Assembly: GCA_029210565.1 (NCBI GenBank) | Contig: JARGFQ010000005.1 | Span: 675-64,674 of the forward strand | Reading direction: 5' to 3' | From: Bacteroidales bacterium | Lineage (GTDB): Bacteria; Bacteroidota; Bacteroidia; Bacteroidales; VadinHA17 | DNA length: 64,000 nucleotides | Shown here: piece by piece, positions 1 to 64,000 of the stretch | How the letters are laid out: each line of letters begins with the position of its first letter | How positions within the stretch are numbered: position 1 is the first letter of the stretch | Notes under the pieces: model-generated | The model's database searches: none | The model's input: the letters and a program-made list of their open reading frames with translations, nothing else | Told to the model about the DNA's origin: nothing | Program-made: the position numbers and the translations under genes

Positions 1-499
1 TTTCGGTTGCCGAAAACGACCTCCCATAGTTTCTTTTCGGGATATCTTTCTTCCATGTATCTTGACTCATATGCACTTACGATGCTCTCATCCATAAAAG
101 GGAAGGCTCGTTCATCAGATCCGATTGCACTATAAAACCGGCTATGGCAAATCTCATGGATTATTACTTCCTCAAGCCGCCAGGGATCCTTTGCCAGCCC
201 TGTCTGTCATATACTGAACGCTTGAGATACCACTGAGTGATCTGGTATGATTCGCCCATATGACCTAACAGGGATGTGACTCCTTTGGTGATTTTAACGT
301 GAAACGGAGTAGTTACCACTATTGTGTCGCCTGGTTTAAGAGGCTCATCAAGAATAATTTTGCAAATGTCAGGCGTCTCTGATAACAGATTCCATTGAAC
401 GATGCGGCTGCCTACCTTAGAATCCAGTGAATTGATAAAACCCTTTAGCTCCGGATCATTGAACAGTTTTCTCTTCCCGTCCCTGGCAAAAATGAAATA
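1..499 (-). pseudogene. Remnant of an M1-family (gluzincin) zinc metallopeptidase in two out-of-frame pieces; the distal piece runs off the left edge
   Basis: Hand translation of the minus strand. Positions 499..164 read YFIFARDGKRKLFNDPELKGF...PFHVKITKGVTSLLGHMGESYQITQWYLKRSVYDRQGWQRIPGGLRK then stop. A second frame from 206 to 1 reads QTGLAKDPWRLEEVIIHEICHSRFYSAIGSDERAFPFMDESIVSAYESRYMEERYPEKKLWEVVFGNR, which has HExxH plus a downstream Glu. There is no start codon, TGA stops lie at 500..502 and 207..209, and the long segment that normally separates these two blocks is absent. Confidence 0.55.
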
Positions 500-535
500 T
501 CAGTAAGCTCAGAAATTACAGAAAGCACGGTCAGC

Positions 536-1045
536 TTACCGATTTTTCTTGGTTACAGTGAGCTTGGTCTTGTCGAGGCCCTCCACTGCTTTTGAATCCT
601 GACTTTCTTTCATCCTCTGTTCCATGAAATCCTTCATTTTAGGATTTCGCATCATATGCCTGTGCATGGACTTCATCATCGCGGAGTCAGCTTTGCAAGC
701 ATCCATCATCCCTGACATCATGCAATTCCTCATTGTCGTATCTGCCTTGCATCCATCCATCATTTTTGATACCATATGATGCCTCATTACCGTATCTCCC
801 ATGCATGCTTTAACCATCCCGGGCATCATGTGACGCCTCATTGCCGTGTCGGCCTTGCATGTACCCATAATTTTGGACATCATTTCCTTAGACATGGTAA
901 CATCATTGGAGATCTGGTCCATGACCATCATTCTAGTTTCCGGGTTCGATAGGATTTGCGTTACTTCTTCATTTGTCTGACCGGCGGCGAACAATGTTAG
1001 AGTCGCCAGAACAATTACCAGTGCTAATTTTCTCATCGTCTTCAT
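536..1045 (-). CDS. Secreted Met/His/Cys-rich repeat protein (candidate periplasmic soft-metal, Cu(I)/Ag(I)-type, binding protein)
   Basis: The ATG at 1045 gives MKTMRKLALVIVLATLTLFAAGQ, a signal peptide; the ORF-track start at 1144 is an upstream extension. The mature part has four 18-aa units with Cys exactly every 18 residues (MGTCKADTAMRRHMMPGM / VKACMGDTVMRHHMVSKM / MDGCKADTTMRNCMMSGM / MDACKADSAMMKSMHRHM). By my count about 31 Met occur in 169 residues. Confidence 0.75.
   Translation of the reverse strand: MKTMRKLALVIVLATLTLFAAGQTNEEVTQILSNPETRMMVMDQISNDVTMSKEMMSKIMGTCKADTAMRRHMMPGMVKACMGDTVMRHHMVSKMMDGCKADTTMRNCMMSGMMDACKADSAMMKSMHRHMMRNPKMKDFMEQRMKESQDSKAVEGLDKTKLTVTKKNR
653..868 (-). 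repeat. 4 x 54-bp in-frame coding repeat (18-aa Cys/Met/His unit) inside the Met-rich gene
   Basis: The Cys residues of the repeat units sit at ORF residues 96, 114, 132 and 150 (period 18 aa), each in the motif C-[KM]-[AG]-D-[TS]-x-M. Confidence 0.8.
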
Positions 1046-1459
1046 CTTATTATCTTTAACCATTATAAATAGTAATTGAAACACACTTCGTTGCGTATTT
1101 ATGCCATAAAGGTAAGCCCTCCGCCTATGGTAATAATTACACAATTCTGGATCAGATTTACATAATTCCGACCTTCAATGTTCAGGTCTGACAGGGTTTT
1201 TGATACTGAGGCTGTAATAATCCCGGCATTGTGCAATAGACTATCCTGAGTAATTTCCCGGGAAACATTTTCTTCGTTCTCTTGAGCAACCAAAGAGTTA
1301 CGATTTGCACTTTCACCAATCGCCAATATGTGAACTATGTAATAAGTATAAACAATTCTGTAACATTCCGTTAGAAAATATCAGGCACCTTTACTGTCGA
1401 TTTTATAGTTCCTTAAAGGAAAAAGGACTACATCAACTAATAAAAATAAATAAGAGACC

Positions 1460-2020
1460 ATGAAATTTCTAATCGGTTTAATTACAGCAATTTTAATCAC
1501 GGGCATTGCCAGTGCACAGCACGGAAATGCGCCTGCAGGACACGTAACCCTTGGGGTTAAAGGAGGAATAAATATGTACAATATTCCCAATAACAGTACA
1601 AGTTACGACCAAAGAACAGGGTATAATATTGGTTTGCTTGGCCATATCCACCGCAACAGTCAGTGGGCATTTCAGCCTGAACTGGTATATTCCGGCCAGG
1701 GTGCAAAAAATCATAATCTGAGTTATCTTAATGTACCTGTTCTGATTCAGTATATGTTTGACAATGGGTTCAGATTACAGGCTGGTCCGCAGGTAGGTTT
1801 TCTTGTCAGTTCAGACGATGGTATTGATTATAGCCTGATTGACATTGCTTTAAGTGTTGGAGCGAGCTACATAGTTCCATCGACGGGTTTTGGTATCGAT
1901 TTAAGATATAATCACGGCTTAAACGATATAAATAAAAGCAGTGACGTAGAAGCAACCAACAGGGGAATTCAGCTTGGACTGTTTTACCTGTTTGGGCATA
2001 ATACAAGGGTAGTTCTTTAG
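1460..2020 (+). CDS. Small outer-membrane beta-barrel protein (PorT/OMP_b-brl_2-like)
   Basis: It has a signal peptide MKFLIGLITAILITGIASAQ, alternating beta-strand pattern (GVKGGINMYNI, FRLQAGPQVGFLV, GIDLRYNHGLNDI) and an aromatic-rich C-terminal strand GIQLGLFYLF. Confidence 0.75.
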   Translation: MKFLIGLITAILITGIASAQHGNAPAGHVTLGVKGGINMYNIPNNSTSYDQRTGYNIGLLGHIHRNSQWAFQPELVYSGQGAKNHNLSYLNVPVLIQYMFDNGFRLQAGPQVGFLVSSDDGIDYSLIDIALSVGASYIVPSTGFGIDLRYNHGLNDINKSSDVEATNRGIQLGLFYLFGHNTRVVL

Positions 2021-2048
2021 AATCCCACGCTTTTGTTGATTCTTTTTT
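2019..2048 (+). terminator. Weak candidate intrinsic terminator after the OMP gene
   Basis: AGAATC (2019..2024) pairs with GATTCT (2038..2043), followed by a T-run. The stem is short and the loop is 13 nt. Confidence 0.3.
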
Positions 2049-2187
2049 ATCATTAAATTTCCTGCCAGAATGAGGATGTCATTTTCCCCAGGTGGCTGTT
2101 GCAGTGCCAGTTACCAGCTGAATATTTAAATATTGGAAAATCTACCAGAATAGATTCCGGTCATTTGAATTACCAGGGAGAAACACT

Positions 2188-2565
2188 CTATTGCAAAGAA
2201 AAGAGGAAAGGACCGTCAGCGTCCAGTCTCAGATTCATTTTCTGCCCGTCAATGGTTCCCGCAGCTGAGCCATTGTCGATGTTGATGTCATTCCCTGAGA
2301 TAATGTAAGACTCAGTCGAATCTTTCCTAAGATCCCCATCTGTGTCTTTTACCCAGACCTCTACCGTTGTGGTCGTTGTAAATCGCAATTCGAGATAATC
2401 GATGACATCATCCCAATAAGACGGCCCGGAGATACATCTCTAGGAGGTGTTGATCAGGTTTTCGGGATTTGTGTAGTCAGTCTCTTTTGAACAGGAGAGT
2501 GACACAAACAGGAGGGTTATTAAAACAACCTTCAGGCCAGGCAATTTCACAGGTCTTATTTTCAT
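2188..2565 (-). pseudogene. Small lipoprotein gene interrupted by an in-frame TAG (2440..2442)
   Basis: Hand translation from the ATG at 2565 gives MKIRPVKLPGLKVVLITLLFVSLSCSKETDYTNPENLINTS, then TAG, then the same frame continues RCISGPSYWDDVIDYLE into the listed ORF 2188..2388 (LRFTTTTTVEVWVKDTDGD...). There is a lipobox LSLSC. The offset 2565-2388 = 177 is divisible by 3. Confidence 0.6.
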
Positions 2566-2687
2566 TGTGTTAATATAATGATTTTCAAACCACAAATGGT
2601 ACTGTACAGTGGTGCAGCAGAATTATTTATCTGCCGGAATCAAAAAACCACCTTAAATCTTCGCACCGGATAGCGCCAGGTTACAGT

Positions 2688-4262
2688 TTACCTGGTGATT
2701 GTAACTCTTCTCATGTCCCGGTAACTTCTGACATCACCCTGTTTCTTAAGGTGGTTGATCAGTGCCTCGGCCGTTGTGAAGAAGAGCGATTGCCCGGGAT
2801 CGGCGTGCTCGTAATCGTAAACCTGAGTTATGTAGCTGTTCATGGCAACGGTGTAGATGCGGTCAGGGTCGAGAGGGTTACCGTCTTCAGTATGAATGAT
2901 GAACTCCAAGGGATTACCTTCCGCATCAAGCTTCAGCTCCGTTCTGATCCCTGATGGCAGGAGAGGTGATCTGTCGTCAACCGGCCAGGCGGCACGCATG
3001 AGGGAGTAAATCTCCTCACCGGTGAGCTTTGTTACCACCAGCTCATTGCCAAACGGATCGAGCTGGTAGACGTTCTTGATTGATACAGGACCCTTCTCCA
3101 GGCGGTCAATGCGTACTCCTCCCGGATTCATCAGGGCTATATCCGCCCCGGCAGCCTCGCGCTGCGCATCGGCCATCAGGTAACCCAGCTCCTCATACGA
3201 GGAGAAGTCGTCAGTGGCTGTTGCGATTACCTCATTCAGCACCGGGTTATCATTGTACCTGTCAACCATGGCACGGATGGCCGGTGGTGATTCCTTCTTC
3301 GAGTTTCTGATGTCGATCAGCTGCATGCTTCTGCGCACTGCTCCATCACCGCTGACCGTCAGCCTGATCAGAGTGCCGTATTTCAATTTATTCTCTGCCT
3401 GTGTGATAATGATGCCGTTGTGTTTCTGCTCCTTTTCAACCCTGGTATGGGAGTGACCCCCAATGATCAGATCGATACCGGCAGACATGGTTTCAGCCAG
3501 CCTGATATCTTCTTCAAATCCGATGTGGGTCAGTGCAATGAAGATATCACTACTGTCTTTAAGCCAGAGGTATTCAGGCGCAGTCTCAAAGGGTGAACGA
3601 AAAGAGAAAGCTTTTGCATTGTCGGGGTGGGTGTCAGGGATGCCGTTCTGGCCGAGTTGCAGCAGTCCGAGGAAAGCAAGTCTGAGGCCGTTGGGCAGTG
3701 TGATGATCCTGTAAGGGCTTATACGGAGAGTCGGATGACAGTCCGTTAAGACGTTGGCGCATATGAAACTGAAGTTTGCCTTGCCGGTCAGATTGCCGAA
3801 TCCTTCAGGACCGGTATCGAACTCATGGTTTCCCACGGCGCTGAGATCAAAGCCTGTTGCATTCATCAGGTCAATCATCGGCCATCCCTTCTCCGGGAAC
3901 TGATCGTTTACCGGGTTTCCCGTCTGGTTGTCGCCGGCAGCCACAAGAAGCATATCAGGATAAATGGCTTTCAGGCTGTCGACTATCCAGGCCAGCTTCG
4001 GAAAGTTATCGATGGCCGCATGCATGTCGTTTACGGCAAAAATGACAGCCTGTCGTTCAGACGGAACGTTTGTGTCAGCAGGTTTTTTGGCGGCCGGGGA
4101 GGTGATAGCATGCAGCTCGGAGGCAGGGGAGTCAACGTCATGCTGTTCGATGGCCGGAGAGGTTTCTGCATGATTTTCATCAGTAGTGGTGGCACCGGTA
4201 TGTCTCGCGGTGCCGCAGGCGGAGAGTAATGCCGTGGCCAGCACTGCAACAATAATTTTCAT
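2688..4262 (-). CDS. Bifunctional metallophosphoesterase / 5'-nucleotidase family lipoprotein (UshA-like)
   Basis: The ATG at 4262 gives MKIIVAVLATALLSACGT (lipoprotein signal). Calcineurin-like motifs are present: FAVNDMHA, AAGDNQTG, GNHEFD, GGHSHT. The C-terminal half is 5'-nucleotidase_C-like. The ORF-track start at 4478 adds 72 in-frame codons (see findings). Confidence 0.85.
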   Translation of the reverse strand: MKIIVAVLATALLSACGTARHTGATTTDENHAETSPAIEQHDVDSPASELHAITSPAAKKPADTNVPSERQAVIFAVNDMHAAIDNFPKLAWIVDSLKAIYPDMLLVAAGDNQTGNPVNDQFPEKGWPMIDLMNATGFDLSAVGNHEFDTGPEGFGNLTGKANFSFICANVLTDCHPTLRISPYRIITLPNGLRLAFLGLLQLGQNGIPDTHPDNAKAFSFRSPFETAPEYLWLKDSSDIFIALTHIGFEEDIRLAETMSAGIDLIIGGHSHTRVEKEQKHNGIIITQAENKLKYGTLIRLTVSGDGAVRRSMQLIDIRNSKKESPPAIRAMVDRYNDNPVLNEVIATATDDFSSYEELGYLMADAQREAAGADIALMNPGGVRIDRLEKGPVSIKNVYQLDPFGNELVVTKLTGEEIYSLMRAAWPVDDRSPLLPSGIRTELKLDAEGNPLEFIIHTEDGNPLDPDRIYTVAMNSYITQVYDYEHADPGQSLFFTTAEALINHLKKQGDVRSYRDMRRVTITR

Positions 4263-4504
4263 GGAGGCCGCTCTCTTTCGGCGCCTGTATACGATGAAAA
4301 GCGCGTTCCCTTCCGACAGCTCCCCGTCGTGGGCAACCCTGTTCCCAAAACGATCCTCGACAGGAGGCAGCCTTTTTGGCACTCTTCTGCCTGACTGAGT
4401 ATAAAAACTGACGATGGCGTCTTTTACCCTGGCTCCTCTGTGCAGTTCAAGCGGGGTGTTGTTTACTGTGAGTTTCATTCGCCCAATATATTATGTTTTC
4501 ATTA

Positions 4505-5170
4505 TCACCAAGGTTTTCCGGGAATGTTGTCCTCATAAATTCGCCTGACACAGGGAAGCAGCTCTTTCGGTGTTTCAGCGATCTGATCGGGATGGGTTGC
4601 CGCAAGTGCTTCCATGGGACTCAGTCCCCATCTGACGGCAATGACCCTGATCCCGGCTTTCCTGGAGGCCTCCACATCCCTCGTTTCATCACCAACATAG
4701 ATAACGCTTTCCGGGGAGATCTTTTCATGATCAAGTAATCGCCTGATAACCATTGCCTTGCCAAAGTAGTTTTTGCCGCTGTAGATAAAATCGAAGGTAT
4801 CGGACAGGTTATTAACTTTAAGGAACATACTTACATTCCTGGCAGAGTTGGAGGTCAGGATTCCCATACTGAAGCCTGCATTTTTGATATCCCTCAGGGC
4901 GGGGATAATATCTTTTGCCGGGTTTACATCAGGGATATGTGTAGCCAGTTCTTTTCTTATCCGGAGAAGCAGTGAAAACAATTTCAGCCTTGTTATACCG
5001 TAGCTCATCAGAACCTCCTGTGGTTTCCGGGTTTTCAACAGCTCCCTGTCTTCCTTCCTGGCGGGATTGCAGCCATATTCCTGCGCAATCCCGTTGTAGA
5101 TGTCAAATGCCAGCTCGAGGGTATCGGCAAGTGTGCCGTCAAAATCAAAAATGATATAATTTTTATCCAT
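4505..5170 (-). CDS. HAD-superfamily hydrolase (phosphoglycolate phosphatase-like)
   Basis: Motif I is FDFDGTLADT at the N-terminus, motif II is ILTSNS, and motif IV is YVGDETRD. Confidence 0.85.
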   Translation of the reverse strand: MDKNYIIFDFDGTLADTLELAFDIYNGIAQEYGCNPARKEDRELLKTRKPQEVLMSYGITRLKLFSLLLRIRKELATHIPDVNPAKDIIPALRDIKNAGFSMGILTSNSARNVSMFLKVNNLSDTFDFIYSGKNYFGKAMVIRRLLDHEKISPESVIYVGDETRDVEASRKAGIRVIAVRWGLSPMEALAATHPDQIAETPKELLPCVRRIYEDNIPGKPW

Positions 5171-5233
5171 TACAGCATCAGAATTTAATATAAATTACTC
5201 CTGATTCGGAGTGCAATTTAAAAACAAAGGAAA

Positions 5234-5307
5234 GAAACTTGTATGAGTAATGGATCACCTGGTGATTTGAAAACAAAAATTCATGCAAGTTTCATAAGAC
5301 CAATGAA
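5234..5307 (+). promoter_or_regulatory. Conserved 74-nt hairpin + AGACCAATGAA box, copy A, ending 19 nt before the start codon at 5327
   Basis: The 12-bp stem pairs 5234..5245 (GAAACTTGTATG) with 5282..5293 (CATGCAAGTTTC) and contains one G.U pair. It is followed by ATAAGACCAATGAA (5294..5307). A second copy lies at 39287..39360. Confidence 0.55.
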
Positions 5308-5326
5308 TTAAAAATCAGAAGATATT

Positions 5327-6460
5327 ATGAAAAAGATTACTGTTCTGGGGGCCGGCATGGTCGGAAGAGCGATGGCAGGGGAGTTGTCAAAAAAGCACCG
5401 GGTCACCTCGGCGGATATTGATGCCAAAGCACTGGACATGCTGCCGGAGGGATCCGGCATAGGGAAGACACATCTTGATGTCACTGACCATGAGGCCCTC
5501 GCCTCAGCCATCAGCGGTTCTGACATTGTTATCTCGGCCGTACCCGGGTTCCTTGGGTTGCAGACGATGGAGCAGGTCATCAGGCAAAAGAAAGACCTGG
5601 TTGATATCTCCTTTCTTCCGGAGGATGCAGGGCATCTTGACTCCCTTGCCAGGGAGATGGGTGTGACCGTGGTCATGGACTGCGGTGTCGCGCCGGGGAT
5701 GCCCAATTACATAGTGGGGTATCACAGTGAGAGGATGAAGATCGAGGCTATGGAGTATATGGTTGGCGGCCTGCCAAAAACCAGGATCTGGCCTTTTGAA
5801 TATAAGGCCCCTTTCTCACCGTGCGATGTCATTGAAGAGTATACCCGCCCGGCGCGCTATGTGGAGAACGGGAGAACGGTCGTCAAGCCCGCGATGAGTG
5901 ACCCGGAAAAAATATATTTTGACGGCGTGGGCACTCTGGAGGCTTTCAACACCGATGGCCTGCGATCGCTCATCCGTACCATGAACCACATTCCCGATAT
6001 GAAGGAGAAGACGCTCCGCTACCCCGGGCACATAAGCCTTATAATGGCCCTGAGAGATGCCGGGTTCTTCGGGAAGGAGCCTGTTTCAGTGAAGGGCACG
6101 GATGTGACTCCCCTGGATTTCACCTCGAAGATCCTGTTCGAGGCCTGGAAGCTGGGTGAGGAGGAGCCTGAGTTCACGGTTATGCGTATTAGGATCAGGG
6201 GCAAGGAAGAGGGAGTTGCCAGGGAGATCACATATGACCTGTATGATAAATTTGACCCGGTAGAAAAGCGCTCTTCGATGGCCAGGACGACAGGTTTCAC
6301 TGCCACGGGCACGGCGGAGATGATTCTGAGCGGCATTTTTAGCGAAAAGGGGGTCTTTCCCCCGGAGCTTGTGGGCAGGGATGAAAAGTGTTTCGAATTT
6401 ATTATCAGCTATCTGCGCGATCGCAATATTCATTACAGGGTTACAACCCTGAACATTTGA
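5327..6460 (+). CDS. Saccharopine dehydrogenase family NAD(P)-binding oxidoreductase
   Basis: It has an N-terminal Rossmann motif KKITVLGAGMVGRAMA, and its length and C-terminal half are typical of the Sacchrp_dh_NADP/Sacchrp_dh_C architecture. Confidence 0.7.
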   Translation: MKKITVLGAGMVGRAMAGELSKKHRVTSADIDAKALDMLPEGSGIGKTHLDVTDHEALASAISGSDIVISAVPGFLGLQTMEQVIRQKKDLVDISFLPEDAGHLDSLAREMGVTVVMDCGVAPGMPNYIVGYHSERMKIEAMEYMVGGLPKTRIWPFEYKAPFSPCDVIEEYTRPARYVENGRTVVKPAMSDPEKIYFDGVGTLEAFNTDGLRSLIRTMNHIPDMKEKTLRYPGHISLIMALRDAGFFGKEPVSVKGTDVTPLDFTSKILFEAWKLGEEEPEFTVMRIRIRGKEEGVAREITYDLYDKFDPVEKRSSMARTTGFTATGTAEMILSGIFSEKGVFPPELVGRDEKCFEFIISYLRDRNIHYRVTTLNI

Positions 6461-6579
6461 TAGCAATCCGAGCCGATCTAAAAAAGCAAGATTCAGTGCA
6501 CAAAGTGTAACCCTGTGCTCCATCCGTACGTTTAACGGAGTACAATACAACCCGGCGAGGGGGATGTAGTCACAGGTTC

Positions 6580-9111
6580 ATGAAAAAATGGATCCTTTAT
6601 AGTATTACTGTACTCTTATCTTTCAATCTGTCAGGGCAGGACTGTACCATAATTTCAAAGGCGAACAATATTACACCTGACAAATTATGTTCGCCGGTCA
6701 CTGCCACGTGGACTGTCAGCTATACGGGCGTCAACGCTGCCGGTACACCGGTGAGCATAAGGTTTGACTGGGACAACGGTACAGTTGAGACTGTTAATGC
6801 AGTGCGGACCGGGCCCGGGGTCTTCGAGGCCACGGCCATTGTAACCTATACATCTGCCGGCAGTCTTTGCAACTATCATCCGCAGGCCACCCTGATGGTT
6901 AACGGTGTTCTCTGCACCTCATCCTCGCAGGAACAGATAGTGACCGTCTGGGATGACGACGATCACAACGGAGGGCACATGCACATCAGCCCGACGGTTT
7001 ATCCTATCTGTTTCGGCAACAGTGCCAACGTGCGGTTTCAGGACCTGACGCAGTTCAACTGTGTCCCGCCGCAGGAGAGGGACAATCCGAATGTCAGCAC
7101 GAGGTGGATACAATGGATCTACGGTACCAACACCACCATGACGGGGGCACCCATAACCGTTGATGGCAGAACACGTACCTTCCCCTTTATCGATGATGTC
7201 ATCACCCTCACCGGTCCTGTAACCGGCTCCGGCGTTTGGTCCGACGTCATCTTCGTAGCCGATGACAAGCTGATAGGGCAGTATTTTGAGGTTACGCTGA
7301 GAAACTGGAACTACTGCAACCCGTATGATGACCCGAATATTCCCGGCGGCCCCCGCGACCACGTAAACGGGGACCATCCGCCGGTGGAGACCACTGCCAT
7401 CATCCTCATTGTTCCCTATCCTGAAGCAACAATCACTCCTGTGGACCCCATGTGTGCCAATGAACCACCTGTTACCCTTTCTGCACATGATCCGGGCGGC
7501 ACCTGGTCAGGCGCCGGTGTAACAGGAAACATCTTTGATCCGTCAATAGCCGGTCCGGGAAACCACACAATCAGGTATGATGTCACCAATGGCGACGGCT
7601 GCAGTGACAGGGATGAGACTGTCATCACGGTGCATCCGGTGCCTGATGCCACAATACTTACCGAGGGTATAGTCTGTTCAACCGATCCCCCGATTACTCT
7701 GACGGCCCGCGATCCGGGCGGCGTATGGTCGGGAACGGGCGTGGCCACAGGCGTTTTCTATCCTGCAGTGGCCAACACAGGCAACCATGTCATCTCCTAT
7801 TCCATCACCGACGCCAACGGATGCACCGACTATGATGATGCAATATTAACGGTGGCCACTCCTGATGCAACCATAACGCCTGTAGACACACTCTGCGAGG
7901 ACAGTCCGCCCGTCACTCTTATGGCCCATGACATGGGCGGCATATGGTCGGGCCCCGGGGTTGTCGGTAACCAGTTTTTCCCTGCCATGGCAGGTGTCGG
8001 AGACCATCTCATCAGGTACAATATCGTGAACACCGATTGCCGTGATGAGGACAGCACTGTCATCGCCGTCATGCCTCTGCCGACAATAATCATTGAGGAT
8101 CCCGGACCTGTCTATATCAACGGTTCGCCGGTGACGATGACGGCCTATCCCACAGGGGGTAGCTGGTCAGGCACCGCAATGTCAGGAAATGTTTTTGACC
8201 CCGCTTCAGCGGGGCTGGGGACACACACCCTTACCTATTCAATGCCGCCTCACAGCTGGGGCTGCGCGGTTTCTGAGACGATAACTATCACAGTGGTCAT
8301 GCCGCCCCTGCCTGAGGCGAAGTTTGAGGGTGAGGCTGCAGGCTGCGCTCCGCTGACGGTACATTTCAAGAACAAGAGCACACACGGGGAGAGCTATACG
8401 TGGGATTTTGGCGACAAACAGTATTCTGACGAGGAGCATCCGGTGCATACCTATTATGTTCCAGGAAGCTATATAGTGAAGCTGACGGTCGCCAATATGG
8501 CAGGACAGTCTGTACGTAACGGCACGGTGACTGTCTTCCGGAACCCGTCGGCTATCTTTGATGCCTATCCGACCAACGTGGTGAACAATGAACAGATAGT
8601 GATATTTTACAGCTATTCGCACTTCGCCGATGCATGGCTTTGGGACTTCGGTGACGGACAGACATCAACGGAAGAGAATCCGTACCATCAATATGAAGAA
8701 CCGGGTACATATAAAGTCTCACTAAATGTGACCACAAGTGATGGCTGCGTCGATTCTGCCGTGATGGAGACTCCGGTGGTGGTTGAATGGAAGGAGGGGG
8801 AGATTACCTTCCCCAATGTCTTCAAATGGAATGAGTCCGGCCCCACGGGAGGTCAGTGGGATGAGGGAGTATACCCCGGTATGGACAATGTCTTCAGGCC
8901 TTTCTTTGAGAATGTCATCGAATATCGTCTCCAGATCTTCAACAGGTGGGGGGCGCTGATCTATGAGAGTCACGACCTGGCGAAAGGATGGGATGGTTAT
9001 TTCGGCGACGGCAACCTGGCGCCCCAGGGGGTATATGTCTGGAAGGTTACCGGCAGGTTTGCCGACGGCGGATACTTTGACGAGGTGGGAGACGTGACGT
9101 TTTTACATTAG
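6580..9111 (+). CDS. T9SS type-B cargo: large surface protein with 4 Ig-like repeats, 2 PKD domains and a gliding-motility-type C-terminal domain
   Basis: It has a signal peptide, four units of about 72 aa, and two PKD units with WDFGD[GK] motifs. The C-terminus FPNVFKWNESG...FRPFFENVIEYRLQIFNRWGALIYES...GWDGYF...GVYVWKV is typical of the type-B sorting domain. Confidence 0.85.
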   Translation: MKKWILYSITVLLSFNLSGQDCTIISKANNITPDKLCSPVTATWTVSYTGVNAAGTPVSIRFDWDNGTVETVNAVRTGPGVFEATAIVTYTSAGSLCNYHPQATLMVNGVLCTSSSQEQIVTVWDDDDHNGGHMHISPTVYPICFGNSANVRFQDLTQFNCVPPQERDNPNVSTRWIQWIYGTNTTMTGAPITVDGRTRTFPFIDDVITLTGPVTGSGVWSDVIFVADDKLIGQYFEVTLRNWNYCNPYDDPNIPGGPRDHVNGDHPPVETTAIILIVPYPEATITPVDPMCANEPPVTLSAHDPGGTWSGAGVTGNIFDPSIAGPGNHTIRYDVTNGDGCSDRDETVITVHPVPDATILTEGIVCSTDPPITLTARDPGGVWSGTGVATGVFYPAVANTGNHVISYSITDANGCTDYDDAILTVATPDATITPVDTLCEDSPPVTLMAHDMGGIWSGPGVVGNQFFPAMAGVGDHLIRYNIVNTDCRDEDSTVIAVMPLPTIIIEDPGPVYINGSPVTMTAYPTGGSWSGTAMSGNVFDPASAGLGTHTLTYSMPPHSWGCAVSETITITVVMPPLPEAKFEGEAAGCAPLTVHFKNKSTHGESYTWDFGDKQYSDEEHPVHTYYVPGSYIVKLTVANMAGQSVRNGTVTVFRNPSAIFDAYPTNVVNNEQIVIFYSYSHFADAWLWDFGDGQTSTEENPYHQYEEPGTYKVSLNVTTSDGCVDSAVMETPVVVEWKEGEITFPNVFKWNESGPTGGQWDEGVYPGMDNVFRPFFENVIEYRLQIFNRWGALIYESHDLAKGWDGYFGDGNLAPQGVYVWKVTGRFADGGYFDEVGDVTFLH
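7423..8310 (+). repeat. Four tandem ~72-aa Ig-like coding repeats
   Basis: The units are ATITPVDPMCANEPPVTLSAHDPGGTWSGAGVTGNIFDP...NGDGCSDRDETVITVHPVP, DATILTEGIVCSTDPPITLTARDPGGVWSG..., DATITPVDTLCEDSPPVTLMAHDMGGIWSG... and a fourth, more divergent unit. Confidence 0.8.
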
Positions 9112-12060
9112 TCACCCGTCATATCCGGGTTTCATGACCACCCCGAGTTTCTTACGGCCGTCAATCATCACCGTCAGCGGTTCCGGGAACCTCACATGCC
9201 GCAGAAGGTCGTCCTCATACAGAGTCTCTGCCGTTTTCAGGAACTCATAATCGACATGCCCGTCGCCAAGGAACGGGTTAACCGTGAAATAGCCAACACG
9301 GAAGGCTGTCAGGTTCTGGAAGAAATGTGTCCCCTGGCTGGGATCTATGCGGTAGTCTTCCAGTCCGGATTCAACAATGATCCTTGCCGCGGATATCTGC
9401 TGCCATTTTATCGGTATCCCCCGCCACTCGTCGCTCGAACCCCACCGTCCCGGTCCGATGAGGATATAATTCTTCTCCTCCTCCAGGAATTTTGCATTGA
9501 TATCATTCAGCCTGGCCGCGATCTCGGGGTTCTTCGAAGCCTCGAAGTTCTCGTTCCTCACGTAGACAACATCGCAGATGTCGCTTACCGTGCCGTTACC
9601 AAGCGCAAGTGCTGATGCGACGACCGTTCTGTCCTGGGGGATCTCCTCCAACCTGAATTTGATGGTCTCGTAGTTCTCGACTATAGGCCTGATCTGGAGC
9701 AGGTTGAACGCTACCGGTTTTTTTCTTTCGGGATCTATGTTGGCAGCAAACTCAATCTCAACGGGGTTGTTCAGCTGTTGCTGTCCGGTCTCAAGGACCT
9801 TGCGCAGTATCTCTGACAGAGGAAAGAGGTCATATTTCAGAATGTTGGCGAAGGTGATGACCTTTTTGCCTCCTTCCACCGGCTCGTCACGCAGCATATC
9901 ATCCTGGTAGTCATAGGTTGAGGCTACAAACCTCAGGGTGCCGTCATTTTCGGCATCGCTGACCTTCAGCCGCAGCAGGTTTACCGAGTCATCGGTACTG
10001 GGGACAAAGCTTGCCGGGTTGAGGTCGAGGGCATAGAATTCCTGCTGTGTTTCACGCAAGGCCATCGTGGTGTCTGACAGCTGGATAATCTTTCCCGGGT
10101 ATTTTGGCGAAAATCTGAGTGCGATACCCCCGTCAACGATATATTTCCCCAGGCCGAAGGCAAGACTGACGAATCCGTCTTCCGGCTTCTCAGGCTCAAC
10201 GGGGTAAAAGTTAATAGAGCGTGCGACCCCGGAGATTGTCGGATAGAAGCGGTTCCCATATTGCTGTCCGCACACCTCCTGAAGGACGATACCCATCTTC
10301 TCCTCCTCGATCTGGTTGGCGGTGGCCTTCATGTAATCGCGGCTGCCCCTGAAGAAGACAGAGGCGTAGACGCTCTTGATGCCGGTGCTCAACAGGTCGA
10401 GCATGACCACATCATTGTCGGCCTTGGGGATCATGTATGTCGAGTATACGCCGGCAAAAGGCTGGAAATGTGAGTCTTCCAGCAGGCTTGACGACCTTAT
10501 CGCCACCGGCCCGCTTATTATTGAGATAAAGACAAGCAGGTCCTTGTGTATTCTCATCGGCAGCCTCGCCTTGATGAAGGCGTCGAGGATCTCACTGTCG
10601 CTGCTCCCTGACAGTCCGATCTCCAGCAGTGAGTTGTCAGCGATGAACTCATCGAACACGTCAGTGCTGAGCACCACGGTACGTGGGATGGAGATGACGG
10701 TATCCTCAAAATTTTCAAAGCTGCCGTTCTGCTTCACAAGATAATCGAGGAATGCCAGTCCTCGGGCCTTGCCTCCCATGGATCCCTCACCGATCCTGGT
10801 AAAGGTAAGGTACTCATCAAAATGTTCCCGGTAGAAATCGGCGATCACGCCGTGACCCTTGCTGAGGCGGAAGTTGGCAATGGTATCGAAGATGAAGCGG
10901 CGAGCCTGGTCAAGGCTTGTAAAGTCGTCGAGGCTGATCTCCTTCAGGAACTCCGCCAGCGAAAATAGTGCCCTGGCGGTGAGCCATTTTGAGAGATGGT
11001 TGCGCGACAGGTGGTAGCGAAACGACTCATCGGGTATCTCAAACAGCTTGCGCTGGAAGTTCTGAAGGTCGGAGATCCTGGCTATCTCTGCACCTGTTTC
11101 AGGATCTGTAAAGATGAAATCGCCAAAGGAAAAATGTATTTTGAGGAGAGCCTCCAGATCCGCCGGCAGGGTGGGGGAGTTATGGTTCAGGAATGTTTTT
11201 CCGTATTCAACTGCAACCTTTTCGTTTTCAGGGCTGGACGAATGTATAATAATAGGAATGTTGGTATCATAATCCTTTATCTGCCTGAAGAAGTCGAGCA
11301 GGGTGCCGCTCTTCCTGTTCTCGTTGCGGTATAGCTCTGCATCACTGATGACGCCCAGGAGCTCTGTTTTGTGTTTTTCGAAGAGTTCACGGGCCTGGTC
11401 GTAGCCGGTGGCAAGCAGGATCTTGGGCCTGCCGCGCATCTGCATCATCTTCTGGTGCTCGTTGAGGCCCTCGCTCATATACCGGCGCGACTGTTCCAGT
11501 ATTATGCCGTAGAGATAGCGCAGATAGACGGTAGCCATACGTATGGAGCTTTCGACGAGCAGTACCGACTGGATACCCTCATGACGGGCATCTTCATCGA
11601 CATTCAGCTTGTCTTCTATCAGGCTGATGATGGGAAGCAGGATATTGGTGCTTCCCAGCCAGTTAAAGACATAGTCGATACACTTCAGCTCTTCGCTGTC
11701 AAGCCTGATGGCTATCTCCCTGGAGACGGGAGCCAGGATGACAATAGGCTTGTCAGGATATTGGGATTTGATCTTCAGAGACAGATCGAACGGATCCATA
11801 TCGCTGATGCTCAGCATATTTATGATCAGATCGATCTGTCTTGTGGCCAGTGCCTCCAGTGCCTCTTCAGCTGATTTCACATGCACGAACCGGGGAGGAT
11901 ATCGAAGATTGAATGAGACGTAATCATTGAAAACCTTCTCATCAATCTTCCCGTCCTCCTCCATAATGAAGGCGTCGTACCTGCTGCAGATCAGGAGAAC
12001 ATACTGAACTCTCTTCTGCATGAGGAGTTCAAAGGAGGTGTCTCTGAAGATCTTTTTCAC
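9112..12060 (-). CDS. Receiver-like x2 + PEP/pyruvate-binding (PPDK_N-type ATP-grasp) protein with an uncharacterised GPGRWG C-terminal domain (short paralogue)
   Basis: The GTG start lies 3 nt after the gdhA stop. Receiver-like block: VLLVESS...GVISDAEL. ATP-grasp motifs: GGKARGLAFL, VAIRSSSLLEDSHFQPFAGVYSTY, EEEKMGIVLQEVCG, VEIEFA, LLQIRPI. C-terminal motifs are GPGRWGSSDEWRGIPIKW and SQGTHFFQN. It is paralogous along its length to residues ~600-1558 of the ORF at 13564..18240. Confidence 0.8.
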   Translation of the reverse strand: MKKIFRDTSFELLMQKRVQYVLLICSRYDAFIMEEDGKIDEKVFNDYVSFNLRYPPRFVHVKSAEEALEALATRQIDLIINMLSISDMDPFDLSLKIKSQYPDKPIVILAPVSREIAIRLDSEELKCIDYVFNWLGSTNILLPIISLIEDKLNVDEDARHEGIQSVLLVESSIRMATVYLRYLYGIILEQSRRYMSEGLNEHQKMMQMRGRPKILLATGYDQARELFEKHKTELLGVISDAELYRNENRKSGTLLDFFRQIKDYDTNIPIIIHSSSPENEKVAVEYGKTFLNHNSPTLPADLEALLKIHFSFGDFIFTDPETGAEIARISDLQNFQRKLFEIPDESFRYHLSRNHLSKWLTARALFSLAEFLKEISLDDFTSLDQARRFIFDTIANFRLSKGHGVIADFYREHFDEYLTFTRIGEGSMGGKARGLAFLDYLVKQNGSFENFEDTVISIPRTVVLSTDVFDEFIADNSLLEIGLSGSSDSEILDAFIKARLPMRIHKDLLVFISIISGPVAIRSSSLLEDSHFQPFAGVYSTYMIPKADNDVVMLDLLSTGIKSVYASVFFRGSRDYMKATANQIEEEKMGIVLQEVCGQQYGNRFYPTISGVARSINFYPVEPEKPEDGFVSLAFGLGKYIVDGGIALRFSPKYPGKIIQLSDTTMALRETQQEFYALDLNPASFVPSTDDSVNLLRLKVSDAENDGTLRFVASTYDYQDDMLRDEPVEGGKKVITFANILKYDLFPLSEILRKVLETGQQQLNNPVEIEFAANIDPERKKPVAFNLLQIRPIVENYETIKFRLEEIPQDRTVVASALALGNGTVSDICDVVYVRNENFEASKNPEIAARLNDINAKFLEEEKNYILIGPGRWGSSDEWRGIPIKWQQISAARIIVESGLEDYRIDPSQGTHFFQNLTAFRVGYFTVNPFLGDGHVDYEFLKTAETLYEDDLLRHVRFPEPLTVMIDGRKKLGVVMKPGYDG

Positions 12061-12063
12061 GGT

Positions 12064-13407
12064 CTACACCACTCCCTGGGCCAGCATGGCCTCGGCAACT
12101 TTTACAAATCCGCCTATATTGGCTCCGTCGACGTAGTTGATAAATCCGTCTTTCTGTGTTCCATACTTGACGCAGGTAGCGTGTATGTCTTTCATTATGC
12201 GGTGCAGGCGTGTGTCAACCTCCTCACGTGACCATGAGAGGCGCATCGAGTTCTGTGTCATCTCCAGCCCTGATGTAGCCACTCCGCCGGCGTTTGCTGC
12301 CTTACCCGGGCCATAGAGGATCTTATGGTGCAGGAAGGCATTTACTGCATCCGGTGTGGATGGCATATTGGCGCCCTCGGAGACCACGAAGCATCCGTTT
12401 TTGACCAGCATCTCGGCGTCAGCGCCGCTTATCTCATTCTGGGTGGCGGCGGGCAGGGCTACCTGGCATGGTACATCCCACGGTCCGGATTTGCCGTCGA
12501 CGTATGTGCATCCGTACTTATCTGCATACTCTTTGATACGGCCTCTCTTTACGTTCTTCAGGTTCTTCACGAAGGCAAGCTTTTCATCGTTGATGCCTTC
12601 CGGGTCATAGATATAACCGTTGGAGTCGGAGAGAGTGACCACTTTGGCACCCATCTGTATGGCTTTTTCAGTGGCAAACTGAGCCACGTTGCCGGAGCCA
12701 GAGACAGCACAGACCTTACCCTTGAGCGAGTCACCCCTGGTGTTGAGCATCTCCTCGGCAAAATAGACCTGGCCATAGCCTGTTGCCTCAAGCCTTATGA
12801 GGCTGCCGCCCCAGTCGAGCCCCTTGCCGGTCAGTACGCCGGTAAATTCGTTGCGCAGTCTCTTGTACTGGCCGAAGAGGAAGCCTATCTCCCTTCCGCC
12901 TACCCCGATATCTCCTGCCGGAACGTCAGTGTCAGCGCCGATATGTCTTTGCAGTTCACTCATGAACGACTGGCAGAAGCGCATCACCTCATTGTCGCTC
13001 TTTTCCTTGGGGTCAAAGTCCGATCCTCCCTTGCCGCCGCCCATGGGCAGTGTTGTGAGGCTGTTTTTCAGCACCTGCTCGAATGCCAGGAACTTAAGGA
13101 TACCCAGGTTAACAGTCGGGTGGAAACGGAGGCCGCCTTTGTAGGGTCCGATGGCGCTGTTCATCTCGATACGGTAGCCTTTGTTTATCTGTATCTCTCC
13201 CTTGTCATCGACCCAGGGGACCCTGAAGAGAATCACCCTTTCGGGTTCGGCCATTCTTTCAAGGATCTTTGCAGACCTGTACTTGGGGTTCTCCATGATA
13301 AAAGGCATAAGAGATTCGGCAACCTCTTTGACAGCCTGATGAAATTCAACTTCGCCGGGGTTTTTGGCGATGATCTTCGCCATGAATTCTTCAACGGGGT
13401 TTGACAT
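12064..13407 (-). CDS. gdhA: NADP-specific glutamate dehydrogenase
   Basis: This is a 447-aa Glu/Leu/Phe/Val dehydrogenase with the catalytic-Lys region LPMGGGKGGSDFDPKEKSDNEV and the dinucleotide fold VSGSGNVAQ. Confidence 0.95.
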   Translation of the reverse strand: MSNPVEEFMAKIIAKNPGEVEFHQAVKEVAESLMPFIMENPKYRSAKILERMAEPERVILFRVPWVDDKGEIQINKGYRIEMNSAIGPYKGGLRFHPTVNLGILKFLAFEQVLKNSLTTLPMGGGKGGSDFDPKEKSDNEVMRFCQSFMSELQRHIGADTDVPAGDIGVGGREIGFLFGQYKRLRNEFTGVLTGKGLDWGGSLIRLEATGYGQVYFAEEMLNTRGDSLKGKVCAVSGSGNVAQFATEKAIQMGAKVVTLSDSNGYIYDPEGINDEKLAFVKNLKNVKRGRIKEYADKYGCTYVDGKSGPWDVPCQVALPAATQNEISGADAEMLVKNGCFVVSEGANMPSTPDAVNAFLHHKILYGPGKAANAGGVATSGLEMTQNSMRLSWSREEVDTRLHRIMKDIHATCVKYGTQKDGFINYVDGANIGGFVKVAEAMLAQGVV

Positions 13408-13444
13408 TGCTGTAGGGTTTTAAGAGTTAATGTTTGACATTTAA

Positions 13445-13452
13445 CAAATTTA
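13445..13452 (-). promoter_or_regulatory. Candidate Bacteroidota -7 box (TAAATTTG) for gdhA
   Basis: The plus-strand CAAATTTA is the reverse complement of TAnnTTTG and lies 38 nt upstream of the gdhA ATG. The same extended 12-mer TTAACAAATTTA recurs upstream of the M16 peptidase gene at 48085..48096. Confidence 0.4.
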
Positions 13453-13563
13453 TGTAATTAATTCTCCAAATTTTTCAGCCATGTAATAAATTATGATCTA
13501 TTTTTTTAACTTACATAACCAATTTTTCATCTGAGGGCATTGTCATAACCTTAACCGACTTTT

Positions 13564-16500
13564 ATGAAGACGGAGGATATATCGAAATTGCAGAAGGAGA
13601 TGCAGAAGCTCCTGGCGGAGAAGATCCAGAGCCAGAAGGGGTTATCGATTATCTATACCATCAATAAGGTCATCAGCAGGAAGAGCAGCATTGATAAGAC
13701 CCTCAACGAGATAGTCGGAGAGATTACCAAGGCGTGGCAGTTCTCGGAGTACTGTCATGCCCGTATCAAATATGACGGTCAGGAATACCGGCTTCCCGGG
13801 TTCAGGGAGACACGGTGGATACAGAAGCAGATCTTTGAAACATACGATAAGAAATGGGGTGCCATTGACGTCTTTTATACAAAGCAGTTTCCGAAGGCCG
13901 ATGAGGGTCCGTTTCTGCATGAAGAGAGACAGCTGCTTGAAAACATAGCAACGATAGTATCCAATTATCTTAATTCGCAGCAGGGAGCCGAACAGAAGGA
14001 TGAAGGAGACCAGGATGTCACCCTGAAGTTGGAGCGGTCAAGACGGTTGAGCGAGGAGAAGAATATCGAGGATGCTCTCTCACAGATCAGCAGGAACATG
14101 CCCAAATCATGGCAGTATCCGGAACATGCCGTGGCCCGGATCCTTTATGACGGGAAGGAATACCTGAGTTCCGACAAGGATTTTTCGGACAGCCAGCTGA
14201 GCCTGAAGGAGGAGTTCACGACCATAAACCACAAATCGGGGACAATTGAGCTTCATTACCTTAAGGGCTTCCCCGCCACCCTGGAGGAGTCATACCTCAG
14301 GTCGGAGGAGGAGTTGCTGGGCAACATGGCGAACCTTATTACCGGGTTTATAAACATCATCAAGGGTAATGAGATCAGGCAGCCTGCCGACAGGGAGGAG
14401 GAGGGCGGGGGGAAGAAGGCTGACAACAGGATCTTTGCAAGCATAAATGAGATTTCAAAGAGGCTCAGGAGCGGAACGTTCATTGAGTCCACCCTCAATG
14501 AGATACTTGAGGTCATACCCCGTGCCTTCAGGTTTCCTGATGAGATCAGATGCAGGATCATTTATGAAGACCTTGAGTTTTCATCACCTCGTCTTAGTGA
14601 GACCTCTTTTTATATCACTGCCGCTTTCAAGACCATCACCGGAAAGAGCGGTTCTGTGCAGGTTTTCTATACCGGGGAGGGGCTCCCGGATGGGGAGGAG
14701 CCTTTCCTTGAGGAGGAAAAGCAATATGTTGAGACCCTGGCACTGCTGATATCTGGTTTTATCAATCTCATCTGTGGTCTCGACTCTGTACTTGCCACCG
14801 AGGAGGGCATGAAGGAGATACTCTATGAGAAGACGGAGAGGATCAAGGAGCTGGCCTGCATTAACCAGACCACATCGATACTCCAGGCTGAGAAATCCGT
14901 TGAAAAGGCCCTGAAGCAGATCGTCTATATCCTTCCTGACGCCTGGCAGTACCCTGAGAATACCGTTGCCCGAATCAGCTTTGATAACAATGAGTACATG
15001 TCGCCCAACTTCACGGTTACCAAGTGGCGTCAGCGGCAGCCCTTCCTCACCATCGATGACAAGTTCGGAGAGGTGGAGATATACTATACAAAGGAGTTCC
15101 CGGATCTTGATGAGGGCCCTTTCATGAAGGAGGAGAGGGACCTGATAAATAATATCTCCACCCTGATATGCAATTACCTGAACAGCGTTCAGGGGGAGGT
15201 TGCCATAAAGAAATACAGGTCTGATGAGGAGCTTAAGGAGAAATACCAGGCCGCCAGGGATTATCTTCTGAACAAGAGGAAGCTGCTTCAGAACTTCCTG
15301 GAGAAGAACAACTATGACCGCGACATCTTCCACGACCTTATGAAGTTCAAGGTTAAGGAGATACTCATAATCTCAAACCTTTATGATGCCTACAGCCTCG
15401 AGCGCGAGGGCAAGTTCTCTGATTACATCCTGGGTGTCTACTATCAGCTTAACCTGACTTCAATACCCCGCATAACTGGCGTTTCATCGTTTGAGGAGGC
15501 CTTTGAGAAGCTCTATGCCAAACACTATGACCTCATAATCATCATGGTGGGAGTGGACAGGAAGACGCCTCTGGAGATTGCATCAAAGCTGAAGGCACTT
15601 TATCAGTATATACCCATATATCTTCTGCTGAACAATAATCAGTACGTCGGATATTTCCAGGAGGAACAGAAGAAGACCAGCCTTATTGACAACGTCTTTG
15701 TCTGGAACGGCGACTCGAGGATATTCTTTGCCATGGTCAAGCAGCTTGAGGATTTTGTCAACGTGGATAATGACACCAGGGTAGGTTACAGCCGCATCAT
15801 ATTACTTGTCGAAGACTCCGCCAAGTACTATTCACGCTACATACCGCTGTTATATCACTGTGTGATGGAACAGACCAGGAGAATCATTGAGGATGTCAGC
15901 CCCATGGATGAACTTTACAAGGTGCTTCGCCTGAGGGTGCGTCCGAAGATACTCATGGCCTCCAATTACGAGGAGGCGATCCAGATCTTCAACAAATACA
16001 AGGATTTCTTCCTCTGCCTCATTACAGACGTAAAGTTTGACAAGAATTCAAAGTTCGATGAGAATGCAGGATTTGAGCTGGTCAGTTATGTGAAATCGGA
16101 GATCCCCGACCTGCCCACCATCATCCAGTCATCCGACCGTAGCAATGAGAAGATGGCAAAGGATCTGAACTGCGTCTTCATTCACAAGAATTCCGATACT
16201 CTTGCCCAGGACATAAGAGCCTTCATCAGCTACAACCTGGGGTTCGGGGATTTCATATACCAGGATGAGACGGGACGTACCATAGGTACAGCCAGGAACA
16301 TGAATGAGTTTGAGGAGCAGCTGCAGTATATCCCCACGGAGACCCTTTTGTATCATGCACGCAGAAATCATTTTTCCTTATGGCTCACCGCCCGCGGGGA
16401 GATACAGCTGGCCAGGGAGATAGCCCCGAAAAAGACCAGTGATTTCAAAGATCCGGAGTCGTTACGCGACTACCTGGTAAAGATTGTCAAGCAGCTCAAG

Positions 16501-18240
16501 TACGAAAAGAACAAGGGCAAGATCGTCGAGTTCGATGAGACTTTGATACTTGAGGAGAGCAATATCATCCAGCTCTCTCCGGGTGCGTTGGGTGGCAAGG
16601 GTCGGGGACTGGCCTTTATTCATACGCTGATATACAACTTTGACATTGCCAATTATGTCCCGGGGATAAACATCAAGGCGCCGAGGACCTTTATTATCGG
16701 GACTAACGAGTTTGAGGATTTTCTCGATAACAACAAGCTGCGGAACAAGATCTATTCCGAGACCAATTACGAAACCATCAAGAAGCTGTTCGTTGAGGGC
16801 AAGCTTTCGCAGCCGCTTGTCAAGAAGTTGCAGGTCATCCTGGAGAAGATAACCAAACCTCTGGCTGTCAGGTCTTCAGGACTGTTCGAGGACTCACTGA
16901 TGCAGCCTTTTGCCGGTATCTTTGAGACCTATCTGCTGCCCAACAGCAATAACGATGTCAAAGTCAGGCTGAAGCAGCTGACTGACGCTATCAAGCTTGT
17001 CTATGCCTCCATCTATTCGGAGACGGCCAGGGGTTATATCAGCGCCATCAACTACAAGATCGAGGAGGAGAAGATGGCGGTGATAATACAGGAGGTAGTG
17101 GGAGAGCAGTATGAAAATGTCTATTATCCTCATATCAGCGGCGTGAGCCAGTCGTACAACTATTACCCTTACGGGTACATGCAGCCTGAAGACGGTTTTG
17201 CGGTCATTGCTGTTGGGCTCGGCACCTATGTGGTGGAGGGGGAGAAGGCGTTCCGGTTCTCACCGAAATACCCGAACCTGGAGAACAACACCCCCAAGGA
17301 TCAGTATCTCAATTCTCAGGTTGAATTTTTTGCCGTGGACCTCGACAAGAAGGAGTTCAACCTGCTTGAGGGCGATACAGTCGGGCTGTCGCGGCTGAGC
17401 ATTGAGGATGCCGAGCGACACGGAGCGATAAAGCACTGTGCATCGGTCTATTCAGCCGAAGCGAAGACCATCTACCCTGGCATAGACAAGGCCGGCCCGA
17501 GGGTCATCAATTTTGCCGACATTCTGAAATATGACTACATACCACTGGCTAAATCGCTGGTTGAAATCCTTGATATCGTCAAGGAGGCACTGGGTACTCC
17601 GGTGGAAATCGAGTTTGCGGTTGACCTGACAAGGGACAGTGATTACAAGGCCTCGTTCCACCTGCTTCAGATCAAGCCCATCATAGGGGCGGCGATCGAT
17701 TATGAGGTAAACATGGATGAGATAGACAGATCGCAGATCCTGCTGTATACCGAGAAGAGTATGGGCAACGGAATGATCAGCAATATCCGTGACGTGATAT
17801 ATGTTGACAAGGATACCTTTGACAAGTCGAAAACCTTGGAGATTGCCGGAGAGATAGACGCCTTCAATGCTGAAATGATCAAATCAGACAGGCAGTATAT
17901 ACTTCTCGGGCCGGGCAGATGGGGTACACGTGACAGGTGGATAGGCATTCCGGTCACGTGGCCTCAGATATGCAATGCAAAGGTGATCATTGAAACCGGT
18001 CTTGAGGACTTCCCGCTGGATGCCTCATCGGGATCACACTTCTTTCACAATGTGACCTCGATGAATGTCGGGTATTTCTCCGTTCAGCACAACCAGAAGA
18101 ACTCCGTTCTCAACTGGGAGATACTTGGCAGGCAGAAGGTGGTTAAGCAGAGGAATTATGTGAGGCACGTTCAGTTTAAAAACAGCCTTACCGTGAAGAT
18201 GGACGGCAAGAAGAGGATTTCCGTCATCACCTGGGAATGA
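13564..18240 (+). CDS. Four GAF-like sensor modules + receiver-like x2 + PEP/pyruvate-binding (ATP-grasp) protein with GPGRWG C-terminal domain (long paralogue)
   Basis: Receiver-like block: ILLVEDS...CLITDVKF. ATP-grasp motifs: GGKGRGLAFI, LAVRSSGLFEDSLMQPFAGIFETY, EEEKMAVIIQEVVG, VEIEFA, LLQIKPI. C-terminal motifs are GPGRWGTRDRWIGIPVTW and SSGSHFFHN. It is divergent from gdhA across a 156-bp spacer. Confidence 0.8.
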   Translation: MKTEDISKLQKEMQKLLAEKIQSQKGLSIIYTINKVISRKSSIDKTLNEIVGEITKAWQFSEYCHARIKYDGQEYRLPGFRETRWIQKQIFETYDKKWGAIDVFYTKQFPKADEGPFLHEERQLLENIATIVSNYLNSQQGAEQKDEGDQDVTLKLERSRRLSEEKNIEDALSQISRNMPKSWQYPEHAVARILYDGKEYLSSDKDFSDSQLSLKEEFTTINHKSGTIELHYLKGFPATLEESYLRSEEELLGNMANLITGFINIIKGNEIRQPADREEEGGGKKADNRIFASINEISKRLRSGTFIESTLNEILEVIPRAFRFPDEIRCRIIYEDLEFSSPRLSETSFYITAAFKTITGKSGSVQVFYTGEGLPDGEEPFLEEEKQYVETLALLISGFINLICGLDSVLATEEGMKEILYEKTERIKELACINQTTSILQAEKSVEKALKQIVYILPDAWQYPENTVARISFDNNEYMSPNFTVTKWRQRQPFLTIDDKFGEVEIYYTKEFPDLDEGPFMKEERDLINNISTLICNYLNSVQGEVAIKKYRSDEELKEKYQAARDYLLNKRKLLQNFLEKNNYDRDIFHDLMKFKVKEILIISNLYDAYSLEREGKFSDYILGVYYQLNLTSIPRITGVSSFEEAFEKLYAKHYDLIIIMVGVDRKTPLEIASKLKALYQYIPIYLLLNNNQYVGYFQEEQKKTSLIDNVFVWNGDSRIFFAMVKQLEDFVNVDNDTRVGYSRIILLVEDSAKYYSRYIPLLYHCVMEQTRRIIEDVSPMDELYKVLRLRVRPKILMASNYEEAIQIFNKYKDFFLCLITDVKFDKNSKFDENAGFELVSYVKSEIPDLPTIIQSSDRSNEKMAKDLNCVFIHKNSDTLAQDIRAFISYNLGFGDFIYQDETGRTIGTARNMNEFEEQLQYIPTETLLYHARRNHFSLWLTARGEIQLAREIAPKKTSDFKDPESLRDYLVKIVKQLKYEKNKGKIVEFDETLILEESNIIQLSPGALGGKGRGLAFIHTLIYNFDIANYVPGINIKAPRTFIIGTNEFEDFLDNNKLRNKIYSETNYETIKKLFVEGKLSQPLVKKLQVILEKITKPLAVRSSGLFEDSLMQPFAGIFETYLLPNSNNDVKVRLKQLTDAIKLVYASIYSETARGYISAINYKIEEEKMAVIIQEVVGEQYENVYYPHISGVSQSYNYYPYGYMQPEDGFAVIAVGLGTYVVEGEKAFRFSPKYPNLENNTPKDQYLNSQVEFFAVDLDKKEFNLLEGDTVGLSRLSIEDAERHGAIKHCASVYSAEAKTIYPGIDKAGPRVINFADILKYDYIPLAKSLVEILDIVKEALGTPVEIEFAVDLTRDSDYKASFHLLQIKPIIGAAIDYEVNMDEIDRSQILLYTEKSMGNGMISNIRDVIYVDKDTFDKSKTLEIAGEIDAFNAEMIKSDRQYILLGPGRWGTRDRWIGIPVTWPQICNAKVIIETGLEDFPLDASSGSHFFHNVTSMNVGYFSVQHNQKNSVLNWEILGRQKVVKQRNYVRHVQFKNSLTVKMDGKKRISVITWE
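13645..15190 (+). repeat. Four tandem ~110-130-aa GAF-like sensor modules (coding repeat)
   Basis: The recurrent signature is AWQFSEYCHARIKYDGQEY / SWQYPEHAVARILYDGKEY / AFRFPDEIRCRIIYEDLEF / AWQYPENTVARISFDNNEY. Modules 1, 3 and 4 each end ...DEGPF[LM].EE..L...I...I; module 2 ends with the more divergent LEESYLRSEEELLGNMANLI. Confidence 0.7.
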
Positions 18241-18352
18241 AGTGATTTGCGATTTGCGAATTCGGTTAAATCGACAATCAAAAATTCCTCACTACTACCT
18301 ATTGCCTCATTTAATAAAATCGACAATCGAAAATCTGAAATCGCAAATCACT
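18241..18352. repeat. 112-bp spacer bracketed by a perfect 15-bp inverted repeat and filled with AAATCG(A)CAA(A)TC 12-mers
   Basis: AGTGATTTGCGATTT (18241..18255) pairs with AAATCGCAAATCACT (18338..18352). AAATCGACAATC occurs at 18268..18279 and 18317..18328, with inverted copies at 18244..18255 and 18251..18262. The unit lies exactly between two convergent stop codons. Confidence 0.75.
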
Positions 18353-19472
18353 ACAGCTCCTTCTGATAGATGCGGAACTTTTTGACCACTTTGCAGCCTA
18401 TGCGCTCGTATTCGCCTCTCATCTTGGCGTTATCCTCAAGGACGAGGTGGCTGTCGAGGGTCTCCATTTTGCTGTAAATGGCATCCTGCAGGATCTTTAC
18501 ACCCATCATGACATCTATGCCTTTTCCCCTGTATTCCTTTTTCACCCCGCCGAGCATCATTATCAGCTTCCTTGACCGCTTTGATTCCCTGAGCACCCTG
18601 AATATGCCAAACGGAAGAAGTCGCCCGCGGCACGCCTTTATCCCCTTGCTCAGGTCGGGCAGGCCTATGGCAAAACCGATCAGCTGATCGTCTTTTTCAA
18701 CGACCTTGATGAATTTCGGGTCAAGGATCGGAAGATAGCGGGCGGCAAAGTCTGTCTTCTCCTTATCAGTCAGAGGCACAAAACCGTAAATCTCGGCGAA
18801 GGTCTCGTTCATCAGCTCGAGAACACGGATAATATAGGGCTTAAGTTTCTTCTTGCTCGGGAATTCGGTGATTTTGAATTCCCCTGTCCTCCTGACTCTT
18901 TCAAGTATCCTTTCATATACTTCCGGGAAGACTCTCGGGAGTTCTCCCAGGTAATTGACCAGGTCCACCTTTTTGGTGTAGCCCTCGTTCTCAATGAGGG
19001 TCACCATGTATGGTGAATTATTGGCGGATGTGATGAACTGGGGATATTCAAATCCTTCGATCTGAAATCCCTGCGGGTCCTTGTCGGAGAAACCCAGTGG
19101 CCCGACAATCCTGGTCATTCCGTTTTGGCGGATCCACCCCTCGACATGGCTTATGAGGGCATGAAACACCTCCTTGTCGTTATAGCATTCCATGAAGCAG
19201 AATCTGCCATGGTTTTCATTATTGATCTGATTGTATCTTTTATTAATCAGTCCCATGATGCGGCCAACCGGCTTGCCGTCCCTGTATGCCAGCAGCAGTA
19301 TTGCGTCAGCATAGCTGAAAGATTTGTTCTTCTTTCGGTCGAAGAGCTCCCATTCATCCATATAAATGGGCGGGAGCCATTCCGGCTCGTCTCTGTGAAC
19401 TTTTTCAGGCAGATAGATGAAGTCACGGAGCTCTTTCCGTGTAATCACCTCTTTGATTGTTATTTCACCCAT
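18351..19472 (-). CDS. GNAT-fold acyl-CoA N-acyltransferase-like protein (uncharacterised ~370-aa family)
   Basis: The C-terminal region GGVKKEYRGKGIDVMMGVKILQDA resembles GNAT motif A (R-x-x-G-x-G). The gene is third in a tight minus-strand operon. Confidence 0.55.
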   Translation of the reverse strand: MGEITIKEVITRKELRDFIYLPEKVHRDEPEWLPPIYMDEWELFDRKKNKSFSYADAILLLAYRDGKPVGRIMGLINKRYNQINNENHGRFCFMECYNDKEVFHALISHVEGWIRQNGMTRIVGPLGFSDKDPQGFQIEGFEYPQFITSANNSPYMVTLIENEGYTKKVDLVNYLGELPRVFPEVYERILERVRRTGEFKITEFPSKKKLKPYIIRVLELMNETFAEIYGFVPLTDKEKTDFAARYLPILDPKFIKVVEKDDQLIGFAIGLPDLSKGIKACRGRLLPFGIFRVLRESKRSRKLIMMLGGVKKEYRGKGIDVMMGVKILQDAIYSKMETLDSHLVLEDNAKMRGEYERIGCKVVKKFRIYQKEL

Positions 19473-19505
19473 GTCAGTCAGGTTGTAGATAAGGTTTGGA
19501 GCGGG

Positions 19506-20219
19506 TTAAAGCTCCTGCTTCTCTTTTTTGTCAATGTCATCAGCCACCCGGAGCAGTTTTCTGGTATCGATTACATTGAAAATAAAGAGGGCAACCACCA
19601 CCACCCCTGCAGAATAGAGCAGAGAGCCGGGAAGGAAGACCTCGGCCACCATAATTATACCTATGATGATCCTCACCTCTGTCGGGCCCATCAGTCCGGA
19701 GTCGATGGAGTACTTGCCGGTAATCTTATACCTGAGAAGGGAGATGATCATCTCCCATCCGTACATGACCACAAAACCGTATCCGAAAAGCTCCCAGACA
19801 CCTTCGACATAAAAAATATAACCAAATCCGATCAGAAAAATGCCTATCCAGTCAATTGTAATATCGAGTGCAAATCCGTAAAGTTTCCTTGGCTTTTTCC
19901 TGTAGTAAGCGAGCCTTCCGTCAAGTGAATCCCCAAACCAGCTGATCATAAAACCAAGTAGTCCCAGAAGAAGGAAACTCCTGCTGAAGTAAGCTGCCAG
20001 GATAAAGCTGCCTGCCACAATAATATTGCCGAAGAAGCCGATTGCAGTCAAAAGATTGGAGCTGACGAATGGAGGGATCCGCTGAACGAGCCATGAGATG
20101 GCAATCTGCTCCTGCTTCTTTAGCAGGTTGGTTCTTGCCCTGTCACTGAAGACGGATTTGATCACGCCCCCGTTTAGCAGTGATTTCAGTGATTTTTTGT
20201 TGGAGTTTTCCTCGTACAT
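19506..20219 (-). CDS. CDP-alcohol phosphatidyltransferase family membrane protein
   Basis: The ATG at 20219 is used because the longer ORF-track start would overlap the upstream gene. The motif is GDSLDGRLAYYRKKPRKLYGFALDITID (D-x2-DG-x2-A...G-x3-D-x3-D, with the canonical Arg replaced by Tyr). The protein is multi-TM. Confidence 0.8.
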   Translation of the reverse strand: MYEENSNKKSLKSLLNGGVIKSVFSDRARTNLLKKQEQIAISWLVQRIPPFVSSNLLTAIGFFGNIIVAGSFILAAYFSRSFLLLGLLGFMISWFGDSLDGRLAYYRKKPRKLYGFALDITIDWIGIFLIGFGYIFYVEGVWELFGYGFVVMYGWEMIISLLRYKITGKYSIDSGLMGPTEVRIIIGIIMVAEVFLPGSLLYSAGVVVVALFIFNVIDTRKLLRVADDIDKKEKQEL

Positions 20220-20229
20220 CACTACAGCT

Positions 20230-21093
20230 TTAGAGTGCCATAAGATTAAGCATTTTTCCCGGGATAAATGATGCCGGCATGGGCATTTCATATACCTGAT
20301 CCCGAAGAAAAGATCCAAATGACACATTATCAGCAAATTGCTGCTGCTCTTCAACCGATATCAGATTGCCTATCCCGATACGTGGCTTCCCTCCCTGTTT
20401 GTTAAAAACCTCGGAAGGGAGCCTGAGAATACGGATTCTCCAGTTTATGAGACCCAGGAAGTAGAAGAAGGCGGAGTTACCGTCGAAGAAGCGAACCGGC
20501 AGTATGGGTACTTTAACGGACCGGATCACGTGCAGTATGCTCTCCTGCCATCGCCTGTCCCTGACACGCATATCTCTCAGGCTGAAGTCGGAGACGGCAC
20601 CTGACGGGAAGAAGCCGGCGGGGTGGCCGTTACGAATGTGTTCAAGTGTCTCGCGTACTCCCCTGAGGCTGGCGGCTTTTACGCCCGTCTTTTTATTGCC
20701 GGCGGGGGTCACCGAAATGAAATTATCATTTAGAGTTTTTATGCTTGAAAGCAGCTTGTTGACCATGAACCTGTAATCGGGCCGCAGCCGCGCAAACAGG
20801 TCGATCGTCATGATCCCGTCCAGGCCTCCGTAAGGGTGATTAGAAACGGTGATGAAGGCTCCGTCAGGCAATTCCTTGAGTCTCCCGGCATTGCCTACAA
20901 CATAGCTGACACCTATGTCATCAAGAAGCCGGGAGGTAAATTCGGCACCGGTGTAGGCGCCCGAGTGATCATATACCCAATTGACCTTGTCAATCGCCAG
21001 CAGCCGAATTATAAATTCAGCGAGGCGCTGCCCCCTCTCACCCCTGAAGAGTGAAGAGAGGGTTTCGAACTCTTTTGCGTCTACTACCTTCAT
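20230..21093 (-). CDS. Lysophospholipid (PlsC/OlsA-like) acyltransferase
   Basis: The ATG at 21093 gives MKVVDAKEFETL.... The acyltransferase block is ITVSNHPYGGLDG and a later block is FFPSGAVS. The ORF-track start at 21273 is an extension through the promoter region. Confidence 0.7.
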   Translation of the reverse strand: MKVVDAKEFETLSSLFRGERGQRLAEFIIRLLAIDKVNWVYDHSGAYTGAEFTSRLLDDIGVSYVVGNAGRLKELPDGAFITVSNHPYGGLDGIMTIDLFARLRPDYRFMVNKLLSSIKTLNDNFISVTPAGNKKTGVKAASLRGVRETLEHIRNGHPAGFFPSGAVSDFSLRDMRVRDRRWQESILHVIRSVKVPILPVRFFDGNSAFFYFLGLINWRIRILRLPSEVFNKQGGKPRIGIGNLISVEEQQQFADNVSFGSFLRDQVYEMPMPASFIPGKMLNLMAL

Positions 21094-21104
21094 GGCGGAG
21101 TATA

Positions 21105-21112
21105 CAAAAATA
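21105..21112 (-). promoter_or_regulatory. Candidate -7 box (TATTTTTG) of the acyltransferase operon
   Basis: The plus-strand CAAAAATA is the reverse complement of TAnnTTTG and lies 12 nt upstream of the ATG at 21093. Confidence 0.35.
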
Positions 21113-21118
21113 GCAATT

Positions 21119-21231
21119 ATCTGAAAGCAGTGGCAGCCGGCAGTATCTGATAATACAGATCTGAAGGTATCCCGTGCCGGCAGGCATCTGACAAGGTTTG
21201 TCTGAAGATATCCTGTACAATCAGCATCTGA
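21119..21231 (+). promoter_or_regulatory. Array of five exact ATCTGA hexamers (plus one GTCTGA) in the divergent promoter region
   Basis: ATCTGA occurs at 21119, 21145, 21159, 21186 and 21226, and GTCTGA at 21200. The last two sit in a 21-bp direct repeat GCATCTGA[CT]AAG[GA]TTTGTCTG (21184..21204 and 21224..21244). Confidence 0.6.
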
Positions 21232-21358
21232 TAAGATTTGTCTGGTGGCAGCCTGCGCAATCAGCCTCTTCACAGGTTTTACTGATTCTTTACCGGCACA
21301 GGGAATACATTGGCTGGCTGCAGTCGCCGTTCTCTGGCAAAGGGTAATTTAATTAATG

Positions 21359-21366
21359 TATATTTG
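21359..21366 (+). promoter_or_regulatory. Candidate -7 box (TATATTTG) for the GH20 gene
   Basis: It matches TAnnTTTG exactly and lies 64 nt upstream of the ATG at 21430. Confidence 0.35.
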
Positions 21367-21429
21367 AATGCAGAACGCTCTGTCGGCTGGCAGCCGCTCA
21401 GGAAGAGTAACGAAACGATTTTTACTAAA

Positions 21430-22998
21430 ATGAAAAGCAGACATCTTATTACAGTGATTATGGCATTTGTTGCAATAATAAGCCAGACTGGCTGCACATC
21501 AGAACCCACCGATCTCACCGTAAACAGCATTATACCTAAACCGGTATTCGTGGAGGCAGCGGGTGGGACCTACAGGCTGACCTGGCATTCAGACATTTAC
21601 GTTCAGGATGGGTCGGAGGAGATGATCAGGCTTGGCAACTACCTTGCTGACAGGCTTAATCCGGCTACAGGACTGGGCATGGAGGTAATCTCTTCCGGAG
21701 CCAAGCCTGGCCGCGGCGACATTTTGCTTTCTCTGGACGACGGCGGAGAAGAGCTGGGCGATGAGGGTTATGAACTAAATATTTCCGAAAAAGGCCTATC
21801 CGTGAAAGCGAACAAGCCGGCCGGTATCTTTTACGGTATCCAGACTATCAGACAGCTGCTGCCAGCGAAGATAGAAGAGGCTACAGCACAGGAGGGATCG
21901 TGGGGGATTGCCACAGGCACAATACGTGATTACCCCCTCTATTCCTATCGCGGGGCAATGCGCGATGTGGCCCGCCATTTCTTCAGCATGGACGACATCA
22001 AGATCTTCATCGACCAGATGGCAGCCTATAAGATGAACGTCCTGCATCTTCACCTTAGTGACGACCAGGGATGGAGGATCGAGATTAAATCGTGGCCCAA
22101 CCTTACTGAACATGGAGCCAAAACTGAAGTCGGAGGGGGCGAGGGCGGATTCTATACCCAGGAGCAGTATTCCGATATTGTCAGTTATGCACAGGAGAGA
22201 TATGTGACCGTAATTCCCGAGCTAGACATGCCGGGCCATATCAATGCCGCACTGGCCTCCTATCCCTGTCTTAATGTCGGCGGTAAGGCAACAGAGCTCT
22301 ATACGGGGATCAATGTAGGGTTCAGCACACTTGATACGAGGTCTGATGTAACATACAAATTCGTGGATGATGTCATACGTGAGCTGGCAGCCCTGACACC
22401 CGGCCCCTTCATTCATATCGGCGGTGATGAATCACACTCTACCAAACTCAATGACTACGTATACTTTGTCAACAGGGTGCAGGATATTGTGACATCTCAC
22501 GGGAAACGTATTCTTGGGTGGGATGAGATTGCCCATGCCACACTGAAACCCAATTCCGTGGTACAGTACTGGGCCAGGGCAGAAAATGCAGTCAGAGGAG
22601 TGGCGCAGGGAGCGCAGGTTCTCATGTCTCCATCGAAATATGCTTATATTGATATGCAATATGATTCGACGAGCATTTACGGTTTGCACTGGGCCGGCTA
22701 CATCGAGGTCGACCACGGATACAACTGGGATCCGGCCACGCTGGTTCCAGAGATAAAAAAGGAGAACATCATAGGTATTGAGGCACCGCTATGGTCTGAG
22801 ACGGTGTCTGACCGTGCCGAGGCAGAATATCTGCTCTTCCCGAGGCTTCCGGGTTATGCCGAGATAGGCTGGACACCTGCGGAGATGCGCAGCTGGGACG
22901 AGTACAAGGTACGGCTGGCAGATCATGGCGAAAGGATGAAAGTCATGGGTATCGGCTTCTTTCCTTCCGGCAGGGTGGAATGGAAGCAGCAGGACTAG
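21430..22998 (+). CDS. GH20 beta-N-acetylhexosaminidase (lipoprotein)
   Basis: The ATG at 21430 gives MKSRHLITVIMAFVAIISQTGCTSE. GH20 motifs are present: HLHLSDDQGWRIEIKSWPNLT and the catalytic D-E pair in HIGGDESH. Confidence 0.9.
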   Translation: MKSRHLITVIMAFVAIISQTGCTSEPTDLTVNSIIPKPVFVEAAGGTYRLTWHSDIYVQDGSEEMIRLGNYLADRLNPATGLGMEVISSGAKPGRGDILLSLDDGGEELGDEGYELNISEKGLSVKANKPAGIFYGIQTIRQLLPAKIEEATAQEGSWGIATGTIRDYPLYSYRGAMRDVARHFFSMDDIKIFIDQMAAYKMNVLHLHLSDDQGWRIEIKSWPNLTEHGAKTEVGGGEGGFYTQEQYSDIVSYAQERYVTVIPELDMPGHINAALASYPCLNVGGKATELYTGINVGFSTLDTRSDVTYKFVDDVIRELAALTPGPFIHIGGDESHSTKLNDYVYFVNRVQDIVTSHGKRILGWDEIAHATLKPNSVVQYWARAENAVRGVAQGAQVLMSPSKYAYIDMQYDSTSIYGLHWAGYIEVDHGYNWDPATLVPEIKKENIIGIEAPLWSETVSDRAEAEYLLFPRLPGYAEIGWTPAEMRSWDEYKVRLADHGERMKVMGIGFFPSGRVEWKQQD

Positions 22999-23080
22999 CA
23001 GGTTTAATGCCGGATGGAAGTGGCATATCATGCCGTAAACAGGACATAGACATTACATAACTTTGAAATAACTTTCCACT

Positions 23081-24562
23081 ATGAAGAACTGGTTACTTCT
23101 GACAGGAATTTTGTTGCTGGCTGCCTGTACGGGCAACAACAGCGCAGACAAATCATCAGCGGCGGTTAATTCCGGTGAGGCATTCTCCGTAGAAGGCAAA
23201 CAGGCTGTTGTTTACACAACAGCCGAGGGTACTGACTACAGGCTGTCACCGACTGATACGCTTTTTTTCAGCGATTTTGACCAGCCCCTGGAGACACAGC
23301 CCTCGGTCTTTATCGACCCGGCGCGGAGATTTCAGATTTTTCTGGGCATAGGCGGGGCCTTCACCGATGCTGCGGCTGAGACATGGGCAAAGCTGCCTGA
23401 GGAGGTGCAGGGGGAGTTCATGAAGGCATATTTTAATCCGGCCACAGGCATAGGTTACAGCTTCGGCAGGACCAACATGAACAGCTGTGATTTCTCGAGT
23501 GACATGTACACCTATGTTGAAGAGGGTGACATTGAACTAAATACTTTTAATATCGCGCACGACGAGAAGTACAAGATACCATTCATAAAAAAGGCCATGG
23601 AGACGGCCGGAGACAGCTTTCCCCTGTTTGTCAGTCCCTGGAGCCCTCCTGCCTGGATGAAGGACAATAACGACATGCTGTTCGGAGGCAAGCTGCTGCC
23701 TGAATTTTATCAGCCATGGGCCAATTATTATGTTAAATATATCAATGCCCTTGAGCAGGCCGGCATCCCGGTGTGGGGTCTGTCAGTGCAGAATGAGCCG
23801 ATGGCCCGTCAGACATGGGAGAGTTGTATCTATACGGCAGCGGAGGAGAGGGATTTCATAAAGAATTACCTTGGCCCGACGTTGCACAACAACAACCTGG
23901 CCGACAAAAAGCTCATTGCCTGGGACCACAACCGCGACCTGATCTATCACAGGGCCTCAGGCATACTTGGCGACCCGGTGGCAGCAAAGTATGTGTGGGG
24001 GATAGGATTTCACTGGTATGAGGTCTGGACAGGTGGCAGACAGTATGAGAATGTGAAAAGGGTGGCAGAGGCTTTCCCGGAGACAAACCTGTTGCTAACT
24101 GAAGCATGCAACTACCCTTTCAGCTGGGAGACGTTCGACCAGTGGAGATGGGGCGAGATATACGGCGAGAACATGATACACGACTTCAACAACGGAGCCG
24201 TGGCATGGACAGACTGGAACATCCTTCTCGACGAGACCGGAGGTCCCAATCATGTAGGCAATTTCTGTTTTGCCCCTGTTCACGCCAGGGTCAGTGAGGG
24301 GACCCTGCACTTTATGAACTCGTATTACTATATCGGTCACTTTTCAAAGTTTATCAGACCGGGGGCATGCAGGATAATCTCCTCCTCGAGCAGAGCCCAG
24401 CTGCTGACAACGGCTTTCATCAACAGTGACGGCACAGTTGCTATCGTGGTAATGAATCCCACAGCCGAAGAGATCAGCTACAGGCTCTATTCAGGCAGTA
24501 AGGCTGCCGTTACGGTCAGCCTGCCCCATTCGATATGCACACTGGTTATACGGGATATCTGA
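23081..24562 (+). CDS. GH30 glucosylceramidase-like glycoside hydrolase (lipoprotein)
   Basis: The signal is MKNWLLLTGILLLAACTG. Motifs include GIGGAFTDAAAE, NMNSCDFSS, the acid/base region GLSVQNEP and the nucleophile region LLLTEACN. Confidence 0.85.
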   Translation: MKNWLLLTGILLLAACTGNNSADKSSAAVNSGEAFSVEGKQAVVYTTAEGTDYRLSPTDTLFFSDFDQPLETQPSVFIDPARRFQIFLGIGGAFTDAAAETWAKLPEEVQGEFMKAYFNPATGIGYSFGRTNMNSCDFSSDMYTYVEEGDIELNTFNIAHDEKYKIPFIKKAMETAGDSFPLFVSPWSPPAWMKDNNDMLFGGKLLPEFYQPWANYYVKYINALEQAGIPVWGLSVQNEPMARQTWESCIYTAAEERDFIKNYLGPTLHNNNLADKKLIAWDHNRDLIYHRASGILGDPVAAKYVWGIGFHWYEVWTGGRQYENVKRVAEAFPETNLLLTEACNYPFSWETFDQWRWGEIYGENMIHDFNNGAVAWTDWNILLDETGGPNHVGNFCFAPVHARVSEGTLHFMNSYYYIGHFSKFIRPGACRIISSSSRAQLLTTAFINSDGTVAIVVMNPTAEEISYRLYSGSKAAVTVSLPHSICTLVIRDI

Positions 24563-24615
24563 CATCCGGAATCAGCAAAAGTCGGTTCGGTTTATTGCTC
24601 ACAAAGAGAGACGCC

Positions 24616-25587
24616 ATGGAGAAACAGAGAAAATGGGTTTTCATTGTCAACCCGGTAGCCGGCAATGGTTTTGCCCTTACACTGGTAGATCAGATAAGGC
24701 AGATGATAGCTATACACAGGCTTGATGCTGACATTGTCATTACGGAACGAAAGGGTCATGCCACTGAGTTGTCGGAGCATTATGCCAACAACGGGTATAA
24801 CTGCATAGTAGGCGTTGGCGGCGACGGAACTATGAATGAAATTGCTGTACCGCTTGTTCACAGAAAGGATATAGTCGTCGGGCTGATTGGCGGCGGAACG
24901 GGCAATGACTTCATTCAGATAACGGGATTTCCTGACCGGTTTGCGGAGAAAGAGTGGGAGATGTTTTTCCGGGCCAATGTTATGTCAATGGATGTTGGTG
25001 TATGCAACGGAAAGATCATCCTTAACGGCATGGGGCTGGGCTTTGACGCCCAGGTGGCATCAGAAAATTATACTGAGACGGGTGAGGTCAAACCCGGAGG
25101 CAAGGGCAAGTATGTCTGGCATATTGTCAAGACGCTCTTCTTCTATAAGGAAAAGCGCATGAAGATGCTCTGCAACGGGTCGACCTATGAGACTGACTGC
25201 TTCATGAACACGGTGGCTAACGGAAGGAGGTTTGCTGGCTCTTTTTACCTGACACCAAGGGGCATGGCCAACGACTCCCTCCTGGATGTCTGTGCGATAA
25301 AAAGGCTGACACTGTTCCAGAGACTCAGGATACTGCTTAAGGTACCTTCCGGAACTCATGTAAACGACCCCAGGGTTGAGTACTATCAGACTGACAAGCT
25401 CTCTATTGAGTTCCCTTCCAGGATGCCTTACCACATTGATGGGGAGCTATATTTCGATCAGCACTTTGAAATTGGCATTCTGCCCGGGGTCCTTAATATT
25501 ATTTATAATCCGGAAGGAACACACTTCTTTAAAGTGCCGGAGGAGGAGAATGTTTCAGATGACGCAGCTGACGTTCTCCGCAGGTAA
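24616..25587 (+). CDS. DAGK_cat-family lipid kinase (YegS/BmrU / sphingosine-ceramide kinase-like)
   Basis: The ATG at 24616 gives MEKQRKWVFIVNPVAGNG. The nucleotide-binding motif is VGVGGDGTMNEI. Confidence 0.8.
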   Translation: MEKQRKWVFIVNPVAGNGFALTLVDQIRQMIAIHRLDADIVITERKGHATELSEHYANNGYNCIVGVGGDGTMNEIAVPLVHRKDIVVGLIGGGTGNDFIQITGFPDRFAEKEWEMFFRANVMSMDVGVCNGKIILNGMGLGFDAQVASENYTETGEVKPGGKGKYVWHIVKTLFFYKEKRMKMLCNGSTYETDCFMNTVANGRRFAGSFYLTPRGMANDSLLDVCAIKRLTLFQRLRILLKVPSGTHVNDPRVEYYQTDKLSIEFPSRMPYHIDGELYFDQHFEIGILPGVLNIIYNPEGTHFFKVPEEENVSDDAADVLRR

Positions 25588-25691
25588 GGAGCAGGACGCC
25601 CTGATGAGAAACGACAACCGTTCTCCAGGTCTGGATTGAAAGGTTGTGCCATATGGTCCAACGGATGTTTCCGGCGGCCAGTCGACACCGG

Positions 25692-25753
25692 GTTTACAGA
25701 ACTGTCAGCCAGCCGATACCGTGTTTACAGAGTTGTCAGCCAGCCGAGGAGTG
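25692..25753. repeat. 31-bp tandem duplication of the cdsA 3' end
   Basis: GTTTACAGAACTGTCAGCCAGCCGA (25692..25716) and GTTTACAGAGTTGTCAGCCAGCCGA (25723..25747) match at 23 of 25 positions. The second copy encodes the real C-terminus GWLTTL-stop, and the first would encode GWLTVL-stop. Confidence 0.8.
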
Positions 25754-26462
25754 CTACTCCTGCTCCTCCGGCAATGAGGCTGTCAAACCTGTCAAGGAAT
25801 CCCCCGTGGCCGGGGATGAGTCGGGAGAAGTCCTTCACGTTGTATCTTCTCTTGTAAGCCGACTTGGCCGTATCGCCCGCAAAGGCGAACAGCACCACCA
25901 CGGCGGCAACCAGAATTGCTTTATGCGGTTCTGCCGGTATAAGCTGTCTAAAGACAAAGGCGCTCAGCACCGCCACGGTTGCTCCGCCGATAAAACCTTC
26001 AACCGTTTTGTTGGGACTTATTTTCGGGAATAGTTTATGCCGGCCGATCAACTGGCCTGTCACCTGACTGAAGCCGTCGAAGATGCATAGTATTAGAAAT
26101 GAATAGAGTATCATACCCTGTTCCATTCTGCTGAAGAAGAAGAATCCTGCTGAAAGCACCGCGAGAATGAGCAGTGAGGTGACGAAAAAGAGCTTATGGC
26201 AGTATCCGGATTCAAGGAACAGTTTAGCCAGCTCGAGGAATCCCGCCATTATAATGACCAGCGCGAGGTAACGGAACAGCATGATCTTTGAGGCGATGCT
26301 GAAAAAGAGGAAACTGGTTATAATAAAGTAGGTCAGGTGTTTTATCCAGCTCCTGCGTGCCACTTCCTTTTCCTTGTTCCTGTTGATGAACCAGATTCCT
26401 GCTGTTCCCAGCACGAAGTAGGCAAGAATGACTAAGTAAACGTTCCAATACATTTTGGTCAT
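25725..26462 (-). CDS. cdsA: Phosphatidate cytidylyltransferase (CDP-diacylglycerol synthase)
   Basis: The CDS signature is SAYKRRYNVKDFSRLIPGHGGFLDRFDS. The protein is multi-TM. Confidence 0.9.
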   Translation of the reverse strand: MTKMYWNVYLVILAYFVLGTAGIWFINRNKEKEVARRSWIKHLTYFIITSFLFFSIASKIMLFRYLALVIIMAGFLELAKLFLESGYCHKLFFVTSLLILAVLSAGFFFFSRMEQGMILYSFLILCIFDGFSQVTGQLIGRHKLFPKISPNKTVEGFIGGATVAVLSAFVFRQLIPAEPHKAILVAAVVVLFAFAGDTAKSAYKRRYNVKDFSRLIPGHGGFLDRFDSLIAGGAGVALLGWLTTL

Positions 26463-26484
26463 AAATGGCTGTTTGATCCGTTCA

Positions 26485-27282
26485 TCAACGCAGTATTATG
26501 AGAATGCCAAAAATGATCATTCCTATTGCGTACCATGTGCGTATCGGTCCTTCAGCCCCGTCGAGCTTAATACCGTGCAGGAGCCTGGGTCCCACGAGCG
26601 AGCCTATAATTGTTCCGGCGGTCAGGAAATAAACCTGTGTCAGGTCTATTTCTCCTACCAGAAAGTGTGCCCCGAGGGCGGAGGCAGTGTTTACCATAAC
26701 AACCATAAGGGAGGTGCCGATCACCAATTTTACCGGAACTCTCATTGCAAACAGTCCTGCCTGAACGGGTGTTGCCCCGCTTGTTCCGAAAGAAGCAGTA
26801 ATTATTCCGGCAACAAAACCGAAGAATGTTCCTGTAGCGGCCTTGCCTAGCCTTGAGCTTTCAGGCCTTACAATGCCGTTGACCTTATCTCTTTTACTTC
26901 GCCATGTGCCGATTATCATCTGCAATGCTATCAGGATGAGGTAGATACCCCAGCTGACCTGCAGTTGTTGAGGAGTTATCAGGCTGGTGATGCTTGCTCC
27001 TGAAAGAGCCCCGAGGACTCCTGCTGCGGCAAAAATCAGTCCTGTACGGAATTTGATGTGACCGTTACGATAGTGTGCCAGGGATCCTATGATGCATATT
27101 GGAAGTGTGGCAGCAAGGGAGGTTGCAATTGCTATGTTTGCCGGTACTCCGAAAATCAGGATAAGGAGAGGTATGAAGAAAAAGCCGCCGCCGCCACCGA
27201 TTAAAGTGCCTATCAGTCCTACAGCAAATCCGATCAGTGGATACCAGAGATAGCTGTTTTCAAAAGCGGAGTGAAAAATCAT
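26485..27282 (-). CDS. TauE/SafE-family anion (sulfite/organosulfonate-type) exporter-like membrane protein
   Basis: The protein is 265 aa with about 8 TMs and Gly-rich helices (LIGTLIGGGGGFFFIPLL), which is the typical internal-duplication topology of the TauE/SafE family. Confidence 0.7.
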   Translation of the reverse strand: MIFHSAFENSYLWYPLIGFAVGLIGTLIGGGGGFFFIPLLILIFGVPANIAIATSLAATLPICIIGSLAHYRNGHIKFRTGLIFAAAGVLGALSGASITSLITPQQLQVSWGIYLILIALQMIIGTWRSKRDKVNGIVRPESSRLGKAATGTFFGFVAGIITASFGTSGATPVQAGLFAMRVPVKLVIGTSLMVVMVNTASALGAHFLVGEIDLTQVYFLTAGTIIGSLVGPRLLHGIKLDGAEGPIRTWYAIGMIIFGILIILR

Positions 27283-27285
27283 AGT

Positions 27286-27867
27286 CTATTGTCTTTTCTG
27301 CCTTTCCTTAAGCACCCAGTAAAGCCCCCTGACGTTTGACCGCATCTCCGGTATGACCATCTGTATTGCAATATGCTCCAGAGCGCCTATGATTCCCCAT
27401 GCAATCACCAGGTAATAGAACGGAGTCCAGAATCCCAGGGTGAAAACGCAAACAAAAAAGGCTCCCTGTACATAACCACCAATTTTTGTCCAGTAGAGGT
27501 GAAAACTGGGAAACTTCCTGAATTTTATCAGTGACACGATAACCGTGAGCACAAGCATTCCGATAAAAATGAACAAACTGACAAGATGAGGCTGCAGCTC
27601 TTTCATCTTAAAAACAAGCAAGCCGGCAAATGCCAGCAGATAGGTAAGATTATCTGCAAACGAATCGAGTTTTGCCCCGATCTCAGTCTGCATGTGAAAC
27701 CGCCGGGCAATGTAACCGTCAAGGATATCAGTCAGAAGGTTTATTATCAGGAAGATGGCAAAGAGCTTCTCATTGCCGGCAATTATAAAGTAAAGGATCA
27801 GAGGGAATACCAATAGCCGATAGGAACTTATCAGGTTCGGAATGGTAAAAAAGTTTTCCTTATGCAT
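27286..27867 (-). CDS. CDP-alcohol phosphatidyltransferase, PgsA-like
   Basis: The ATG at 27867 gives MHKENFFTIPNLISSYRL. The motif DILDGYIARRFHMQTEIGAKLDSFAD is a perfect DG-x2-AR-x8-G-x3-D-x3-D. Confidence 0.85.
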   Translation of the reverse strand: MHKENFFTIPNLISSYRLLVFPLILYFIIAGNEKLFAIFLIINLLTDILDGYIARRFHMQTEIGAKLDSFADNLTYLLAFAGLLVFKMKELQPHLVSLFIFIGMLVLTVIVSLIKFRKFPSFHLYWTKIGGYVQGAFFVCVFTLGFWTPFYYLVIAWGIIGALEHIAIQMVIPEMRSNVRGLYWVLKERQKRQ

Positions 27868-27887
27868 CAGATTTTTATTCGTATGAA

Positions 27888-27955
27888 ATCTGAGATTCCC
27901 AGGTGCCGAAGTAATAATTCTGATAAAGACTATGCAAATATGAATAAAAATCTGA
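27888..27955 (+). promoter_or_regulatory. Second (A/T)TCTGA motif array, upstream of the PgsA-like/TauE/cdsA operon
   Basis: ATCTGA occurs at 27888 and 27950, and TTCTGATAA at 27918, spaced 30 and 32 bp. The first lies about 20 nt upstream of the ATG at 27867. Confidence 0.45.
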
Positions 27956-28040
27956 ATGTGCTCCACAGAGAGCCGGGAAATTAAGTAATTTTATTGCTCC
28001 ATCGGGTTTCAGGGACGTGACCCTTCAAGTCAGAATAACC

Positions 28041-28448
28041 ATGATGTGCATGAAAAAAGCGATGATACTGATACTGGTGGCTCTGACTGCCTCCTGCAGC
28101 ATCCTTAAGAAACAGTCGGCGGACACGCAGGAAGAAGGGCTGATTATTACACGGAAATATGCCGGAGAGTATCTGGACCACCGGCAGACGGGGCCTGAAA
28201 ACTACGACGGTCCGAACCTGCTCTGGATCAAGACTACAATGGAGGATGAATACGGGAAGATATCCGCCTATGGCAGGAGATGCGACTTCGTGCCGGGAGA
28301 ACGGCTCTATCTCCGTCGGAACTTCTACAGCCCGGGTATTGTCTCAGGCTATTGGGTTTACTATATTGAAAATGATTCGGGTGTCTCCTACAGGGCAACA
28401 GACATACAACATGACAGGGCGGTCTACATCATGACCTGGTTTGATTAG
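28041..28448 (+). CDS. Small lipoprotein of unknown function
   Basis: MMCMKKAMILILVALTASCS contains a lipobox. The start could be 28041 or 28050. Confidence 0.6.
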   Translation: MMCMKKAMILILVALTASCSILKKQSADTQEEGLIITRKYAGEYLDHRQTGPENYDGPNLLWIKTTMEDEYGKISAYGRRCDFVPGERLYLRRNFYSPGIVSGYWVYYIENDSGVSYRATDIQHDRAVYIMTWFD

Positions 28449-28558
28449 CCTTGTTTAGCTGCTGCGATTCAGATAGCGTTGTGTTATTATTATTACTAAA
28501 TTCAGCTCTCCTAAACCGGGGCCCGGAGTGGCGATAAAAGAGGGGTTACCTGCTGAAT

Positions 28559-29872
28559 ATGAAGAGTATAATTGTTACAACATTTCAGAAGTTCGACCGG
28601 ACTCAGAGTCTCGGTGGAATCCTTCTTTTCGGTGCAACGATCCTTGCCCTTGTACTGGCCAATACCCCGATCAGTCATTACTATGACAGTCTCAGGGAGA
28701 CGGTTGTTGGCATTGATGCCGGAAGCTTTAGCCTTAAGAAGCCATTATTACTGTGGGTCAATGATGGTCTCATGGCCATCTTCTTTTTTTTGATCGGGCT
28801 TGAGATCAAGCGGGAGCTGATGATAGGTGAGATCAATTCACCCGCAAAGTCAGCCCTTCCCCTTATCGCTGCTGTCGGAGGTATGGTGATCCCGATACTG
28901 TTTTACCTTTTTCTGAACAAGAATCCGCTGGCATCACACGGATGGGGAATACCCATGGCGACCGACATTGCCTTCTCCCTGGCAATACTTAAACTGCTTG
29001 GCAACAGGGTGCCGACAGGACTCAAGGTCTTCCTTGCTGCCTTTGCTATTATCGATGATATAGGGGCGGTCATTGTAATAGCACTTTTTTACAGTTCATC
29101 CATTGACTGGATGATGCTGCTCTGGGCTGCCATACCGATGGCCATCCTGGCGGTCCTGAACCTGTTGAACATTTTCCCAAAATATTTTCATCTCCTCTGC
29201 GGCATTGTGATCTGGTACCTCTTCCTCAAGTCGGGCATTCACCCAACCATTGCCGGCGTGCTGCTGGCCTTTACGATCCCGTTGAGGCGAAAGACAGATG
29301 TCCGGACTTTTACGGGGAAACTGTGTGAGATAGCTGACGAAATCAGGGAGACCGATTTGGCGCATTCCCCCCTGCTTACCTCCGGGCAGATGGAACAGAT
29401 TGATGATATTGAGGAGTGGGCCTCCAGAGTGCAGTCGCCCTTGCAGCAAACCGAGCATAAGCTTCAAAGCTGGGTGGCATACCTTATAATGCCCCTTTTT
29501 GCCTTCTTCAATGCCGGAGTGGCCTTCAGCGCCGGGATGCAGCCTGATATCGCCCTTATATCGAGCCTGGGGCTGAGCCTCTTTCTGGGTAAGACAGTCG
29601 GAGTGACCCTCTTTTCATATGCAGGTATCAAAATGAAATTTGCACGACTGCCTCTTGGAGTATCGTTCGGGCAGATTATCGGAACAGCCATGCTGGCCGG
29701 AGTGGGCTTTACCATGTCAATGTTCATTGCCAACCTTGCGTTCGCCGATGCTCCGATAATAATGGATTCTGCCAAGATAGGGATCCTTGCAGGCTCAATG
29801 GTATCGGGTCTTGCCGGATATATTATGTTGAGGTACTGCCGCCGTGGCTACGACCAGACAATTGTGGGATGA
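28559..29872 (+). CDS. nhaA: Na+/H+ antiporter NhaA
   Basis: The NhaA hallmark GWGIPMATDIAFSLAIL is present, with about 12 TMs and FAIIDDIGAV. Confidence 0.9.
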   Translation: MKSIIVTTFQKFDRTQSLGGILLFGATILALVLANTPISHYYDSLRETVVGIDAGSFSLKKPLLLWVNDGLMAIFFFLIGLEIKRELMIGEINSPAKSALPLIAAVGGMVIPILFYLFLNKNPLASHGWGIPMATDIAFSLAILKLLGNRVPTGLKVFLAAFAIIDDIGAVIVIALFYSSSIDWMMLLWAAIPMAILAVLNLLNIFPKYFHLLCGIVIWYLFLKSGIHPTIAGVLLAFTIPLRRKTDVRTFTGKLCEIADEIRETDLAHSPLLTSGQMEQIDDIEEWASRVQSPLQQTEHKLQSWVAYLIMPLFAFFNAGVAFSAGMQPDIALISSLGLSLFLGKTVGVTLFSYAGIKMKFARLPLGVSFGQIIGTAMLAGVGFTMSMFIANLAFADAPIIMDSAKIGILAGSMVSGLAGYIMLRYCRRGYDQTIVG

Positions 29873-30432
29873 AGGATCTGCGGGATTCAGGAAGCGCTCT
29901 CTACTTTATTGCCCTCATCCCGCACGACGGGTTAAGGGAAGTGATCAGGGAGATCAAGGAGAGGATGAGATATGAGTACGGCGCCGGCCATGCCCTTAAG
30001 TCGCCCGCTCACATAACCCTCCAGATGCCCTTCAAGAGGAACTCATCCGATGAGGTATCTATATCGGAGGCGCTGGGGCGTTTCGCACTGCAGGAGCATC
30101 CTTTTACGATTGACCTTGATGGCTATGGCTCCTTTCCTCCGCGGGTGATCTACATCAGGGTCAGCAACCCCGGGCCTGTGAAGGCGTTGCAATCACGGCT
30201 CAGGGAGCTGCTCATCGACGCCCTCGGCTTTGAACCACAGGAGGTGATGCAGGACCTGAAGCCTCATATAACCATAGCCACGAGAGACCTGACGAAAACG
30301 GCTTTCACCGAGGCATGGCCGGTGATGAAGGAGGAGGCGTTCAAAGGCGGGTTCCGGGCAGAAGGTATCTTCCTCCTGAGACACAACGGGCGCAGCTGGG
30401 ATATATTGAAAGAATTTCAGTTTGGTGAGTGA
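29869..30432 (+). CDS. thpR: 2H phosphoesterase (2'-5' RNA ligase / RNA 2',3'-cyclic phosphodiesterase family)
   Basis: Two H-x-T-x motifs are present: HITLQMPF and HITIATRD. The ATGA start overlaps the nhaA stop. Confidence 0.8.
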   Translation: MKDLRDSGSALYFIALIPHDGLREVIREIKERMRYEYGAGHALKSPAHITLQMPFKRNSSDEVSISEALGRFALQEHPFTIDLDGYGSFPPRVIYIRVSNPGPVKALQSRLRELLIDALGFEPQEVMQDLKPHITIATRDLTKTAFTEAWPVMKEEAFKGGFRAEGIFLLRHNGRSWDILKEFQFGE

Positions 30433-33314
30433 TGAAGCGAAGAAGGTTCATATCAGAGAGTGCCCTTACCGCAGCTGGCTTGCTGGCAGCAGGACGGCTG
30501 ACTCTACTTGCTGATAACCCGTCCGGAAGAGTGGCAGTCAAAGGTGCAGGCGGGCTGTACGAGCTGTTCAGAAAGCCGGAGCCTCATTTCAGACCCTTTG
30601 TGCGGTGGTGGTGGAACGGCAACAAGGTGGAGGCCGGTGAGCTTGTCAGGGAGTTGCGGCTGCTGAAGGAGGCAGGCATAGGAGGCGTGGAGATAAACCC
30701 GGTGCAGTTTCCGTCACGTTCCGAGGGCGATGATATGGAAAAACCCTCCCTGCAGTGGCTTAGCGATGAGTGGATCAGGATGCTGCAGGTGGCCTTCGAT
30801 GAGACGAAGAGTCTCGGCATGACCTGCGACCTGATAGTAGGATCGGGATGGCCCTTCGGGGCAGAGTATCTTACGAAAGAGGAGCAGGCGCAGATTGTGG
30901 TGATAGCCGTAAAAAAGCTCAGCGGGCCCCTTGATTATTCGATTTCAAGAGGTGAGATCTTCGCACTTGCCGACCCTCCTGTCAGTTCACCCCTGGAGGG
31001 CAGGAGACACAAGCTGCTTACACTTTCACTGGTACCCGATCCGCTCTCTTCAACGGTAGAGATTAGTGACCTGTCGGAGAAGATCGGAGAAGAGATAATC
31101 AACCTCTCTGTTCCCGGGGGTGATCATGCACTTTATGCCCTTGTGGAGATCAGCGGCTTCATGGAGGTCATCAACGGCGCGCCGGGTGCCAGCGGGCCTG
31201 TGCTTGATCATTACAACGAAGCAGCGGTTCGGGGATTCCTTGAGCGCATGTCAGGTGCCATAGAATCCGGTGCGGGTCCGCTCTCACATCACCTGCGGGC
31301 TCTTTTCACCGACAGCATGGAGCTGGAAGGTGCCAACTGGACCCCGGACATGAGGAGCGAATTCATCAGGAGAAGAGGTTATGATATCTTCCCCTTCCTG
31401 CCTTTTGTGCTTTTCCGTACCGGCGCCATGGGTAATGTCACCGACTACCGCTACGGTGTTGCCCTGGGGCCTGCGTTTGGGGAGATGATCAGCCGCATGA
31501 GATATGACTTCGAGACCACCAAGGCGGAACTGCTGGAAGAGCGGTTCCTGCAGACATTTGCATCGTGGTGCGGTGAGCTGAGCGTCAGCTCGCGCATGCA
31601 GGCCTACGGCCGCGGATTTTTCCCCCTGGAGAGCAGCATGGTCGTCGACATACCCGAGGGTGAGTCGTGGACCATGAACTGGCTGAAGCACCGCATAGGG
31701 GAGGAGATGCCCGAGAGTGACTACCGCCGCGGACGTGCCTACACCATGGTGAACAAATTTGTCTCCTCTGCCGCACATCTGAGCGGTAAGAGGCTCATTA
31801 GCTGCGAAGAGATGACTGACACCTACACTGTCTTTAATACATCACTCGAGAACCTGAAGGTGGGGAGCGACCAGAGCATTATTTCGGGGGTCACCCATTC
31901 CATCTTTCACGGATTCAACTACTCTCCTCCGGAGGCCCCCTGGCCGGGCTGGCTGCGCTACGGTGGCTACTTCAACGAAAATAACAACTGGTGGCCGCAT
32001 TTTCAGCTTCTAAATGAATACAAGGCCAGGCTGTCGGCAATACTGCAGAACTGCGACATGTACGCCGACATAGCCATTCTGCCGCCGACAGCTGATATGT
32101 GGAGCCTCATCGGCATGCAGAATGAGCCTTTTCCATCAGTGCTGCATGCCGAGTATCTCTCCCTGGTCTGGGAGGCGATAATCAAAAACGGCAGCGGTTG
32201 CGATTATGTCTCGGAGCGGATACTGGTCGATGCTAAGGTTGAGAAGGGCTGCCTGAGTTACGGTCCGCGAAGGTATCACACACTCTTCCTTGTGCAGGTG
32301 GAAAGTCTCGAACCTGCCACGGCAGAGAAACTGGCACAATTTGTTCTGTCAGGAGGCCGCGTTTTTTGTATTGAAACCGCTCCGTCAAAGGCTGTCGGAT
32401 GGCATAACTACTGTGATAGAGAGAGGCAGGTTAATATCGCATTTGAAAGGATGAGAGCATATCCGGAACGGTTCATAATGCTTAAAAAGCCCGAAAATAA
32501 CTTTATAGATTGGTACAGAACAGTTCAGGAGCAATACATGATTACTCCCTATATGACAATTGAAGATCCCGGACCGTTTGTGATGCAGACCCGCTACCGG
32601 GGAGATGACGGTTCAGAATATATATTCATTATCAACTCGCATCTTCATGATGCCCACAGGACCAGGATCGTCTTTTCACGGGAGATGACCCGTGGGAAAC
32701 GCTGTTCTGTCTGGGATCCGGAGAGTGGCAGACGGTTTAGGGTTAAGGGTGACGCAGAAAATGGCATTACCATTGAGCTTGGTCCTGCCGGGTCACTTCT
32801 TTTCGTCTTTGACCGCAAACGAGTGGCTGAGGAGTGGAGACCACTGCCTGCCACCGGCGGGGAGAAGCAGGTCATTGAGGGCGGATGGAGGGCTGAGTTC
32901 AGCCACTGCCGCGACGGATCATTGCGGGAGATTGTGATGGATCGGCTTACAGACCTGAAGGAGATGCCGGATTTCGTTCACTTTTCGGGCACCGTTACAT
33001 ACCGCAATACTATCAGGTGCGAGAAACCGGCAGGGACACTGATCAATCTCGGAAAGGTTTATGGCACCGCGGAGCTGAGGGTTAACGGAGTAGGCTGCGG
33101 GGTAAAGTGGTACGGACGCAGAATCTTTAACATCAGCAATCATCTTATTCCCGGAGAGAATCTGCTGGAGGTGGTTGTGACAACCTCCATGGGGAACTAT
33201 ATGAAATCACTGACTGACAATACGGTTGCTCAATACTGGACCAACGCCGGCAACAAGAACCAGCCACTGCAATCAATGGGAATGACCGGCCCGGTTGCCT
33301 GTTACAGGTTATGA
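30432..33314 (+). CDS. Large secreted glycoside hydrolase, GH106-like (alpha-L-rhamnosidase-type) with C-terminal jelly-roll; family assignment tentative
   Basis: It has a Tat-like signal MKRRRFISESALTAAGLLAAG, and the N-terminal block FRPFVRWWWNGNKVEAGELVRELRLLKEAGIGGVEINPV is typical of this hydrolase family. The ATG overlaps the thpR stop by 1 nt. Confidence 0.6.
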   Translation: MKRRRFISESALTAAGLLAAGRLTLLADNPSGRVAVKGAGGLYELFRKPEPHFRPFVRWWWNGNKVEAGELVRELRLLKEAGIGGVEINPVQFPSRSEGDDMEKPSLQWLSDEWIRMLQVAFDETKSLGMTCDLIVGSGWPFGAEYLTKEEQAQIVVIAVKKLSGPLDYSISRGEIFALADPPVSSPLEGRRHKLLTLSLVPDPLSSTVEISDLSEKIGEEIINLSVPGGDHALYALVEISGFMEVINGAPGASGPVLDHYNEAAVRGFLERMSGAIESGAGPLSHHLRALFTDSMELEGANWTPDMRSEFIRRRGYDIFPFLPFVLFRTGAMGNVTDYRYGVALGPAFGEMISRMRYDFETTKAELLEERFLQTFASWCGELSVSSRMQAYGRGFFPLESSMVVDIPEGESWTMNWLKHRIGEEMPESDYRRGRAYTMVNKFVSSAAHLSGKRLISCEEMTDTYTVFNTSLENLKVGSDQSIISGVTHSIFHGFNYSPPEAPWPGWLRYGGYFNENNNWWPHFQLLNEYKARLSAILQNCDMYADIAILPPTADMWSLIGMQNEPFPSVLHAEYLSLVWEAIIKNGSGCDYVSERILVDAKVEKGCLSYGPRRYHTLFLVQVESLEPATAEKLAQFVLSGGRVFCIETAPSKAVGWHNYCDRERQVNIAFERMRAYPERFIMLKKPENNFIDWYRTVQEQYMITPYMTIEDPGPFVMQTRYRGDDGSEYIFIINSHLHDAHRTRIVFSREMTRGKRCSVWDPESGRRFRVKGDAENGITIELGPAGSLLFVFDRKRVAEEWRPLPATGGEKQVIEGGWRAEFSHCRDGSLREIVMDRLTDLKEMPDFVHFSGTVTYRNTIRCEKPAGTLINLGKVYGTAELRVNGVGCGVKWYGRRIFNISNHLIPGENLLEVVVTTSMGNYMKSLTDNTVAQYWTNAGNKNQPLQSMGMTGPVACYRL

Positions 33315-33412
33315 AACTGACTTCGAATGCAAAACAGGCTTATCCACCGGCACGACAGAAATAATGAGAACAATACGGGTGCACTGTCGCACCCGGCAAA
33401 AAACTTGAAATT

Positions 33413-34879
33413 ATGAAAACAGGCAAGATCTTATTGACCCTGACACTGACTGCTGCTTCACTGCTGCTTCAGGCAAAGGATTACAACGCATCGATGTTCG
33501 GTGCAAAATCAAACGGTACCACTCTCAACACGAACTCTATCCAGAAGGGTATTGACTATATAAGTGAGAACGGCGGAGGAAGGCTGGTCTTTTATGTCGG
33601 CCGTTACCTGACCGGAACCATCTACCTAAAATCAAATGTGACCATCCATCTCGAGGAAGGTGCGATACTCGTCGGTTCAACCAACCCTTTCGATTACGAG
33701 AGGAGTTACAACTGGACCGCCATGATCTTTGCGCTGGATCAGGAGAATATAGGCATTACCGGCAAGGGGGTGATAGACGGCCAGGGGTTCCGGGTGGCTA
33801 ACAATCTTGTTGACATGATCCACAAGGGAGTGGTCAAAGACCCGCTCAAGTATGACCGGCCGAATGAGACTATCCGTCCGCAGAACATCTACTTCAGGGG
33901 GTGCCGCAACATTGTCATCAGGGACATAATGCTGAAGGATCCCGGCAGCTGGAACCAGCAGTACGACCAGTGCCGCAATATTGTCATTGACAATATCACA
34001 GTCGACAGCAAGTCGTACTGGAACAACGACGGTGTCGACATAGTCGATTGCGACAGTGTGGTGGTCTCAAACTCCTACTTCGATGCCGCCGATGACGGCA
34101 TCTGCCTGAAGTCGCACAGCGCCGACTTCATCTGCCAGAATGTGCACATTTACAACAACACGGTCAGGACGAGTGCCAACGGCATCAAGTTCGGCACTGT
34201 GGGCCGCGGGGGATTCCGCAATATCACCATTGTCAACAACCTCGTTTTTGACACCTACAGGTCAGCAGTAACTTTTGCTGCCGTTGACGGTGGCATCGTC
34301 GAGAATATAGTTGTTGACAGTCTCAGGTCTCTGAACACTGGTAATGTCATCTTCCTGCGTATCGGCAAGAGAAGCGGCACAAAGACCGGAAGCATCAATG
34401 GGGTAACCATAAAGAATGTATATGCGGAAGTGCCGGCCACCAAACCCGACGCCGGGTATAACTACGAAGGCCCGATGGAGGATCTGCCGCGCAACGTTTC
34501 TCCTTCGATCATTTCAGGCATGCCTGATGCCATGATAGAGAATATCACCCTGAAGAACATAGAGATACATTATCCGGGCGGAGGTAATCCCCATTACGCA
34601 AAGGTGGGTCTCGATGAGCTTGACAGGGTGCCCGAGCTCGTGAAGAACTACCCGGAATTCTCAATGTTCAAGGAGCTGCCGGCATGGGGCTTCTACATCA
34701 GGCATGCAAAGGGGATCACCTTCGAGAACGTAAGGCTGGTGTGTGATAAAAAGGATTACCGTACGGCAGTGGTGCTTGACGATGTTCATGGAGCTGCCTT
34801 CCGCGACCTTCAGGTATCGGAACCCGGAGGGAAAAAGAAACCGGTGTTTCATTACAGGTCAACAGATATCGTACTGTAA
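33413..34879 (+). CDS. GH28 family glycoside hydrolase (polygalacturonase/rhamnogalacturonase-like beta-helix)
   Basis: It has a signal peptide and the GH28 motifs WNNDGVDIVDC, AADDGICLKS and SANGIKFG. Confidence 0.85.
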   Translation: MKTGKILLTLTLTAASLLLQAKDYNASMFGAKSNGTTLNTNSIQKGIDYISENGGGRLVFYVGRYLTGTIYLKSNVTIHLEEGAILVGSTNPFDYERSYNWTAMIFALDQENIGITGKGVIDGQGFRVANNLVDMIHKGVVKDPLKYDRPNETIRPQNIYFRGCRNIVIRDIMLKDPGSWNQQYDQCRNIVIDNITVDSKSYWNNDGVDIVDCDSVVVSNSYFDAADDGICLKSHSADFICQNVHIYNNTVRTSANGIKFGTVGRGGFRNITIVNNLVFDTYRSAVTFAAVDGGIVENIVVDSLRSLNTGNVIFLRIGKRSGTKTGSINGVTIKNVYAEVPATKPDAGYNYEGPMEDLPRNVSPSIISGMPDAMIENITLKNIEIHYPGGGNPHYAKVGLDELDRVPELVKNYPEFSMFKELPAWGFYIRHAKGITFENVRLVCDKKDYRTAVVLDDVHGAAFRDLQVSEPGGKKKPVFHYRSTDIVL

Positions 34880-35003
34880 AGATTGTGAAGCATCTCATAT
34901 GACAGGAGAACGTTGGCAATTACCGGCAGTTGCCTGACAGGAGAGCCGCCCGGGTCATCCAGGATCTGAAATTTTGATGAGGAGATGATCAGAGCCCTTT
35001 TCG

Positions 35004-35693
35004 TTATCCCAGTTCTGATATCTTGCTCAGCAGGGGGTTGTCAATTATCCTGACGTCACGACCCTGGACGCTTATAATGCCTTCCTTTCTGAGCTCCGTC
35101 AGCAGCCTGACGGTATTCTCCTCTGAGATTGCGGACATCTCTCCCAGCTCCTTTCTGGTCACTGGCAGTCTGAAGCTGTCAGTGCCGTAGAATGAGGCCA
35201 GCGACAGCAGGCTTTCGGCGATTCTCCCCCTGATGTTTTTCTGATTGAGGCAGATTATCTTTTTCATTATCAGGGCAACTGATTTGCCGAATGCCCTGTT
35301 GAGCCTGAGAAGTACCTCGTGGTTCCCGAGATAGAGTTCCTTGAGAAGGTCGAGTTTCACCATGCAGACCTGAGCATCTTCAATGGCGGTTACGGAGTAG
35401 GTGTAATGGATACTCTCGAAGAATGAGAGCAGGCCGATGTAGGCAGGTGGCCTCATGAGATACAGTATGATGTTATGGCCGTTGATCCCCTCGATGTACA
35501 GCTTTGCCGTGCCCGAGGTCAGGTAGATTGCATGGCTGACACTGTCGCCCTGCCTGCATATCATCTCATGCTTGCGGAACCCGGCCCTTATAATACTTGA
35601 TTCGGGAAAAGCCTTCCCGTAGCTCCTGAAGGCATCATAGAGATCACACTTGTGTTTGCATGCTTCGCAGGGCATCTTCCCGGTAATTCTCAT
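35004..35693 (-). CDS. Crp/Fnr-family transcription factor with N-terminal Cys cluster (Fnr-like)
   Basis: It has a cNMP-binding-like beta-roll and a C-terminal HTH (RKELGEMSAISEENTVRLLTELRKEG). The N-terminus MPCEACKHKC has C-x2-C-x3-C, and there are internal Cys residues. Confidence 0.85.
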   Translation of the reverse strand: MRITGKMPCEACKHKCDLYDAFRSYGKAFPESSIIRAGFRKHEMICRQGDSVSHAIYLTSGTAKLYIEGINGHNIILYLMRPPAYIGLLSFFESIHYTYSVTAIEDAQVCMVKLDLLKELYLGNHEVLLRLNRAFGKSVALIMKKIICLNQKNIRGRIAESLLSLASFYGTDSFRLPVTRKELGEMSAISEENTVRLLTELRKEGIISVQGRDVRIIDNPLLSKISELG

Positions 35694-35786
35694 TATCAGT
35701 CGGTTATAGTAAACTATTGAAACACTTCACAACTGCACAATCGCTAAACCGGGCATCATGCCGGTCAAAAATCCGATTGTCATCAA

Positions 35787-35794
35787 CAAATATA
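35787..35794 (-). promoter_or_regulatory. Candidate -7 box (TATATTTG) of the Fnr-like gene
   Basis: The plus-strand CAAATATA is the reverse complement of TAnnTTTG and sits immediately next to the Fnr box. Confidence 0.35.
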
Positions 35795-35795
35795 G

Positions 35796-35809
35796 TTGAT
35801 TTATATCAA
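35796..35809. promoter_or_regulatory. Perfect Fnr/Crp-type palindrome TTGAT-TTAT-ATCAA
   Basis: TTGATTTATATCAA was read directly in the 206-bp divergent spacer between the Fnr-like gene and the DUF4212/SSS operon. Confidence 0.7.
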
Positions 35810-35899
35810 TGTTACATTGCAAGATTATGCCGCGAACAACATGTCTCAAATTCTCTATTTTAGTCAATCGTAAAATCGTTACCAAACACCCTGCAATCT

Positions 35900-36670
35900 A
35901 TGGAATCAAGCGATCAGTACAATTTTAGTATTTTCTCTCCCCGTAATAAGCATGGACGAAAGAACAGGAATGTCATTTTCTCAATGCTTGCAATATGGGC
36001 GGTGGCAGTTTTCGGTTTTCAGTTCCTGCTGAGGGCAATAGAGAAGCCTACACCCGAAAAGGCTCTTACAGTTTTTGAATCTGAGTGGCCCGCTGTGACG
36101 GGGGGTAATGAGGAAATGGCCGACTACCAGGCTATCCTCACTTCACTACTTATGGTAAAAGGTAAGAATACTGTTGCCACAGGTGATCAGCAGCTTCTTA
36201 GTGAGGCAATTAGCACAGTTACATTCCGGATGGTACCCAAATCCCTCAATACGCAGGTAATGGAGAAGGTTGCCGCATTGGAGTTGATGCATGCAGACAT
36301 AGCCGCTTTGAAGGGCCAGGAGTATATGGACCTTAAATTCCGGATACAGGATGCCAGCTCCGGCCTGATAGGAATGCTTGAACCATATACAGGATACGGG
36401 ACAACAAGCCTTGAGGCGCCGATACTTGCTGCAAGTCTCAGAAAGGATTACCCTGCTTCACTGACCGAGGCATCTCTCAGCCGTCTGCCAGACATTATGA
36501 AACTGTATCTCACCCATAACCAGTCGGTGCTTACTGATACAAAATTCCTGGGATTTCCTTTCCATTACTTCTACACTGCCGTCTTTCTGCTGGTGCTTTT
36601 CGTGGTGCTTTGCATAGTCTACAACAGACTGATAGAATGGCGCTTAAACAGGGAAGGCATTGTTGAATAA
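35900..36670 (+). CDS. DUF4212-like solute:sodium symporter small subunit with a ~165-aa insertion between its two TM segments
   Basis: The N-terminal block is RKNRNVIFSMLAIWAVAVFGFQFLL and the C-terminal block is FLGFPFHYFYTAVFLLVLFVVLCIVYNRLIEW. These match the two halves of the normally ~90-aa family. The gene lies directly upstream of an SSS transporter. Confidence 0.6.
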   Translation: MESSDQYNFSIFSPRNKHGRKNRNVIFSMLAIWAVAVFGFQFLLRAIEKPTPEKALTVFESEWPAVTGGNEEMADYQAILTSLLMVKGKNTVATGDQQLLSEAISTVTFRMVPKSLNTQVMEKVAALELMHADIAALKGQEYMDLKFRIQDASSGLIGMLEPYTGYGTTSLEAPILAASLRKDYPASLTEASLSRLPDIMKLYLTHNQSVLTDTKFLGFPFHYFYTAVFLLVLFVVLCIVYNRLIEWRLNREGIVE

Positions 36671-36688
36671 GTTAATTTGCAGAGAGAG

Positions 36689-38368
36689 ATGAAAAAGTTA
36701 TACTTCACATTTATATTACTCCTGTCGGGAGCAATTTCATTAAATGCACAAAATCTCACCCAGCTCGAGGGAAGTTTCAAGACAGGTCCGGCAATCATAC
36801 TTATTGCGATTCTTGTGACATTTGTCCTGGTAGGTATCTTTTTCCGTGCCAAGGATCCTACCGACTATTATGCTGCCGGAAGGAGCATTTCCAAGGTCGG
36901 TTCGGGTATGGCCATCGCATCGAACTGGATGAGTGCAGCATCAGTGCTGGGTATGGCGGGGATGATGTACGGCTTCGGCTACAACGGTCTCGCTTATGTT
37001 GTGGGCTGGACGGGAGGTTATGTTCTGCTGCTGATTCTGATGGCTGCCCAGATCAGGAAATACGGCAAGTATACCGCACCCGACTTTATTGGTGACAGGT
37101 TCTACTCGCGTGATCTGAGGATCGTGAGCGCCATTTTCACAATACTGATATCATTTGCCTACTGCGTGGGACAGTTCGGAGGCATCGGGCTTATGTTCAA
37201 ATGGATCCTGGGCCTTAACTACTCATGGGCGGTCATCATCGGCTCGTCGGTCGTACTGCTCTACACGCTGATCTCCGGAATGATAGGGGCGACGAAGAAC
37301 ATGCAGATACAGTATGTCATTATCGTCACCTCGTTTATGCTTCCGGTATTCATTCTGGCTTTCAAGTTTGATTATTTCTGGCTGTTGCCTCAGATTGGTT
37401 ACGGGGCGGCTGTGACGGACATTGTTCAGGGCATGCCGGCGCCCAACATATCTGACGGTATGGTACTGCTCAATGCCTACAGTCACAACTTCTCCATCGT
37501 TCCCAGTCCTGAATATGCAATGCCGTGGGACCCCTCAACAGGCACAACCTTCTTCCAGTGGATGGCCATCTGTTTTTCACTGATGGTTGGCACGGCAGGA
37601 CTGCCGCACGTGATACAGAGGTTTTACGTCGTGCCGAAGATTACCGATGCACGGTGGTCAGTTGTCTGGGGGCTCTTCTTCATCAGCCTGGTATACTGGA
37701 CTGCGCCTGCGTATGCAACATTCGGAAAGATCCTCTCATCGAATCCCGAGGTGGGCGTGCTTGCCAAGGATGCCATCGTCGTTTACACTGCCCAGCTTGG
37801 TGGAGTGAACTCACTGATCGTAGGCCTGCTTGCCGCAGGCGCCGTCTCGGCAGCCTTCTCCACCGTCTCGGGTCTTCTTGTGGCAGGTGCCTCTGCCTTC
37901 TCGCATGACCTTTATGTCAAGGTCATCAATCCTGCCTCAACCCCGAAGCAACAGCTGAAAATTGCACGGTGGGGCACTGTTCTCATGGCCGTGCTGGTGA
38001 CGGTAGTGGCATTGATGAAGCTGGGACTGATTGCGCAGCTTGTATCCGTCGCTTTTTCAATGGCAGCATGCACCATTTTTCCGCTCTTCCTCCTTGGCAT
38101 CTGGTGGAGCGGAGCAAACAGGGCAGGAGCAAAAGCCGGTCTCTTCGCAGGCAGTCTTGTCACTTTCATCGCCCTGACATACTTCATCGTTGGCCTCAGC
38201 GGAGGCTCCCTTCCGGGCCAGGCCTTCATCTCATACTGGCTTAATGTGTGGTATTTTGCATGGTTTGGAGCGCCACTGGCGATTGTGGTAAATATTATCG
38301 TATCCTTACTGACAAAACCGACACCCCTGGAGATTAAGAAATTTCTTGCTGAACAGGTTCACAATTGA
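36689..38368 (+). CDS. Sodium:solute symporter (SSS) family transporter
   Basis: It has about 13 TMs and typical SSS blocks (YYAAGRSIS, GMAIASNWMSAASVLGMAG, LPHVIQRFY). The ATG at 36689 is preferred over the TTG at 36677. Confidence 0.85.
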   Translation: MKKLYFTFILLLSGAISLNAQNLTQLEGSFKTGPAIILIAILVTFVLVGIFFRAKDPTDYYAAGRSISKVGSGMAIASNWMSAASVLGMAGMMYGFGYNGLAYVVGWTGGYVLLLILMAAQIRKYGKYTAPDFIGDRFYSRDLRIVSAIFTILISFAYCVGQFGGIGLMFKWILGLNYSWAVIIGSSVVLLYTLISGMIGATKNMQIQYVIIVTSFMLPVFILAFKFDYFWLLPQIGYGAAVTDIVQGMPAPNISDGMVLLNAYSHNFSIVPSPEYAMPWDPSTGTTFFQWMAICFSLMVGTAGLPHVIQRFYVVPKITDARWSVVWGLFFISLVYWTAPAYATFGKILSSNPEVGVLAKDAIVVYTAQLGGVNSLIVGLLAAGAVSAAFSTVSGLLVAGASAFSHDLYVKVINPASTPKQQLKIARWGTVLMAVLVTVVALMKLGLIAQLVSVAFSMAACTIFPLFLLGIWWSGANRAGAKAGLFAGSLVTFIALTYFIVGLSGGSLPGQAFISYWLNVWYFAWFGAPLAIVVNIIVSLLTKPTPLEIKKFLAEQVHN

Positions 38369-39144
38369 TGAGTCTAAAAGATCTGACTGTTATATCACCG
38401 GGAACCAGGAAATTGCTGGCAATAACCATTTCGGTTGCATTGGCGGCTGTGATCTTTGCATTTTTCTATTACCGGGGTGTCAACAGGTCAGAAGACCCCC
38501 GGGTAGCAAAGGCCCGTGAGTATATGGCGGAGTATGACCGGCTCTCGGGCGGGACAGAGAGCTATGCCCTGTTCCACCTGCTTGATTCCGCAAACCTGAT
38601 TTACAGGAGGGTGCCAGGGTACGGTTCTTCTTACGAGACAGGCGTCATATACAATAATAAGGGCAGCAGCCTGCTGATGAAAGCGCTGTATGACAGCTCT
38701 TTAACGGAGTCGGGCAAAGTCGCATTCCTTGAGCTTTCCGTCACCTACTGCGACAGCGCCGTTATGGTTTACAGGAACTGGCTTGATGAGTGGGAGGCGT
38801 TCTCAGAAGAGGAGGTTGCAGTGAAGCTGACGGAGGGAATGAGTGAAAACGACCCTGCCTTTGCGGGGCTGAATTTCAAGAGTGTCTTCAGAAAACGTGT
38901 TAAGGATATGATGCTCGCCCGGGTCGAAACCCCGCGGAGGCTATCTGTCAGCTATACCAACAAGGGTACTGCATACCGTCACCTGATGATGCCGGATTCA
39001 GCGCTGGTATTTTATGAAAGGGCACTTTCAATATGGAAGCATAACCGTACGGCAGAGAGCAACCTGAGCGTGCTACTCGGCGGCGAGCCGGTGAAGCCGG
39101 GGATTATCGAGTCGCTCTTTCCTCCGGACAGGAAGAAAAAGTGA
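38368..39144 (+). CDS. Membrane-anchored TPR-like protein
   Basis: It has an N-terminal TM (LLAITISVALAAVIFAFFYY) and TPR-like segments (YTNKGTAYRHLMMPDSALVFYERALSIW). The ATG overlaps the SSS stop (TGATG). Confidence 0.55.
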   Translation: MSLKDLTVISPGTRKLLAITISVALAAVIFAFFYYRGVNRSEDPRVAKAREYMAEYDRLSGGTESYALFHLLDSANLIYRRVPGYGSSYETGVIYNNKGSSLLMKALYDSSLTESGKVAFLELSVTYCDSAVMVYRNWLDEWEAFSEEEVAVKLTEGMSENDPAFAGLNFKSVFRKRVKDMMLARVETPRRLSVSYTNKGTAYRHLMMPDSALVFYERALSIWKHNRTAESNLSVLLGGEPVKPGIIESLFPPDRKKK

Positions 39145-39286
39145 AAGACAGACATAACAGATTCTCCGGTGCGAAGAAGAACCAGATGACAGGTTGATCA
39201 GGCAATCCGACAGGAGAAAAATTGAACGACAAACCGATCAGACGAAAAGACCAGGATCAAAAAATGAAATCAAAACAGAATAGGAT

Positions 39287-39360
39287 GAAACTTACATGTG
39301 CAGTAACCCGAAAAGGGGAATGATTATTTCACCACATGTAAGTTCCATTAGACCAATGAA
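39287..39360 (+). promoter_or_regulatory. Conserved 74-nt hairpin + AGACCAATGAA box, copy B, ending 19 nt before the start codon at 39380
   Basis: The stem pairs 39289..39300 (AACTTACATGTG) with 39333..39344 (CACATGTAAGTT), a perfect 12 bp. It is followed by ATTAGACCAATGAA (39347..39360). Confidence 0.55.
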
Positions 39361-39379
39361 ATTATAATTAAATAATCTA

Positions 39380-40621
39380 ATGAAAAAGTTATTACTGTTA
39401 ATTGTAGTTCTCATCTGCCTGGGACCGCCGGCTTTGGCCCAGGATGAAGACAAGGGGTGGGGGATAAAGGTCTCGGGATTCGTGAAGACGGATATCTTTT
39501 ATGATACCAGGCAGTCTACCGCCTCAAACGGCCTCAGGGAGGGACATTTTTACCTCTATCCCGACAATGTGCTTTATGACGAGGATATGAACGATCTCAA
39601 TGCCAACCCTTCGTTTCATATTCTGAACATACAAACCAGGGTCAGGGGTGATATCAAAGGCCCTGACGCCTTCGGTGCGAGGACATCGGGAGCCATCGAG
39701 GCCGAGTTCTTCGGAACGGGCGAGAGTGACATCAACGGCTTCAGGCTGCGGCATTCCTATGTTAAGATGGAGTGGCCCAAGGTGACACTTCTGGCCGGCC
39801 AGTACTGGCATCCCATGTTTCCGGCAGAGAATTTTCCCGGTACTGTCAGCTTTAACACAGGAGCGCCTTTCGTTCCCTTCAGTCGTAATCCGCAGGTAAG
39901 GTTTGTGTACAATCCCGGCACTTTTCTTAGCCTGACTATGGTGGCATACTCTCAGCGCGACTTCACCTCGTCGGGCCCGGACGGCAACAGCAGCAAATAT
40001 ATCAGGAACAGCGGAAGGCCCGGGATGCATCTGCAGTTCAGGCTGCCGGCCGGGGATAATCTGACAGCCTGGGGTGGGGTGGATTATAAGGTTTTGAGGC
40101 CAGAGATAAAGACTTCCGCCAATATTGAGACCGATGCCACCGTGGGAAGCCTGTCTGCCTTTGCCTCACTGAAGCTGAAGGCCGGGCCGGTGAATCTGTC
40201 AGTCATGGGAGTATACGCAGAGAACGGAAGTGATATGGTGATGATAGGAGGCTATGCAGCTACGGGTACTCCTGATCCTGTTGATCTCTCCAGGGAGTGG
40301 ACCACCCTTAATACCGCCTCCTTCTGGGCTGACATCAGTACAACTGTCAATAAGACCCACCTGGGCATCTTCTCAGGCTATTGCAAGAACCTCGGGGCGA
40401 AGGAACCGGTTGACGGAGACTTTTTCGGCAGGGGGAGTAATATAGATCATCTCTTCAGGCTCTCTCCGAGGATTATGGTTACGGAAGGCAAGCTGAGCAT
40501 TGCTGCTGAGCTTGAGAACACCCTGGCTGCTTACGGAACGACGCAGCCTGACGGCAGAGTGGCCGATACCGGCAGTGTCACCAATATGCGCCTGCTGCTC
40601 AGTTTCATCTACCGTTTTTAG
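39380..40621 (+). CDS. Outer-membrane porin-like beta-barrel
   Basis: It has a signal peptide MKKLLLLIVVLICLGPPALAQ, alternating strands, and a C-terminal ...LLLSFIYRF with terminal Phe. Confidence 0.7.
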   Translation: MKKLLLLIVVLICLGPPALAQDEDKGWGIKVSGFVKTDIFYDTRQSTASNGLREGHFYLYPDNVLYDEDMNDLNANPSFHILNIQTRVRGDIKGPDAFGARTSGAIEAEFFGTGESDINGFRLRHSYVKMEWPKVTLLAGQYWHPMFPAENFPGTVSFNTGAPFVPFSRNPQVRFVYNPGTFLSLTMVAYSQRDFTSSGPDGNSSKYIRNSGRPGMHLQFRLPAGDNLTAWGGVDYKVLRPEIKTSANIETDATVGSLSAFASLKLKAGPVNLSVMGVYAENGSDMVMIGGYAATGTPDPVDLSREWTTLNTASFWADISTTVNKTHLGIFSGYCKNLGAKEPVDGDFFGRGSNIDHLFRLSPRIMVTEGKLSIAAELENTLAAYGTTQPDGRVADTGSVTNMRLLLSFIYRF

Positions 40622-43479
40622 ATGGTCACGGAGTGGAAGTCGTTGCCTGCCTTAAGCATAAGCTCGTTAATATCATCTATTGCCAGGGCAGCCGCAAATT
40701 GACTGTCGGCCTGCCTGACCCTGAAGTCAACCCTGTTGTTGGGTTCACGGCCGCTGCTTATACAGGCAGCCTGATGTGTGAGACGTATATATGAAAGCTC
40801 TTTCCATGCCCGTACCGCCCTCCGAAGCAGGTCATGACTGATATGGTTGCCATCGTGAAGCCCTAGAATCCTGTCGACTGTTGAATGGCTGTCAAGACCG
40901 TGCCTGAGGGCATAGAGACGGATGACTCCCGTCAGGGCCATAAGCAGTCTCTTGATATCTGTTGTCTCTTCCGCAATAACCGAGTGTGATGGATTGAACT
41001 GTCTCAGTGCCGTAGACATATGATAGAAAAAAATATCTCCGGCCTGAAGGCTGGTCTTGACGTAGTCCCTCAGCTCGCCGCAGAGAGCCTCATCCCCAAA
41101 GCAAAACCGGAAGTCGAAGAAAATAGATATATCAAGTATCTCTGAAGGTCCGGGCATCCTGATCCAGTCAGCAAAATAGCCTTTCCAGACGTCGAGAGGC
41201 TGGCACCATTTCGGATTCCCGGCCATATTGTCGCCTTTGCAGAGAGAGAACCCGACCGTGTCAAGCATCACATTGACCCTCTTGCCGAGGGCAGGAAAGT
41301 AATTTGCAGCTTCCTTAAGCTTTTCTCCCCGGAGGTTTTCAACTATTATTGCGTTATCCTGATCTGTCACGAAGCTCTGTTCCCGGCGTCCTGCGCTGCC
41401 TGTCTGGATAAGTGAGAATCGGCACGGTGGTTTGCCCGTCTCACCGATGGCGAGCTCCGTCACCCTCTGGCAGATGGCGTCAGCAACGGATGAGATAGTT
41501 AGTGATACCGCGTACGGATCTGCCCTTGCCTGCAGCATGGCGAGAGAGGCTCTCCGGCTTTCCCTGTAGATCTTTCTGAGACCCTCGACTGAGGCTGCCG
41601 CAGCTATTTCATCAAGGATAAGCTCCGGGGTTATTGCGGCTGCATGAGCCAGATCACGGTCAGTGACCATCCCCGTCACCCTCTCTTCCGGACCGGTAAT
41701 GAGGAGGCACCCGTCGGGGCTGTTGCGTATCCGGTCCTGGGCTGCAGCGACTGTTGCATCACCCCTTATAAATAGCGGTGGCGAATGCATGACCCTGAAG
41801 ATCTCATGGCCGGACTGCATACCCCCGGCCATACCATAACCCATCGAAGCTGCATCAGCTATGCCCAGGGGCTCTCCGTTACTGTTCACAACAATGATAA
41901 CACCGGTGTCATTCTCTTTCATCAGGGCGAAGACACGTTCAAGAGGGGTGTTCTCACCGCATGACACCGCAGGCTTCATGATTGCTGAGACGGGGGCCCC
42001 GCTTATATATGAGGCACCAAACGGATCATATCCCGAGAGTGGCAATCCGGATCCTGAAGCTGAGGCTGCGAGGAGCTCAACAGTGCCATCACACCAGGTA
42101 TCATCTGTCCCTGCCCTGACAACCGTGAGGCTCACCAGTGCGCGAAACTCCGTACCGTCTCTCCTTCTGAGAAGCACCTCCCTGTTAAACAAATGATTCT
42201 CCCTCTGGAGCATCTCTCTGAGGTTCTCCATCTGCCTGGCATCGGCAAAAAGGGAATCAACATCCTGTTTTTGCAGTTCGCGGAGATCATTAAAGCCTAA
42301 TAATTCCAGTGCGGGGAGGGTAGCATTAATGAACCGCGGGTTTCTGGCATATGTCGTGCGGAAGAAACCAGTACCGGCACTGTCAAGCAGTGAGACCGGC
42401 AGTTGCATGGCTGATGCCGAGGCATGGCTCGCTGCGGGGCGGATAACAATCAGAACCGCATTACGGTCGCCGAGAGTCAGCCTGGAAAAATCTGCATGGC
42501 AGTTGACCGGACTGCCGGTTTCTGTTTTGAGCATGCAGACCGTGTATTGCCTTGCAGTAAGTTCCTCCCAGAGTTTCTGAGGACCATCGGCGTCTTTGAT
42601 AACATCACATTCAAGGATATCGGGCAGATTGCGGTTCAGAAGCTCATCCTCACTGAGTCCGATCCATGAGAGCAATGTCTTGTTTGCCTGCAGCCCACTG
42701 TCTGACCATATTATCACTCCTTCAGATGCTGCCTCGGCCAGTGTCCTGTACAGTTCTCTTGATTTTCTCAGCTCATCTTCAGCCCTGCTTCTCTTCTGCT
42801 CAATCATATGGCTCTGCCGTGACATGGCAAGCAGCAGTGCCATGATCACCAGTCCGAAAATTCCGGATATTGCTACTGCCCTGATCTCGATCCTGCGGAT
42901 CTCATCCCTGACATCGTCGACATAGATGCCTGTTCCGATGACCCACTCCCACGGTTCAAACAGTCTGACATATGACAGCTTAGGGACTATGCGGGTGGAA
43001 TCATCATTCCATTGCCACATATACTCTACATAACTCTCACCGGTTTCAGCCACGGCCTCAACAAACTCAATAAAAATTGCCTTACCCTTTGAGTCCTCTA
43101 TTCCCGTCAGGTCCTGTCCGTTGAGGTCGGGACGGTAGGGATGGGTTATCATCACGGGCTGCCTGTCAGTGATCCAGAAATAATCCTTGAGGTCCTCTCC
43201 GTACCTGATGTTATCGACGGCTCTTCTGGCCTGTTCCTGCGCCCCGGTTCTGTCAACGGTTCCCGCGCTCTCAAGCGAGTGGTAGTGTTCCAGCAGGCTG
43301 TAGACAGAGGCGGCCATCTCATGAATAAGGTGTCTCTTCCGCTCCATCATTACTTTCTCAAAACCCGGAATCAGGTAGAGGAAGATCATACCGGCAAAAA
43401 GAATAAAAGCCAGCAGGGCAGGGAGATCAACCTTAGCCAGAAAGATCTTTCTTTTTCCCTTTGAGGCTTTCTCTCTCAT
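40618..43479 (-). CDS. Membrane sensor: Cache - TM - PAS - CBS pair - DUF294 nucleotidyltransferase + DUF294_C
   Basis: There is a Cache-like periplasmic block (YFWITDRQPVMITHPYRPDLNGQDL...EPWEWVIGTGIYVDDV) between two TMs, then PAS-like regions and a CBS pair. The Pol-beta NTase motif is LIQTGSAGRREQSFVTDQDNAIIV, followed by a substrate-binding helical domain. Confidence 0.75.
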   Translation of the reverse strand: MREKASKGKRKIFLAKVDLPALLAFILFAGMIFLYLIPGFEKVMMERKRHLIHEMAASVYSLLEHYHSLESAGTVDRTGAQEQARRAVDNIRYGEDLKDYFWITDRQPVMITHPYRPDLNGQDLTGIEDSKGKAIFIEFVEAVAETGESYVEYMWQWNDDSTRIVPKLSYVRLFEPWEWVIGTGIYVDDVRDEIRRIEIRAVAISGIFGLVIMALLLAMSRQSHMIEQKRSRAEDELRKSRELYRTLAEAASEGVIIWSDSGLQANKTLLSWIGLSEDELLNRNLPDILECDVIKDADGPQKLWEELTARQYTVCMLKTETGSPVNCHADFSRLTLGDRNAVLIVIRPAASHASASAMQLPVSLLDSAGTGFFRTTYARNPRFINATLPALELLGFNDLRELQKQDVDSLFADARQMENLREMLQRENHLFNREVLLRRRDGTEFRALVSLTVVRAGTDDTWCDGTVELLAASASGSGLPLSGYDPFGASYISGAPVSAIMKPAVSCGENTPLERVFALMKENDTGVIIVVNSNGEPLGIADAASMGYGMAGGMQSGHEIFRVMHSPPLFIRGDATVAAAQDRIRNSPDGCLLITGPEERVTGMVTDRDLAHAAAITPELILDEIAAAASVEGLRKIYRESRRASLAMLQARADPYAVSLTISSVADAICQRVTELAIGETGKPPCRFSLIQTGSAGRREQSFVTDQDNAIIVENLRGEKLKEAANYFPALGKRVNVMLDTVGFSLCKGDNMAGNPKWCQPLDVWKGYFADWIRMPGPSEILDISIFFDFRFCFGDEALCGELRDYVKTSLQAGDIFFYHMSTALRQFNPSHSVIAEETTDIKRLLMALTGVIRLYALRHGLDSHSTVDRILGLHDGNHISHDLLRRAVRAWKELSYIRLTHQAACISSGREPNNRVDFRVRQADSQFAAALAIDDINELMLKAGNDFHSVTI

Positions 43480-44258
43480 GATAGTGCCTGTGTTACTTTT
43501 TCATGCATAATATACAACATCCGGGTTTCCGTATCTATCACCGAGAAGGAAGTTCTTCCGTTGCCTCCCGTCAGGGGAGGCAGCAGCATCATGGTCATCT
43601 CGTGTCCGAGGAAGATCTTGTCACCGGGGACAGGGTGCAGTGCCTTCACAAACGGAAGTGGTCCGCGGTGCGAGAAGTAGGCAAACGGTTTGTGTGAATG
43701 GCCCGACAGGGAGAAAGAGACACTGTGATGATGCATGAATTTCCACAGCTCCTTTATATGGTGTTGCCGTGCAACATACCTGGTGGTTGAGCCGGTAAAG
43801 TCAGGACAAACGTAGTGCGACAGGAGCAGCGTCATCCCGTTCTCTGAGACAATCTCATATTCAGGTATCGTATTGAGAAAGGTGATCTCCTCATCTTCCA
43901 GGTCATTAGGGTCTTCGCCTTCAAATGACCAGACGAGGCCTGCCGATGCCTCTCTTCTCTCTGAAGGGGTCATTCTGAACCATTGATCAGGATATTTGTG
44001 TCCGTTTGACCATGATGGCAGCCTGGAAGCAGCGAAGAGATCATGATTGCCGGCCACCACCCAGCGGCAGTTTGATCTGACAAGAGATACGCACTGCCTG
44101 GCGCTTCTTCGGAAGTGGTAATTAAAGAACCTGTTGTCATAACCAGTGATGTCACCCAGGCAGGTCAGCTCATCGCATCCCTGGGCATCAGCCACCCTGA
44201 GAACAGCCTCAAGCATTGACACATTTTCGTGTATATCAGTGATTATGCCAATTTTCAT
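43476..44258 (-). CDS. Calcineurin-like metallophosphoesterase
   Basis: The ATG at 44258 gives MKIGIITDIHEN. Motifs include GDITGYD, GNHD and GHSH. Its stop overlaps the start of the DUF294 gene (ATGA). Confidence 0.8.
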   Translation of the reverse strand: MKIGIITDIHENVSMLEAVLRVADAQGCDELTCLGDITGYDNRFFNYHFRRSARQCVSLVRSNCRWVVAGNHDLFAASRLPSWSNGHKYPDQWFRMTPSERREASAGLVWSFEGEDPNDLEDEEITFLNTIPEYEIVSENGMTLLLSHYVCPDFTGSTTRYVARQHHIKELWKFMHHHSVSFSLSGHSHKPFAYFSHRGPLPFVKALHPVPGDKIFLGHEMTMMLLPPLTGGNGRTSFSVIDTETRMLYIMHEKVTQALS

Positions 44259-44408
44259 CTCTTCCGGATGATGAACGTGCCTCCTCCGGCACAAATAATA
44301 AAGACCAATTTACGCACATTTGCCGGAATAGTATCCTCTTTAGCCGGCTGAGGCAATAAAATTGAAAATATCAGTATACTTGTACAATTTATTTGACGAT
44401 CACTGCCA

Positions 44409-45281
44409 ATGAAACGCGATTACTCTGCCTTCTGTGACAGGGGAGCAACCTGGATTGAGGAGTATGTCTCTCTTCCCACCGGTGTGCAGCTGCGGTCAGT
44501 CACCTTCACCCCGGCTGTGCCGTCGGCGGCTCCGCCGGTGATTTTTATACCGGGTATGGGGTCGATAATTGAAAATTTCAGGGAAACAGTCATTGAACTG
44601 ACTCGTAGTCATACTGTTTTTTACATTGAGACAAGAGAGAAGGCAAGTGCCCGTATCAGCAGGAAGCACAGGTTCAGTGTTGAGGATATCACAACAGACA
44701 TAATTCACTATGCCGGGTATAAATTCCCTGACGGCGGGAGGTATGTTATGGCAGGCTATTCACTGGGAGCCACGGTCATAGCAGAGGCATTCGGGTGTCT
44801 GGACAACAAGCCGGGGAAAATCATTCTTATTGAGCCCAACAGCTCCTTCCCGTTTCACGGCTCTCTGGCGCTGCTCTCACGGGCAGCGGGAATCGTCTAT
44901 CGCCCTGTGAAGCCTCTGCTCAAGTGGTACCTGCGACGTTTCAGGATAAACCTCGACGAGGATCCCGAGATGTACCACATCAACTGCCGCATACTCGATT
45001 CCGCAGAGCCGGTGCGCCTGGGGGCGGCTGTCAGGCACCTCTCCCCTTACCGCATGGACGGATGCCTGCAGCAGATATCAGCTCCGACGCTGGTTGTTGT
45101 TGCCTCAAGCGACAGGTTTCACAGTCATGACGGGGGTACTGATATTGCCCAACGCATTGCCAACGCAGATTACCTGGACATGGTCGACAACAAGCGGACG
45201 CACAGCGCCGAGATGGGCCGGGTGATAACGGAGTTTATTTCTTCTCCGGCACAAATACCAGCTCCAGCAGGTCAGCCTTAG
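44409..45281 (+). CDS. Alpha/beta hydrolase
   Basis: The nucleophile elbow is AGYSLGA, and the length and topology fit the fold. The last 47 nt overlap the convergent M16 gene. Confidence 0.7.
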   Translation: MKRDYSAFCDRGATWIEEYVSLPTGVQLRSVTFTPAVPSAAPPVIFIPGMGSIIENFRETVIELTRSHTVFYIETREKASARISRKHRFSVEDITTDIIHYAGYKFPDGGRYVMAGYSLGATVIAEAFGCLDNKPGKIILIEPNSSFPFHGSLALLSRAAGIVYRPVKPLLKWYLRRFRINLDEDPEMYHINCRILDSAEPVRLGAAVRHLSPYRMDGCLQQISAPTLVVVASSDRFHSHDGGTDIAQRIANADYLDMVDNKRTHSAEMGRVITEFISSPAQIPAPAGQP

Positions 45282-48039
45282 CAAGCAGCTTTTTCACCAC
45301 TTTCCTTATATCCTTTGTTGTTAATTTGTTAAGGATATCCTCATAGTTTGCCGGATCATTCCTGTCGATGCCGTTCAGGTAGTAACCCTGTACGGCTTTG
45401 CCCCAGTAGCTGTTGTGTTCGCGCTCCTCCTCCCGGGTCTTGAGCATATTGCTGACGGCCTTTTCCAGATTGACCTGCGTTGGCCCGTTCCTGGACATAT
45501 CTGTCAGCTCCCTGTAAATGATCTCCTTAAGTTCAGCAGCTCTGTCAGGATCACACTCAAAGGCTATCAGGAGGGTTGTCTTCTCTTTCGGTCTCTTCTC
45601 TGATGACGCGTTCAGGCTGACACCGTATGTTCCGCCCTCCTCCTCACGCACCTTTTCTGTATAGACAAGGTCAAGAATATTCTTCAGTACATCCATCTTA
45701 AGGTAGTTCGAAGGGACGAATTTTGAGTCTGCACTGTAACTCATTATCACGGTAGCCTTGGGCACTGTGAGGGGAATGGCAATCTCCTTACTGACCGTGC
45801 CTTCCGGCTGGTCCATGCCGAGGTCCTTCCAGGTCTTGCTGCTCTGCTTCGAGGGTAGTGAACCGATGTACCTGGCTGCCATTTCCCGTGCCACCTCCTC
45901 TTCAATGTTGCCGGTGATGAAGAAGGTAAATGCCGAAGCGTCGTCGAATGCTGTCTGGTAAATATAATTCACATCATCGTAACTGATCAGTTTCATCGAC
46001 TCCGGGGTCATTAGGAATGTACGGGGGTGGTATCCTGTCATGTTCATCTGCAGACTGTCGGACATGATCTTGTTGGGATTCTTCTGCATAGCCGTTATCA
46101 CTGCAGTGTACCGTCCGATGATAGCGTCATAGGCTTCCCTGTTATAGTTGGGCCTGGCAAAACGGAGGTAGAGAAGCTGCATCATCGTCTCAAAGTCCTT
46201 CGGCGTCGAAGAGCCTGTGACGGTCTGCAATGTCTCCTGCAGCCCCAGTGAGACGGAAGCCTTCTTGCCTGCAAGCATCTTGGTAAGTGCCACGTTGTCA
46301 AACTCTCCTGCCCCGTACATCGAAATGACTACCGGGAACAATGAAAGTGAGGGTGCGAGGGAGTCGTGATAGAGTGATTCGCCACCAAAGGCAAACCCTG
46401 ACAGGGTTACATTGTCCTTTTCATAGTCAGCATGTCTGAAAATCACCTTTGCGCCGTTTGAGAGGGTCCACTCCGTAGCACTGAACCGGCCCAATGGGAC
46501 ACTCTTTATCACGTCGGCTCCGGGAAGAGCCTCACCAATAAGGTCTGTGCCTCCCGTCAGGTCTTCATAAGGTTTGATATCAGCAGCTTTAACTTTTCTT
46601 ACCAGTTCAAAGGCCTCAGCCTCGCTGAGATGGGTTCTGTCATCGGGGCCCTCCACAACTATGAAGCTGTTGTCGTCGGAGATAAGTCCCTGAAGCCTGG
46701 CGGAGACCTCTTCCAGGGTAATCTCCGGCACTATTTTCTTGTAATATTCGTATTGCAGGTCAAGAGAGGGTATCGGTTCGAATGTGAGAAAATGATTTCT
46801 TGCCTTCGATGCCCACCTGTCATTGCTTATCTTGTCCCTCTGCTTGTACATGTTCTCGAAATTGGAAAGCATAGTGGCTTTGGCTCTCTCCAGCTCACCT
46901 TTGGTGAAACCGTGTCTTCTTACTCTCTCAAGCTCCGTCAGTGCGGCTTCAAAGGCTTTTGCCTCCTGGTCTTCACGCACCGTTGCGGAGAGGACGAGGG
47001 CATTATAGTCCCTGGCGAGGAATGAGCCGTAGTTCAGTGATCCGTTAACAAAGGGAGGGGTTCCCTTCTGCACAATCTCGCTGAAGCGGCTACCCATCAT
47101 CCGGTTCATCAAGGCAACCACGTAACCGTCACGGATATAATGAATATCTTTTGCCCGCTGATCAGGTTCACGGTCGTGGGTGATAAGGCTCACCGAAGTC
47201 TCCGGAGCTTCAGGGTCGGTGATGAGAAGGTATTGGGTGCCCTGTTTGGGGACCAGCAGGTTCTGCGGCCTGGGAAGCGGGCTTTCAACTGCCGGTATAG
47301 GCGAGAAGATCTCCTTGATCTTTGCCTCGACAGTGTCAACGTCAACATCACCCACCACTGCTATAGCCTGCAGATCAGTGCGGTACCAATCGTGGTAGAA
47401 GTCGCGCAGTGTTTCCGGCTTAAAGTTTTTGATTACCGCAGTATCGCCGATAATATCCCTTACTGCATACTGCGATCCTTCGAAGAGTACGGGCAGCATC
47501 TGTGTCATCATCCTCCAGGAGGCGTCTCGCCGCGAACGCCACTCTTCCATAATAACGCCGCGTTCCTTGTCAATCTCATCTTCTTCAAGGAGAAGGAAGT
47601 CAGACCAGTCGGCGAGGATCATCAGGCTGGTGTCGATCAGTCCGGGCTTGTCTACCGGTACGTCACTCAGGTTATAGACCGTCTCATCAAAGCTTGTGTA
47701 GGCGTTGATATTACGGCCAAATGCCACGCCGTGGCGTTCAAGCGTGTTAAGAACGCCTTTTCCGGGGAAGTGATTCGTACCGTTGAATGCCATGTGCTCA
47801 AGAAAGTGGGCAAGGCCGTTTTGGTTATCCTTCTCCAGAATGGCTCCCACGTTCTGGATGATGTAGTAGCTGGCCCTGCCGGCAGGCTCCGTATTGTAAC
47901 GGATGTAATAGGTGAGGCCGTTGTCAAGCTTTCCGATACGGAAAGCGGGATCAGCGGGTACGGTATTATCCGTTGTGACCTGTGCTGTTGCATCGATAGC
48001 GACAAATGCAATGAAAAACAAAGAAATCAATCGTTTCAT
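45235..48039 (-). CDS. M16 (pitrilysin/insulinase) family zinc peptidase, two-module form
   Basis: It has a signal peptide and the inverted zinc motif GLAHFLEHMAFNGT (HxxEH). Confidence 0.9.
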   Translation of the reverse strand: MKRLISLFFIAFVAIDATAQVTTDNTVPADPAFRIGKLDNGLTYYIRYNTEPAGRASYYIIQNVGAILEKDNQNGLAHFLEHMAFNGTNHFPGKGVLNTLERHGVAFGRNINAYTSFDETVYNLSDVPVDKPGLIDTSLMILADWSDFLLLEEDEIDKERGVIMEEWRSRRDASWRMMTQMLPVLFEGSQYAVRDIIGDTAVIKNFKPETLRDFYHDWYRTDLQAIAVVGDVDVDTVEAKIKEIFSPIPAVESPLPRPQNLLVPKQGTQYLLITDPEAPETSVSLITHDREPDQRAKDIHYIRDGYVVALMNRMMGSRFSEIVQKGTPPFVNGSLNYGSFLARDYNALVLSATVREDQEAKAFEAALTELERVRRHGFTKGELERAKATMLSNFENMYKQRDKISNDRWASKARNHFLTFEPIPSLDLQYEYYKKIVPEITLEEVSARLQGLISDDNSFIVVEGPDDRTHLSEAEAFELVRKVKAADIKPYEDLTGGTDLIGEALPGADVIKSVPLGRFSATEWTLSNGAKVIFRHADYEKDNVTLSGFAFGGESLYHDSLAPSLSLFPVVISMYGAGEFDNVALTKMLAGKKASVSLGLQETLQTVTGSSTPKDFETMMQLLYLRFARPNYNREAYDAIIGRYTAVITAMQKNPNKIMSDSLQMNMTGYHPRTFLMTPESMKLISYDDVNYIYQTAFDDASAFTFFITGNIEEEVAREMAARYIGSLPSKQSSKTWKDLGMDQPEGTVSKEIAIPLTVPKATVIMSYSADSKFVPSNYLKMDVLKNILDLVYTEKVREEEGGTYGVSLNASSEKRPKEKTTLLIAFECDPDRAAELKEIIYRELTDMSRNGPTQVNLEKAVSNMLKTREEEREHNSYWGKAVQGYYLNGIDRNDPANYEDILNKLTTKDIRKVVKKLLAKADLLELVFVPEKK

Positions 48040-48087
48040 GATCAGACTATATTAGTATTTAAGACATTGACATGACTATGTAGTTAA

Positions 48088-48095
48088 CAAATTTA
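48088..48095 (-). promoter_or_regulatory. Candidate -7 box (TAAATTTG) for the M16 peptidase gene
   Basis: The plus-strand CAAATTTA lies 49 nt upstream of the ATG at 48039. Confidence 0.35.
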
Positions 48096-48142
48096 GAAAA
48101 ACCAACAACAGTGATAGTTTTTGTATCATTCTTAGCAAAAAA

Positions 48143-48757
48143 TCAGAACAGCCCGTGCAGTTCCGCATTGATTTTGTCAATGACCTCACTGAGGTGCTCC
48201 TTGTTTTCGGGGAAGTCGTAATAATCAGCTTCAAGAATGAGAAGTTTGCCGAATTTGTATGATTCGATCCATGCTTCATAGCGTTCATTAAGTCTCTTGA
48301 GATAGTCAAGCCTGATGGAGCTTTCATATTCTCGGCCCCGTTTCTGGATCTGGTTTACCAGTGTCGGCACCGAAGCCCGGAGGTAGAGTAGCAGATCGGG
48401 CGGTTCCACCAGGGAGCTCATCAGTTTGAATAGGGTGAAGTAGTTCTCAAAGTCGCGCGTTGACATAAGACCCATGGCGTGAAGGTTGGGGGCAAAGATG
48501 TAAGCATCTTCGTATATGGTTCGGTCCTGAACAATGGTGTTCTCAGCCTTCTTGATCTCGAGGATCTGGCTGAAGCGCGAGTTCAGGAAATATATCTGGA
48601 GGTTGAATGACCATCTCTGCATGTCCTCATAGAAATCATTGAGGTACGGATTTTCGTCAACATCTTCATAATGAGGCTGCCAGCCGTAGTGTTTTGCGAG
48701 CAGTCCGGCCAGTGTCGTCTTTCCTGACCCGATGTTTCCAGCTATTGCTATATGCAT
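48143..48757 (-). CDS. Deoxynucleoside kinase
   Basis: The P-loop is IAIAGNIGSGKTTL, a DRTIYED (ERS-like) motif is present, and the length is 204 aa. Confidence 0.85.
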   Translation of the reverse strand: MHIAIAGNIGSGKTTLAGLLAKHYGWQPHYEDVDENPYLNDFYEDMQRWSFNLQIYFLNSRFSQILEIKKAENTIVQDRTIYEDAYIFAPNLHAMGLMSTRDFENYFTLFKLMSSLVEPPDLLLYLRASVPTLVNQIQKRGREYESSIRLDYLKRLNERYEAWIESYKFGKLLILEADYYDFPENKEHLSEVIDKINAELHGLF

Positions 48758-48830
48758 AAAAAGAAGATTAAATCAGAGTTTAAATATAGGAAAAAGGGAG
48801 GGAGAAGAGGCGTCTGTTAATAAAAAGATT

Positions 48831-50345
48831 CTACCGGGCGGCAATTTCCAGTATGCTCTCAATAAACTCCCTGCTGTTGGAAAGCCGGGGCATCTTATGC
48901 TGTCCCCCGAGCTTGTCTCTCTCCCTGAACCACTTGTAGAATGTGCCGGGTGGTACCACTCTCACCAAAGGCATGGTGAGGGTGAGATCCTTGTATCTCT
49001 TGGCTTCATAGTCAGAGTTGACGGCTTTGATGGCGGTGTCAAGTATCTCGACAAAATGTCCAATGTCATTTGGTTCCCTGTCAAATTCGATTACCCATTC
49101 GTGCGACCCGCGTGTTTCTGTGCCCATGAAGACCGGACCTGCCGTATATTCGGTTATATGTGCCTCTGTGCCGAGGCATGCCCTGTCGAGAGCCTTCTCG
49201 GCATTATCGATAATTACCTCCTCGCCGAAGACGTTGATGAAGTGTTTTGTGCGGCCTGTGATCCTGATCTTGTGCGGCCGGAGGCTGGTAAACTCAACTG
49301 TATCGCCGATGGCGTAGCGCCAGAGGCCTCCGTCAGTGGATATCACAATGGCATAATTGACACCCTTTTCAACTTCACCGATGGTGAGTGTGCGGGGGTT
49401 GTCGCTATAAGCCTCATCTGCCGGGATGAATTCGTAATAGACACCGTAATCGAGCATCAGCAGCATGGAGCAGTCGGAGAGGTCATCCTGTATGGCAAAG
49501 AAACCCTCCGATGCGTTATAAGTTTCCATGTAGTTCATCTTCGGATCAGGCAGCATCTTCCTGTACTGTTCCCGGTATGGCGCAAAACTGACACCGCCGT
49601 GAAAAAAGACCTCCAGGTTAGGCCATACCTGGTGAAGATTTTCCTTTCCGGTTGTCTGCAATATATTTCTTATCAGCACCAGGTTCCAGGAGGGCACACC
49701 GGAGATACTGGTGATATTCATGTCAACCGTTTTTTCGGTTATAAGCTTCATCTTCTCCTCAAAGTCCTCAATCAGGGCTATATGTGCGGGAGGAGTGCGT
49801 ATCAGATCGGCATAGGCTGGGGCATTCTCGATCAGGATAGCTGACAGGTCGCCGTAGAGCGAGTTATTGCTGAAGTTGTTTATCTGGTGGCTGCCCCCCA
49901 GTGTCAGGCCCTTCCCGAGAAATATTTTAGTAGCAGGGTTAAGCGAGGTATAAAGCACCAGGCAGTCCTTTGTGCCACGGTAGTGAGTCCGCTCAAGCGA
50001 TTCCTTCGTTATGGGGATGAATTTGCTTTTGGCACTGGTGGTGCCTGATGACTTGGCAAACCACTTCACCTCTCCCGGCCAGAGGAGGTCCTTCTCGCCC
50101 GCCCTCAGTCTGTCTACCCAGGGCATGAGCTCCTCATAGCTCTGCAGCGGGACACTGCCGGCATACTGCTCGTGTGTCGTGACGGATGAATAGCCATGCT
50201 CTTTTCCCCATGCCGTGTTACTGCCCCGGGCAAGAAGTCTCATCAGCACCTCCTGCTGCGTCTCGGCCGGGTACTTTCTGAACAGTTCGATCTGTGAACG
50301 CCGTTTGGTGTTTATCCACTTTATGACCGAGGGGATGAATGGCAT
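48831..50345 (-). CDS. GH3 (auxin-responsive promoter) family adenylating enzyme-like protein
   Basis: The ATG at 50345 gives MPFIPSVIKWINTKRRSQIELFRKYPAETQQEVL. The block FAKSSGTTSAKSKFIP is typical of the family. Confidence 0.75.
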   Translation of the reverse strand: MPFIPSVIKWINTKRRSQIELFRKYPAETQQEVLMRLLARGSNTAWGKEHGYSSVTTHEQYAGSVPLQSYEELMPWVDRLRAGEKDLLWPGEVKWFAKSSGTTSAKSKFIPITKESLERTHYRGTKDCLVLYTSLNPATKIFLGKGLTLGGSHQINNFSNNSLYGDLSAILIENAPAYADLIRTPPAHIALIEDFEEKMKLITEKTVDMNITSISGVPSWNLVLIRNILQTTGKENLHQVWPNLEVFFHGGVSFAPYREQYRKMLPDPKMNYMETYNASEGFFAIQDDLSDCSMLLMLDYGVYYEFIPADEAYSDNPRTLTIGEVEKGVNYAIVISTDGGLWRYAIGDTVEFTSLRPHKIRITGRTKHFINVFGEEVIIDNAEKALDRACLGTEAHITEYTAGPVFMGTETRGSHEWVIEFDREPNDIGHFVEILDTAIKAVNSDYEAKRYKDLTLTMPLVRVVPPGTFYKWFRERDKLGGQHKMPRLSNSREFIESILEIAAR

Positions 50346-50456
50346 TTTTCCGATTTTCCCCAAACTTACATAAAAACACCTGATTTTGTACTGGCAAATG
50401 TAAATCCAGGTCAAAGCCCGGATCGGCTGAGGAAAGAGAGCAACACAATCATCATT

Positions 50457-51179
50457 TTACCTGAACAGTTCCTTAAGCACCGTAAGGGATCGGAACTGCC
50501 TTATTCCTGACAGGTGCAGGCTGTAATACCTGAGAATCCTTTCAAGTAGCTCCGAACGCTCTTCGCCCTGAAGATGCATTGTCTCCAGCTCTGTTGCCGG
50601 CATCTGCAGCAGCCTGTTGAATATGGTTGCCTGATGCGGCTCCAGGAAATCAGGATGCATGGGCTGACTGAGGGTAAACTGCCCGGTAAGCATGTCAAAA
50701 TACGAGTCCTGCAGGGGTGCTGCCGCAGGCCCGATACCTGTATAGGCCATGAATGCCACCAGGAACCATAGGTGGAAGTTGCTGATGCCTTCCTGCATCT
50801 CGTCAAGGGTGACCGCCGAGGAGCGGATGAAATCATACAACATGCGGTTCACATCCTCCTCTCGAATGATATTGTAAAGTACTTCGCTGATAAACAGCGC
50901 CAGTGTGCTTCGTCTGATATCGGCAGGGGTATTTATGGGGACGAAGGCCAGGCTCATCTCTTTCAGGTTATGGACCTCCCCCTTCTCACTGTGATAGATC
51001 TCGAGGCTGAAGACATTCATGGGACGGAAATAACTGAAGCGCGCGTTGCCCTTTTTTGAGGAGAGACCCCTTACCATCACTGACATCCTGCCATGATCGC
51101 GGGTGTAGAATTGCGCTATCAGGGAGTTGTCTGAATAACGGACATGATGGAGCAGTATGGCTTCGGTCTTGATCAGCAT
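50457..51179 (-). CDS. recO: DNA repair protein RecO
   Basis: The ATG at 51179 gives MLIKTEAILLHHVRYSDNSLIAQFYTRDHGRMSVMVRG (OB-fold N-terminus). The length is 240 aa. Confidence 0.75.
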   Translation of the reverse strand: MLIKTEAILLHHVRYSDNSLIAQFYTRDHGRMSVMVRGLSSKKGNARFSYFRPMNVFSLEIYHSEKGEVHNLKEMSLAFVPINTPADIRRSTLALFISEVLYNIIREEDVNRMLYDFIRSSAVTLDEMQEGISNFHLWFLVAFMAYTGIGPAAAPLQDSYFDMLTGQFTLSQPMHPDFLEPHQATIFNRLLQMPATELETMHLQGEERSELLERILRYYSLHLSGIRQFRSLTVLKELFR

Positions 51180-51279
51180 TGTCTGGTATACACAATCAAA
51201 TGTATTAAAGTTTGAGCACAATAGGGAGGCGCCAGGGCACTGAGTTAAAATTTGTATCTTTACGTTTCAATTCCAACTA

Positions 51280-52674
51280 ATGGACCTGAGATCAAAAGAT
51301 CAGCTTCTTAAGCGCATAGCGCGGCTTGCACGTCAGAACAAGGAGCTTGATGAATCTGTCAAGAAACTTGAGCGGGAGAAGGAGCGGCTGTTGGAAATAA
51401 ATGAGAAGTACAGGCTTCTGATTGAGAGACAGGAGTTGCCGGCAGCCAAACCTCAGGCCGAGGAGAAGTCGCTCAGGTACAACATGGTCACGGTCCTGTT
51501 TGCCGATATTCACGGCTTCTCCAAGCTTGTTGAGAATATGGAATCAGACCGGGTCATGGATGAGCTCGATGAGATCTTTTATGAGTTCGACAAAATAATC
51601 GGGAAATATCACGTAGAGAAGATAAGGACCATCGGTGACACCATCATGTGTGCCGGAGGGATACCGTCAAAGAATATCACCAACCCTGTTGAGGTTGTCA
51701 TGGCAGCTGTTGAGCTGAGGCATTTTCTAAAGGATTACGAGACCAGGAAGAGGGGCAGCGACAGGATCTGGAACCTGAAGATAGGAATGCATACCGGTCC
51801 GGTCACTGCCACCATATCGGGCAAGAACAAGGTGTCATATGACATCAAGGGGAGGGCAGTAAACACTGCAAGCAGGATAGAAGCTATCGCTGAAAATGAG
51901 TCGATTATCATTTCGGACATGACCTATGAACTGATAAAAGAGTTCTTCAACTGTGACTTCTACGGCAAGCTGCCTGTGAAGTATACAGGAAGTGTCCAAA
52001 TGTTCCAGGTTAGGGGCCTCCTGCCCGCACTGTCGGTTGGCGGACTTGGATTCCGGCCTAACGAAGCCTTCAGGGTCAAGTTTGGCCTGATACAGTTCAC
52101 CGACATACAGGAGCTAATACTCGACAAGCTGGAGAGGGAGCTGCCGGAGTTCCTCTTCTACCACAATGTAAAGCATACCGTGGATGTGGTTACGGAGGTA
52201 GAGCTGATAGGATGGGCTGAGGGGTGCAGTGACGAGGAGATACTGCTTCTGAAGACGGCGGCGCTCTTCCATGATGCCGGCCATACGGTGTCATATGACG
52301 ACCATGAGTACCAGGGGACCCTTCAGGCGCAGGAGATGCTTCCTGCATATGGATACAGTGATGAGCAGATAGAACGTATCTGCAGAGTCATCATGTCAAC
52401 CAAGCTGCCTCCCAGACCCTCAAATATCCTGGAGCAGATCATCTGCGATGCCGATCTCGACTACCTGGGCAGGAGCGACTTCATCCCGGTCTCCAATACT
52501 CTTTTTGAGGAGCTGAAGGCGCAGAACAAGATCACAAATCTGAACGACTGGAACAGGATGCAGGTTAAATTTATTTCAGGACATCAATATTTCACCGCCA
52601 CCGCCCGCAGCCTCAGGGAGGTAAACAAGAAACTTCAGATCGAGAGGATACAGAGCCTGATCATGGCAGAGTGA
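51280..52674 (+). CDS. Coiled-coil + class III adenylate/guanylate cyclase + intact HD phosphohydrolase domain
   Basis: Cyclase blocks are VTVLFADIHGFSKL, IRTIGDTIMCAGG and AVNTASRIEA. HD motifs are YHNVKH, LFHDAGH and CDADLDYLG. Confidence 0.8.
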   Translation: MDLRSKDQLLKRIARLARQNKELDESVKKLEREKERLLEINEKYRLLIERQELPAAKPQAEEKSLRYNMVTVLFADIHGFSKLVENMESDRVMDELDEIFYEFDKIIGKYHVEKIRTIGDTIMCAGGIPSKNITNPVEVVMAAVELRHFLKDYETRKRGSDRIWNLKIGMHTGPVTATISGKNKVSYDIKGRAVNTASRIEAIAENESIIISDMTYELIKEFFNCDFYGKLPVKYTGSVQMFQVRGLLPALSVGGLGFRPNEAFRVKFGLIQFTDIQELILDKLERELPEFLFYHNVKHTVDVVTEVELIGWAEGCSDEEILLLKTAALFHDAGHTVSYDDHEYQGTLQAQEMLPAYGYSDEQIERICRVIMSTKLPPRPSNILEQIICDADLDYLGRSDFIPVSNTLFEELKAQNKITNLNDWNRMQVKFISGHQYFTATARSLREVNKKLQIERIQSLIMAE

Positions 52675-52810
52675 TCACCTGACGACAATCACCATGGCCT
52701 TCCAGGCCCGGCAAATCCATCAACATCATTACAATTAACCCGGCGACATTTGCAACGCACGGAATACTCTTGAGTGGCAGTATGGCCAGACCTCTTAAGG
52801 GTAAGGATGA

Positions 52811-55108
52811 TCACCGTATCACCAGCATCTTTGTGACTTTTGCCAGGCTGCCGTCTTCATTGCTGCAGAAGACCAGATATACCCCCGTGGTTACTCTTTC
52901 TGACCGGTAATTGTGGAGGTCCCATGTTGCCTGTCCTCCCGTAGAGGTTGTCTCATAGACGAGGTTGCCGCTGATGTCAGTGATCTTAACGGAGGAGTTT
53001 TCAACCAATCCTGTAACTGTCACAACCCCTTCAAAGTCCTCCCTGACAGGATTGGGGAAGACATAGATGGAGGAAAAATCCTCCTTTCCGGCCGTGGCAT
53101 CACCGCGGAATGAGATGATGCCTTCCGAGGTACCGAACCATACCTCCCCGGTGACCGGGTTTACATTTATTTTTACAATATTGTCAGAGAGCAGGGGGCT
53201 GTTTCTGCTGTTGAAATGGATAAGCTCTTCCCTGGCGTCATCGGACATCAGCCAGGCCCCGGAGCTCATTGTGCCGAACCATTTTCTGTTGGCTCCGTCA
53301 ACACAGATGGAGGTCACGGTCTCTGTCCCGAGCAGGTAATCGGCGAGTCCCGACCCGTCGTTTCTAGGTATCTTTATTCTTGTTGCCTTCAGTTCACCGG
53401 TGAATGCCTTGCCTGGGTTGTAGAAGACTGCCGGGCCCATGTCGGTGCCGAGCCATATGCTGCCGTCATTATCAGTTGTAACAGAGAATATGTTATTCAA
53501 CACGTGGCCCTCGGTGTCTGTCACCTGGAGCCTCAGATATCTGTCATTGGTCAGTGTCTCCGGGGTTCCCGCAGGGTCATAGACAAGCAGCCCATAGCCG
53601 CGGGGCAGGGTCACCCAGATGAATCCGTTGCGGTCGATGACCATGTCTCCTGCCACCGGGACACCCAGGCTCAGTGTGGTTGAGATCCAGTTTCCGTCAG
53701 GCGTCAGGGCCTTCAGAATGCCAGGAACTCCTGACTGCGTCATCCAGAGGTTTCCTTCCCGGTCGTATGCAAGACCGCATATGCGTGTAAAGTTTTCGCC
53801 AGGGATGATACTTGACAGGGGAGAGTTTTCCTGGTTGTAATTCATGACCATATCACCCTCCCTGAACTCATAAAGGCCGTTACCCCATGATGAGACGAAA
53901 TAATGGCTTGCATCATCAGGGTCTGCTATAACCCTCATGGCGTCCCTGTCTTCCGGTAGGTAAAGAATGGTGCTTCGCCAGCGGTCACCCGTGCCGGTGA
54001 AGACCTGCAGCGGGCGGTAGACATTGCCCCAGGCGTTGTCAACGGTGCCTCCGGTCACATAGAAATTGTCGCCGGCAAAATGGATGTCGGCAACATTGTT
54101 TGTATACGGCCCGGGGAGAGTGTGACTGACATATGTTGCATAATCATCGGTTGAGACGAGTCCTGAAGAGGCATCGGCGACCCAGAGTGTCTGGCCGGTG
54201 ATGGCTGCTGTGACCGGGTTTGCTGCAGCAGGACCGTAACCGGTGATCTCCCTCTGCAGTGTACCCTGGCCGGAAAACATCCGGAGCGCTGAGGTTGTTG
54301 CCAGGCAGATGGAGTTGCCGGTAGCCGATACCGATCTCATGCTTCCCCCGGGAGAGGTATGGATGAGGGTGGCATTCTCTCCGGGGATGATCCGGAAGAG
54401 GGAGTCAGCTGATGAAGCTGAGCCGGGCTTGCTGATAAAAAGGGCAGTGCCGGCCGTGGCGATGCCGTTGTACGAAGACACGGGGGAGGGGAGTCCTTCC
54501 AGCCTCTCCCAGTTTCCGAAGTATGAGAGTCCCGGCCTGGAAAGAGGCGCGGAGAATATCCCCGTGGCGGTGGTGGCGTAAACTCTGTCTCCGAGGATGG
54601 CTGTAGCAGCAACAGCGTTAACCTCGCCGTCGGACCCCGGCCTCCAGGTGTCAGCCACGTACCGCCCCCTGATATCAAGTACAACGATGCCGAAGCTCCC
54701 CGAAAGCATAGCCATGCTGCCCGCAACGGTGACGCCGTATATCTCCTTGAGTCCCGGGATGTATTTGTTCTTGATGTCGGGTATATTTGTAACGATACCC
54801 TTTCTCAGAAGGTCAACGGAAGTGTTCCTGTATATAATGATCAGTGTCTCTTCCTCCTCGCACCAGGCAACAGCGTTCACCAGGGTCTCATTCAGGCCCG
54901 TGACCCGTGAGACGGAGGATGTTGAGCGGGAGGGGATGTCATATACAAGCACTGCGGCACCGGCGGAGGAGAAGACTTTGTCATCTCCGACAGCGAGGCT
55001 CAGCGAGGAGCTGTAGGAGAGCCGATCCTTCCATGATCCCACAGGGCCCTGTCCATGATGTGGCAGGGTGAGGCATGAGATCACTATTGCGGATAAAAGC
55101 CTTCTCAT
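52811..55108 (-). CDS. porZ: Beta-propeller (two-component-regulator-propeller type) protein with T9SS type-A CTD, PorZ-like
   Basis: It has a signal peptide and repeated propeller blades (IWVTLPRGYGLLVYD, SIWLGTDMGPAVF, VWFGTSEGIISF). The C-terminus VFPNPVREDF...VKITDISGNLVYE...GVYLV is a Por_Secre_tail. The symbol is tentative. Confidence 0.6.
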   Translation of the reverse strand: MRRLLSAIVISCLTLPHHGQGPVGSWKDRLSYSSSLSLAVGDDKVFSSAGAAVLVYDIPSRSTSSVSRVTGLNETLVNAVAWCEEEETLIIIYRNTSVDLLRKGIVTNIPDIKNKYIPGLKEIYGVTVAGSMAMLSGSFGIVVLDIRGRYVADTWRPGSDGEVNAVAATAILGDRVYATTATGIFSAPLSRPGLSYFGNWERLEGLPSPVSSYNGIATAGTALFISKPGSASSADSLFRIIPGENATLIHTSPGGSMRSVSATGNSICLATTSALRMFSGQGTLQREITGYGPAAANPVTAAITGQTLWVADASSGLVSTDDYATYVSHTLPGPYTNNVADIHFAGDNFYVTGGTVDNAWGNVYRPLQVFTGTGDRWRSTILYLPEDRDAMRVIADPDDASHYFVSSWGNGLYEFREGDMVMNYNQENSPLSSIIPGENFTRICGLAYDREGNLWMTQSGVPGILKALTPDGNWISTTLSLGVPVAGDMVIDRNGFIWVTLPRGYGLLVYDPAGTPETLTNDRYLRLQVTDTEGHVLNNIFSVTTDNDGSIWLGTDMGPAVFYNPGKAFTGELKATRIKIPRNDGSGLADYLLGTETVTSICVDGANRKWFGTMSSGAWLMSDDAREELIHFNSRNSPLLSDNIVKINVNPVTGEVWFGTSEGIISFRGDATAGKEDFSSIYVFPNPVREDFEGVVTVTGLVENSSVKITDISGNLVYETTSTGGQATWDLHNYRSERVTTGVYLVFCSNEDGSLAKVTKMLVIR

Positions 55109-55255
55109 CCCTGCAGGAATTGTTTACAGAAGCCTGATAGCCTGTCCCGCCTTGGAGGGAGAACCATATATGACAGGAAATTAATGATTTTCATTGGTTT
55201 GCGACCAGTATCAATAATGTGGGTTTCATAGTTGCCGAATCACATTTACTGCTGA

Positions 55256-55846
55256 TTATCGTCTCTCTTTCACGGATGCAAGGAACTCCAGCAGCTTTCT
55301 CATGGCACGGGCGCGGTGGGAGACGGTGTTTTTCTCCGACAGCGGAATCTCGGCAAAGGTGAGCTCATAGCCTTCGGCGCGGAAGACAGGGTCATAGCCA
55401 AAGCCTCCCGTTCCCCGTCTCTCGCTTAGAATCTCTCCCTCAATTGTTCCCTCAAAAAGATGCTCCCTGTCATTAAGTATCAGGGCAATGACTGTGCGGA
55501 AGCGCGCCCTGCGGTCAGTGACCCCCTCCATCCGTAGCAGCAGTTTGTCGATATTGTCGTCGAAGCTTTTTCCCTCGCCGGCATATCGTGCGGAAAAGAC
55601 ACCGGGCTCACCCCCCAGGGCGTCAACCTCCAGCCCCGTGTCATCTGCAAAGACATTCATGCCGGTCCTTGCATGCACGTACCTTGCCTTGCCAAGGGCA
55701 TTGCCGGCAAGTGTATCTTCATCCTCGGGAATATCTTCGGTGATATTCACGTCAGCCAGCCCCATGATCCTGAAGTCTTCGTTCAGGAGATCACTGATCT
55801 CCGTGATTTTATGCTTGTTGTTTGTTGCGAAAAGTAGTTCCATCAT
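55256..55846 (-). CDS. rdgB: Non-canonical purine NTP pyrophosphatase (RdgB/HAM1)
   Basis: Motifs are LLFATNNKHKITEI, FADDTGLEVDALGGEPGVFSARYAG and GFGYDPVF. Confidence 0.9.
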   Translation of the reverse strand: MMELLFATNNKHKITEISDLLNEDFRIMGLADVNITEDIPEDEDTLAGNALGKARYVHARTGMNVFADDTGLEVDALGGEPGVFSARYAGEGKSFDDNIDKLLLRMEGVTDRRARFRTVIALILNDREHLFEGTIEGEILSERRGTGGFGYDPVFRAEGYELTFAEIPLSEKNTVSHRARAMRKLLEFLASVKERR

Positions 55847-55925
55847 ACGATCGGATAATTGGCAAAATTAATCATTGCATACTGTCAGGGGATCATCAGA
55901 CAGCCAAAACAGTGAAATAAAAGAT

Positions 55926-55933
55926 TATTTTTG
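55926..55933 (+). promoter_or_regulatory. Candidate -7 box (TATTTTTG)
   Basis: It matches TAnnTTTG and lies 24 nt upstream of the ATG at 55957. Confidence 0.35.
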
Positions 55934-55956
55934 TTATATCTGCGTTATTACCAGAG

Positions 55957-57987
55957 ATGACCTTCAAATTCTTCCACGGTAAAGTGTTGTGCAGCCTGAT
56001 GCTGATTGCAGGCTTATGGTCTTCCGATCAGCCGGATGCAGAGGAGCGGCTCTCCGGTCATGCGGAGGCAGAAGTGTGGACTTACGATGAGCCTGTTACA
56101 GGTGAGCGGCTCTCCGGTCATGCGGTGGCAGGAGTGTGGCTCTGTGATCAGCCGGATTCAGAGGAGCGGCTCTCCGGTCAACCTGTAGAAGGATTGTTGC
56201 TCTCTGATCCGCCGGTGGCAAACCGGCCAGACCCCCTTGAAGATTCATGTAAGATATTAAATATCAGGCTTTATAGATCGGGATACCTGATTGACATGAA
56301 AGAAGAGATGCCGGTTCTCGACCACAGGGAAGGCATAGTCTTCACCATGGAGAATAACGGGGCAACAGAATACTCGTTTTTCATGGCCGGTCCCGATGTC
56401 GGGTGGAGTGCCTGGACCGGCAGGAGCTACAAGGAGTACACCAATCTTAGCCGGGGAAGGCACACATTCATGTACCGCCACCATGTCCGGGGCGGAGAAT
56501 TAACAGGAGAGGGCTCATATGCATTCAGGGTCAGGGCGCCGTGGTATTTCTCGCCGCTGGCATGGATAATATACCCATTGCTACTTGTTCTGGGAGGTAT
56601 GTTTATCCGCAGGCACACACACCATCGCTTTATGGAGAGGCAGAAGAGCCTTGAGGAACTGATTGCGGAACGAACCGAGGAACTGCAGCACGAGAAGGAG
56701 AAATCGGACAATCTGCTGGCTAACATGCTTCCGCGCGGTACGGCCCAGGAGATAATGTCAAAAGGGAAGGCAGCTAAGACTAAATATAATTTTGTTACTG
56801 TGCTATTCTCAGATATACAGGGATTTACAAAGATTGCCGAGGAGATGAATCCCGAGGTGCTTATTGATGAGCTTGATCGGTTCTTCTTTCATTTTGATTC
56901 GGTCACACAGAAATACAGGATAGAAAAAATAAAAACCATAGGCGACGCCTACATGTGTGCCGGAGGTATTCCGGAGAGGAACAGGACCAATCCCGTGGAG
57001 GTGGTGCTGGCAGCACTGGAGATGCAGAAGTATATGCAGTTCATGCGGGATGACCCTGCAAACAACGCTGCACGTTTCTGGGACATCAGGATAGGCATTC
57101 ATACAGGAACGGTTATCGCGGGTGTTGTCGGGCATACGAAGCTTACCTATGACATCTGGGGTGATACCGTTAATACAGCCAGCAGGATGGAGTCTTCCGG
57201 TGAGGCGGGCAAGATCAACATATCCGGCACCACCCATGAGTTTGTCAAGGAGTACTTTACCTGTGAATACCGAGGCAGGATGCCGGTGAAGTACAAGGGC
57301 GACCTCGACATGTATTTTGTCACGGGTATCAGGCCTGAGTTCTGCGAACCGGACGGCTTACCCAACAGGAAGTTCTTCAACCGTATAGCGATGATACGTA
57401 TTCTCGATGTAGAAGAACATGTTTTTGCAAAGTACTCGGAGAATGCCTCGCCGGACCTCTTCTTCCACAGCCTTGAACATATTCGGAGTGTTTGTCTTCA
57501 GGCTGATCTGCTTGCGAGGGCGGAACAGCTTGAAGACAGTGATTATATCAATCTCAGGCTGGCATCTGTGTTTATCTTTTACGGTTATGTATTTGACTAC
57601 AGTGATCCGGCCTCCGCTGCCAGGAAGCGAGCGGAAGAGATACTGGCAGTTTATGGTTTTGAGAAACAGACGCTGGATGTGGTCACGGAACTGATGGAGA
57701 CAGCCTTCCAGCCGCACCAGGAGAGCATGGCCGGTATGGTATTGCATGATGCGGTGTATGATTTCACCGGCAGGGTAGATTTCATCTCCATGGCCGACAG
57801 GCTTTACCGCGAGGAGATGGCCTACGGCAAGGCTTATGATCCGAAGGCATGGTTCAGAAAAATGATAGCGATGGTTGAGCATAATCCCTTCCTGACGGAA
57901 ACGGCAAGGCGACTGCAGTCTGTGCCGCATGATGAGCAGGTAAGAGCTCTCAGATCTTTTGCCGACGAAAAGCTGACCGGGATATAA
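55957..57987 (+). CDS. Membrane class III cyclase: 20-aa tandem repeats + Y_Y_Y-like domain + TM + cyclase + degenerate HD-like domain
   Basis: Cyclase blocks are VTVLFSDIQGFTKI, IKTIGDAYMCAGG and DIWGDTVNTASRMES. The periplasmic block YSFFMAGPDVGWSAW...YKEYTNLSRGRHTFMYR...AFRVRAPWYFS resembles Y_Y_Y. The C-terminal region aligns to the HD domain of the 51280 paralogue. Confidence 0.8.
   Translation: MTFKFFHGKVLCSLMLIAGLWSSDQPDAEERLSGHAEAEVWTYDEPVTGERLSGHAVAGVWLCDQPDSEERLSGQPVEGLLLSDPPVANRPDPLEDSCKILNIRLYRSGYLIDMKEEMPVLDHREGIVFTMENNGATEYSFFMAGPDVGWSAWTGRSYKEYTNLSRGRHTFMYRHHVRGGELTGEGSYAFRVRAPWYFSPLAWIIYPLLLVLGGMFIRRHTHHRFMERQKSLEELIAERTEELQHEKEKSDNLLANMLPRGTAQEIMSKGKAAKTKYNFVTVLFSDIQGFTKIAEEMNPEVLIDELDRFFFHFDSVTQKYRIEKIKTIGDAYMCAGGIPERNRTNPVEVVLAALEMQKYMQFMRDDPANNAARFWDIRIGIHTGTVIAGVVGHTKLTYDIWGDTVNTASRMESSGEAGKINISGTTHEFVKEYFTCEYRGRMPVKYKGDLDMYFVTGIRPEFCEPDGLPNRKFFNRIAMIRILDVEEHVFAKYSENASPDLFFHSLEHIRSVCLQADLLARAEQLEDSDYINLRLASVFIFYGYVFDYSDPASAARKRAEEILAVYGFEKQTLDVVTELMETAFQPHQESMAGMVLHDAVYDFTGRVDFISMADRLYREEMAYGKAYDPKAWFRKMIAMVEHNPFLTETARRLQSVPHDEQVRALRSFADEKLTGI
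56026..56220 (+). repeat. Perfect-period 60-bp tandem repeat, 3.25 copies, in frame
   Basis: Copies lie at 56026, 56086 and 56146, with a partial copy at 56206. They encode DQPDAEERLSGHAEAEVWTY / DEPVTGERLSGHAVAGVWLC / DQPDSEERLSGQPVEGLLLS / DPPVA. Confidence 0.9.
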
Positions 57988-57992
57988 AATCA

Positions 57993-58023
57993 TTTGGAAC
58001 TAAATTTTTAAACCTTACATTTG
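57993..58023 (+). promoter_or_regulatory. Candidate Bacteroidota promoter for ilvE: -33 TTTG (57993..57996) and -7 TACATTTG (58016..58023)
   Basis: The two elements are spaced 19 nt apart, and the -7 box lies 24 nt upstream of the ATG at 58047. Both sit in a 10-bp direct repeat CATTTGGAAC (57991 and 58018). Confidence 0.45.
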
Positions 58024-58046
58024 GAACAACCATTACGTATATTATC

Positions 58047-59069
58047 ATGATAGATCTTGACTGGAACAATTTGCCGTTTGGCTACATGAAAACTGATTAT
58101 AACGTCAGGTGTTACTTCAGGAACGGGGAGTGGAGCAAACCGGAGATCTCCCAATCAGAACATATCAGTGTCCATATTGCAGCCACCGCCCTGCACTACG
58201 GCCAGGAGTCGTTTGAAGGACTCAAGGCTTACAGGGGCCGTGACGGCAAGGTGCGACTGTTTCGCTGGGAGGACAATGCCAGGCGAATGACCTCATCGGC
58301 AAAAGGCATAATAATGGAACCGGTGCCGATTGAGCTCTTCAGAGAGGCAATCTTCACAGCCGTCAGGCTTAATGAGAAGTATGTTCCACCTCACGGATCC
58401 GGTGCATCCCTTTATATCAGGCCTCTGCTCTTTGGCAGCGGCGCCGAGGTTGGCGTAAAGCCCGCGGCTGAGTATACATTCCTCGTCTTTGTAACCCCGG
58501 TGGGACCCTATTTCAAGGGAGGCATCAAGCCCGTTAACATGATGATTTGCCGTGATGTTGACCGCGCTGCACCGCTTGGTACAGGCAATATCAAGGTGGG
58601 CGGCAACTATGCAGCCAGCCTCCGGGCAATCATCAGGGCACACGACGGAGGTTACGGCAATGCACTCTTCCTTGATGCCAGAGAGAAAAAATACGTTGAT
58701 GAATGCGGCCCCGCCAATTTCTTCGGGATAAAGGGCAACTCCTACGTAACTCCGCTGTCAGAATCGATCCTACCGTCAATCACAAACAAAAGCCTGATCT
58801 CCATAGCGGAGAAGCTTGGTATGAAAACGGAGATAAGAAAAGTACCGGTGGAAGAGCTGGCTGAGTTCGATGAGACCGGAGCATGCGGCACGGCTGCCGT
58901 GATCAGCCCCATCGCAAAAATTGTTGACCCCGATAATGGTAAGATCTATGAATATTGCAAGGACGGTGATCCGGGACCAGTTTCTCTTAAGCTTTTTAAT
59001 AAGCTGGTAGGCATTCAGTATGGCGATGAGCCTGATGAATTCGGCTGGATAACCGTCCTCGACATTTAA
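58047..59069 (+). CDS. ilvE: Branched-chain amino acid aminotransferase
   Basis: This is a 340-aa class IV aminotransferase with QESFEGLKAYR, and the PLP-Lys region GNIKVGGNYAASL. Confidence 0.9.
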   Translation: MIDLDWNNLPFGYMKTDYNVRCYFRNGEWSKPEISQSEHISVHIAATALHYGQESFEGLKAYRGRDGKVRLFRWEDNARRMTSSAKGIIMEPVPIELFREAIFTAVRLNEKYVPPHGSGASLYIRPLLFGSGAEVGVKPAAEYTFLVFVTPVGPYFKGGIKPVNMMICRDVDRAAPLGTGNIKVGGNYAASLRAIIRAHDGGYGNALFLDAREKKYVDECGPANFFGIKGNSYVTPLSESILPSITNKSLISIAEKLGMKTEIRKVPVEELAEFDETGACGTAAVISPIAKIVDPDNGKIYEYCKDGDPGPVSLKLFNKLVGIQYGDEPDEFGWITVLDI

Positions 59070-59152
59070 CCTTGGAGCTTTTGTAAGTATCAGATATATA
59101 ACTTAATACTAAAAAATCGCTGGTCTCCTGCAGAAAATGGCAGTTTGTGTGC

Positions 59153-59160
59153 TATTTTTG
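59153..59160 (+). promoter_or_regulatory. Candidate -7 box (TATTTTTG) for ftsX, embedded in the palindrome TTTGTGT-N10-ACACAAA
   Basis: It matches TAnnTTTG and lies 17 nt upstream of the GTG start at 59177. Confidence 0.35.
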
Positions 59161-59176
59161 ACACAAAGTTTTTACA

Positions 59177-60055
59177 GTGACAAAATCAGCCGGAGGAATA
59201 TCCAGGTACAGGTTGGGCAGTTCCTATGTGACACTTGTTGTTAGCGTGTCACTGGTGCTATTTCTGCTCGGCATCCTGGGCATGGTACTGATAAATGCAC
59301 GGCAGCTTTCAGACTATTTCCGTGAGAGTCTGTCATTTACAATAATGCTGAAGGAGGATGCCAGGGAGGCCGACATCAGGATGCTTCAGAAGGAGCTGGA
59401 TGCCAGGCCGTATGTCAAGCAGACAGAATATGTCTCAAAGGATGAGGCTGCCATCAAGCTGACGGAGGAGCTGGGAGAAGATTTCCTTGACTTCCTGGGA
59501 TATAATCCCCTGATGCCTACGATAGATGTGTACCTTCTTGCCGATTACACCCATCCTGACAGTGTGATAAAGCTTGAAAAGGCCATAACTGAGTATCCTG
59601 TTGTTGATGAAGTATACTACCAGGAGTCTATTCTTAACCTGATCAATGACAACGTCAGGAAGATAACTCTCTTTCTTCTCATTATTAGCGCATTGCTGTT
59701 CCTGATAGCAATGACGATCATCAACAATACCATAAGACTCTCAATCTATTCCAAGAGATTCCTGATCAATACCATGCAGCTGATCGGGGCTAACAGATCG
59801 TTCATCAGGAAGCCATTTATCTTCCGGAGCCTGTTCTTCGGGTTCCTGGCAGCACTGATAGCCATAGGACTGCTTATGGGCCTTATGTATCTGATAGAAA
59901 AGGAGTTCTTTACACTGTTCACCTATGAGAATATCAATCTTTTCCTGTTGCTCTGCCTGGCGCTGGCAGTTGCGGGTGTGGTTATTAATGCGGTTTCCAC
60001 CTTTTTTGCGGTCAACAGGTATCTGGGCATACACGAGGATAAATTATATTATTAG
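59177..60055 (+). CDS. ftsX: Cell division permease-like protein FtsX
   Basis: It has a GTG start, TM1, an extracytoplasmic domain, then 3 C-terminal TMs (the FtsX/MacB-type topology). It occupies the conserved position before DUF3098/uppP. Confidence 0.8.
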   Translation: MTKSAGGISRYRLGSSYVTLVVSVSLVLFLLGILGMVLINARQLSDYFRESLSFTIMLKEDAREADIRMLQKELDARPYVKQTEYVSKDEAAIKLTEELGEDFLDFLGYNPLMPTIDVYLLADYTHPDSVIKLEKAITEYPVVDEVYYQESILNLINDNVRKITLFLLIISALLFLIAMTIINNTIRLSIYSKRFLINTMQLIGANRSFIRKPFIFRSLFFGFLAALIAIGLLMGLMYLIEKEFFTLFTYENINLFLLLCLALAVAGVVINAVSTFFAVNRYLGIHEDKLYY

Positions 60056-60060
60056 AAAAT

Positions 60061-60309
60061 ATGGTTGCTAAAAAAGAAGATGACAAAAAACCCGGGTTTG
60101 CCCTGGGCAGGGAGAACTACAAGCTGATGGCCATCGGATTTGGTGTCATTATTTTGGGGTTCATTCTCATGGCCGGAGGGCGGTCTGATGATCCGACAGT
60201 TTTCTCAGAGGATATATTCAGCTTCAGGAGGATAACCCTTGCTCCGCTGATTGTCCTTGCCGGGTTTGTTTTCGAGATATATGCGATTATGAAAAGGCCC
60301 AGGGAGTAG
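60061..60309 (+). CDS. DUF3098-type small membrane protein
   Basis: The protein is 82 aa with two TMs and lies between ftsX and uppP, as is typical in Bacteroidota. Confidence 0.65.
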   Translation: MVAKKEDDKKPGFALGRENYKLMAIGFGVIILGFILMAGGRSDDPTVFSEDIFSFRRITLAPLIVLAGFVFEIYAIMKRPRE

Positions 60310-60342
60310 TATTAATAATTACACGGATTACGGGAAGAAGGA

Positions 60343-61119
60343 ATGAATTGGTACGAAGCCCTGATTTTTGGTCTGGTACAGGGACTGACTGAGTTTTTGC
60401 CGGTCAGCAGTGACGGGCACCTTGAGATAGTAAAATATGTTTTCGGTGGAATAGAGGAGAGCTTCCTCTTTTCTGTCGTGGTTCACGGTGCAACAGTGTT
60501 GAGTATAATAGCAGTTTTCTGGAAGGAGATCATTAAACTTCTGAAGGGGGTCTTCAGGTTCACGATGAACGAGGAGATGGTATACGCGCTCAAGATTTTA
60601 GTTTCGATGATACCTGTGGCAATTGTGGGGTTCACACTGAGAGATGAGGTTGAAACGCTCTTCATTGCCGATATGGACATCACCGGGTCATTTCTCCTGG
60701 TGACAGCACTGTTCCTTGCTCTCGGGCATTTTGTAAGGAAGAGGGAGAAGCCGATAACCTACGGGGGAGCTTTCGTCATGGGAATAGCGCAGGCCCTCGC
60801 CGTGCTTCCCGGATGGTCAAGATCGGGCTCGACCATTGCAACCGGACTGATGCTTGGGAACAGCAAGAATGAGCTGGCGCGATTCTCCTTCCTGATGGTC
60901 ATTGTCCCGATAATAGGGGCCAATTTTGTACAGGTCATCACAACGGAAAGCGCTGCTGTAGATGTGGTTCTTTTCCCGCTGATAATCTCTTTCATTGCTG
61001 CTTTTGTGTCAGGCTACATCGCCTGCCGATGGATGATAAACATAGTCCGAAAGGGCAAGCTGGGCTGGTTCGCCCTCTATTGCCTCGCTGTAGGGCTGTC
61101 ACTTATAATTTTTGCCTGA
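60343..61119 (+). CDS. uppP: Undecaprenyl-diphosphate phosphatase
   Basis: BacA/UppP motifs are present: GLVQGLTEFLPVSSDGHL and PGWSRSGSTI. Confidence 0.9.
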   Translation: MNWYEALIFGLVQGLTEFLPVSSDGHLEIVKYVFGGIEESFLFSVVVHGATVLSIIAVFWKEIIKLLKGVFRFTMNEEMVYALKILVSMIPVAIVGFTLRDEVETLFIADMDITGSFLLVTALFLALGHFVRKREKPITYGGAFVMGIAQALAVLPGWSRSGSTIATGLMLGNSKNELARFSFLMVIVPIIGANFVQVITTESAAVDVVLFPLIISFIAAFVSGYIACRWMINIVRKGKLGWFALYCLAVGLSLIIFA

Positions 61120-61121
61120 GG

Positions 61122-61844
61122 GTGCTGAAGAACTGTGCGGATTTTGAGGAGGGTGAGGTACTGCTGCTGCAAAAGCCGCTTTACTGGACCTCCTTTGACC
61201 TGGTGAAGAAGGTGAAGTATGCGATAAGGCATCACTGCGGACTGAAGAAGCTGAAGGTAGGTCATGCCGGGACGCTGGATCCGCTGGCAACAGGACTGAT
61301 GATAGTCTGTACGGGCAGGGCGACAAAGAGGATTGAGGAGTTCAGAAACATGGACAAGGAGTATACGGCGTTGATAAGGTTCGGTCAGACGACACCGTCG
61401 TTTGACCTGGAGAGTGAGGTCGACAGGGAGTATCCGGCAGATCATATTACTGCCGGGATGATTGAAGACAGGCTGAAAGAGTTTCTCGGCGAGCAGGATC
61501 AGGAGCCTCCTCTTTTTTCGGCGAAGTTCATCGACGGCAAGAGGGCTTATGTGCTGGCGAGAAAAAAGATCGACAAAAAGCTGGACAAGGTGAAGGTGCA
61601 GTTCCATGAGCTCAGGCTGCTTGATTTCAGCGAGAGAGAGGCACGGATACGGATCGTCTGCAGCAAGGGCACTTATGTCAGGGCTTTTGCACGTGACCTA
61701 GGTGCGGCACTGGGGAGCGGGGCTCACCTGGCACGACTTGTCCGTGACGCAATAGGCGAATTTCGCAATGAAAAGGCACTGACGGTAGAAGAATTGCAAT
61801 TTTTTCTTGAGAATTTGAAACAAAAACGAAATTCATTCGTATAA
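61122..61844 (+). CDS. truB: tRNA pseudouridine(55) synthase
   Basis: The catalytic Asp motif is [16 protein letters not shown] start at 61122, just after the uppP stop, is preferred over the ORF-track start at 61029, which lies inside uppP. Confidence 0.85.
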
Positions 61845-61872
61845 ATATTCTTGCACTAATCGGAAATGGATC

Positions 61873-62922
61873 ATGAAACTATCTCAGTTTAAGTACACCC
61901 TGCCCCAGGAGCTGATTGCACTTTATCCCTCAAAAAACAGGGACGAATCGAGGTTGATGGTTGTGCATCGTGACACCGGAGAGGTTGAACATAAGGTATT
62001 TAAGGACATCGTAGGGTATTTCAGGGAGCATGATGTGCTGGTATTCAACAATACCAAGGTTTTCCCTGCCAGGCTTTATGGCAACAAGGAAAAGACAGGA
62101 GCCGAGATAGAAGTTTTCCTGTTGAGGGAGCTGAACCGTGAACAGAGACTGTGGGATGTGCTTGTTGACCCGGCAAGGAAGATCCGGATAGGCAACAAAC
62201 TTTACTTTGGTGAGGACGATATGCTGGTTGCGGAGGTGATTGACAACACCACCTCCCGGGGCAGGACACTGAGATTTTTATTTGACGGCACATATGAGGA
62301 GTTCAAGCAGACCCTCTATTCCCTGGGAGAGACCCCCCTGCCAAGGTTTATCAACAGGCCTGTGGAGCCCGAGGACAACGACAGGTACCAGACAATCTTT
62401 GCCAAGCATGAGGGTGCGGTGGCTGCGCCGACGGCAGGACTGCATTTCAGCAGGGAGTTGCTCAAGAGACTGGAGATACTGGGGGTGGAATTTGCAGAGA
62501 TAACACTTCACGTAGGACTGGGAAATTTCCGGAACGTCGATGTTGAAGATCTGACCAAGCATAAGGTTGACTCTGAAAGGATTATAATCTCCGAAGGTGC
62601 CGCCGGGACCATCAACAATGCCAGGGATCGCAGGAACAGGGTCTGTGCTGTTGGCACAACGGTCATACGAACGCTTGAAAGTTCAGTCTCAACCTCCGGC
62701 ATGGTCAAGCCGTTCAACGGCTGGACAAACAAGTTCATCTTCCCGCCTTATGAGTTCAAGGTTCCCGACATGCTTGTGAGCAATTTCCATCTTCCCTATT
62801 CGACGCTGCTGATGATGGTTTCCGCATTTGCCGGCTACAATCTGACATTTGAAGCCTACCGCACAGCCGTTAAGGAGAAATATCGCTTCGGAACCTACGG
62901 TGATGCAATGCTAATTCTTTAG
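61873..62922 (+). CDS. queA: S-adenosylmethionine:tRNA ribosyltransferase-isomerase
   Basis: The N-terminus is [19 protein letters not shown], with the blocks AAPTAGLHF and [12 protein letters not shown]. Confidence 0.9.
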
Positions 62923-62971
62923 TTTTCAGCACTGATACATGTTGATAAACATTTACCAATGTGAATAAATC

Positions 62972-63002
62972 GTGCCGGCACCGGTTGCCGGCACTTTTTT
63001 TT
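62972..63002 (+). terminator. Rho-independent terminator after queA
   Basis: GTGCCGGCA (62972..62980) pairs with TGCCGGCAC (62986..62994) across a 5-nt loop, followed by T8. Confidence 0.85.
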
Positions 63003-63129
63003 GTTGGACCTTCACGTTTCAGAGATACAATTTCTCCTACAATGAAGTAACCATTTCAGCGTTTCTTAGTATAAGTAATAAGTGTCAGGCAGCAGTTGGA
63101 GGCCACAAATAGTACACTGTAGAATGTTT

Positions 63130-64000
63130 ATGAGACACAGAAAGGCAATACTGCCATCGCTGGTGGTTATTTTTAGTTTGTTTTTTGCCGAAACTGCATC
63201 ACCTCAGTGCGGAGCGGGAAAGATTTCCCAAACGGTACAGGGTTTTGGTTCAATACTGGTGGTGGATAACTCATCTGCCTCCAGTGGACTTAATGCCCTG
63301 GGATCATCTGATGGCAGTGGAGCAATTTTTGCATCACCATGGCAGTATCTAATTATAGACCTTATCGATACCGTAAGAGCAGGACAGTCATATTCGATTA
63401 TCTGGAGGCAGTCCCCGGGACAGAACGGTTCATCAGTTCTGAACTGGAGTGAATCTCTTGACGGATCCACCTTCGTCGTTCATCCCTCCAGTGGTATCCC
63501 AACCACAGAAGAATCATATTTTTCCACGGATATAGTTGCTTCAACAGATACACGATTTTTAAGACTATTCAGTAATTCACCCCGCGATTTGAGTATTGAC
63601 GCCGTCATTTACTCCACCAACAGGTGCTATTCAGATCTCTGCGGTCCGGGATATTCCTCAAGGCTGCTGTCAGGAAATGCATTACCGGTGGCTTCGATTG
63701 ATCAGAGCGGTGTTTCAGATTATACCTATCTCTCCGGTGTGCCTGACGGGCGAGGGGCATTACTCAACAGTAGTGATGACTGGGTTATAATTTATCTTCC
63801 CCACACAATTCCGGCCGGACAGCAATATTACATTATCTGGAGGCCTATTGACGTAATCGGAGTCGCTTCTTCCGTTCTATCTGTAGAGGAATCAGACGGC
63901 ACCGGATGGGGAACATCCAAAAAACTCACGCCGTATGTTGGAGAATCCCCGATTTTTCTGACTGAAATTGTAACTGCATCTCAAAACACTAATCAGATAA
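63130..64000 (+). CDS. Secreted protein of unknown function with two internal ~150-aa repeats; partial, runs off the right edge
   Basis: Hand translation is open from the ATG at 63130 (or 63124) to 64000: MRHRKAILPSLVVIFSLFFAETASPQCGAG.... The repeated block is DGSGAIFASPWQYLIIDLIDTVRAGQSYSIIWRQ vs DGRGALLNSSDDWVIIYLPHTIPAGQQYYIIWRP. It is absent from the ORF track because there is no stop in the window. Confidence 0.65.
   Translation, partial: MRHRKAILPSLVVIFSLFFAETASPQCGAGKISQTVQGFGSILVVDNSSASSGLNALGSSDGSGAIFASPWQYLIIDLIDTVRAGQSYSIIWRQSPGQNGSSVLNWSESLDGSTFVVHPSSGIPTTEESYFSTDIVASTDTRFLRLFSNSPRDLSIDAVIYSTNRCYSDLCGPGYSSRLLSGNALPVASIDQSGVSDYTYLSGVPDGRGALLNSSDDWVIIYLPHTIPAGQQYYIIWRPIDVIGVASSVLSVEESDGTGWGTSKKLTPYVGESPIFLTEIVTASQNTNQI

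Follow-up and report, generated by a model that had tools for sequence, protein, structure and literature searches.

Two hairpin elements at unrelated start codons of a Bacteroidales genome: probable members of a dispersed family of miniature insertion elements

Two genes with unrelated products, one for a dehydrogenase of the saccharopine family and one for a porin, are each preceded in a Bacteroidales genome by a hairpin and a conserved box that end exactly 19 nt before the ATG. The arrangement was noticed in the 64,000 nucleotides analysed here (the window; contig JARGFQ010000005.1) and raised the question of whether the two genes share a structured regulatory RNA or whether members of a repeat family have come to lie in front of both; a preliminary description of the locus had allowed for either. 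On the evidence set out below we consider it probable (roughly 75%) that the two elements, copy A and copy B, belong to a previously undescribed dispersed family of miniature non-coding insertion elements of Bacteroidota. The genome that contains the window has a G+C content of about 50%, encodes a type IX secretion CHU_C domain and has one sister assembly (GCA_032251055.1).

Both copies were present where the preliminary description had placed them, with the stem arms that it gave, and their parts are collected in Table 1. Common to both are a stem of 12 bp, the box AGACCAATGAA and an AT-rich tail, 19 nt long, that ends in ATGAAAAAG. In the 64 kb the exact box is found at 5297 and 39350 and nowhere else, and ATGAAAAAG follows exactly 19 nt after each occurrence, at 5327 and 39380. 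Both ATGs are true gene starts; in the dehydrogenase the Rossmann GxGxxG motif begins at residue 7, and the porin opens with a signal peptide. The base pairs reported earlier, G5241-C5286 and U5242.G5285 in copy A and A39294-U39339 and C39295-G39338 in copy B, were confirmed, and to these must be added one A.C mismatch in the stem of copy B (39288/39345), which corresponds to G.T on the other strand.

Table 1. Positions of copies A and B and of their parts in the window.
Feature	Position	Strand	Remarks
Copy A, whole unit	5232-5331	+	100 bp
Copy A, distal terminal pentanucleotide	5232..5236	+	degenerate, AAGAA
Copy A, main hairpin P1	5231..5296		arms 5234-5245 and 5282-5293; base extended to 5231/5296
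Copy A, inner hairpin within P1	5252-5268		GGATCAC CTG GTGATTT
Copy A, box AGACCAATGAA	5297..5307	+	other strand reads TTCATTGGTCT
Copy A, 19-nt AT-rich tail	5308..5326	+	now directly 5′ of the dehydrogenase start codon
Copy A, gene-proximal ATGAA	5327..5331	+	start codon and two bases of the saccharopine-dehydrogenase-family gene (5327-6460)
Copy B, whole unit	39285-39384	+	100 bp
Copy B, distal ATGAA	39285..39289	+	repeat boundary mapped here in four metagenomes
Copy B, uORF	39285-39323		12 codons, MKLTCAVTRKGE then stop; opened by the distal ATGAA
Copy B, main hairpin P1	39284..39349		arms 39287-39298 and 39335-39346
Copy B, box AGACCAATGAA	39350..39360	+	
Copy B, 19-nt AT-rich tail	39361..39379	+	
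Copy B, gene-proximal ATGAA	39380..39384	+	start of the porin gene (39380-40621), signal peptide MKKLLLLIVVL...

The claim that the resemblance of the two copies exceeds chance was borne out by two kinds of analysis. Compared with shuffled sequences the hairpins gave z = -5.8 for copy A and -3.7 for copy B, none of 200 shuffles folding as well, and a covariance model built from 18 related units scored copy A at 104 bits (E 5e-17) and copy B at 87 bits (E 7.5e-14); the similarity is far beyond what chance would give. The same model detected no third copy in the 64-kb window, where the next match (24.6 bits) was simply the reverse strand of copy A, and it detected dozens of units in related loci. 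The G-C to A-U change at the variable stem pair, which had been read as compensatory from the two copies, recurs across the 18 units (13 GC, 4 AU and 1 GU), and the variable position in the foot of the hairpin, GAAAC/GTTCC, was A-U once, G-C once and A.C in 13 cases (G.T on the antisense strand). With RNA parameters the strand antisense to the gene folded better than the sense strand in 30 of 32 units, and with DNA parameters in 25 of 32, an advantage that may be partly due to the A-rich composition of the sense strand. The exceptions were copy A, in which the sense strand folds better, and its sister.

Comparison of the whole window with Rfam 15 at gathering thresholds gave no match, in agreement with the earlier remark that the element is not a known riboswitch or leader, and with permissive E values (up to 10) copy B and a three-unit array returned only microRNA and snoRNA matches at chance level. 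Plasmid, phage and IMG/VR searches yielded nothing, or chance coding matches only. A search of the literature by sequence words and by topic brought up no description of the element.

The extent of the family was determined by scanning one representative genome per species, and then metagenome contigs, with the 21-mer pattern AAGTTNCATNAGACCAATGAA. This gave 22 genome loci and 14 metagenome loci, a few of which were chance coding matches, and the whole architecture was present at most of them, in Bacteroidales MAGs, Rikenellaceae, Thermophagus and Flavobacterium. Part of the conservation of the 21-mer across the phylum stems from ascertainment, the loci having been picked by that pattern; units that were found by other means carried the box variants AGGCCAATTAC, TGACCAATGTA and AGACTATTAAA.

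When the units were aligned on the gene strand, the 5′ part was made up of (R)ATGAAAC, TTGCATG and a small inner hairpin TGAGC...GCTCA, the middle of CACAAAAGG..ATGA..., CATGCAA, GTTCCAT and one variable base, and the 3′ part of the box AGACCAATGAA, an 18–19-nt AT-rich stretch ending in C[T/G][A/G], and ATGAA. Unit length is 100 bp in the window and 57–143 bp elsewhere, with a G+C content of 24–36%. The hairpin varies in length and stands on the foot ATGAAAC/GTTCCAT, which is all that short variants retain, together with a loop of about 10 nt (Flavobacterium carA, L015 and L030), while longer variants have extra small hairpins; otherwise each unit has one main hairpin. The unit termini, ATGAAACTTGCATG... 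and ...AAATTATTTTCTGATGAA, are not inverted repeats of each other, the inverted repeat being internal. Every unit has ATGAA on both sides, although the distal one is degenerate in copy A; at the same place the sister assembly (L023) has ATGAA and a relative (L038) has TGAA. In tandem arrays, 2–4 units follow one another head to tail with a single ATGAA common to each junction. In these arrays the ATG found 19 nt downstream of the box is that of the ATGAAAC which opens the next unit; the ATG belongs to the repeat. The identical 19-nt spacing to two unrelated ATGs, to which the preliminary description had drawn attention, is thus real and has a simple explanation: the 3′ ATGAA and the 5′ ATGAA(AC) are both part of the repeat unit, and the ATG is the element's own terminal or target pentanucleotide.

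Several other resemblances were considered and rejected. The CUGAUGA at unit junctions recalls a hammerhead, but this motif varies (CUAAUGA and CGAAUGA are found as well) and the stem is not followed by GAAA. The GAAACTT/GGAACTT sequences look like the -35 element of an ECF sigma factor promoter and are accompanied by no conserved -10 element. The small hairpin CAUU-AGACC-AAUG contains a variable base that shows no covariation, and the conserved mini-ORFs that do occur (MKLA, or MN/MK, each followed by a stop) follow simply from the nucleotides that are fixed and from the AT-rich tail. Terminal duplication does not extend beyond ATGAA, since the flanks of individual copies match only in the pentanucleotide.

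Sites with and without the element could be compared at two genes. Upstream of carA in Flavobacterium, the empty site of F. gilvum (L046) has the promoter -7 box TAAATTTG followed by 18 nt and ATGAAATATACAAC, and two further empty sites, from a second lineage (L047 and L048), have TAAATTTG followed by 17 nt and ATGAACTACACAAC, with the start ATGAAC. In the filled loci (L002, L022, L044, L045 and L050) the same TAAATTTG and 18 nt lead into ATGAAAC, a unit of 57–60 nt and then ATGAAATA(C/T)ACAAC. Alignment of the two types of site indicates that the insertion was exact, with an ATGAA on each side, the first of them at the old promoter distance, and with the gene left intact. The inherited copies at carA are decaying in some species, where the box has become AGACTATTAAA, and that of L049 is barely recognisable. 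For the porin gene, an empty site was found in a contig from metagenome run X9, which derives from a relative at about 90% identity and links the porin ATG with the end of the TPR gene upstream. In it, 39146 is joined to 39380 through TCAAAACAGAATATG and the 95-nt unit is missing; TCAAAACAGAATATG matches 39270–39284 and is followed directly by ATGAAAAAG, the junction reading ...CAGAATATG and then ATGAAAAAG. These comparisons show that the element is an insertion, flanked on either side by an ATGAA of which the empty site has only one. The counts (two in filled and one in empty sites) fit a transposon-adjacent motif (TAM) together with an identical motif encoded by the element, and they fit equally well a duplication of 5–6 bp. 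In principle, the empty sites could also be precise deletions between ATGAA repeats; between very close strains, no presence/absence polymorphism was seen.

Conservation upstream of orthologous genes, which would be expected of a leader, was found only in part. Copy A is kept, in diverged form, upstream of the dehydrogenase gene in relatives at 89–92% identity, but the element is absent upstream of the dehydrogenase orthologues at 75% (syntenic) and 73% identity (L039–L042), which nevertheless still begin ATGAAAAG/ATGAAAAAG. The MAG with the 75% orthologue (L039) carries a unit before a different gene (L019). The pattern of presence and absence is that of a sporadically inserted element and not of a gene-bound leader.

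The number of copies was estimated from depth in the array-bearing lineage of metagenome run X22, in which single-copy flanks had a depth of about 21 compared with a summed unit depth of 1000–1900. A total of 142 contigs from this run match the unit, which implies that copies number in the order of 50–100 per genome in this lineage and that the repeat breaks the assembly. The points at which these contigs diverge are, on one side, immediately 5′ of the A of ATGAAAC and, on the other, immediately 3′ of the distal ATGAAA. Comparison of copy B with contigs from four metagenomes that contain relatives at about 90% identity gave the same boundaries (39285 and 39385–39388), the unit being common to about 20 contigs per run, and relatives of the window genome have at least 10–20 copies. 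Copy number across the family thus ranges from a few to roughly 50–100 per genome.

The terminal ATG is a real gene start in about 19 of 29 terminal units (∼65%), and the units are always in the sense orientation when a gene follows. The remaining third or so are orphans, in which a stop is reached after 3–50 codons, and some arrays run into a convergent gene at its 3′ end. The genes that follow units are functionally unrelated; in addition to the dehydrogenase and the porin they include carA, dapF and genes for a TonB-dependent receptor, an FAD oxidoreductase, a ferredoxin-domain protein, an LD-carboxypeptidase, lipoproteins and others, and their products have typical N-termini (for example MKYDVIIIGGGLGG and MKILFDKYEGAGNDF). 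Of 42 genes crudely called in the window, 13 start with ATGAA, and the ATGAA/TTCAT sites comprise 23 that are intergenic and 224 that lie in or overlap coding sequence; about a third of the genes in these genomes appear to begin ATGAA(A/T). If the target is the pentanucleotide ATGAA/TTCAT, and if insertions inside genes are purged, then most of the surviving copies would be expected on start codons and in one orientation. We infer that such a process would place about 40% of the survivors on sense start codons, and modest extra selection would suffice to bring this figure to the observed ∼65%.

Copy A has an unusual recent history. Over the 14.3 kb compared between the window and its sister assembly (L023 and L043), 13 of 16 differences fall within 5207–5296, which corresponds to copy A and the preceding 25 nt, whereas copy B is identical in the two. 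With L038 as outgroup, changes in copy A could be assigned to both lineages; those on the window's side created a perfect inner palindrome (ATCACCTGGTGAT), destroyed the distal ATG and closed an A.C mismatch. Conversion by a paralogous copy, import of a short tract and local hypermutation could each account for the clustered differences.

We then weighed other explanations against these results. According to the regulatory reading, the hairpin would be a structured cis-regulatory RNA of the 5′-UTR (a leader, a translational switch or a protein-binding element), selected on the mRNA and controlling the downstream start. It is hard to reconcile this with downstream genes that are unrelated, with the third or so of terminal units that are orphans and the arrays that run into the 3′ ends of convergent genes, with absence of the element at orthologues of 73–75% identity, with decay of the box in vertically inherited copies, with the stronger folding of the antisense strand seen in 30 of the 32 units, or with 50–100 copies per genome in one lineage and the lack of an Rfam family. 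The points that it does explain are the constant sense orientation before genes, the position of the element after the promoter and before the start codon, seen at Flavobacterium carA and at other loci, the compensatory G-C/A-U changes and the sense-strand G.U pairs of some copies, the fact that GUUCCAU could pair with either the start codon or the AUGAAAC upstream, and the better sense-strand folding of copy A. We regard this explanation as quite unlikely. Thus, the two readings offered by the preliminary description part company here: the gene-specific regulatory RNA is not supported, whereas the miniature repeat is upheld by its occurrence in many genomes, by the arrays, by the copy number and by the precise filled and empty sites. 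Once inserted, a copy may have been domesticated and have come to influence translation or the stability of the mRNA.

Other origins for a repeat can also be envisaged. A conventional MITE, moved by a DDE transposase with a strong preference for ATGAA(A) and producing a 5–6 bp duplication, would be small, non-coding and multicopy, as this element is, and the ATGAA(A) on both sides of filled sites with one copy at empty sites has the look of a target-site duplication; we nevertheless think it unlikely, because there are no terminal inverted repeats, about 35 nt (box and tail) lie beyond the 3′ arm of the internal repeat, the arrays are regular and head to tail with one repeat per junction, and virtually all copies have the same duplicated sequence, which is unusual for DDE elements except those with very short TA/TNA targets. 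The product of a tyrosine or serine recombinase, a folded hairpin site resembling an integron attC and recombining at a core ATGAA, appears very improbable: ATGAAAC/GTTCCAT does not fit RYYYAAC/GTTRRRY, with which it shares only AAC/GTT, neither an integrase nor a cassette array was found in the window or the related loci, the neighbours are housekeeping genes in both orientations, and the units of 57–100 bp are without cargo. What recalls attC is the duplication of the core at both junctions, the central hairpin with AAC...GTT at the foot of its stem, like the R″/R′ cores, and the existence of tandem ‘empty cassettes’ in integrons. We give equally little credence to an origin that involves no dedicated mobility, in which slippage, unequal crossing-over or microhomology template switching at ATGAAA would generate copies that are retained as good initiation regions. 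The flanking direct repeats of 5–6 nt are what slippage requires, the number of units in arrays differs between contigs, the tail is AT-rich like Bacteroidetes initiation regions and the hot spot of change in copy A would fit ectopic conversion, but a microhomology of 5–6 nt is a poor route to dozens of unlinked loci and 50–100 copies, orphan copies and gene-less arrays argue against functional retention, and near-identical 21-mers occur in different orders.

With regard to the way in which such an insertion element moves, our analysis points, tentatively and at somewhat less than even odds, to a non-autonomous, hairpin-centred element mobilised as single-stranded DNA by an HUH enzyme of the IS200/IS605 or REP type. 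The strand antisense to the gene would fold as single-stranded DNA, TTCAT would have two roles, as the target motif adjacent to the transposon and as the motif at the element's own end, and would pair with ATGGAA at the 5′ foot of the hairpin, and an HUH tyrosine transposase acting in trans would cut and join at TTCAT. Since the element would end in its own target, new copies would insert beside old ones and tandem arrays would result. Read on the antisense strand, a unit has the form TTCAT / tail - TTCATTGGTCT - ATGGAAC - stem-loop - GTTTCAT /, with the strokes marking its boundaries. The ATGGAAC, 5′ of the foot, pairs with the terminal GTTTCAT and could also pair with the flanking TTCAT; the pairing is canonical, with limited covariation. 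This model is supported by the non-inverted termini, by the identical boundary motif at every copy, by the pairing between motif and foot, by the A.C mismatches that become G.T on the antisense strand and by the advantage of that strand in folding. Elements of the IS200/IS605 family insert downstream of their TAM without duplication and have scarless empty sites; a DNA guide at the foot of the hairpin reads the pentanucleotide TAM by base pairing, a similar motif is encoded at the transposon end, TTCAT is among the documented TAMs, and protein-free derivatives, known as PATEs, exist (Meers et al., 10.1101/2023.03.14.532601). No HUH-like ORF was detected in about 0.5 Mb of collected loci, which amounts to a few percent of any genome, no long insert that might represent an autonomous partner was seen between the hairpin arms, and no transposase lay beside the hairpin-less copies of Thermophagus; nor could a partner be assigned to the box.

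A location exactly on start codons is the unusual feature of the family. The closest comparison is with PATEs, derivatives of IS200/IS605 that are moved by TnpA in trans. These are likewise small, non-coding, multicopy and built of hairpins, lack terminal inverted repeats and are bounded by a fixed pentanucleotide, with TTCAT as a documented TAM. A single copy of the motif at the empty site and its pairing with the hairpin foot may be further points in common. However, PATEs have distinct left-end and right-end hairpins where the present family has one main hairpin, the pairing at the foot is canonical Watson–Crick here as against the non-canonical guide contacts of IS608, and this family differs further in its identical adjacent and encoded motifs, in that no TnpA was found in the loci collected, and in its 57–143 bp units and regular head-to-tail arrays.

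The REP/REPIN-RAYT system and BIME mosaics are similar in being extragenic hairpin repeats with tens to hundreds of copies per genome, which occur singly or in mosaic tandem clusters and have modular variants with extra hairpins. Movement of REP elements is attributed to a single-copy HUH enzyme. They are 20–40 nt long, G+C-rich and carry a GTAG/CGTC tag, whereas the units described here are AT-rich and bounded by ATGAA and have a conserved 11-nt box and a tail of fixed length; REPs are also found mostly downstream of genes and not on start codons. The Correia elements of Neisseria and the ERIC/IRU sequences of enterobacteria are hairpin repeats of about 100–150 bp in transcribed intergenic DNA that can alter mRNA structure and the expression of neighbouring genes. 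They are of a similar kind in that hairpin-forming repeats have inserted in transcribed intergenic DNA, but true inverted repeats form their ends and TA is duplicated at the target, and they neither regenerate a start codon nor supply an initiation region. On Borrelia plasmids, free-standing IS605 stem-loops are linked to lipoprotein genes (Delihas 2009, PMC2775950). Like the present family, these are transposon-end hairpins without a transposase that have become attached to genes and have their own evolution, partly at the RNA level (PMC2775950), but they lie at gene 3′ ends and have an identified IS605 parent, whereas here the start codon is occupied.

What an insertion does to the gene that receives it can be partly deduced from the arrangement of the unit. 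None of the units contains a consensus Bacteroidetes promoter (TTTG-N17-23-TAnnTTTG), and where a promoter could be recognised it lay 26–39 nt upstream of the distal ATGAA, so that the unit is presumably transcribed within the leader. The porin copy probably lies in the intercistronic spacer of a DUF4212-SSF-TPR-porin operon, to judge from the order of the genes. The gene would keep an intact ATGAA start, with the AT-rich tail of the element as its new translation-initiation region, and the distal ATGAA, staying at the old promoter distance, would open a uORF of 3–15 codons that ends in or just after the hairpin. Most long units encode MKLA in this mini-uORF; that of copy B runs to 12 codons, and in copy A a change of ATG to AAG has abolished it. 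In Bacteroidota, translation initiation is not reliant on Shine-Dalgarno pairing. As the tail resembles the initiation regions of such a phylum, insertion would be nearly harmless. In RNA-labelled runs of another lineage the element was present in many contigs, which are undirected, may include DNA carry-over and are not proof of transcription; the window organism was in none of the RNA runs examined.

It is conceivable, although on balance improbable, that the host has partly co-opted a single-stranded DNA element that homes to start codons. The tail would then have replaced the native initiation region and the old start would have become a mini-uORF with a hairpin, rewiring the translation of dozens of genes in bacteria that do without Shine-Dalgarno pairing, and the burst of changes in copy A, among them the lost uORF start and the perfected inner palindrome, would represent adaptive tuning of one such module.

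Recognition of the repeat explains away an apparent regulatory RNA common to two unrelated genes, and it gives exact boundaries and empty sites for a family that is absent from Rfam and could not be traced in the literature searched. The element has practical consequences, in that it disrupts the assembly of some Bacteroidales genomes, gives rise to spurious ATGs upstream of genes and to short ORFs, by which the calling of start codons can be misled, and can be mistaken in comparative screens for a riboswitch-like motif. Should the HUH model prove true, the unit would be a minimal substrate with a single hairpin, whose target motif is its own end. For the biology of these organisms, in which the selection of start sites is poorly understood, the family provides a natural experiment, in which the region upstream of a start codon has been swapped for a standard cassette.

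Comparison of the window with the sister assembly GCA_032251055.1 over 14.3 kb revealed that 13 of the 16 differences fell within 5207-5296, a stretch made up of part of copy A (the unit before the saccharopine-dehydrogenase-family gene) and the 25 nt preceding it; no difference was found in copy B, before the porin gene. The changes in the window made the inner palindrome of copy A (ATCACCTGGTGAT) perfect and removed its upstream ATG.

At the porin locus, copy B is separated from the TPR gene by a unique intergenic segment of 123 nt (39147-39269). This segment was missing in the ~90% relative of the window genome found in run X9, in which only ~17 nt separate the TPR stop codon from the porin ATG, a spacing that suggests a DUF4212-SSF-TPR-porin operon. 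The DUF4212/symporter pair, the TPR/porin pair and a sensor gene are joined there in one gene neighbourhood (see table). Elsewhere in the window, the arrangement of PPDK_N genes around the glutamate dehydrogenase gene was kept in relatives (L038, L039) at 75-92% identity.

Features in the window and in related or matching loci (L-numbers, own coordinates)
Feature	Coordinates	Remarks
Modular long variants of the unit	L031 9667-9942; L012 198-320; L009 6300-6420	
Different short repeat, motifs AGTCATTAG / CTAATGACTAAC	L013 1434-1500	Thermophagus xiamenensis
DUF4212 small membrane protein + sodium:solute symporter	within 35900-43479	acetate-permease-like pair
TPR protein + DcaP-like porin	within 35900-43479	
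Cache-PAS-CBS-DUF294 nucleotidyltransferase sensor	within 35900-43479	953 aa; strand opposite to DUF4212/symporter/TPR/porin genes
Two very large PPDK_N-domain proteins	9112-18240	982 and 1558 aa; one each side of glutamate dehydrogenase gene
21-mer matches	L004 992-1012; L008 2766-2786	two near-identical contigs labelled Methanosarcina sp. UBA5
carA	L047 1501-2682; L048 839-2020	Flavobacterium

The loop of the long variants carried an additional segment, ACCGAAGCTCGA(C/T)GCAGTC, and in L031 a second hairpin, CCCGCATTGGCGGG, was placed between GTTCC and the box. In L013 the short repeat stood directly upstream of a copy of the box and tail that lacked the hairpin, with a tRNA-like sequence downstream. 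The matches to the 21-mer search pattern in L004 and L008 lie inside apparent coding sequence and lack both the hairpin and the ATGAA spacing; they were rejected as chance matches that do not belong to the family.

Many bacterial contigs of up to 40-50 kb terminated in the element in runs X19-X21 (L031 2300-3300), whose label reads oligo-dT RNA-Seq on a coded organism. These contigs may represent expressed copies, or carry-over of DNA from a member of the Bacteroidales associated with the coded organism.

In Flavobacterium, the carA product was called by gene callers as 366, 372, 390 or 393 aa depending on the genome, the long forms beginning at upstream TTG or ATG codons within the leader. 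This spread in length illustrates how start-codon calling is misled here by leader sequence.

Follow-up and report, generated by a model that had tools for sequence, protein, structure and literature searches.

The genes considered here were located at positions 9112 to 18240 of a 64-kb window, the whole stretch of Bacteroidales DNA that was analysed. On the minus strand, gdhA (12064..13407) encoded an NADP-type hexameric glutamate dehydrogenase (GDH) of 447 aa. Its product scored 762 bits against PRK09414, the NCBIfam model for NADP-specific GDH (cut-off 536), and matched PF02812 (ELFV_dehydrog_N, E 1.9e-51) and PF00208 (ELFV_dehydrog, E 1.7e-89), which placed it in family I of the hexameric GDHs. 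The gdhA stop codon TAG was followed by ACC and then by the GTG start codon of a second minus-strand gene (9112..12060) in the same reading frame, which encoded a protein of 982 aa (the short paralogue). No terminator-like site was found between these two genes. An alternative ATG start was present at Met14 (12021); the GTG was favoured because the residues preceding Met14 were conserved in homologues (consensus K..F..T.F..LM). On its other side, gdhA was separated by an AT-rich divergent spacer of 156 bp (13408..13563, 27% GC) from a plus-strand gene (13564..18240) encoding a protein of 1558 aa (the long paralogue). The minus strand of the spacer contained one Bacteroidetes -7-type motif, TAAATTTG (13452..13445), upstream of gdhA. 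The ORF list and the sequence agreed with the ORF coordinates, the 3-nt gap and the 156-bp divergent spacer reported in an earlier note on this DNA.

The two large proteins could be aligned over 971 residues with 36% identity and 58% positives, and by this alignment they were paralogues, as had been claimed. The same note called them giant; both ORFs were real, and at 982 and 1558 aa the proteins were large rather than giant. The short paralogue consisted of a pseudo-receiver, a receiver, a linker, a PPDK_N ATP-grasp and a C-terminal domain, and the long paralogue had these five modules behind four N-terminal repeats. The architecture proposed earlier (degenerate receiver, receiver, complete PPDK_N module and shared C-terminal domain) was borne out by Pfam, Foldseek and alignments, and every receiver and ATP-grasp motif quoted with it was found in the translations. 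A reading of both proteins as an anti-phage defence system was dropped, since neither of them matched a PADLOC model at E<=0.01.

In the short paralogue, the first receiver-like domain (residues ~18-160; 11581..12009, minus strand) was degenerate and was recognised from a sub-threshold Pfam Response_reg match, matches to PDB receivers and Foldseek. Met82 occupied its phospho-acceptor position and was invariant in 57 of 57 sequences; because of this invariant Met, we called receiver 1 a pseudo-receiver. The second receiver (residues ~163-300; 11161..11574, minus strand), assigned from motifs, alignment and Foldseek, had Asp240 (codon 11341..11343) as its acceptor. In the long paralogue, motifs, Pfam and the paralogue alignment placed a pseudo-receiver (597-741) and a canonical receiver (744-884; acceptor Asp822, codon 16027..16029) at 15352..16215 on the plus strand. 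The receiver motifs were VLLVESS and VISDAEL in the short protein and ILLVEDS and LITDVKF in the long one. Five positions of receiver 2 were well conserved in the family: E170 (57/57), D171 (48/57), D240 (55/57), S274 (57/57) and K293 (49/57). The long paralogue was fully canonical here, with the E-D pair, Asp822, S and K all present. The short copy of the window departed from the consensus at two of the five positions (S171 and H293), so its second receiver may not be phosphorylated.

The Pfam Response_reg scores were below threshold (25.5 and 20.6 bits vs 30.2), and phmmer matches to PDB receivers had E values of 0.005-0.1. Single receivers reached target-normalised TM scores of 0.6-0.77 in Foldseek, as expected for the receiver fold. 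The top Foldseek matches of the whole model were PleD tandem-receiver structures (E about 2e-6); receiver matches dominated this search, which was uninformative on the catalytic half. Behind the receivers of the short protein, Pfam and the structure model placed a helical linker (residues ~310-401; 10858..11133, minus strand), directly followed by a disordered hinge (residues 402-418). The region equivalent to the linker in the long paralogue gave a weak DUF5752 match. The N-terminal part of the long paralogue was composed of four tandem repeats of ~125 aa (17-141, 151-268, 282-405 and 423-544; 13612..15195, plus strand), of which repeats 2-4 were 31-44% identical to the first. They were putative ligand-sensing modules. 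The repeats matched nothing in Pfam or the PDB, and no Pfam family rose above noise at E<=10. In a search for GAF or PAS domains, the best GAF-containing PDB match was Nlh1 (4g3k) with an E value of 0.65; a GAF nature of the repeats was thus unsupported by both the Pfam and the PDB search.

The catalytic half began with a PPDK_N-type ATP-grasp, located at residues 427-798 of the short protein (9667..10782, minus strand; PF01326, E 4e-35) and at residues 1009-1374 of the long one (16588..17685, plus strand; PF01326, E 7.7e-41). These matches covered positions 3-314 of the 328 in the profile. Short and long proteins carried GGKARGLAF and GGKGRGLAF, respectively, as well as RSSSLLEDSHFQPFAG and RSSGLFEDSLMQPFAG, and had EEEKM..QEV, VEIEFA and LLQI[RK]PI in common. 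The nucleotide and Mg motifs (GGK431, R522-S-S, E528-D529, Q594-E595, E768/E770 and Q789) were invariant in all 57 sequences.

The family had more than 7,600 database matches, under the names 'PEP/pyruvate-binding domain-containing protein', 'phosphoenolpyruvate synthase', 'pyruvate, phosphate dikinase' and 'CheY-like chemotaxis protein'. Some of these names would make the proteins PEP synthases or pyruvate phosphate dikinases of the ordinary kind. However, the NCBIfam matches (PEP synthase, PigC, RedH) were partial and confined to the N-terminal ATP-grasp, with 20-59 bits against cut-offs of 600-1300. Namely, PEP_synth, PRK06241 and PRK06464 gave 20-56 bits over the N-terminal part only (cut-offs 598-1063), RIF_Ptrans_rph gave 21.9 bits (cut-off 999) and PigC 47-59 bits (cut-off 1300). 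Moreover, there was no swivel domain and no PEP/pyruvate barrel. The domain tests had therefore already refuted this identity, to which we assigned practically no probability. Searching the literature by the family's database name, the domain name and the GDH context yielded nothing relevant. The word "undescribed" in the earlier note was apt for the function, of which the literature searches found no description, and inapt for the sequences, which were already abundant in databases.

Directly after the ATP-grasp, both proteins had a family-specific C-terminal domain of ~180 aa. In the short protein it was delimited by the structure model and profile searches (residues 801-982; 9115..9660, minus strand; His912 codon 9325..9327), and in the long one by alignment to the short (1377-1558; 17692..18237, plus strand), with GPGRWGT and SSGSH1492FF as its motifs (His codon 18037..18039). 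The invariant elements were G-P-G-R-W-G (870-874) and S908-x-G910-T-H912-F-F in short numbering. Both G-P-G-R-W-G and S-x-G-[ST]-H-F-F were invariant even across 31 sequences that were mutually no more than 45% identical. The domain was present in 1586 representative clusters, always after PPDK_N. Core proteins of 550-625 aa that had no receivers retained both motifs, and the His912-type residue therefore belonged to the catalytic core. In the AF2 model of the domain (pLDDT 89.8), the His loop had the lowest confidence (68-77 vs 90+ elsewhere), which fits a mobile loop.

A segment of this domain, 'YILIGPGRWG...ARIIVESG...QGTHFFQNLTAFRVGYFTV', looked like 'ILVT..T.P.W...AIVT..GGxTSHAAIVARELGIPAVV' and was considered as a cryptic swivel domain; this candidate was rejected on Foldseek, the PDB profile search and hhalign. 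Neither protein had a Pfam match to PF00391 (PEP-utilizers; threshold E<=0.1) or PF02896 (PEP-utilizers_C). In Foldseek of the C-terminal model against the PDB, the best E value was 0.03 and neither a dikinase nor EI was among the matches, a structural search of BFVD with the domain gave no match, and its profile matched no PDB sequence. A diverse 31-sequence profile was also compared by hhalign with PDB-verified swivel domains, first four and later six, including 5fbs, and the probabilities were 0.3% and 0.6%. The claim that the proteins lacked a recognisable swivel-His domain and PEP-utilizer barrel thus held in five tests (Pfam, NCBIfam, Foldseek, PDB profile and hhalign). The segment resembled a swivel domain in position and motif only, by analogy and not by homology. 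PEP synthase and pyruvate phosphate dikinase (PPDK) place their His domain directly after the ATP-grasp. Since the C-terminal domain occupied this same place and had the invariant S-x-G-[ST]-H-F-F loop, a non-homologous phospho-carrier histidine is possible by analogy. The earlier statement that a phosphohistidine was lacking therefore stood for the canonical swivel domain and was too broad with respect to this loop.

The conserved His bore on two further explanations. The proteins might be nucleotide-binding subunits of a split dikinase whose swivel-His partner is encoded elsewhere; PPDK_N-only subunits exist in phenylphosphate synthase and the AcvAB acetovanillone kinase, and the window gave a view of only 64 kb of the genome. 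However, the swivel peptide G[GA]x[TS][SC]H[AGS][AS] was absent from all frames of the window and of 80 related loci, and the proteins had their own conserved domain where unsplit dikinases carry the His domain, which made such a partner highly improbable. Alternatively, phosphate could pass from the ATP-grasp to His912 and on to the receiver Asp of the same protein, in a self-contained phosphorelay replacing a histidine kinase. One polypeptide did contain both the invariant His and a conserved acceptor Asp, and no cognate histidine kinase gene was conserved in the surveyed neighbourhoods. Yet the His motif was equally conserved in the receiver-less core proteins, the receiver of the short copy was partly degenerate, and such a relay would leave no output domain. 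We therefore regarded it as very unlikely.

The earlier note had linked the proteins to gdh and set conserved adjacency as a test. Among 80 species-level loci, 29 had a gdh gene within 10 kb, and the expectation by chance, judged from typical gene numbers, would be under 1 of 80. In 21 loci the distance was within 600 bp, and three more gdh genes adjoined the start of the long gene. Neither this test nor the search for a canonical swivel domain, the other criterion of the note, refuted it. The linked GDHs belonged to three subfamilies (PRK09414, PRK14030 and PRK14031), and the linkage took at least four layouts in Bacteroidales and Flavobacteriales, with both strands and two orders represented. 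It recurred widely in Bacteroidota, the main genera of the human gut among them, and the contig index had 1446 blocks that listed the gdh-linked Phocaeicola gene. A 77% relative had a layout identical to that of the window, and a 57% relative showed gdh linkage too. Adjacency might nevertheless be functionally meaningless, reflecting synteny or co-regulation only, with the ATP-grasp-output response regulators serving an unrelated process. There was no gdh within 10 kb in 51 of the 80 loci, some of them on short contigs, and in several Bacteroides species the neighbour was a hybrid two-component system, not gdh. On the other hand, the variety of subfamilies, layouts, strands and orders made inherited synteny unlikely, and no other neighbour family came close to gdh in frequency. 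For this reason we considered a meaningless adjacency unlikely.

Further neighbours were korA/korB (2-oxoacid:ferredoxin oxidoreductase), found directly upstream in about 14 loci; this linkage may have come from the common ancestor of a single clade. By analogy with the conversion of pyruvate to PEP, the phosphorylation of rifampicin or PigC, it could be supposed that the proteins are regulated metabolic enzymes rather than protein modifiers, that their ATP-grasp core ligates or phosphorylates some small molecule from the 2-oxoglutarate/glutamate pool, and that gdh and korAB are linked to them through a common pathway. To our knowledge, all characterised PPDK_N enzymes (PEP synthase, PPDK, RPH, PigC, GWD) act on small molecules or glucans. 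Additionally, the best partial NCBIfam matches were to such enzymes (PEP synthase, PigC, RedH), 2-oxoglutarate is a metabolite common to GDH and KorAB, and receiver-less core proteins occurred as stand-alone enzymes. However, Pfam and Foldseek recognised no substrate domain such as a PEP/pyruvate barrel or a rifampicin-binding domain, no further pathway genes were conserved near the family in the neighbourhood survey, and two receivers with four sensor-like repeats were more typical of regulators. We found a small-molecule substrate doubtful.

Our own reading, the best of those considered but held with less than even confidence, was that the two proteins are signal-gated, dikinase-like ATP-dependent enzymes acting on GDH or on the 2-oxoglutarate/glutamate node. 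Both would be cytoplasmic signal-transduction enzymes whose output is the PPDK_N ATP-grasp with the His-loop C-terminal domain. An unlinked histidine kinase would phosphorylate receiver 2 (at Asp240 in the short protein and Asp822 in the long), and the long paralogue may also be signalled by a ligand that binds its four N-terminal repeats. By analogy to PleD-type tandem receivers, the receiver pair would alter the oligomeric state, and the catalytic half would be released across the disordered hinge 402-418. The ATP-grasp, whose motifs were all present, would bind ATP and transfer phosphate, and the first acceptor would most likely be His912 in the mobile loop of the domain that follows. This phospho-His step was drawn only by analogy of position and motif, because the C-terminal domain had no detectable relation to swivel domains. 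The phosphoryl group would then pass to GDH or a partner at the node and switch its activity, as gene linkage suggests; no protein-substrate-binding feature was identified in either protein. With only 3 nt between gdhA and the short gene, the enzyme and its modifier would be produced together, and the divergent long paralogue would supply a second, ligand-sensing input.

Ammonia is assimilated mainly by GDH in Bacteroides, Phocaeicola, Prevotella and their relatives, bacteria that are dominant in gut and rumen communities. Older work, by Yamamoto in 1987 and Abrahams in 2001, reportedly described post-translational control of Bacteroides GDH and its dependence on trans-acting genes. We know of no mechanism behind this control. 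Judging by its title, Baggio & Morrison 1996 (cited in PMC4539542) belongs to the same group of reports. It is conceivable, if fairly doubtful, that the proteins form a new protein-modifying class, in which a receiver- and ligand-gated PPDK-type ATP-grasp with a non-swivel His loop phosphorylates GDH or modifies it in another ATP-dependent way and switches ammonia assimilation on and off in Bacteroidota. They would then be the missing factor behind the reversible inactivation and the trans-acting gene dependence reported for Bacteroides GDH. In the Phocaeicola/Bacteroides-type loci that were covered, genes for a PCMD lipoprotein and an OMP beta-barrel, not the PPDK_N gene, lay immediately downstream of the PRK14031-type gdhA, so that the historical factor may be a different one. 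The family was nonetheless a concrete and testable candidate for GDH control, being abundant, generically annotated and linked to three kinds of GDH, and its members are good, if unproven, candidates for a GDH regulator that has no description yet. If this is true, they would provide the first demonstration of a PPDK_N-type ATP-grasp that functions in the absence of a swivel phosphohistidine domain, as well as the first case of a response regulator with an ATP-grasp output of this type.

Several known systems resembled parts of this arrangement. AceK (the isocitrate dehydrogenase kinase/phosphatase) and GarA/OdhI (acting on GDH and 2-oxoglutarate dehydrogenase) are dedicated regulators that control a dehydrogenase post-translationally where the TCA cycle and nitrogen metabolism branch, and their genes lie close to those of the enzymes they affect. 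They were precedents only, since their folds and chemistry are unrelated to the PPDK_N family and the putative GDH control was derived here from gene linkage. Enzyme I-Ntr (PtsP), with its GAF sensor in the nitrogen PTS, has reportedly been tied to the glutamine/2-oxoglutarate balance by Lee and colleagues in 2013. It offered a functional analogy only, in that a phosphotransfer enzyme from the PEP-utilising superfamily is under the control of an N-terminal sensor. However, EI phosphorylates NPr from PEP by means of a true swivel His and a TIM barrel, whereas the donor here would presumably be ATP through the ATP-grasp, and a GAF nature of the long-paralogue repeats was unsupported.

Phenylphosphate synthase is a split dikinase with a PPDK_N-only subunit. 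The acv system (AcvAB acetovanillone kinase; bioRxiv 10.1101/2022.04.28.489975) is described as another. The beta subunit of the former and AcvAB likewise had a PPDK_N polypeptide without a swivel domain; their separate His-domain subunit is encoded next door, whereas no such gene or motif was found near the present family. With PEP synthase, PPDK, rifampicin phosphotransferase and PigC, our proteins shared the complete PPDK_N ATP-grasp (GGK, RSS..ED, QE, ExE, Q). As in PEP synthase and PPDK, a domain directly followed the ATP-grasp, and in our proteins this domain had small residues and Ser/Thr ahead of an invariant His. Unlike these dikinases, they had no PF00391 swivel, barrel or other substrate domain, and had instead two N-terminal receivers, plus four repeats in the long form. 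Like PleD, they combined one putatively competent and one degenerate receiver with an enzymatic output, but the order was reversed, with the degenerate receiver first, and the output was an ATP-grasp rather than GGDEF.

In the window, the gene of a family I glutamate dehydrogenase (GDH) lay between two large paralogous genes. The ORF table and the translations agreed with the coordinates proposed earlier: the short paralogue (982 aa, GTG start) was encoded at 9112..12060 on the minus strand, gdhA (447 aa) at 12064..13407 on the same strand, and the long paralogue (1558 aa) at 13564..18240 on the plus strand. The gdhA product matched PF02812 and PF00208 in Pfam and scored 762 bits against the NCBIfam model PRK09414, whose cut-off was 536. 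The divergent spacer between gdhA and the long paralogue was indeed 156 bp, with 27% GC, and its gdhA strand carried a single Bacteroidetes -7-type motif (TAAATTTG). Likewise, the claimed 3-nt gap consisted of ACC between the gdhA stop and the GTG, and no terminator-like site was found at this junction. The gdhA stop in TAG-ACC-GTG (12058..12066) was in frame with the 982-aa ORF and, therefore, stop-codon read-through would fuse GDH to the PPDK_N protein. There were no GDH fusion proteins among the matches listed, and the shared frame may be a one-in-three coincidence. An alternative start was possible at ATG (Met14 of the short protein), but the residues upstream of it were conserved in homologues, which favored the GTG as the probable start. 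On its other side, the short ORF formed a tight convergent junction, ending at 9112, with a gene (6580..9111, plus strand) whose product has PKD repeats and a CHU_C sorting domain for type IX secretion, and this neighbor was also present in the 77% relative (L085).

The two large proteins were paralogous, as proposed (36% identity over 971 residues), and every sequence motif quoted in the earlier note was found. The PPDK_N ATP-grasp domain was matched in Pfam at residues 427-798 of the short protein (E 4e-35) and 1009-1374 of the long one (E 8e-41), while the Response_reg matches in both were below the Pfam threshold. AlphaFold2, given a 57-sequence alignment, modelled the short protein with a mean pLDDT of 79. 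In this model, two receiver-like alpha/beta domains (residues ~18-160 and ~163-300) were followed by a helical stretch (310-401) and a disordered hinge (402-418), after which came the ATP-grasp and, as a separate unit, an alpha/beta domain at the C-terminus. When the whole model was searched with Foldseek, the tandem receivers of PleD ranked best (E ~2e-6). According to the column counts of the 57-sequence alignment, receiver 1 was a pseudo-receiver since its acceptor position held an invariant Met. In receiver 2, E170 and S274 were conserved in 57/57 sequences, D240 in 55/57, K293 in 49/57 and D171 in 48/57; all five positions were canonical in the long paralogue, and the short copy from the window had S171 and H293 instead of the consensus. 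The nucleotide and metal motifs of the ATP-grasp were all invariant. The long protein additionally had four tandem repeats of ~125 aa (13612..15195; 31-44% identity to repeat one) with the pattern '...ARI.YDG.EY....F.ET.....F.T...K.G.IEV.Y...FP..DEGPFL.EE..L...', for which there was no match in Pfam or PDB. Since most of the long-type orthologues elsewhere were only 1270-1300 aa, the repeat number seemed to vary between lineages.

The last ~180 residues formed a family-specific domain, and a search identified 1586 clusters with it at E<=1e-3 among 1.84 billion representative proteins. It directly followed PPDK_N in every architecture checked; these included proteins of 550-625 aa made of a receiver-less core (PPDK_N plus this domain), proteins with the core in duplicate, and one in which the duplicated core was fused to a nucleotidyltransferase. 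Three proteins from this search (P0249, P0264 and P0347; 1520-1650 aa) had two complete cores in tandem without receivers, and the C-terminal end of P0347 was a nucleotidyltransferase (NTP_transf_2 / Polbeta) domain. Invariant residues of the C-terminal domain included G-P-G-R-W-G (870-874 of the short protein) and S908-x-G910-[ST]-H912-F-F, and both motifs were still invariant among 31 sequences with mutual identity <=45%. Because the receiver-less cores also kept the His, it was likely to serve the chemistry of the core, which argued against an internal His-to-Asp phosphorelay. Modelled alone, the domain reached a pLDDT of 89.8 and a pTM of 0.88, with the His912 loop as the least confident part; this loop was probably mobile. 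The domain had no sequence relative in PDB, and no significant structural neighbors were found in PDB (best E 0.03, TM <=0.33) or in BFVD (best E 0.13).

By eye, the C-terminal segment resembled a phosphohistidine (swivel) domain. It was rejected as a swivel homologue after profile-profile comparison with genuine swivel sequences (PDB chains 2ols, 9dae, 8a8e, 5fbs, 1zym and 1kbl), which gave probabilities of 0.3% and 0.6%. Neither protein had a Pfam match to PEP-utilizers or PEP-utilizers_C. The NCBIfam models of PEP synthase, PigC, RedH and RPH scored 20-59 bits against cut-offs of 600-1350, and their matches were confined to the N-terminal ATP-grasp part of the models. Thus, the lack of a recognisable swivel domain stood after the Pfam, motif, structure and profile-profile tests, and an ordinary PEP synthase was refuted by the domain tests. 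The proteins might instead belong to a split dikinase with its partner encoded elsewhere in the genome; against this, the G[GA]x[TS][SC]H motif was absent from all frames of the window and of 80 related loci, which excluded a trans-acting swivel subunit next door.

The earlier note had also tied the large proteins to the GDH gene. In the 80 loci, searched by tblastn with the GDH from the window over flanks of up to 10 kb, a gdh gene was found in 29, and this tie held across three GDH subfamilies and several layouts. The gdh gene was located <=600 bp from the PPDK_N gene or genes in 21 loci and abutted the N-terminal extension of a long paralogue in three more. By our estimate, fewer than 1 of 80 such loci was expected by chance (1-3 gdh per genome of ~3,500 genes); one rival reading was that the linkage is functionally meaningless. 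In all-against-all clustering of the flanking ORFs, GDH was by far the commonest neighbor family. Of the three subfamilies, PRK09414 was that of the window and occurred again, in an upstream position, in Lutibacter and Polaribacter. In most Bacteroidales, the PRK14030 type was either divergent or downstream in the same orientation, and in Phocaeicola and Parabacteroides the PRK14031 type was at a distance of 3-5 kb. The layout of the window, short(-) gdhA(-) divergent from long(+), was shared with L085, and short(+) gdh(+) was the layout of the 57% relative (L086). Other layouts were gdh(-) divergent from long(+) short(+) gdh(+), gdh(+) short(+) gdh(+), and gdh(-) divergent from short(+). The linkage of the family to GDH genes is strong and was repeatedly re-invented.

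In Phocaeicola (L081-L084, ~8430..21700), the PPDK_N gene was located between two different gdh genes, a divergent one of the PRK14030 type and one of the PRK14031 type ~4.5 kb away. The second gdh was adjoined by a maeB-like gene of a malic enzyme-PTA fusion, and together these genes made up a small cluster at the carbon/nitrogen node. A PCMD lipoprotein gene and an OMP beta-barrel gene immediately followed the PRK14031-type gdhA; the PPDK_N gene was past two further genes transcribed in its direction, beside the other gdh. In ~14 loci (among them L013-L022, L034 and L060; e.g., L019:3389-6260), korA/korB genes with the POR, POR_N and TPP_enzyme_C domains of 2-oxoacid:ferredoxin oxidoreductase were directly upstream of the long and short pair on the same strand. 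Two ompH genes and a gene resembling that of glutamate racemase came before them, and the korA/korB linkage may be synteny of one clade. No histidine kinase gene was conserved near the family. Elsewhere in the window, a 953-aa sensor protein (40618..43479, minus strand) had Cache, PAS, CBS and putative nucleotidyltransferase (DUF294 / DUF294_C) domains, with a sodium:solute symporter gene (36677..38368) nearby. Two class III adenylate/guanylate cyclase genes (51280..52674 and 55957..57987, both plus strand), one of them fused to an HD domain, flanked the gene (52811..55108) of a type IX secretion protein resembling PorZ.

The short type had >7,655 matches at E<=1e-5 among 8,000 candidates scored, and the long type had 428. 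Among species-representative genomes, the carriers included Bacteroides, Phocaeicola, Parabacteroides, Prevotella, Alloprevotella, Muribaculaceae, Rikenellaceae, Paludibacter, Lentimicrobiaceae, Lutibacter, Polaribacter and MAGs labelled Chlorobiota; the contig index listed one Phocaeicola allele in 1446 of its blocks. The database names were generic ('PEP/pyruvate-binding domain-containing protein', 'phosphoenolpyruvate synthase' or 'CheY-like chemotaxis protein'), and we found no paper on the family. The factor of Baggio & Morrison 1996, cited in PMC4539542, may or may not belong to it and was, therefore, treated as a lead only. The family is abundant in gut Bacteroidota and unstudied, and it gives experiments a direct way into the regulation of GDH.

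We rated the proteins as a response-regulator type in which a PPDK_N ATP-grasp without a swivel domain, joined to a novel C-terminal domain, forms the output. The earlier interpretation was borne out in part, for the architecture and the GDH linkage; the function is putative. The analysis demonstrated that the input is of the receiver type, the ATP-grasp is intact, the unknown domain carries a conserved His loop that looks catalytic, and the family is linked to GDH genes. From these we infer a signal-gated ATP-dependent enzyme that would act on GDH or on its metabolic node, with phosphotransfer via His912 as the probable chemistry. Alternatively, it might be an enzyme that acts on small molecules of the 2-oxoglutarate/glutamate pool. 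In PEP synthase and PPDK, the His domain directly follows the ATP-grasp; the C-terminal domain was in a like position, and its His912 loop could fill a swivel-like role without homology.

Follow-up and report, generated by a model that had tools for sequence, protein, structure and literature searches.

The closest described systems to the locus analysed here are those of the COG2905 type, in which a protein of the architecture cNMP_binding-CBS-CBS-DUF294-DUF294_C has an RNase_T/DnaQ-like exonuclease encoded next to it, in the neighbourhood of DUF4212/SSS or ActP-type symporters, as in the PA3232-PA3235 cluster, Sama_1525 and Psest_0349. According to Price et al. (bioRxiv 10.1101/072470), the DUF4212/SSS transporter of Shewanella and Pseudomonas functions in the use of lactate or D-alanine and shows cofitness with a nearby COG2905/RNase T gene, and the COG2905 gene is speculated there to be required for symporter expression. 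Our literature search returned no biochemical activity for any DUF294 protein, and no publication on the gene pair described below.

Other described proteins resemble single parts of the locus. The DUF294 module finds its best structural matches in GlnE, the glutamine synthetase adenylyltransferase, and in Legionella DrrA/SidM (TM 0.68-0.71), systems that also pair a transferase with a separate removing activity (the GlnE AT-N domain; SidD, a metal-dependent phosphatase-fold de-AMPylase). Streptococcal SapH/Spr1479, MJ0936/YfcE and the uncharacterised 3rqz share the fold and the same five metal-binding motifs with the metallophosphoesterase (MPE) found here. The sCache_2 chemoreceptors (5g4y/5g4z, 4k08), reportedly solved with acetate or propionate bound, match the input domain strongly in sequence; their output is a methyl-accepting chemotaxis module, whereas that of the present sensor is a nucleotidyltransferase.

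The locus shares with the COG2905 type the same DUF294 plus DUF294_C catalytic module with identical conserved residues, the CBS pair, a tightly linked gene for a phosphodiester hydrolase, and a nearby VC_2705-family symporter with its DUF4212 subunit. It differs in its input, a periplasmic sCache_2 plus PAS in place of the cytoplasmic cNMP-binding domain, and in its partner, an MPE in place of the DEDDh (RNase_T) exonuclease. Moreover, the partner gene lies upstream here but usually downstream in the COG2905 type, and the MPE-linked proteins form a clade separate from it.

The coupled genes and their neighbourhood

The features of the locus are listed below in the coordinates of the window, namely the whole stretch of 64,000 nucleotides analysed. 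Counts given out of 80 refer to 80 related loci, from Bacteroidota, Ignavibacteriota, Chlorobiota and others, that were drawn from 543 tblastn-confirmed loci.

35004..35693, minus strand: regulator of the Crp/Fnr family, CxxCxxxC motif at its N-terminus, oriented away from the symporter operon (divergent)
35900..36670, plus strand: DUF4212 symporter small subunit, long form (256 aa), TIGR03647
36677..38368, plus strand: sodium/solute symporter (SSS) of the VC_2705 family, large subunit, TIGR03648
38365..39144, plus strand: TPR protein, its start overlapping the symporter stop; a conserved member of the cluster, in 35 of 80 loci
39380..40621, plus strand: DcaP-like outer-membrane channel; in 38 of 80 loci
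40618..43479, minus strand: 953-aa membrane sensor nucleotidyltransferase (TM, sCache_2, TM, PAS, PAS-like, CBS pair, DUF294, DUF294_C)
40621..41004, minus strand: DUF294_C helical domain (residues 826-953; Pfam match 826-919), from Pfam, conservation and model
41146..41553, minus strand: DUF294 Pol-beta nucleotidyltransferase core (residues 643-778), from Pfam and motif conservation
41602..41991, minus strand: CBS pair (residues 497-626), from Pfam and PDB sequence search
42439..42756, minus strand: PAS domain (residues 242-347), from Pfam
42892..43347, minus strand: periplasmic sCache_2 (residues 45-196), from Pfam (1.8e-36) and PDB matches
43476..43479, minus strand: ATGA overlap of MPE stop and sensor start, from the sequence
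43476..44258, minus strand: metallophosphoesterase gene, 260 aa, ATG at 44258, cytoplasmic, without signal peptide

An earlier, sequence-only reading had described the two genes as translationally coupled and the 953-aa product as a Cache-PAS-CBS-DUF294 protein with a GlnD-like Pol-beta motif. The overlap of the genes, the domain make-up and the motif are all borne out. Positions 43476-43479 read TCAT on the plus strand, hence ATGA on the minus strand, and the MPE stop (TGA) therefore overlaps the ATG with which the sensor gene begins in the open reading frame list. Pfam returned the domain make-up, and the motif GSAGRREQSFVTDQDNAIIV occupies residues 694-713. The MPE open reading frame would span 43476..44294 if begun at TTG 44294, an unlikely start judging from its homologues; we placed the start at ATG 44258 because every homologue begins there with MK[IL]G[IL]I[TS]DIHE.

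Both symporter subunits scored above their family cut-offs (37.9 bits against 26.05 for TIGR03647; 491.9 against 320.75 for TIGR03648), and their operon is preceded by a perfect FNR-type box. The DcaP-like channel gene converges on the sensor gene, their ends overlapping by 4 nt. Across the related loci, an SSS gene lies at most 6 kb away in 54 of 80. The type of SSS (about 72% versus 25-38% identity) and the gene order vary among loci, whereas the order of MPE then DUF294 holds. The sensor's sCache_2 domain matches PDB 5g4y/5g4z at E 1.3e-35 and 4k08 at E 4.9e-33, and it is probably a carboxylate sensor for acetate-like acids.

Distribution of the pair and its exonuclease-linked relatives

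The pairing extends beyond this genome, so that one refutation named in the sequence-only reading, an adjacency found nowhere else, does not apply: a Cache-(PAS)-(CBS)-DUF294 gene lies directly downstream of the MPE in 72 of 80 loci, and most of the remaining eight are interrupted by a contig end. Of 70 relatives' loci, 55 have the two genes at a spacing of -4 to +21 nt, and MPE identity falls to 28% among paired loci. Within the genus, and likewise in four further families of its order, the MPE gene precedes DUF294 in the same orientation, and a genome that lacks either gene lacks both. Among 401 genomes of the phylum, full-length matches to the MPE subfamily (E <= 1e-84) occur in only four (G000, G140, G204, G364), each adjoining a Cache-type DUF294 gene, and the next best match is partial (1.6e-21). 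The adjacency is far beyond chance, and the MPE is a conserved, dedicated and mutually specific partner of this DUF294 clade. We consider it very probable that the two form a real functional pair.

A search for fusions among homologues gave no established MPE-DUF294 protein. Two read-throughs from MPE to Cache (P0005, a 485-aa fragment, and P0125) join a C-terminal MPE piece to a Cache domain on short contigs and are too fragmentary to count, and PF00149 is absent from the best 120 DUF294 homologues. Two MPEs with a 350-aa C-terminal extension (P0152, P0155) were rejected as DUF294 fusions at an hhalign probability of 0.2; P0155 adjoins CitG. For three edge members of the MPE family, the genomic context covered contigs of about 1 kb only. 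Complex prediction for the MPE with sensor residues 490-953, both supplied as alignments, scored 0.00 and gave no verdict either way.

The exonuclease regarded by the sequence-only reading as the usual partner of DUF294 is real. RNase_T (PF00929) lies directly downstream of the ~640-aa cNMP-CBS-DUF294 genes in 19 of 22 cases from the same phylum and directly upstream in two further loci (L111, L127); altogether, 21 of ~35 loci of such cytoplasmic relatives in the phylum have an RNase_T neighbour. The DEDDh partner, described in that reading as seen in other phyla, is not confined to them, being common in this phylum beside the cNMP-CBS form. In our tree the MPE-linked DUF294 proteins form a single clade (SH-aLRT 97), and the nearest group to it (support 100) contains the loci with the exonuclease upstream. 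The earlier interpretation is supported in part: the MPE fills the position at which related DUF294 genes have the DEDDh exonuclease, both enzymes of the pair keep their catalytic residues, and the nucleotidyltransferase fold is of the GlnE/DrrA kind. It is likely that the MPE is a functional stand-in for the exonuclease.

Predicted folds and catalytic residues

The MPE belongs to the calcineurin-like superfamily (PF00149, 49.7 bits against a cut-off of 21.5), with Pfam matches to Metallophos (8e-13) and Metallophos_2 (1e-12). The motifs DxH, GD, GNHD/E, H and GHxH are present, and so are all metal ligands (D8, H10, D36, N71, H72, H148, H187, H189), each of which, across 64 homologues, either never varies or is conserved to at least 90%; D73 is conserved beside them. 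The AF2 model (pLDDT 91.3) matches 3rqz, MJ0936 and SapH, which hydrolyses Ap4A and acts as a phosphodiesterase, so that the predicted fold matches phosphodiesterases and nucleotide hydrolases. SapH/Spr1479, MJ0936/YfcE and 3rqz are its closest solved relatives at 17-22% identity and TM 0.55-0.64. The MPE subfamily (169 clusters at E <= 1e-30) differs from them in its own conserved insert (P81, P90, W93, W110) and in being encoded only beside Cache-DUF294 genes. Two other classes were considered and set aside. PP1 and lambda phosphatase (TM 0.37-0.48) rank under 3rqz, SapH, 1nnw, 2gju and MJ0936 in the structural comparison, which speaks against a PPP-type protein Ser/Thr phosphatase as the closest structural class, and the YfcE-type phosphodiesterase model NF006988 gave 23.9 bits against 117, matching the N-terminal 38 residues alone.

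The two DUF294 Pfam models both exceeded their gathering scores in the 953-aa protein, namely PF03445 at residues 643-778 (5e-38, 130.5 bits against 21) and PF10335 at 826-919 (3.6e-16, 59.7 bits against 22.5). The motif GSxGRxE-x5-DQDN occupies residues 694-709 (within 41341-41400), and the third carboxylate, D789, lies just past the DUF294 match, so that the Pol-beta nucleotidyltransferase signature G[SG]-x(9-13)-DxD plus third carboxylate is complete. Across 104 DUF294 domains, G694, S695, G697, R698, E700, D706, Q707, D708, N709 and D789 are at least 92% conserved, and K843, R854 and R870 of DUF294_C are conserved as well. From their residues, both the MPE and the DUF294 domain look catalytically competent.

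A PDB sequence search with the DUF294 region returned no solved relative, the matches being only to the CBS and Cache parts. In Foldseek, the structure model (pLDDT 95.2) matched DrrA (6yx5_B, TM 0.69) and both GlnE domains (1v4a, 0.68; 3k7d, 0.71), followed by aminoglycoside nucleotidyltransferases (~0.3), CdnE (0.22) and a TUTase (0.20), and it has the three-part GlnE/DrrA layout of helical bundle, nucleotidyltransferase core and C-terminal helical domain. The modelled fold therefore matches protein AMPylases of the DrrA and GlnE type rather than cyclic-nucleotide synthases or RNA-tailing enzymes, and it points to a protein substrate. The likeness has clear limits: identity to the GlnE/DrrA modules is merely 13-15%, the GlnE equivalog model NF010707 scored 19.6 bits against a cut-off of 625, its weak match covering residues 627-740, and the 953-aa protein has one nucleotidyltransferase domain against two in GlnE. 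It differs also in being a membrane receptor, and its candidate eraser has an MPE fold in place of the PP2C or nucleotidyltransferase fold of the DrrA/GlnE systems.

Possible chemistry of the pair

Beside sister DUF294 clades the same slot is filled by two phosphodiester hydrolases that are unrelated to each other, a DEDDh exonuclease or an MPE, which narrows the missing chemistry to the making and breaking of an NMP phosphodiester. A writer/eraser reading is well motivated. The periplasmic sCache_2 would bind a short-chain carboxylate and the signal would be relayed via PAS and CBS to the cytoplasmic DUF294 domain, which would then use an NTP to attach an NMP to a hydroxyl group on a target protein. 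That target would be the sensor itself or else some component or regulator of the symporter encoded nearby. The MPE would cleave the protein-NMP phosphodiester to 5'-NMP and so reset the switch. Taken as a whole, the explanation that the two genes make up a dedicated signalling unit, inherited together, tied to a gene set for carboxylate uptake (DUF4212/SSS symporter, TPR protein, outer-membrane channel) and working as a reversible nucleotidylylation switch, is about as likely as not, and reversible protein nucleotidylylation taken by itself as the pair's chemistry is close to an even call. The closest characterised MPE relatives use small nucleotides or model diesters, not proteins, which runs counter to nucleotidylylation. 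In the data of Price et al., the COG2905/RNase T gene resembles the transporter in its behaviour, and an eraser mutant would not obviously be expected to do so. The small subunit of the SSS, suggested as a target in the sequence-only reading, is only a guess. In its N-terminal tail a candidate Tyr is Phe in 3 of 13 homologues and a neighbouring Ser alone is invariant among these 13, so that modification of this Tyr is at most a lead.

The partner enzymes themselves leave room for other substrates. No DEDDh exonuclease is known to strip NMP off proteins; a nucleic acid or an oligonucleotide would therefore suit the sister systems' exonuclease no less well as a substrate. In an alternative also raised by the sequence-only reading, DUF294 might make a nucleotide-derived signal that diffuses, be it an oligonucleotide (linear or cyclic) or a dinucleoside polyphosphate, and the MPE here, like the DEDDh exonuclease elsewhere, would degrade it. 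Both families are phosphodiester hydrolases that include small-nucleotide hydrolases, such as oligoribonuclease-type DEDDh enzymes, the closest characterised relative of the MPE is an Ap4A hydrolase, SapH, and cytoplasmic DUF294 forms carry nucleotide-binding cNMP-binding and CBS domains. The orphan TIGR03647 riboswitch candidate, which in other lineages precedes DUF4212 genes (PMC6429828), could be a reader. No Rfam family reached threshold in the 64-kb window or in 10 related loci, with the TIGR03647 RNA possibly outside Rfam 15. The Crp-family neighbour was also considered as a reader, a role weakened by its FNR-like N-terminal cysteine cluster and the FNR-type box. With a fold nearest protein AMPylases (TM about 0.7, against about 0.2 for CD-NTase and TUTase), we regard a diffusible signal as rather unlikely.

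If the exonuclease family of the sister systems is taken at its name, the pair could instead act on an RNA 3' end, the nucleotidyltransferase adding nucleotides in a CCA-adding or MenT-like manner and the exonuclease or MPE trimming them, thereby controlling symporter mRNA expression, in line with the speculation of Price et al. We find this highly improbable: the model matches RNA nucleotidyltransferases poorly (TM 0.20), the nearest relatives of the MPE are not Mre11/SbcD-type nucleases, and the same Rfam scan detected no RNA element in the window and related loci. MPEs are functionally very diverse and a direct interaction of the pair is putative, which would suit a metabolic or housekeeping phosphoesterase (its substrate an imported compound, for example) with no tie to the transferase beyond a common operon. 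Such independence from the transferase chemistry is extremely improbable, since the MPE tracks the DUF294 gene and not the variable transporter, its subfamily is found among the 401 genomes only in those with a Cache-type DUF294, and the nearest sister group has the exonuclease in the same slot.

Under reversible nucleotidylylation, the preferred reading, the pair might add a third kind of output to the kinases and nucleotide cyclases of transmembrane signalling, in which a receptor for extracellular carboxylates reversibly nucleotidylylates a cytoplasmic protein and the MPE is the first de-nucleotidylylase of its fold; we put this forward tentatively and with some doubt. The target would then probably be the receptor or some part of the symporter system next to it, and the same switch would have its cytoplasmic version in the COG2905 proteins that go with an exonuclease in Proteobacteria and Flavobacteriia. 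A bolder variant, very unlikely in our estimate, would make the DUF294 product the ligand of the TIGR03647 riboswitch candidate. Anaerobic Bacteroidales and their relatives may thereby have a new means of tying external short-chain acid levels to uptake, and the pair gives an annotation-resistant family a testable on/off mechanism. The DUF294/COG2905 family is large, with 2054 proteins at E <= 1e-10 among the candidates scored, and in many bacteria it adjoins nutrient transporters of the acetate, lactate and alanine type.

The coupled gene pair

A calcineurin-like metallophosphoesterase (MPE) gene is joined to the gene of a Cache-PAS-CBS-DUF294 membrane protein (the sensor) at ATGA, 43476-43479, where the TGA stop of the former overlaps the ATG of the latter. 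ORF calls and Pfam bear out the sequence-only reading of the pair in its coordinates, domain order and quoted nucleotidyltransferase (NTase) motif. The MPE likely starts at the ATG at 44258, because all homologues begin there with MK[IL]G[IL]I[TS]DIHE.

Features of the gene pair
43476 to likely ATG start at 44258, minus strand: MPE gene, 260 aa, ORF upstream of the sensor gene
40618-43479, minus strand: sensor gene, 953 aa
Before sensor residue 45: short, basic N-terminus, then first TM helix (order from ORF and Pfam)
Sensor residues 45-196: sCache_2, with the second TM helix C-terminal to it
Sensor residues 242-347: PAS, followed by a second PAS-like stretch
Sensor residues 497-626: CBS pair
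Sensor residues 643-778: DUF294
Sensor residues 826-919: DUF294_C

Distribution of the two hydrolase partners

A comparison covered 41 related genomes of the same order. Eight members of the genus and four further families carry the MPE upstream of a strong DUF294 match with which it shares contig and strand; MPE identity in those families drops to 27-36%, and genomes without DUF294 have no such MPE. A wider scan with an MPE alignment against one genome per species gave more than 543 confirmed loci, and the best 80 were analysed. In 72 of these, the next same-strand gene after the MPE encodes a Cache-(PAS)-(CBS)-DUF294 protein of 740-1000 aa, so the adjacency, whose frequency the sequence-only reading had left to be checked, is not unique to this genome. 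A contig edge cuts five of the eight exceptions (L036, L039, L042, L072, L084). At L067, L071 and L079 the DUF294 gene is absent downstream of the MPE though the sequence is long enough; a lost gene, an assembly error or a separate role of the MPE could account for this. These loci are labelled as Chloroherpeton, Binatia and Bacteroidales MAGs, each with an MPE-subfamily member. At L057, no Cache ORF was found in the 839 nt after the MPE. Bacteroidales, Marinilabiliales and Prolixibacteraceae, Cytophagales, Ignavibacteriota and Chlorobiota account for the loci, apart from a few in MAGs labelled Aminicenantes, Binatia or Patescibacteria. Of 70 loci, 55 have a spacing of -4 to +21 nt between the MPE stop and the DUF294 start.

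Specificity was assessed in an even sampling of the phylum, 401 genomes with completeness of 90% or more. Exactly four of them hold full-length MPE-subfamily matches (E <= 1e-84), every one adjoining a Cache-type DUF294 gene; in a fifth genome with Cache-type DUF294 the contig is cut at the gene, and the best match beyond the four is partial, N-terminal only (E 1.6e-21). A search of 1.8 billion cluster representatives returned 169 subfamily clusters at E <= 1e-30. The few full-length matches, all beside Cache-type DUF294, and the cluster count therefore identify the MPE as a discrete subfamily, found only with this DUF294 clade in the samples examined.

For the comparison with exonuclease partners, 40 DUF294 loci were drawn from about 35 genera within the phylum. 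DUF294 proteins of ~640 aa have the arrangement cNMP_binding-CBS-CBS-DUF294-DUF294_C, and a small gene directly downstream encodes an RNase_T exonuclease in 19 of 22 cases. At L111 and L127 RNase_T lies directly upstream, with a gap of 7 nt and an overlap of 8 nt, in the slot held by the MPE in the window. The suggestion that DUF294 genes usually have an exonuclease partner, whose genomic place an MPE takes here, is upheld. A separate clade of seven cNMP-CBS-DUF294 proteins from the same phylum (L094, L095, L098, L123, L124, L131, L132) has neither hydrolase next door; some of these loci adjoin acetyl-CoA synthetase or an SNF-family transporter.

A tree built from the DUF294 module, unrooted and so silent on the order of partner acquisition, places the MPE-linked proteins in one clade (FastTree 94; IQ-TREE SH-aLRT 97), whose loci were gathered via the MPE and so carry a partner label that is not independent, save for four phylum-sample members found via DUF294. 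The nearest group (support 100) includes both exonuclease-upstream loci, and a branch with support 98 separates the main exonuclease-downstream clade. Partner type tracks DUF294 clade, and two unrelated hydrolases occupy one slot.

Candidate chemistry of the pair

The NTase signature (G694, S695, G697, R698, E700, D706, Q707, D708, N709), D789 and three basic residues (K843, R854, R870) are conserved across 104 DUF294 domains, which include both partner types. A sequence search found no solved close relative of DUF294. The AF2 model of sensor residues 630-953 has pLDDT 95.2. Its best matches are DrrA (TM 0.69) and the two halves of GlnE (0.68 and 0.71); scores then drop widely, to about 0.3 for aminoglycoside NTases, 0.26 for Hailong HalB, 0.22 for CdnE and 0.20 for a TUTase, a gap that, at the level of modelled folds, favours a protein substrate. 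The sensor Cache domain resembles chemoreceptor sensor domains (5g4y/5g4z, E 1e-35; 4k08, E 5e-33), which were solved with acetate or propionate bound.

In 64 sequences every MPE metal ligand is conserved, and a conserved insert (P81, P90, W93, W110) is peculiar to the subfamily. The uncharacterised MPE 3rqz is the closest structural match to the MPE model (pLDDT 91.3), at TM 0.64, followed by the Ap4A hydrolase/phosphodiesterase SapH, 1nnw, 2gju and phosphodiesterase MJ0936; PPP protein phosphatases rank below these. Marine metagenome MPEs at the subfamily edge (P0155, L134-L136) carry a C-terminal extension of about 350 aa without Pfam match and have CitG, instead of DUF294, as the neighbouring gene.

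DEDDh exonucleases and MPEs have a chemistry in common, two-metal phosphodiester hydrolysis releasing 5'-NMP. Because both partners share it, and the transferase has a GlnE/DrrA fold with a single NTase domain, we infer, with a confidence just short of even, that the pair may carry out receptor-controlled, reversible protein nucleotidylylation. The sensor-controlled DUF294 transferase would nucleotidylylate a protein, the MPE would remove the nucleotidyl group, and the switch would regulate the carboxylate uptake system or be regulated together with it. The main rival, which we hold less likely, is a small nucleotide signal degraded by the hydrolase partner. In its favour, nucleotides are the substrates of the known relatives of either hydrolase, and we know of no exonuclease that strips NMP from protein. 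An orphan "TIGR03647 riboswitch candidate", with 770 examples directly upstream of DUF4212 (symporter small subunit) genes in other lineages (PMC6429828), could read such a signal and may be linked to nearby DUF294 systems; no RNA of this type was detected here.

Full-text literature on DUF294, COG2905 and PF03445 yielded no paper on DUF294 activity or MPE pairing, and public annotation uses the names "DUF294 nucleotidyltransferase-like domain-containing" or "cache domain-containing". We rate the pair as a variant, its known counterparts being the COG2905/exonuclease/sodium:solute symporter (SSS) cluster and GlnE/DrrA-type transferases.

Transporter neighbourhood and regulator gene

Conserved neighbours are a long DUF4212 subunit, a VC_2705-family symporter, a TPR protein and a DcaP-like channel. 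The transport genes of many Bacteroidota are co-directional with the MPE and sensor genes and lead directly to them; those of the source genus converge on the sensor gene. Here the channel gene (plus) and sensor gene (minus) converge with ends overlapping by 4 nt at 40618-40621, whereas in other Bacteroidota the channel gene is co-directional and directly upstream of the MPE, so the cluster has been rearranged in the source genus. Other lineages carry a different SSS (25-38% identity) directly upstream of the MPE, and since the SSS type changes between lineages, the MPE accompanies the transferase, not the transporter.

By mutant fitness, growth on lactate or D-alanine requires DUF4212 and its SSS, and some DUF4212 genes are cofit with a nearby COG2905/RNase T gene (bioRxiv 10.1101/072470). 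The Pseudomonas PA3232-PA3235 cluster is propionate-induced (PMC9765439).

Features around the DUF4212 gene start
35004-35693, minus strand: Crp/Fnr-family regulator gene, N-terminal CxxCxxxC as in oxygen-sensing FNR
35796-35809: FNR/CRP-type perfect palindrome TTGATTTATATCAA
35900-36670: DUF4212 "small subunit" gene

The DUF4212 protein has 256 aa against the usual about 80, with an insert of roughly 165 residues, probably periplasmic, between two TM helices; across 13 homologues, its N-terminal cytoplasmic tail bears a conserved motif, [YF]-x-[IF]-S-[FI]-F-x-P, with an invariant Ser. The palindrome precedes the DUF4212 gene by about 90 nt, within the divergent region that this gene has in common with the Crp/Fnr-family gene.
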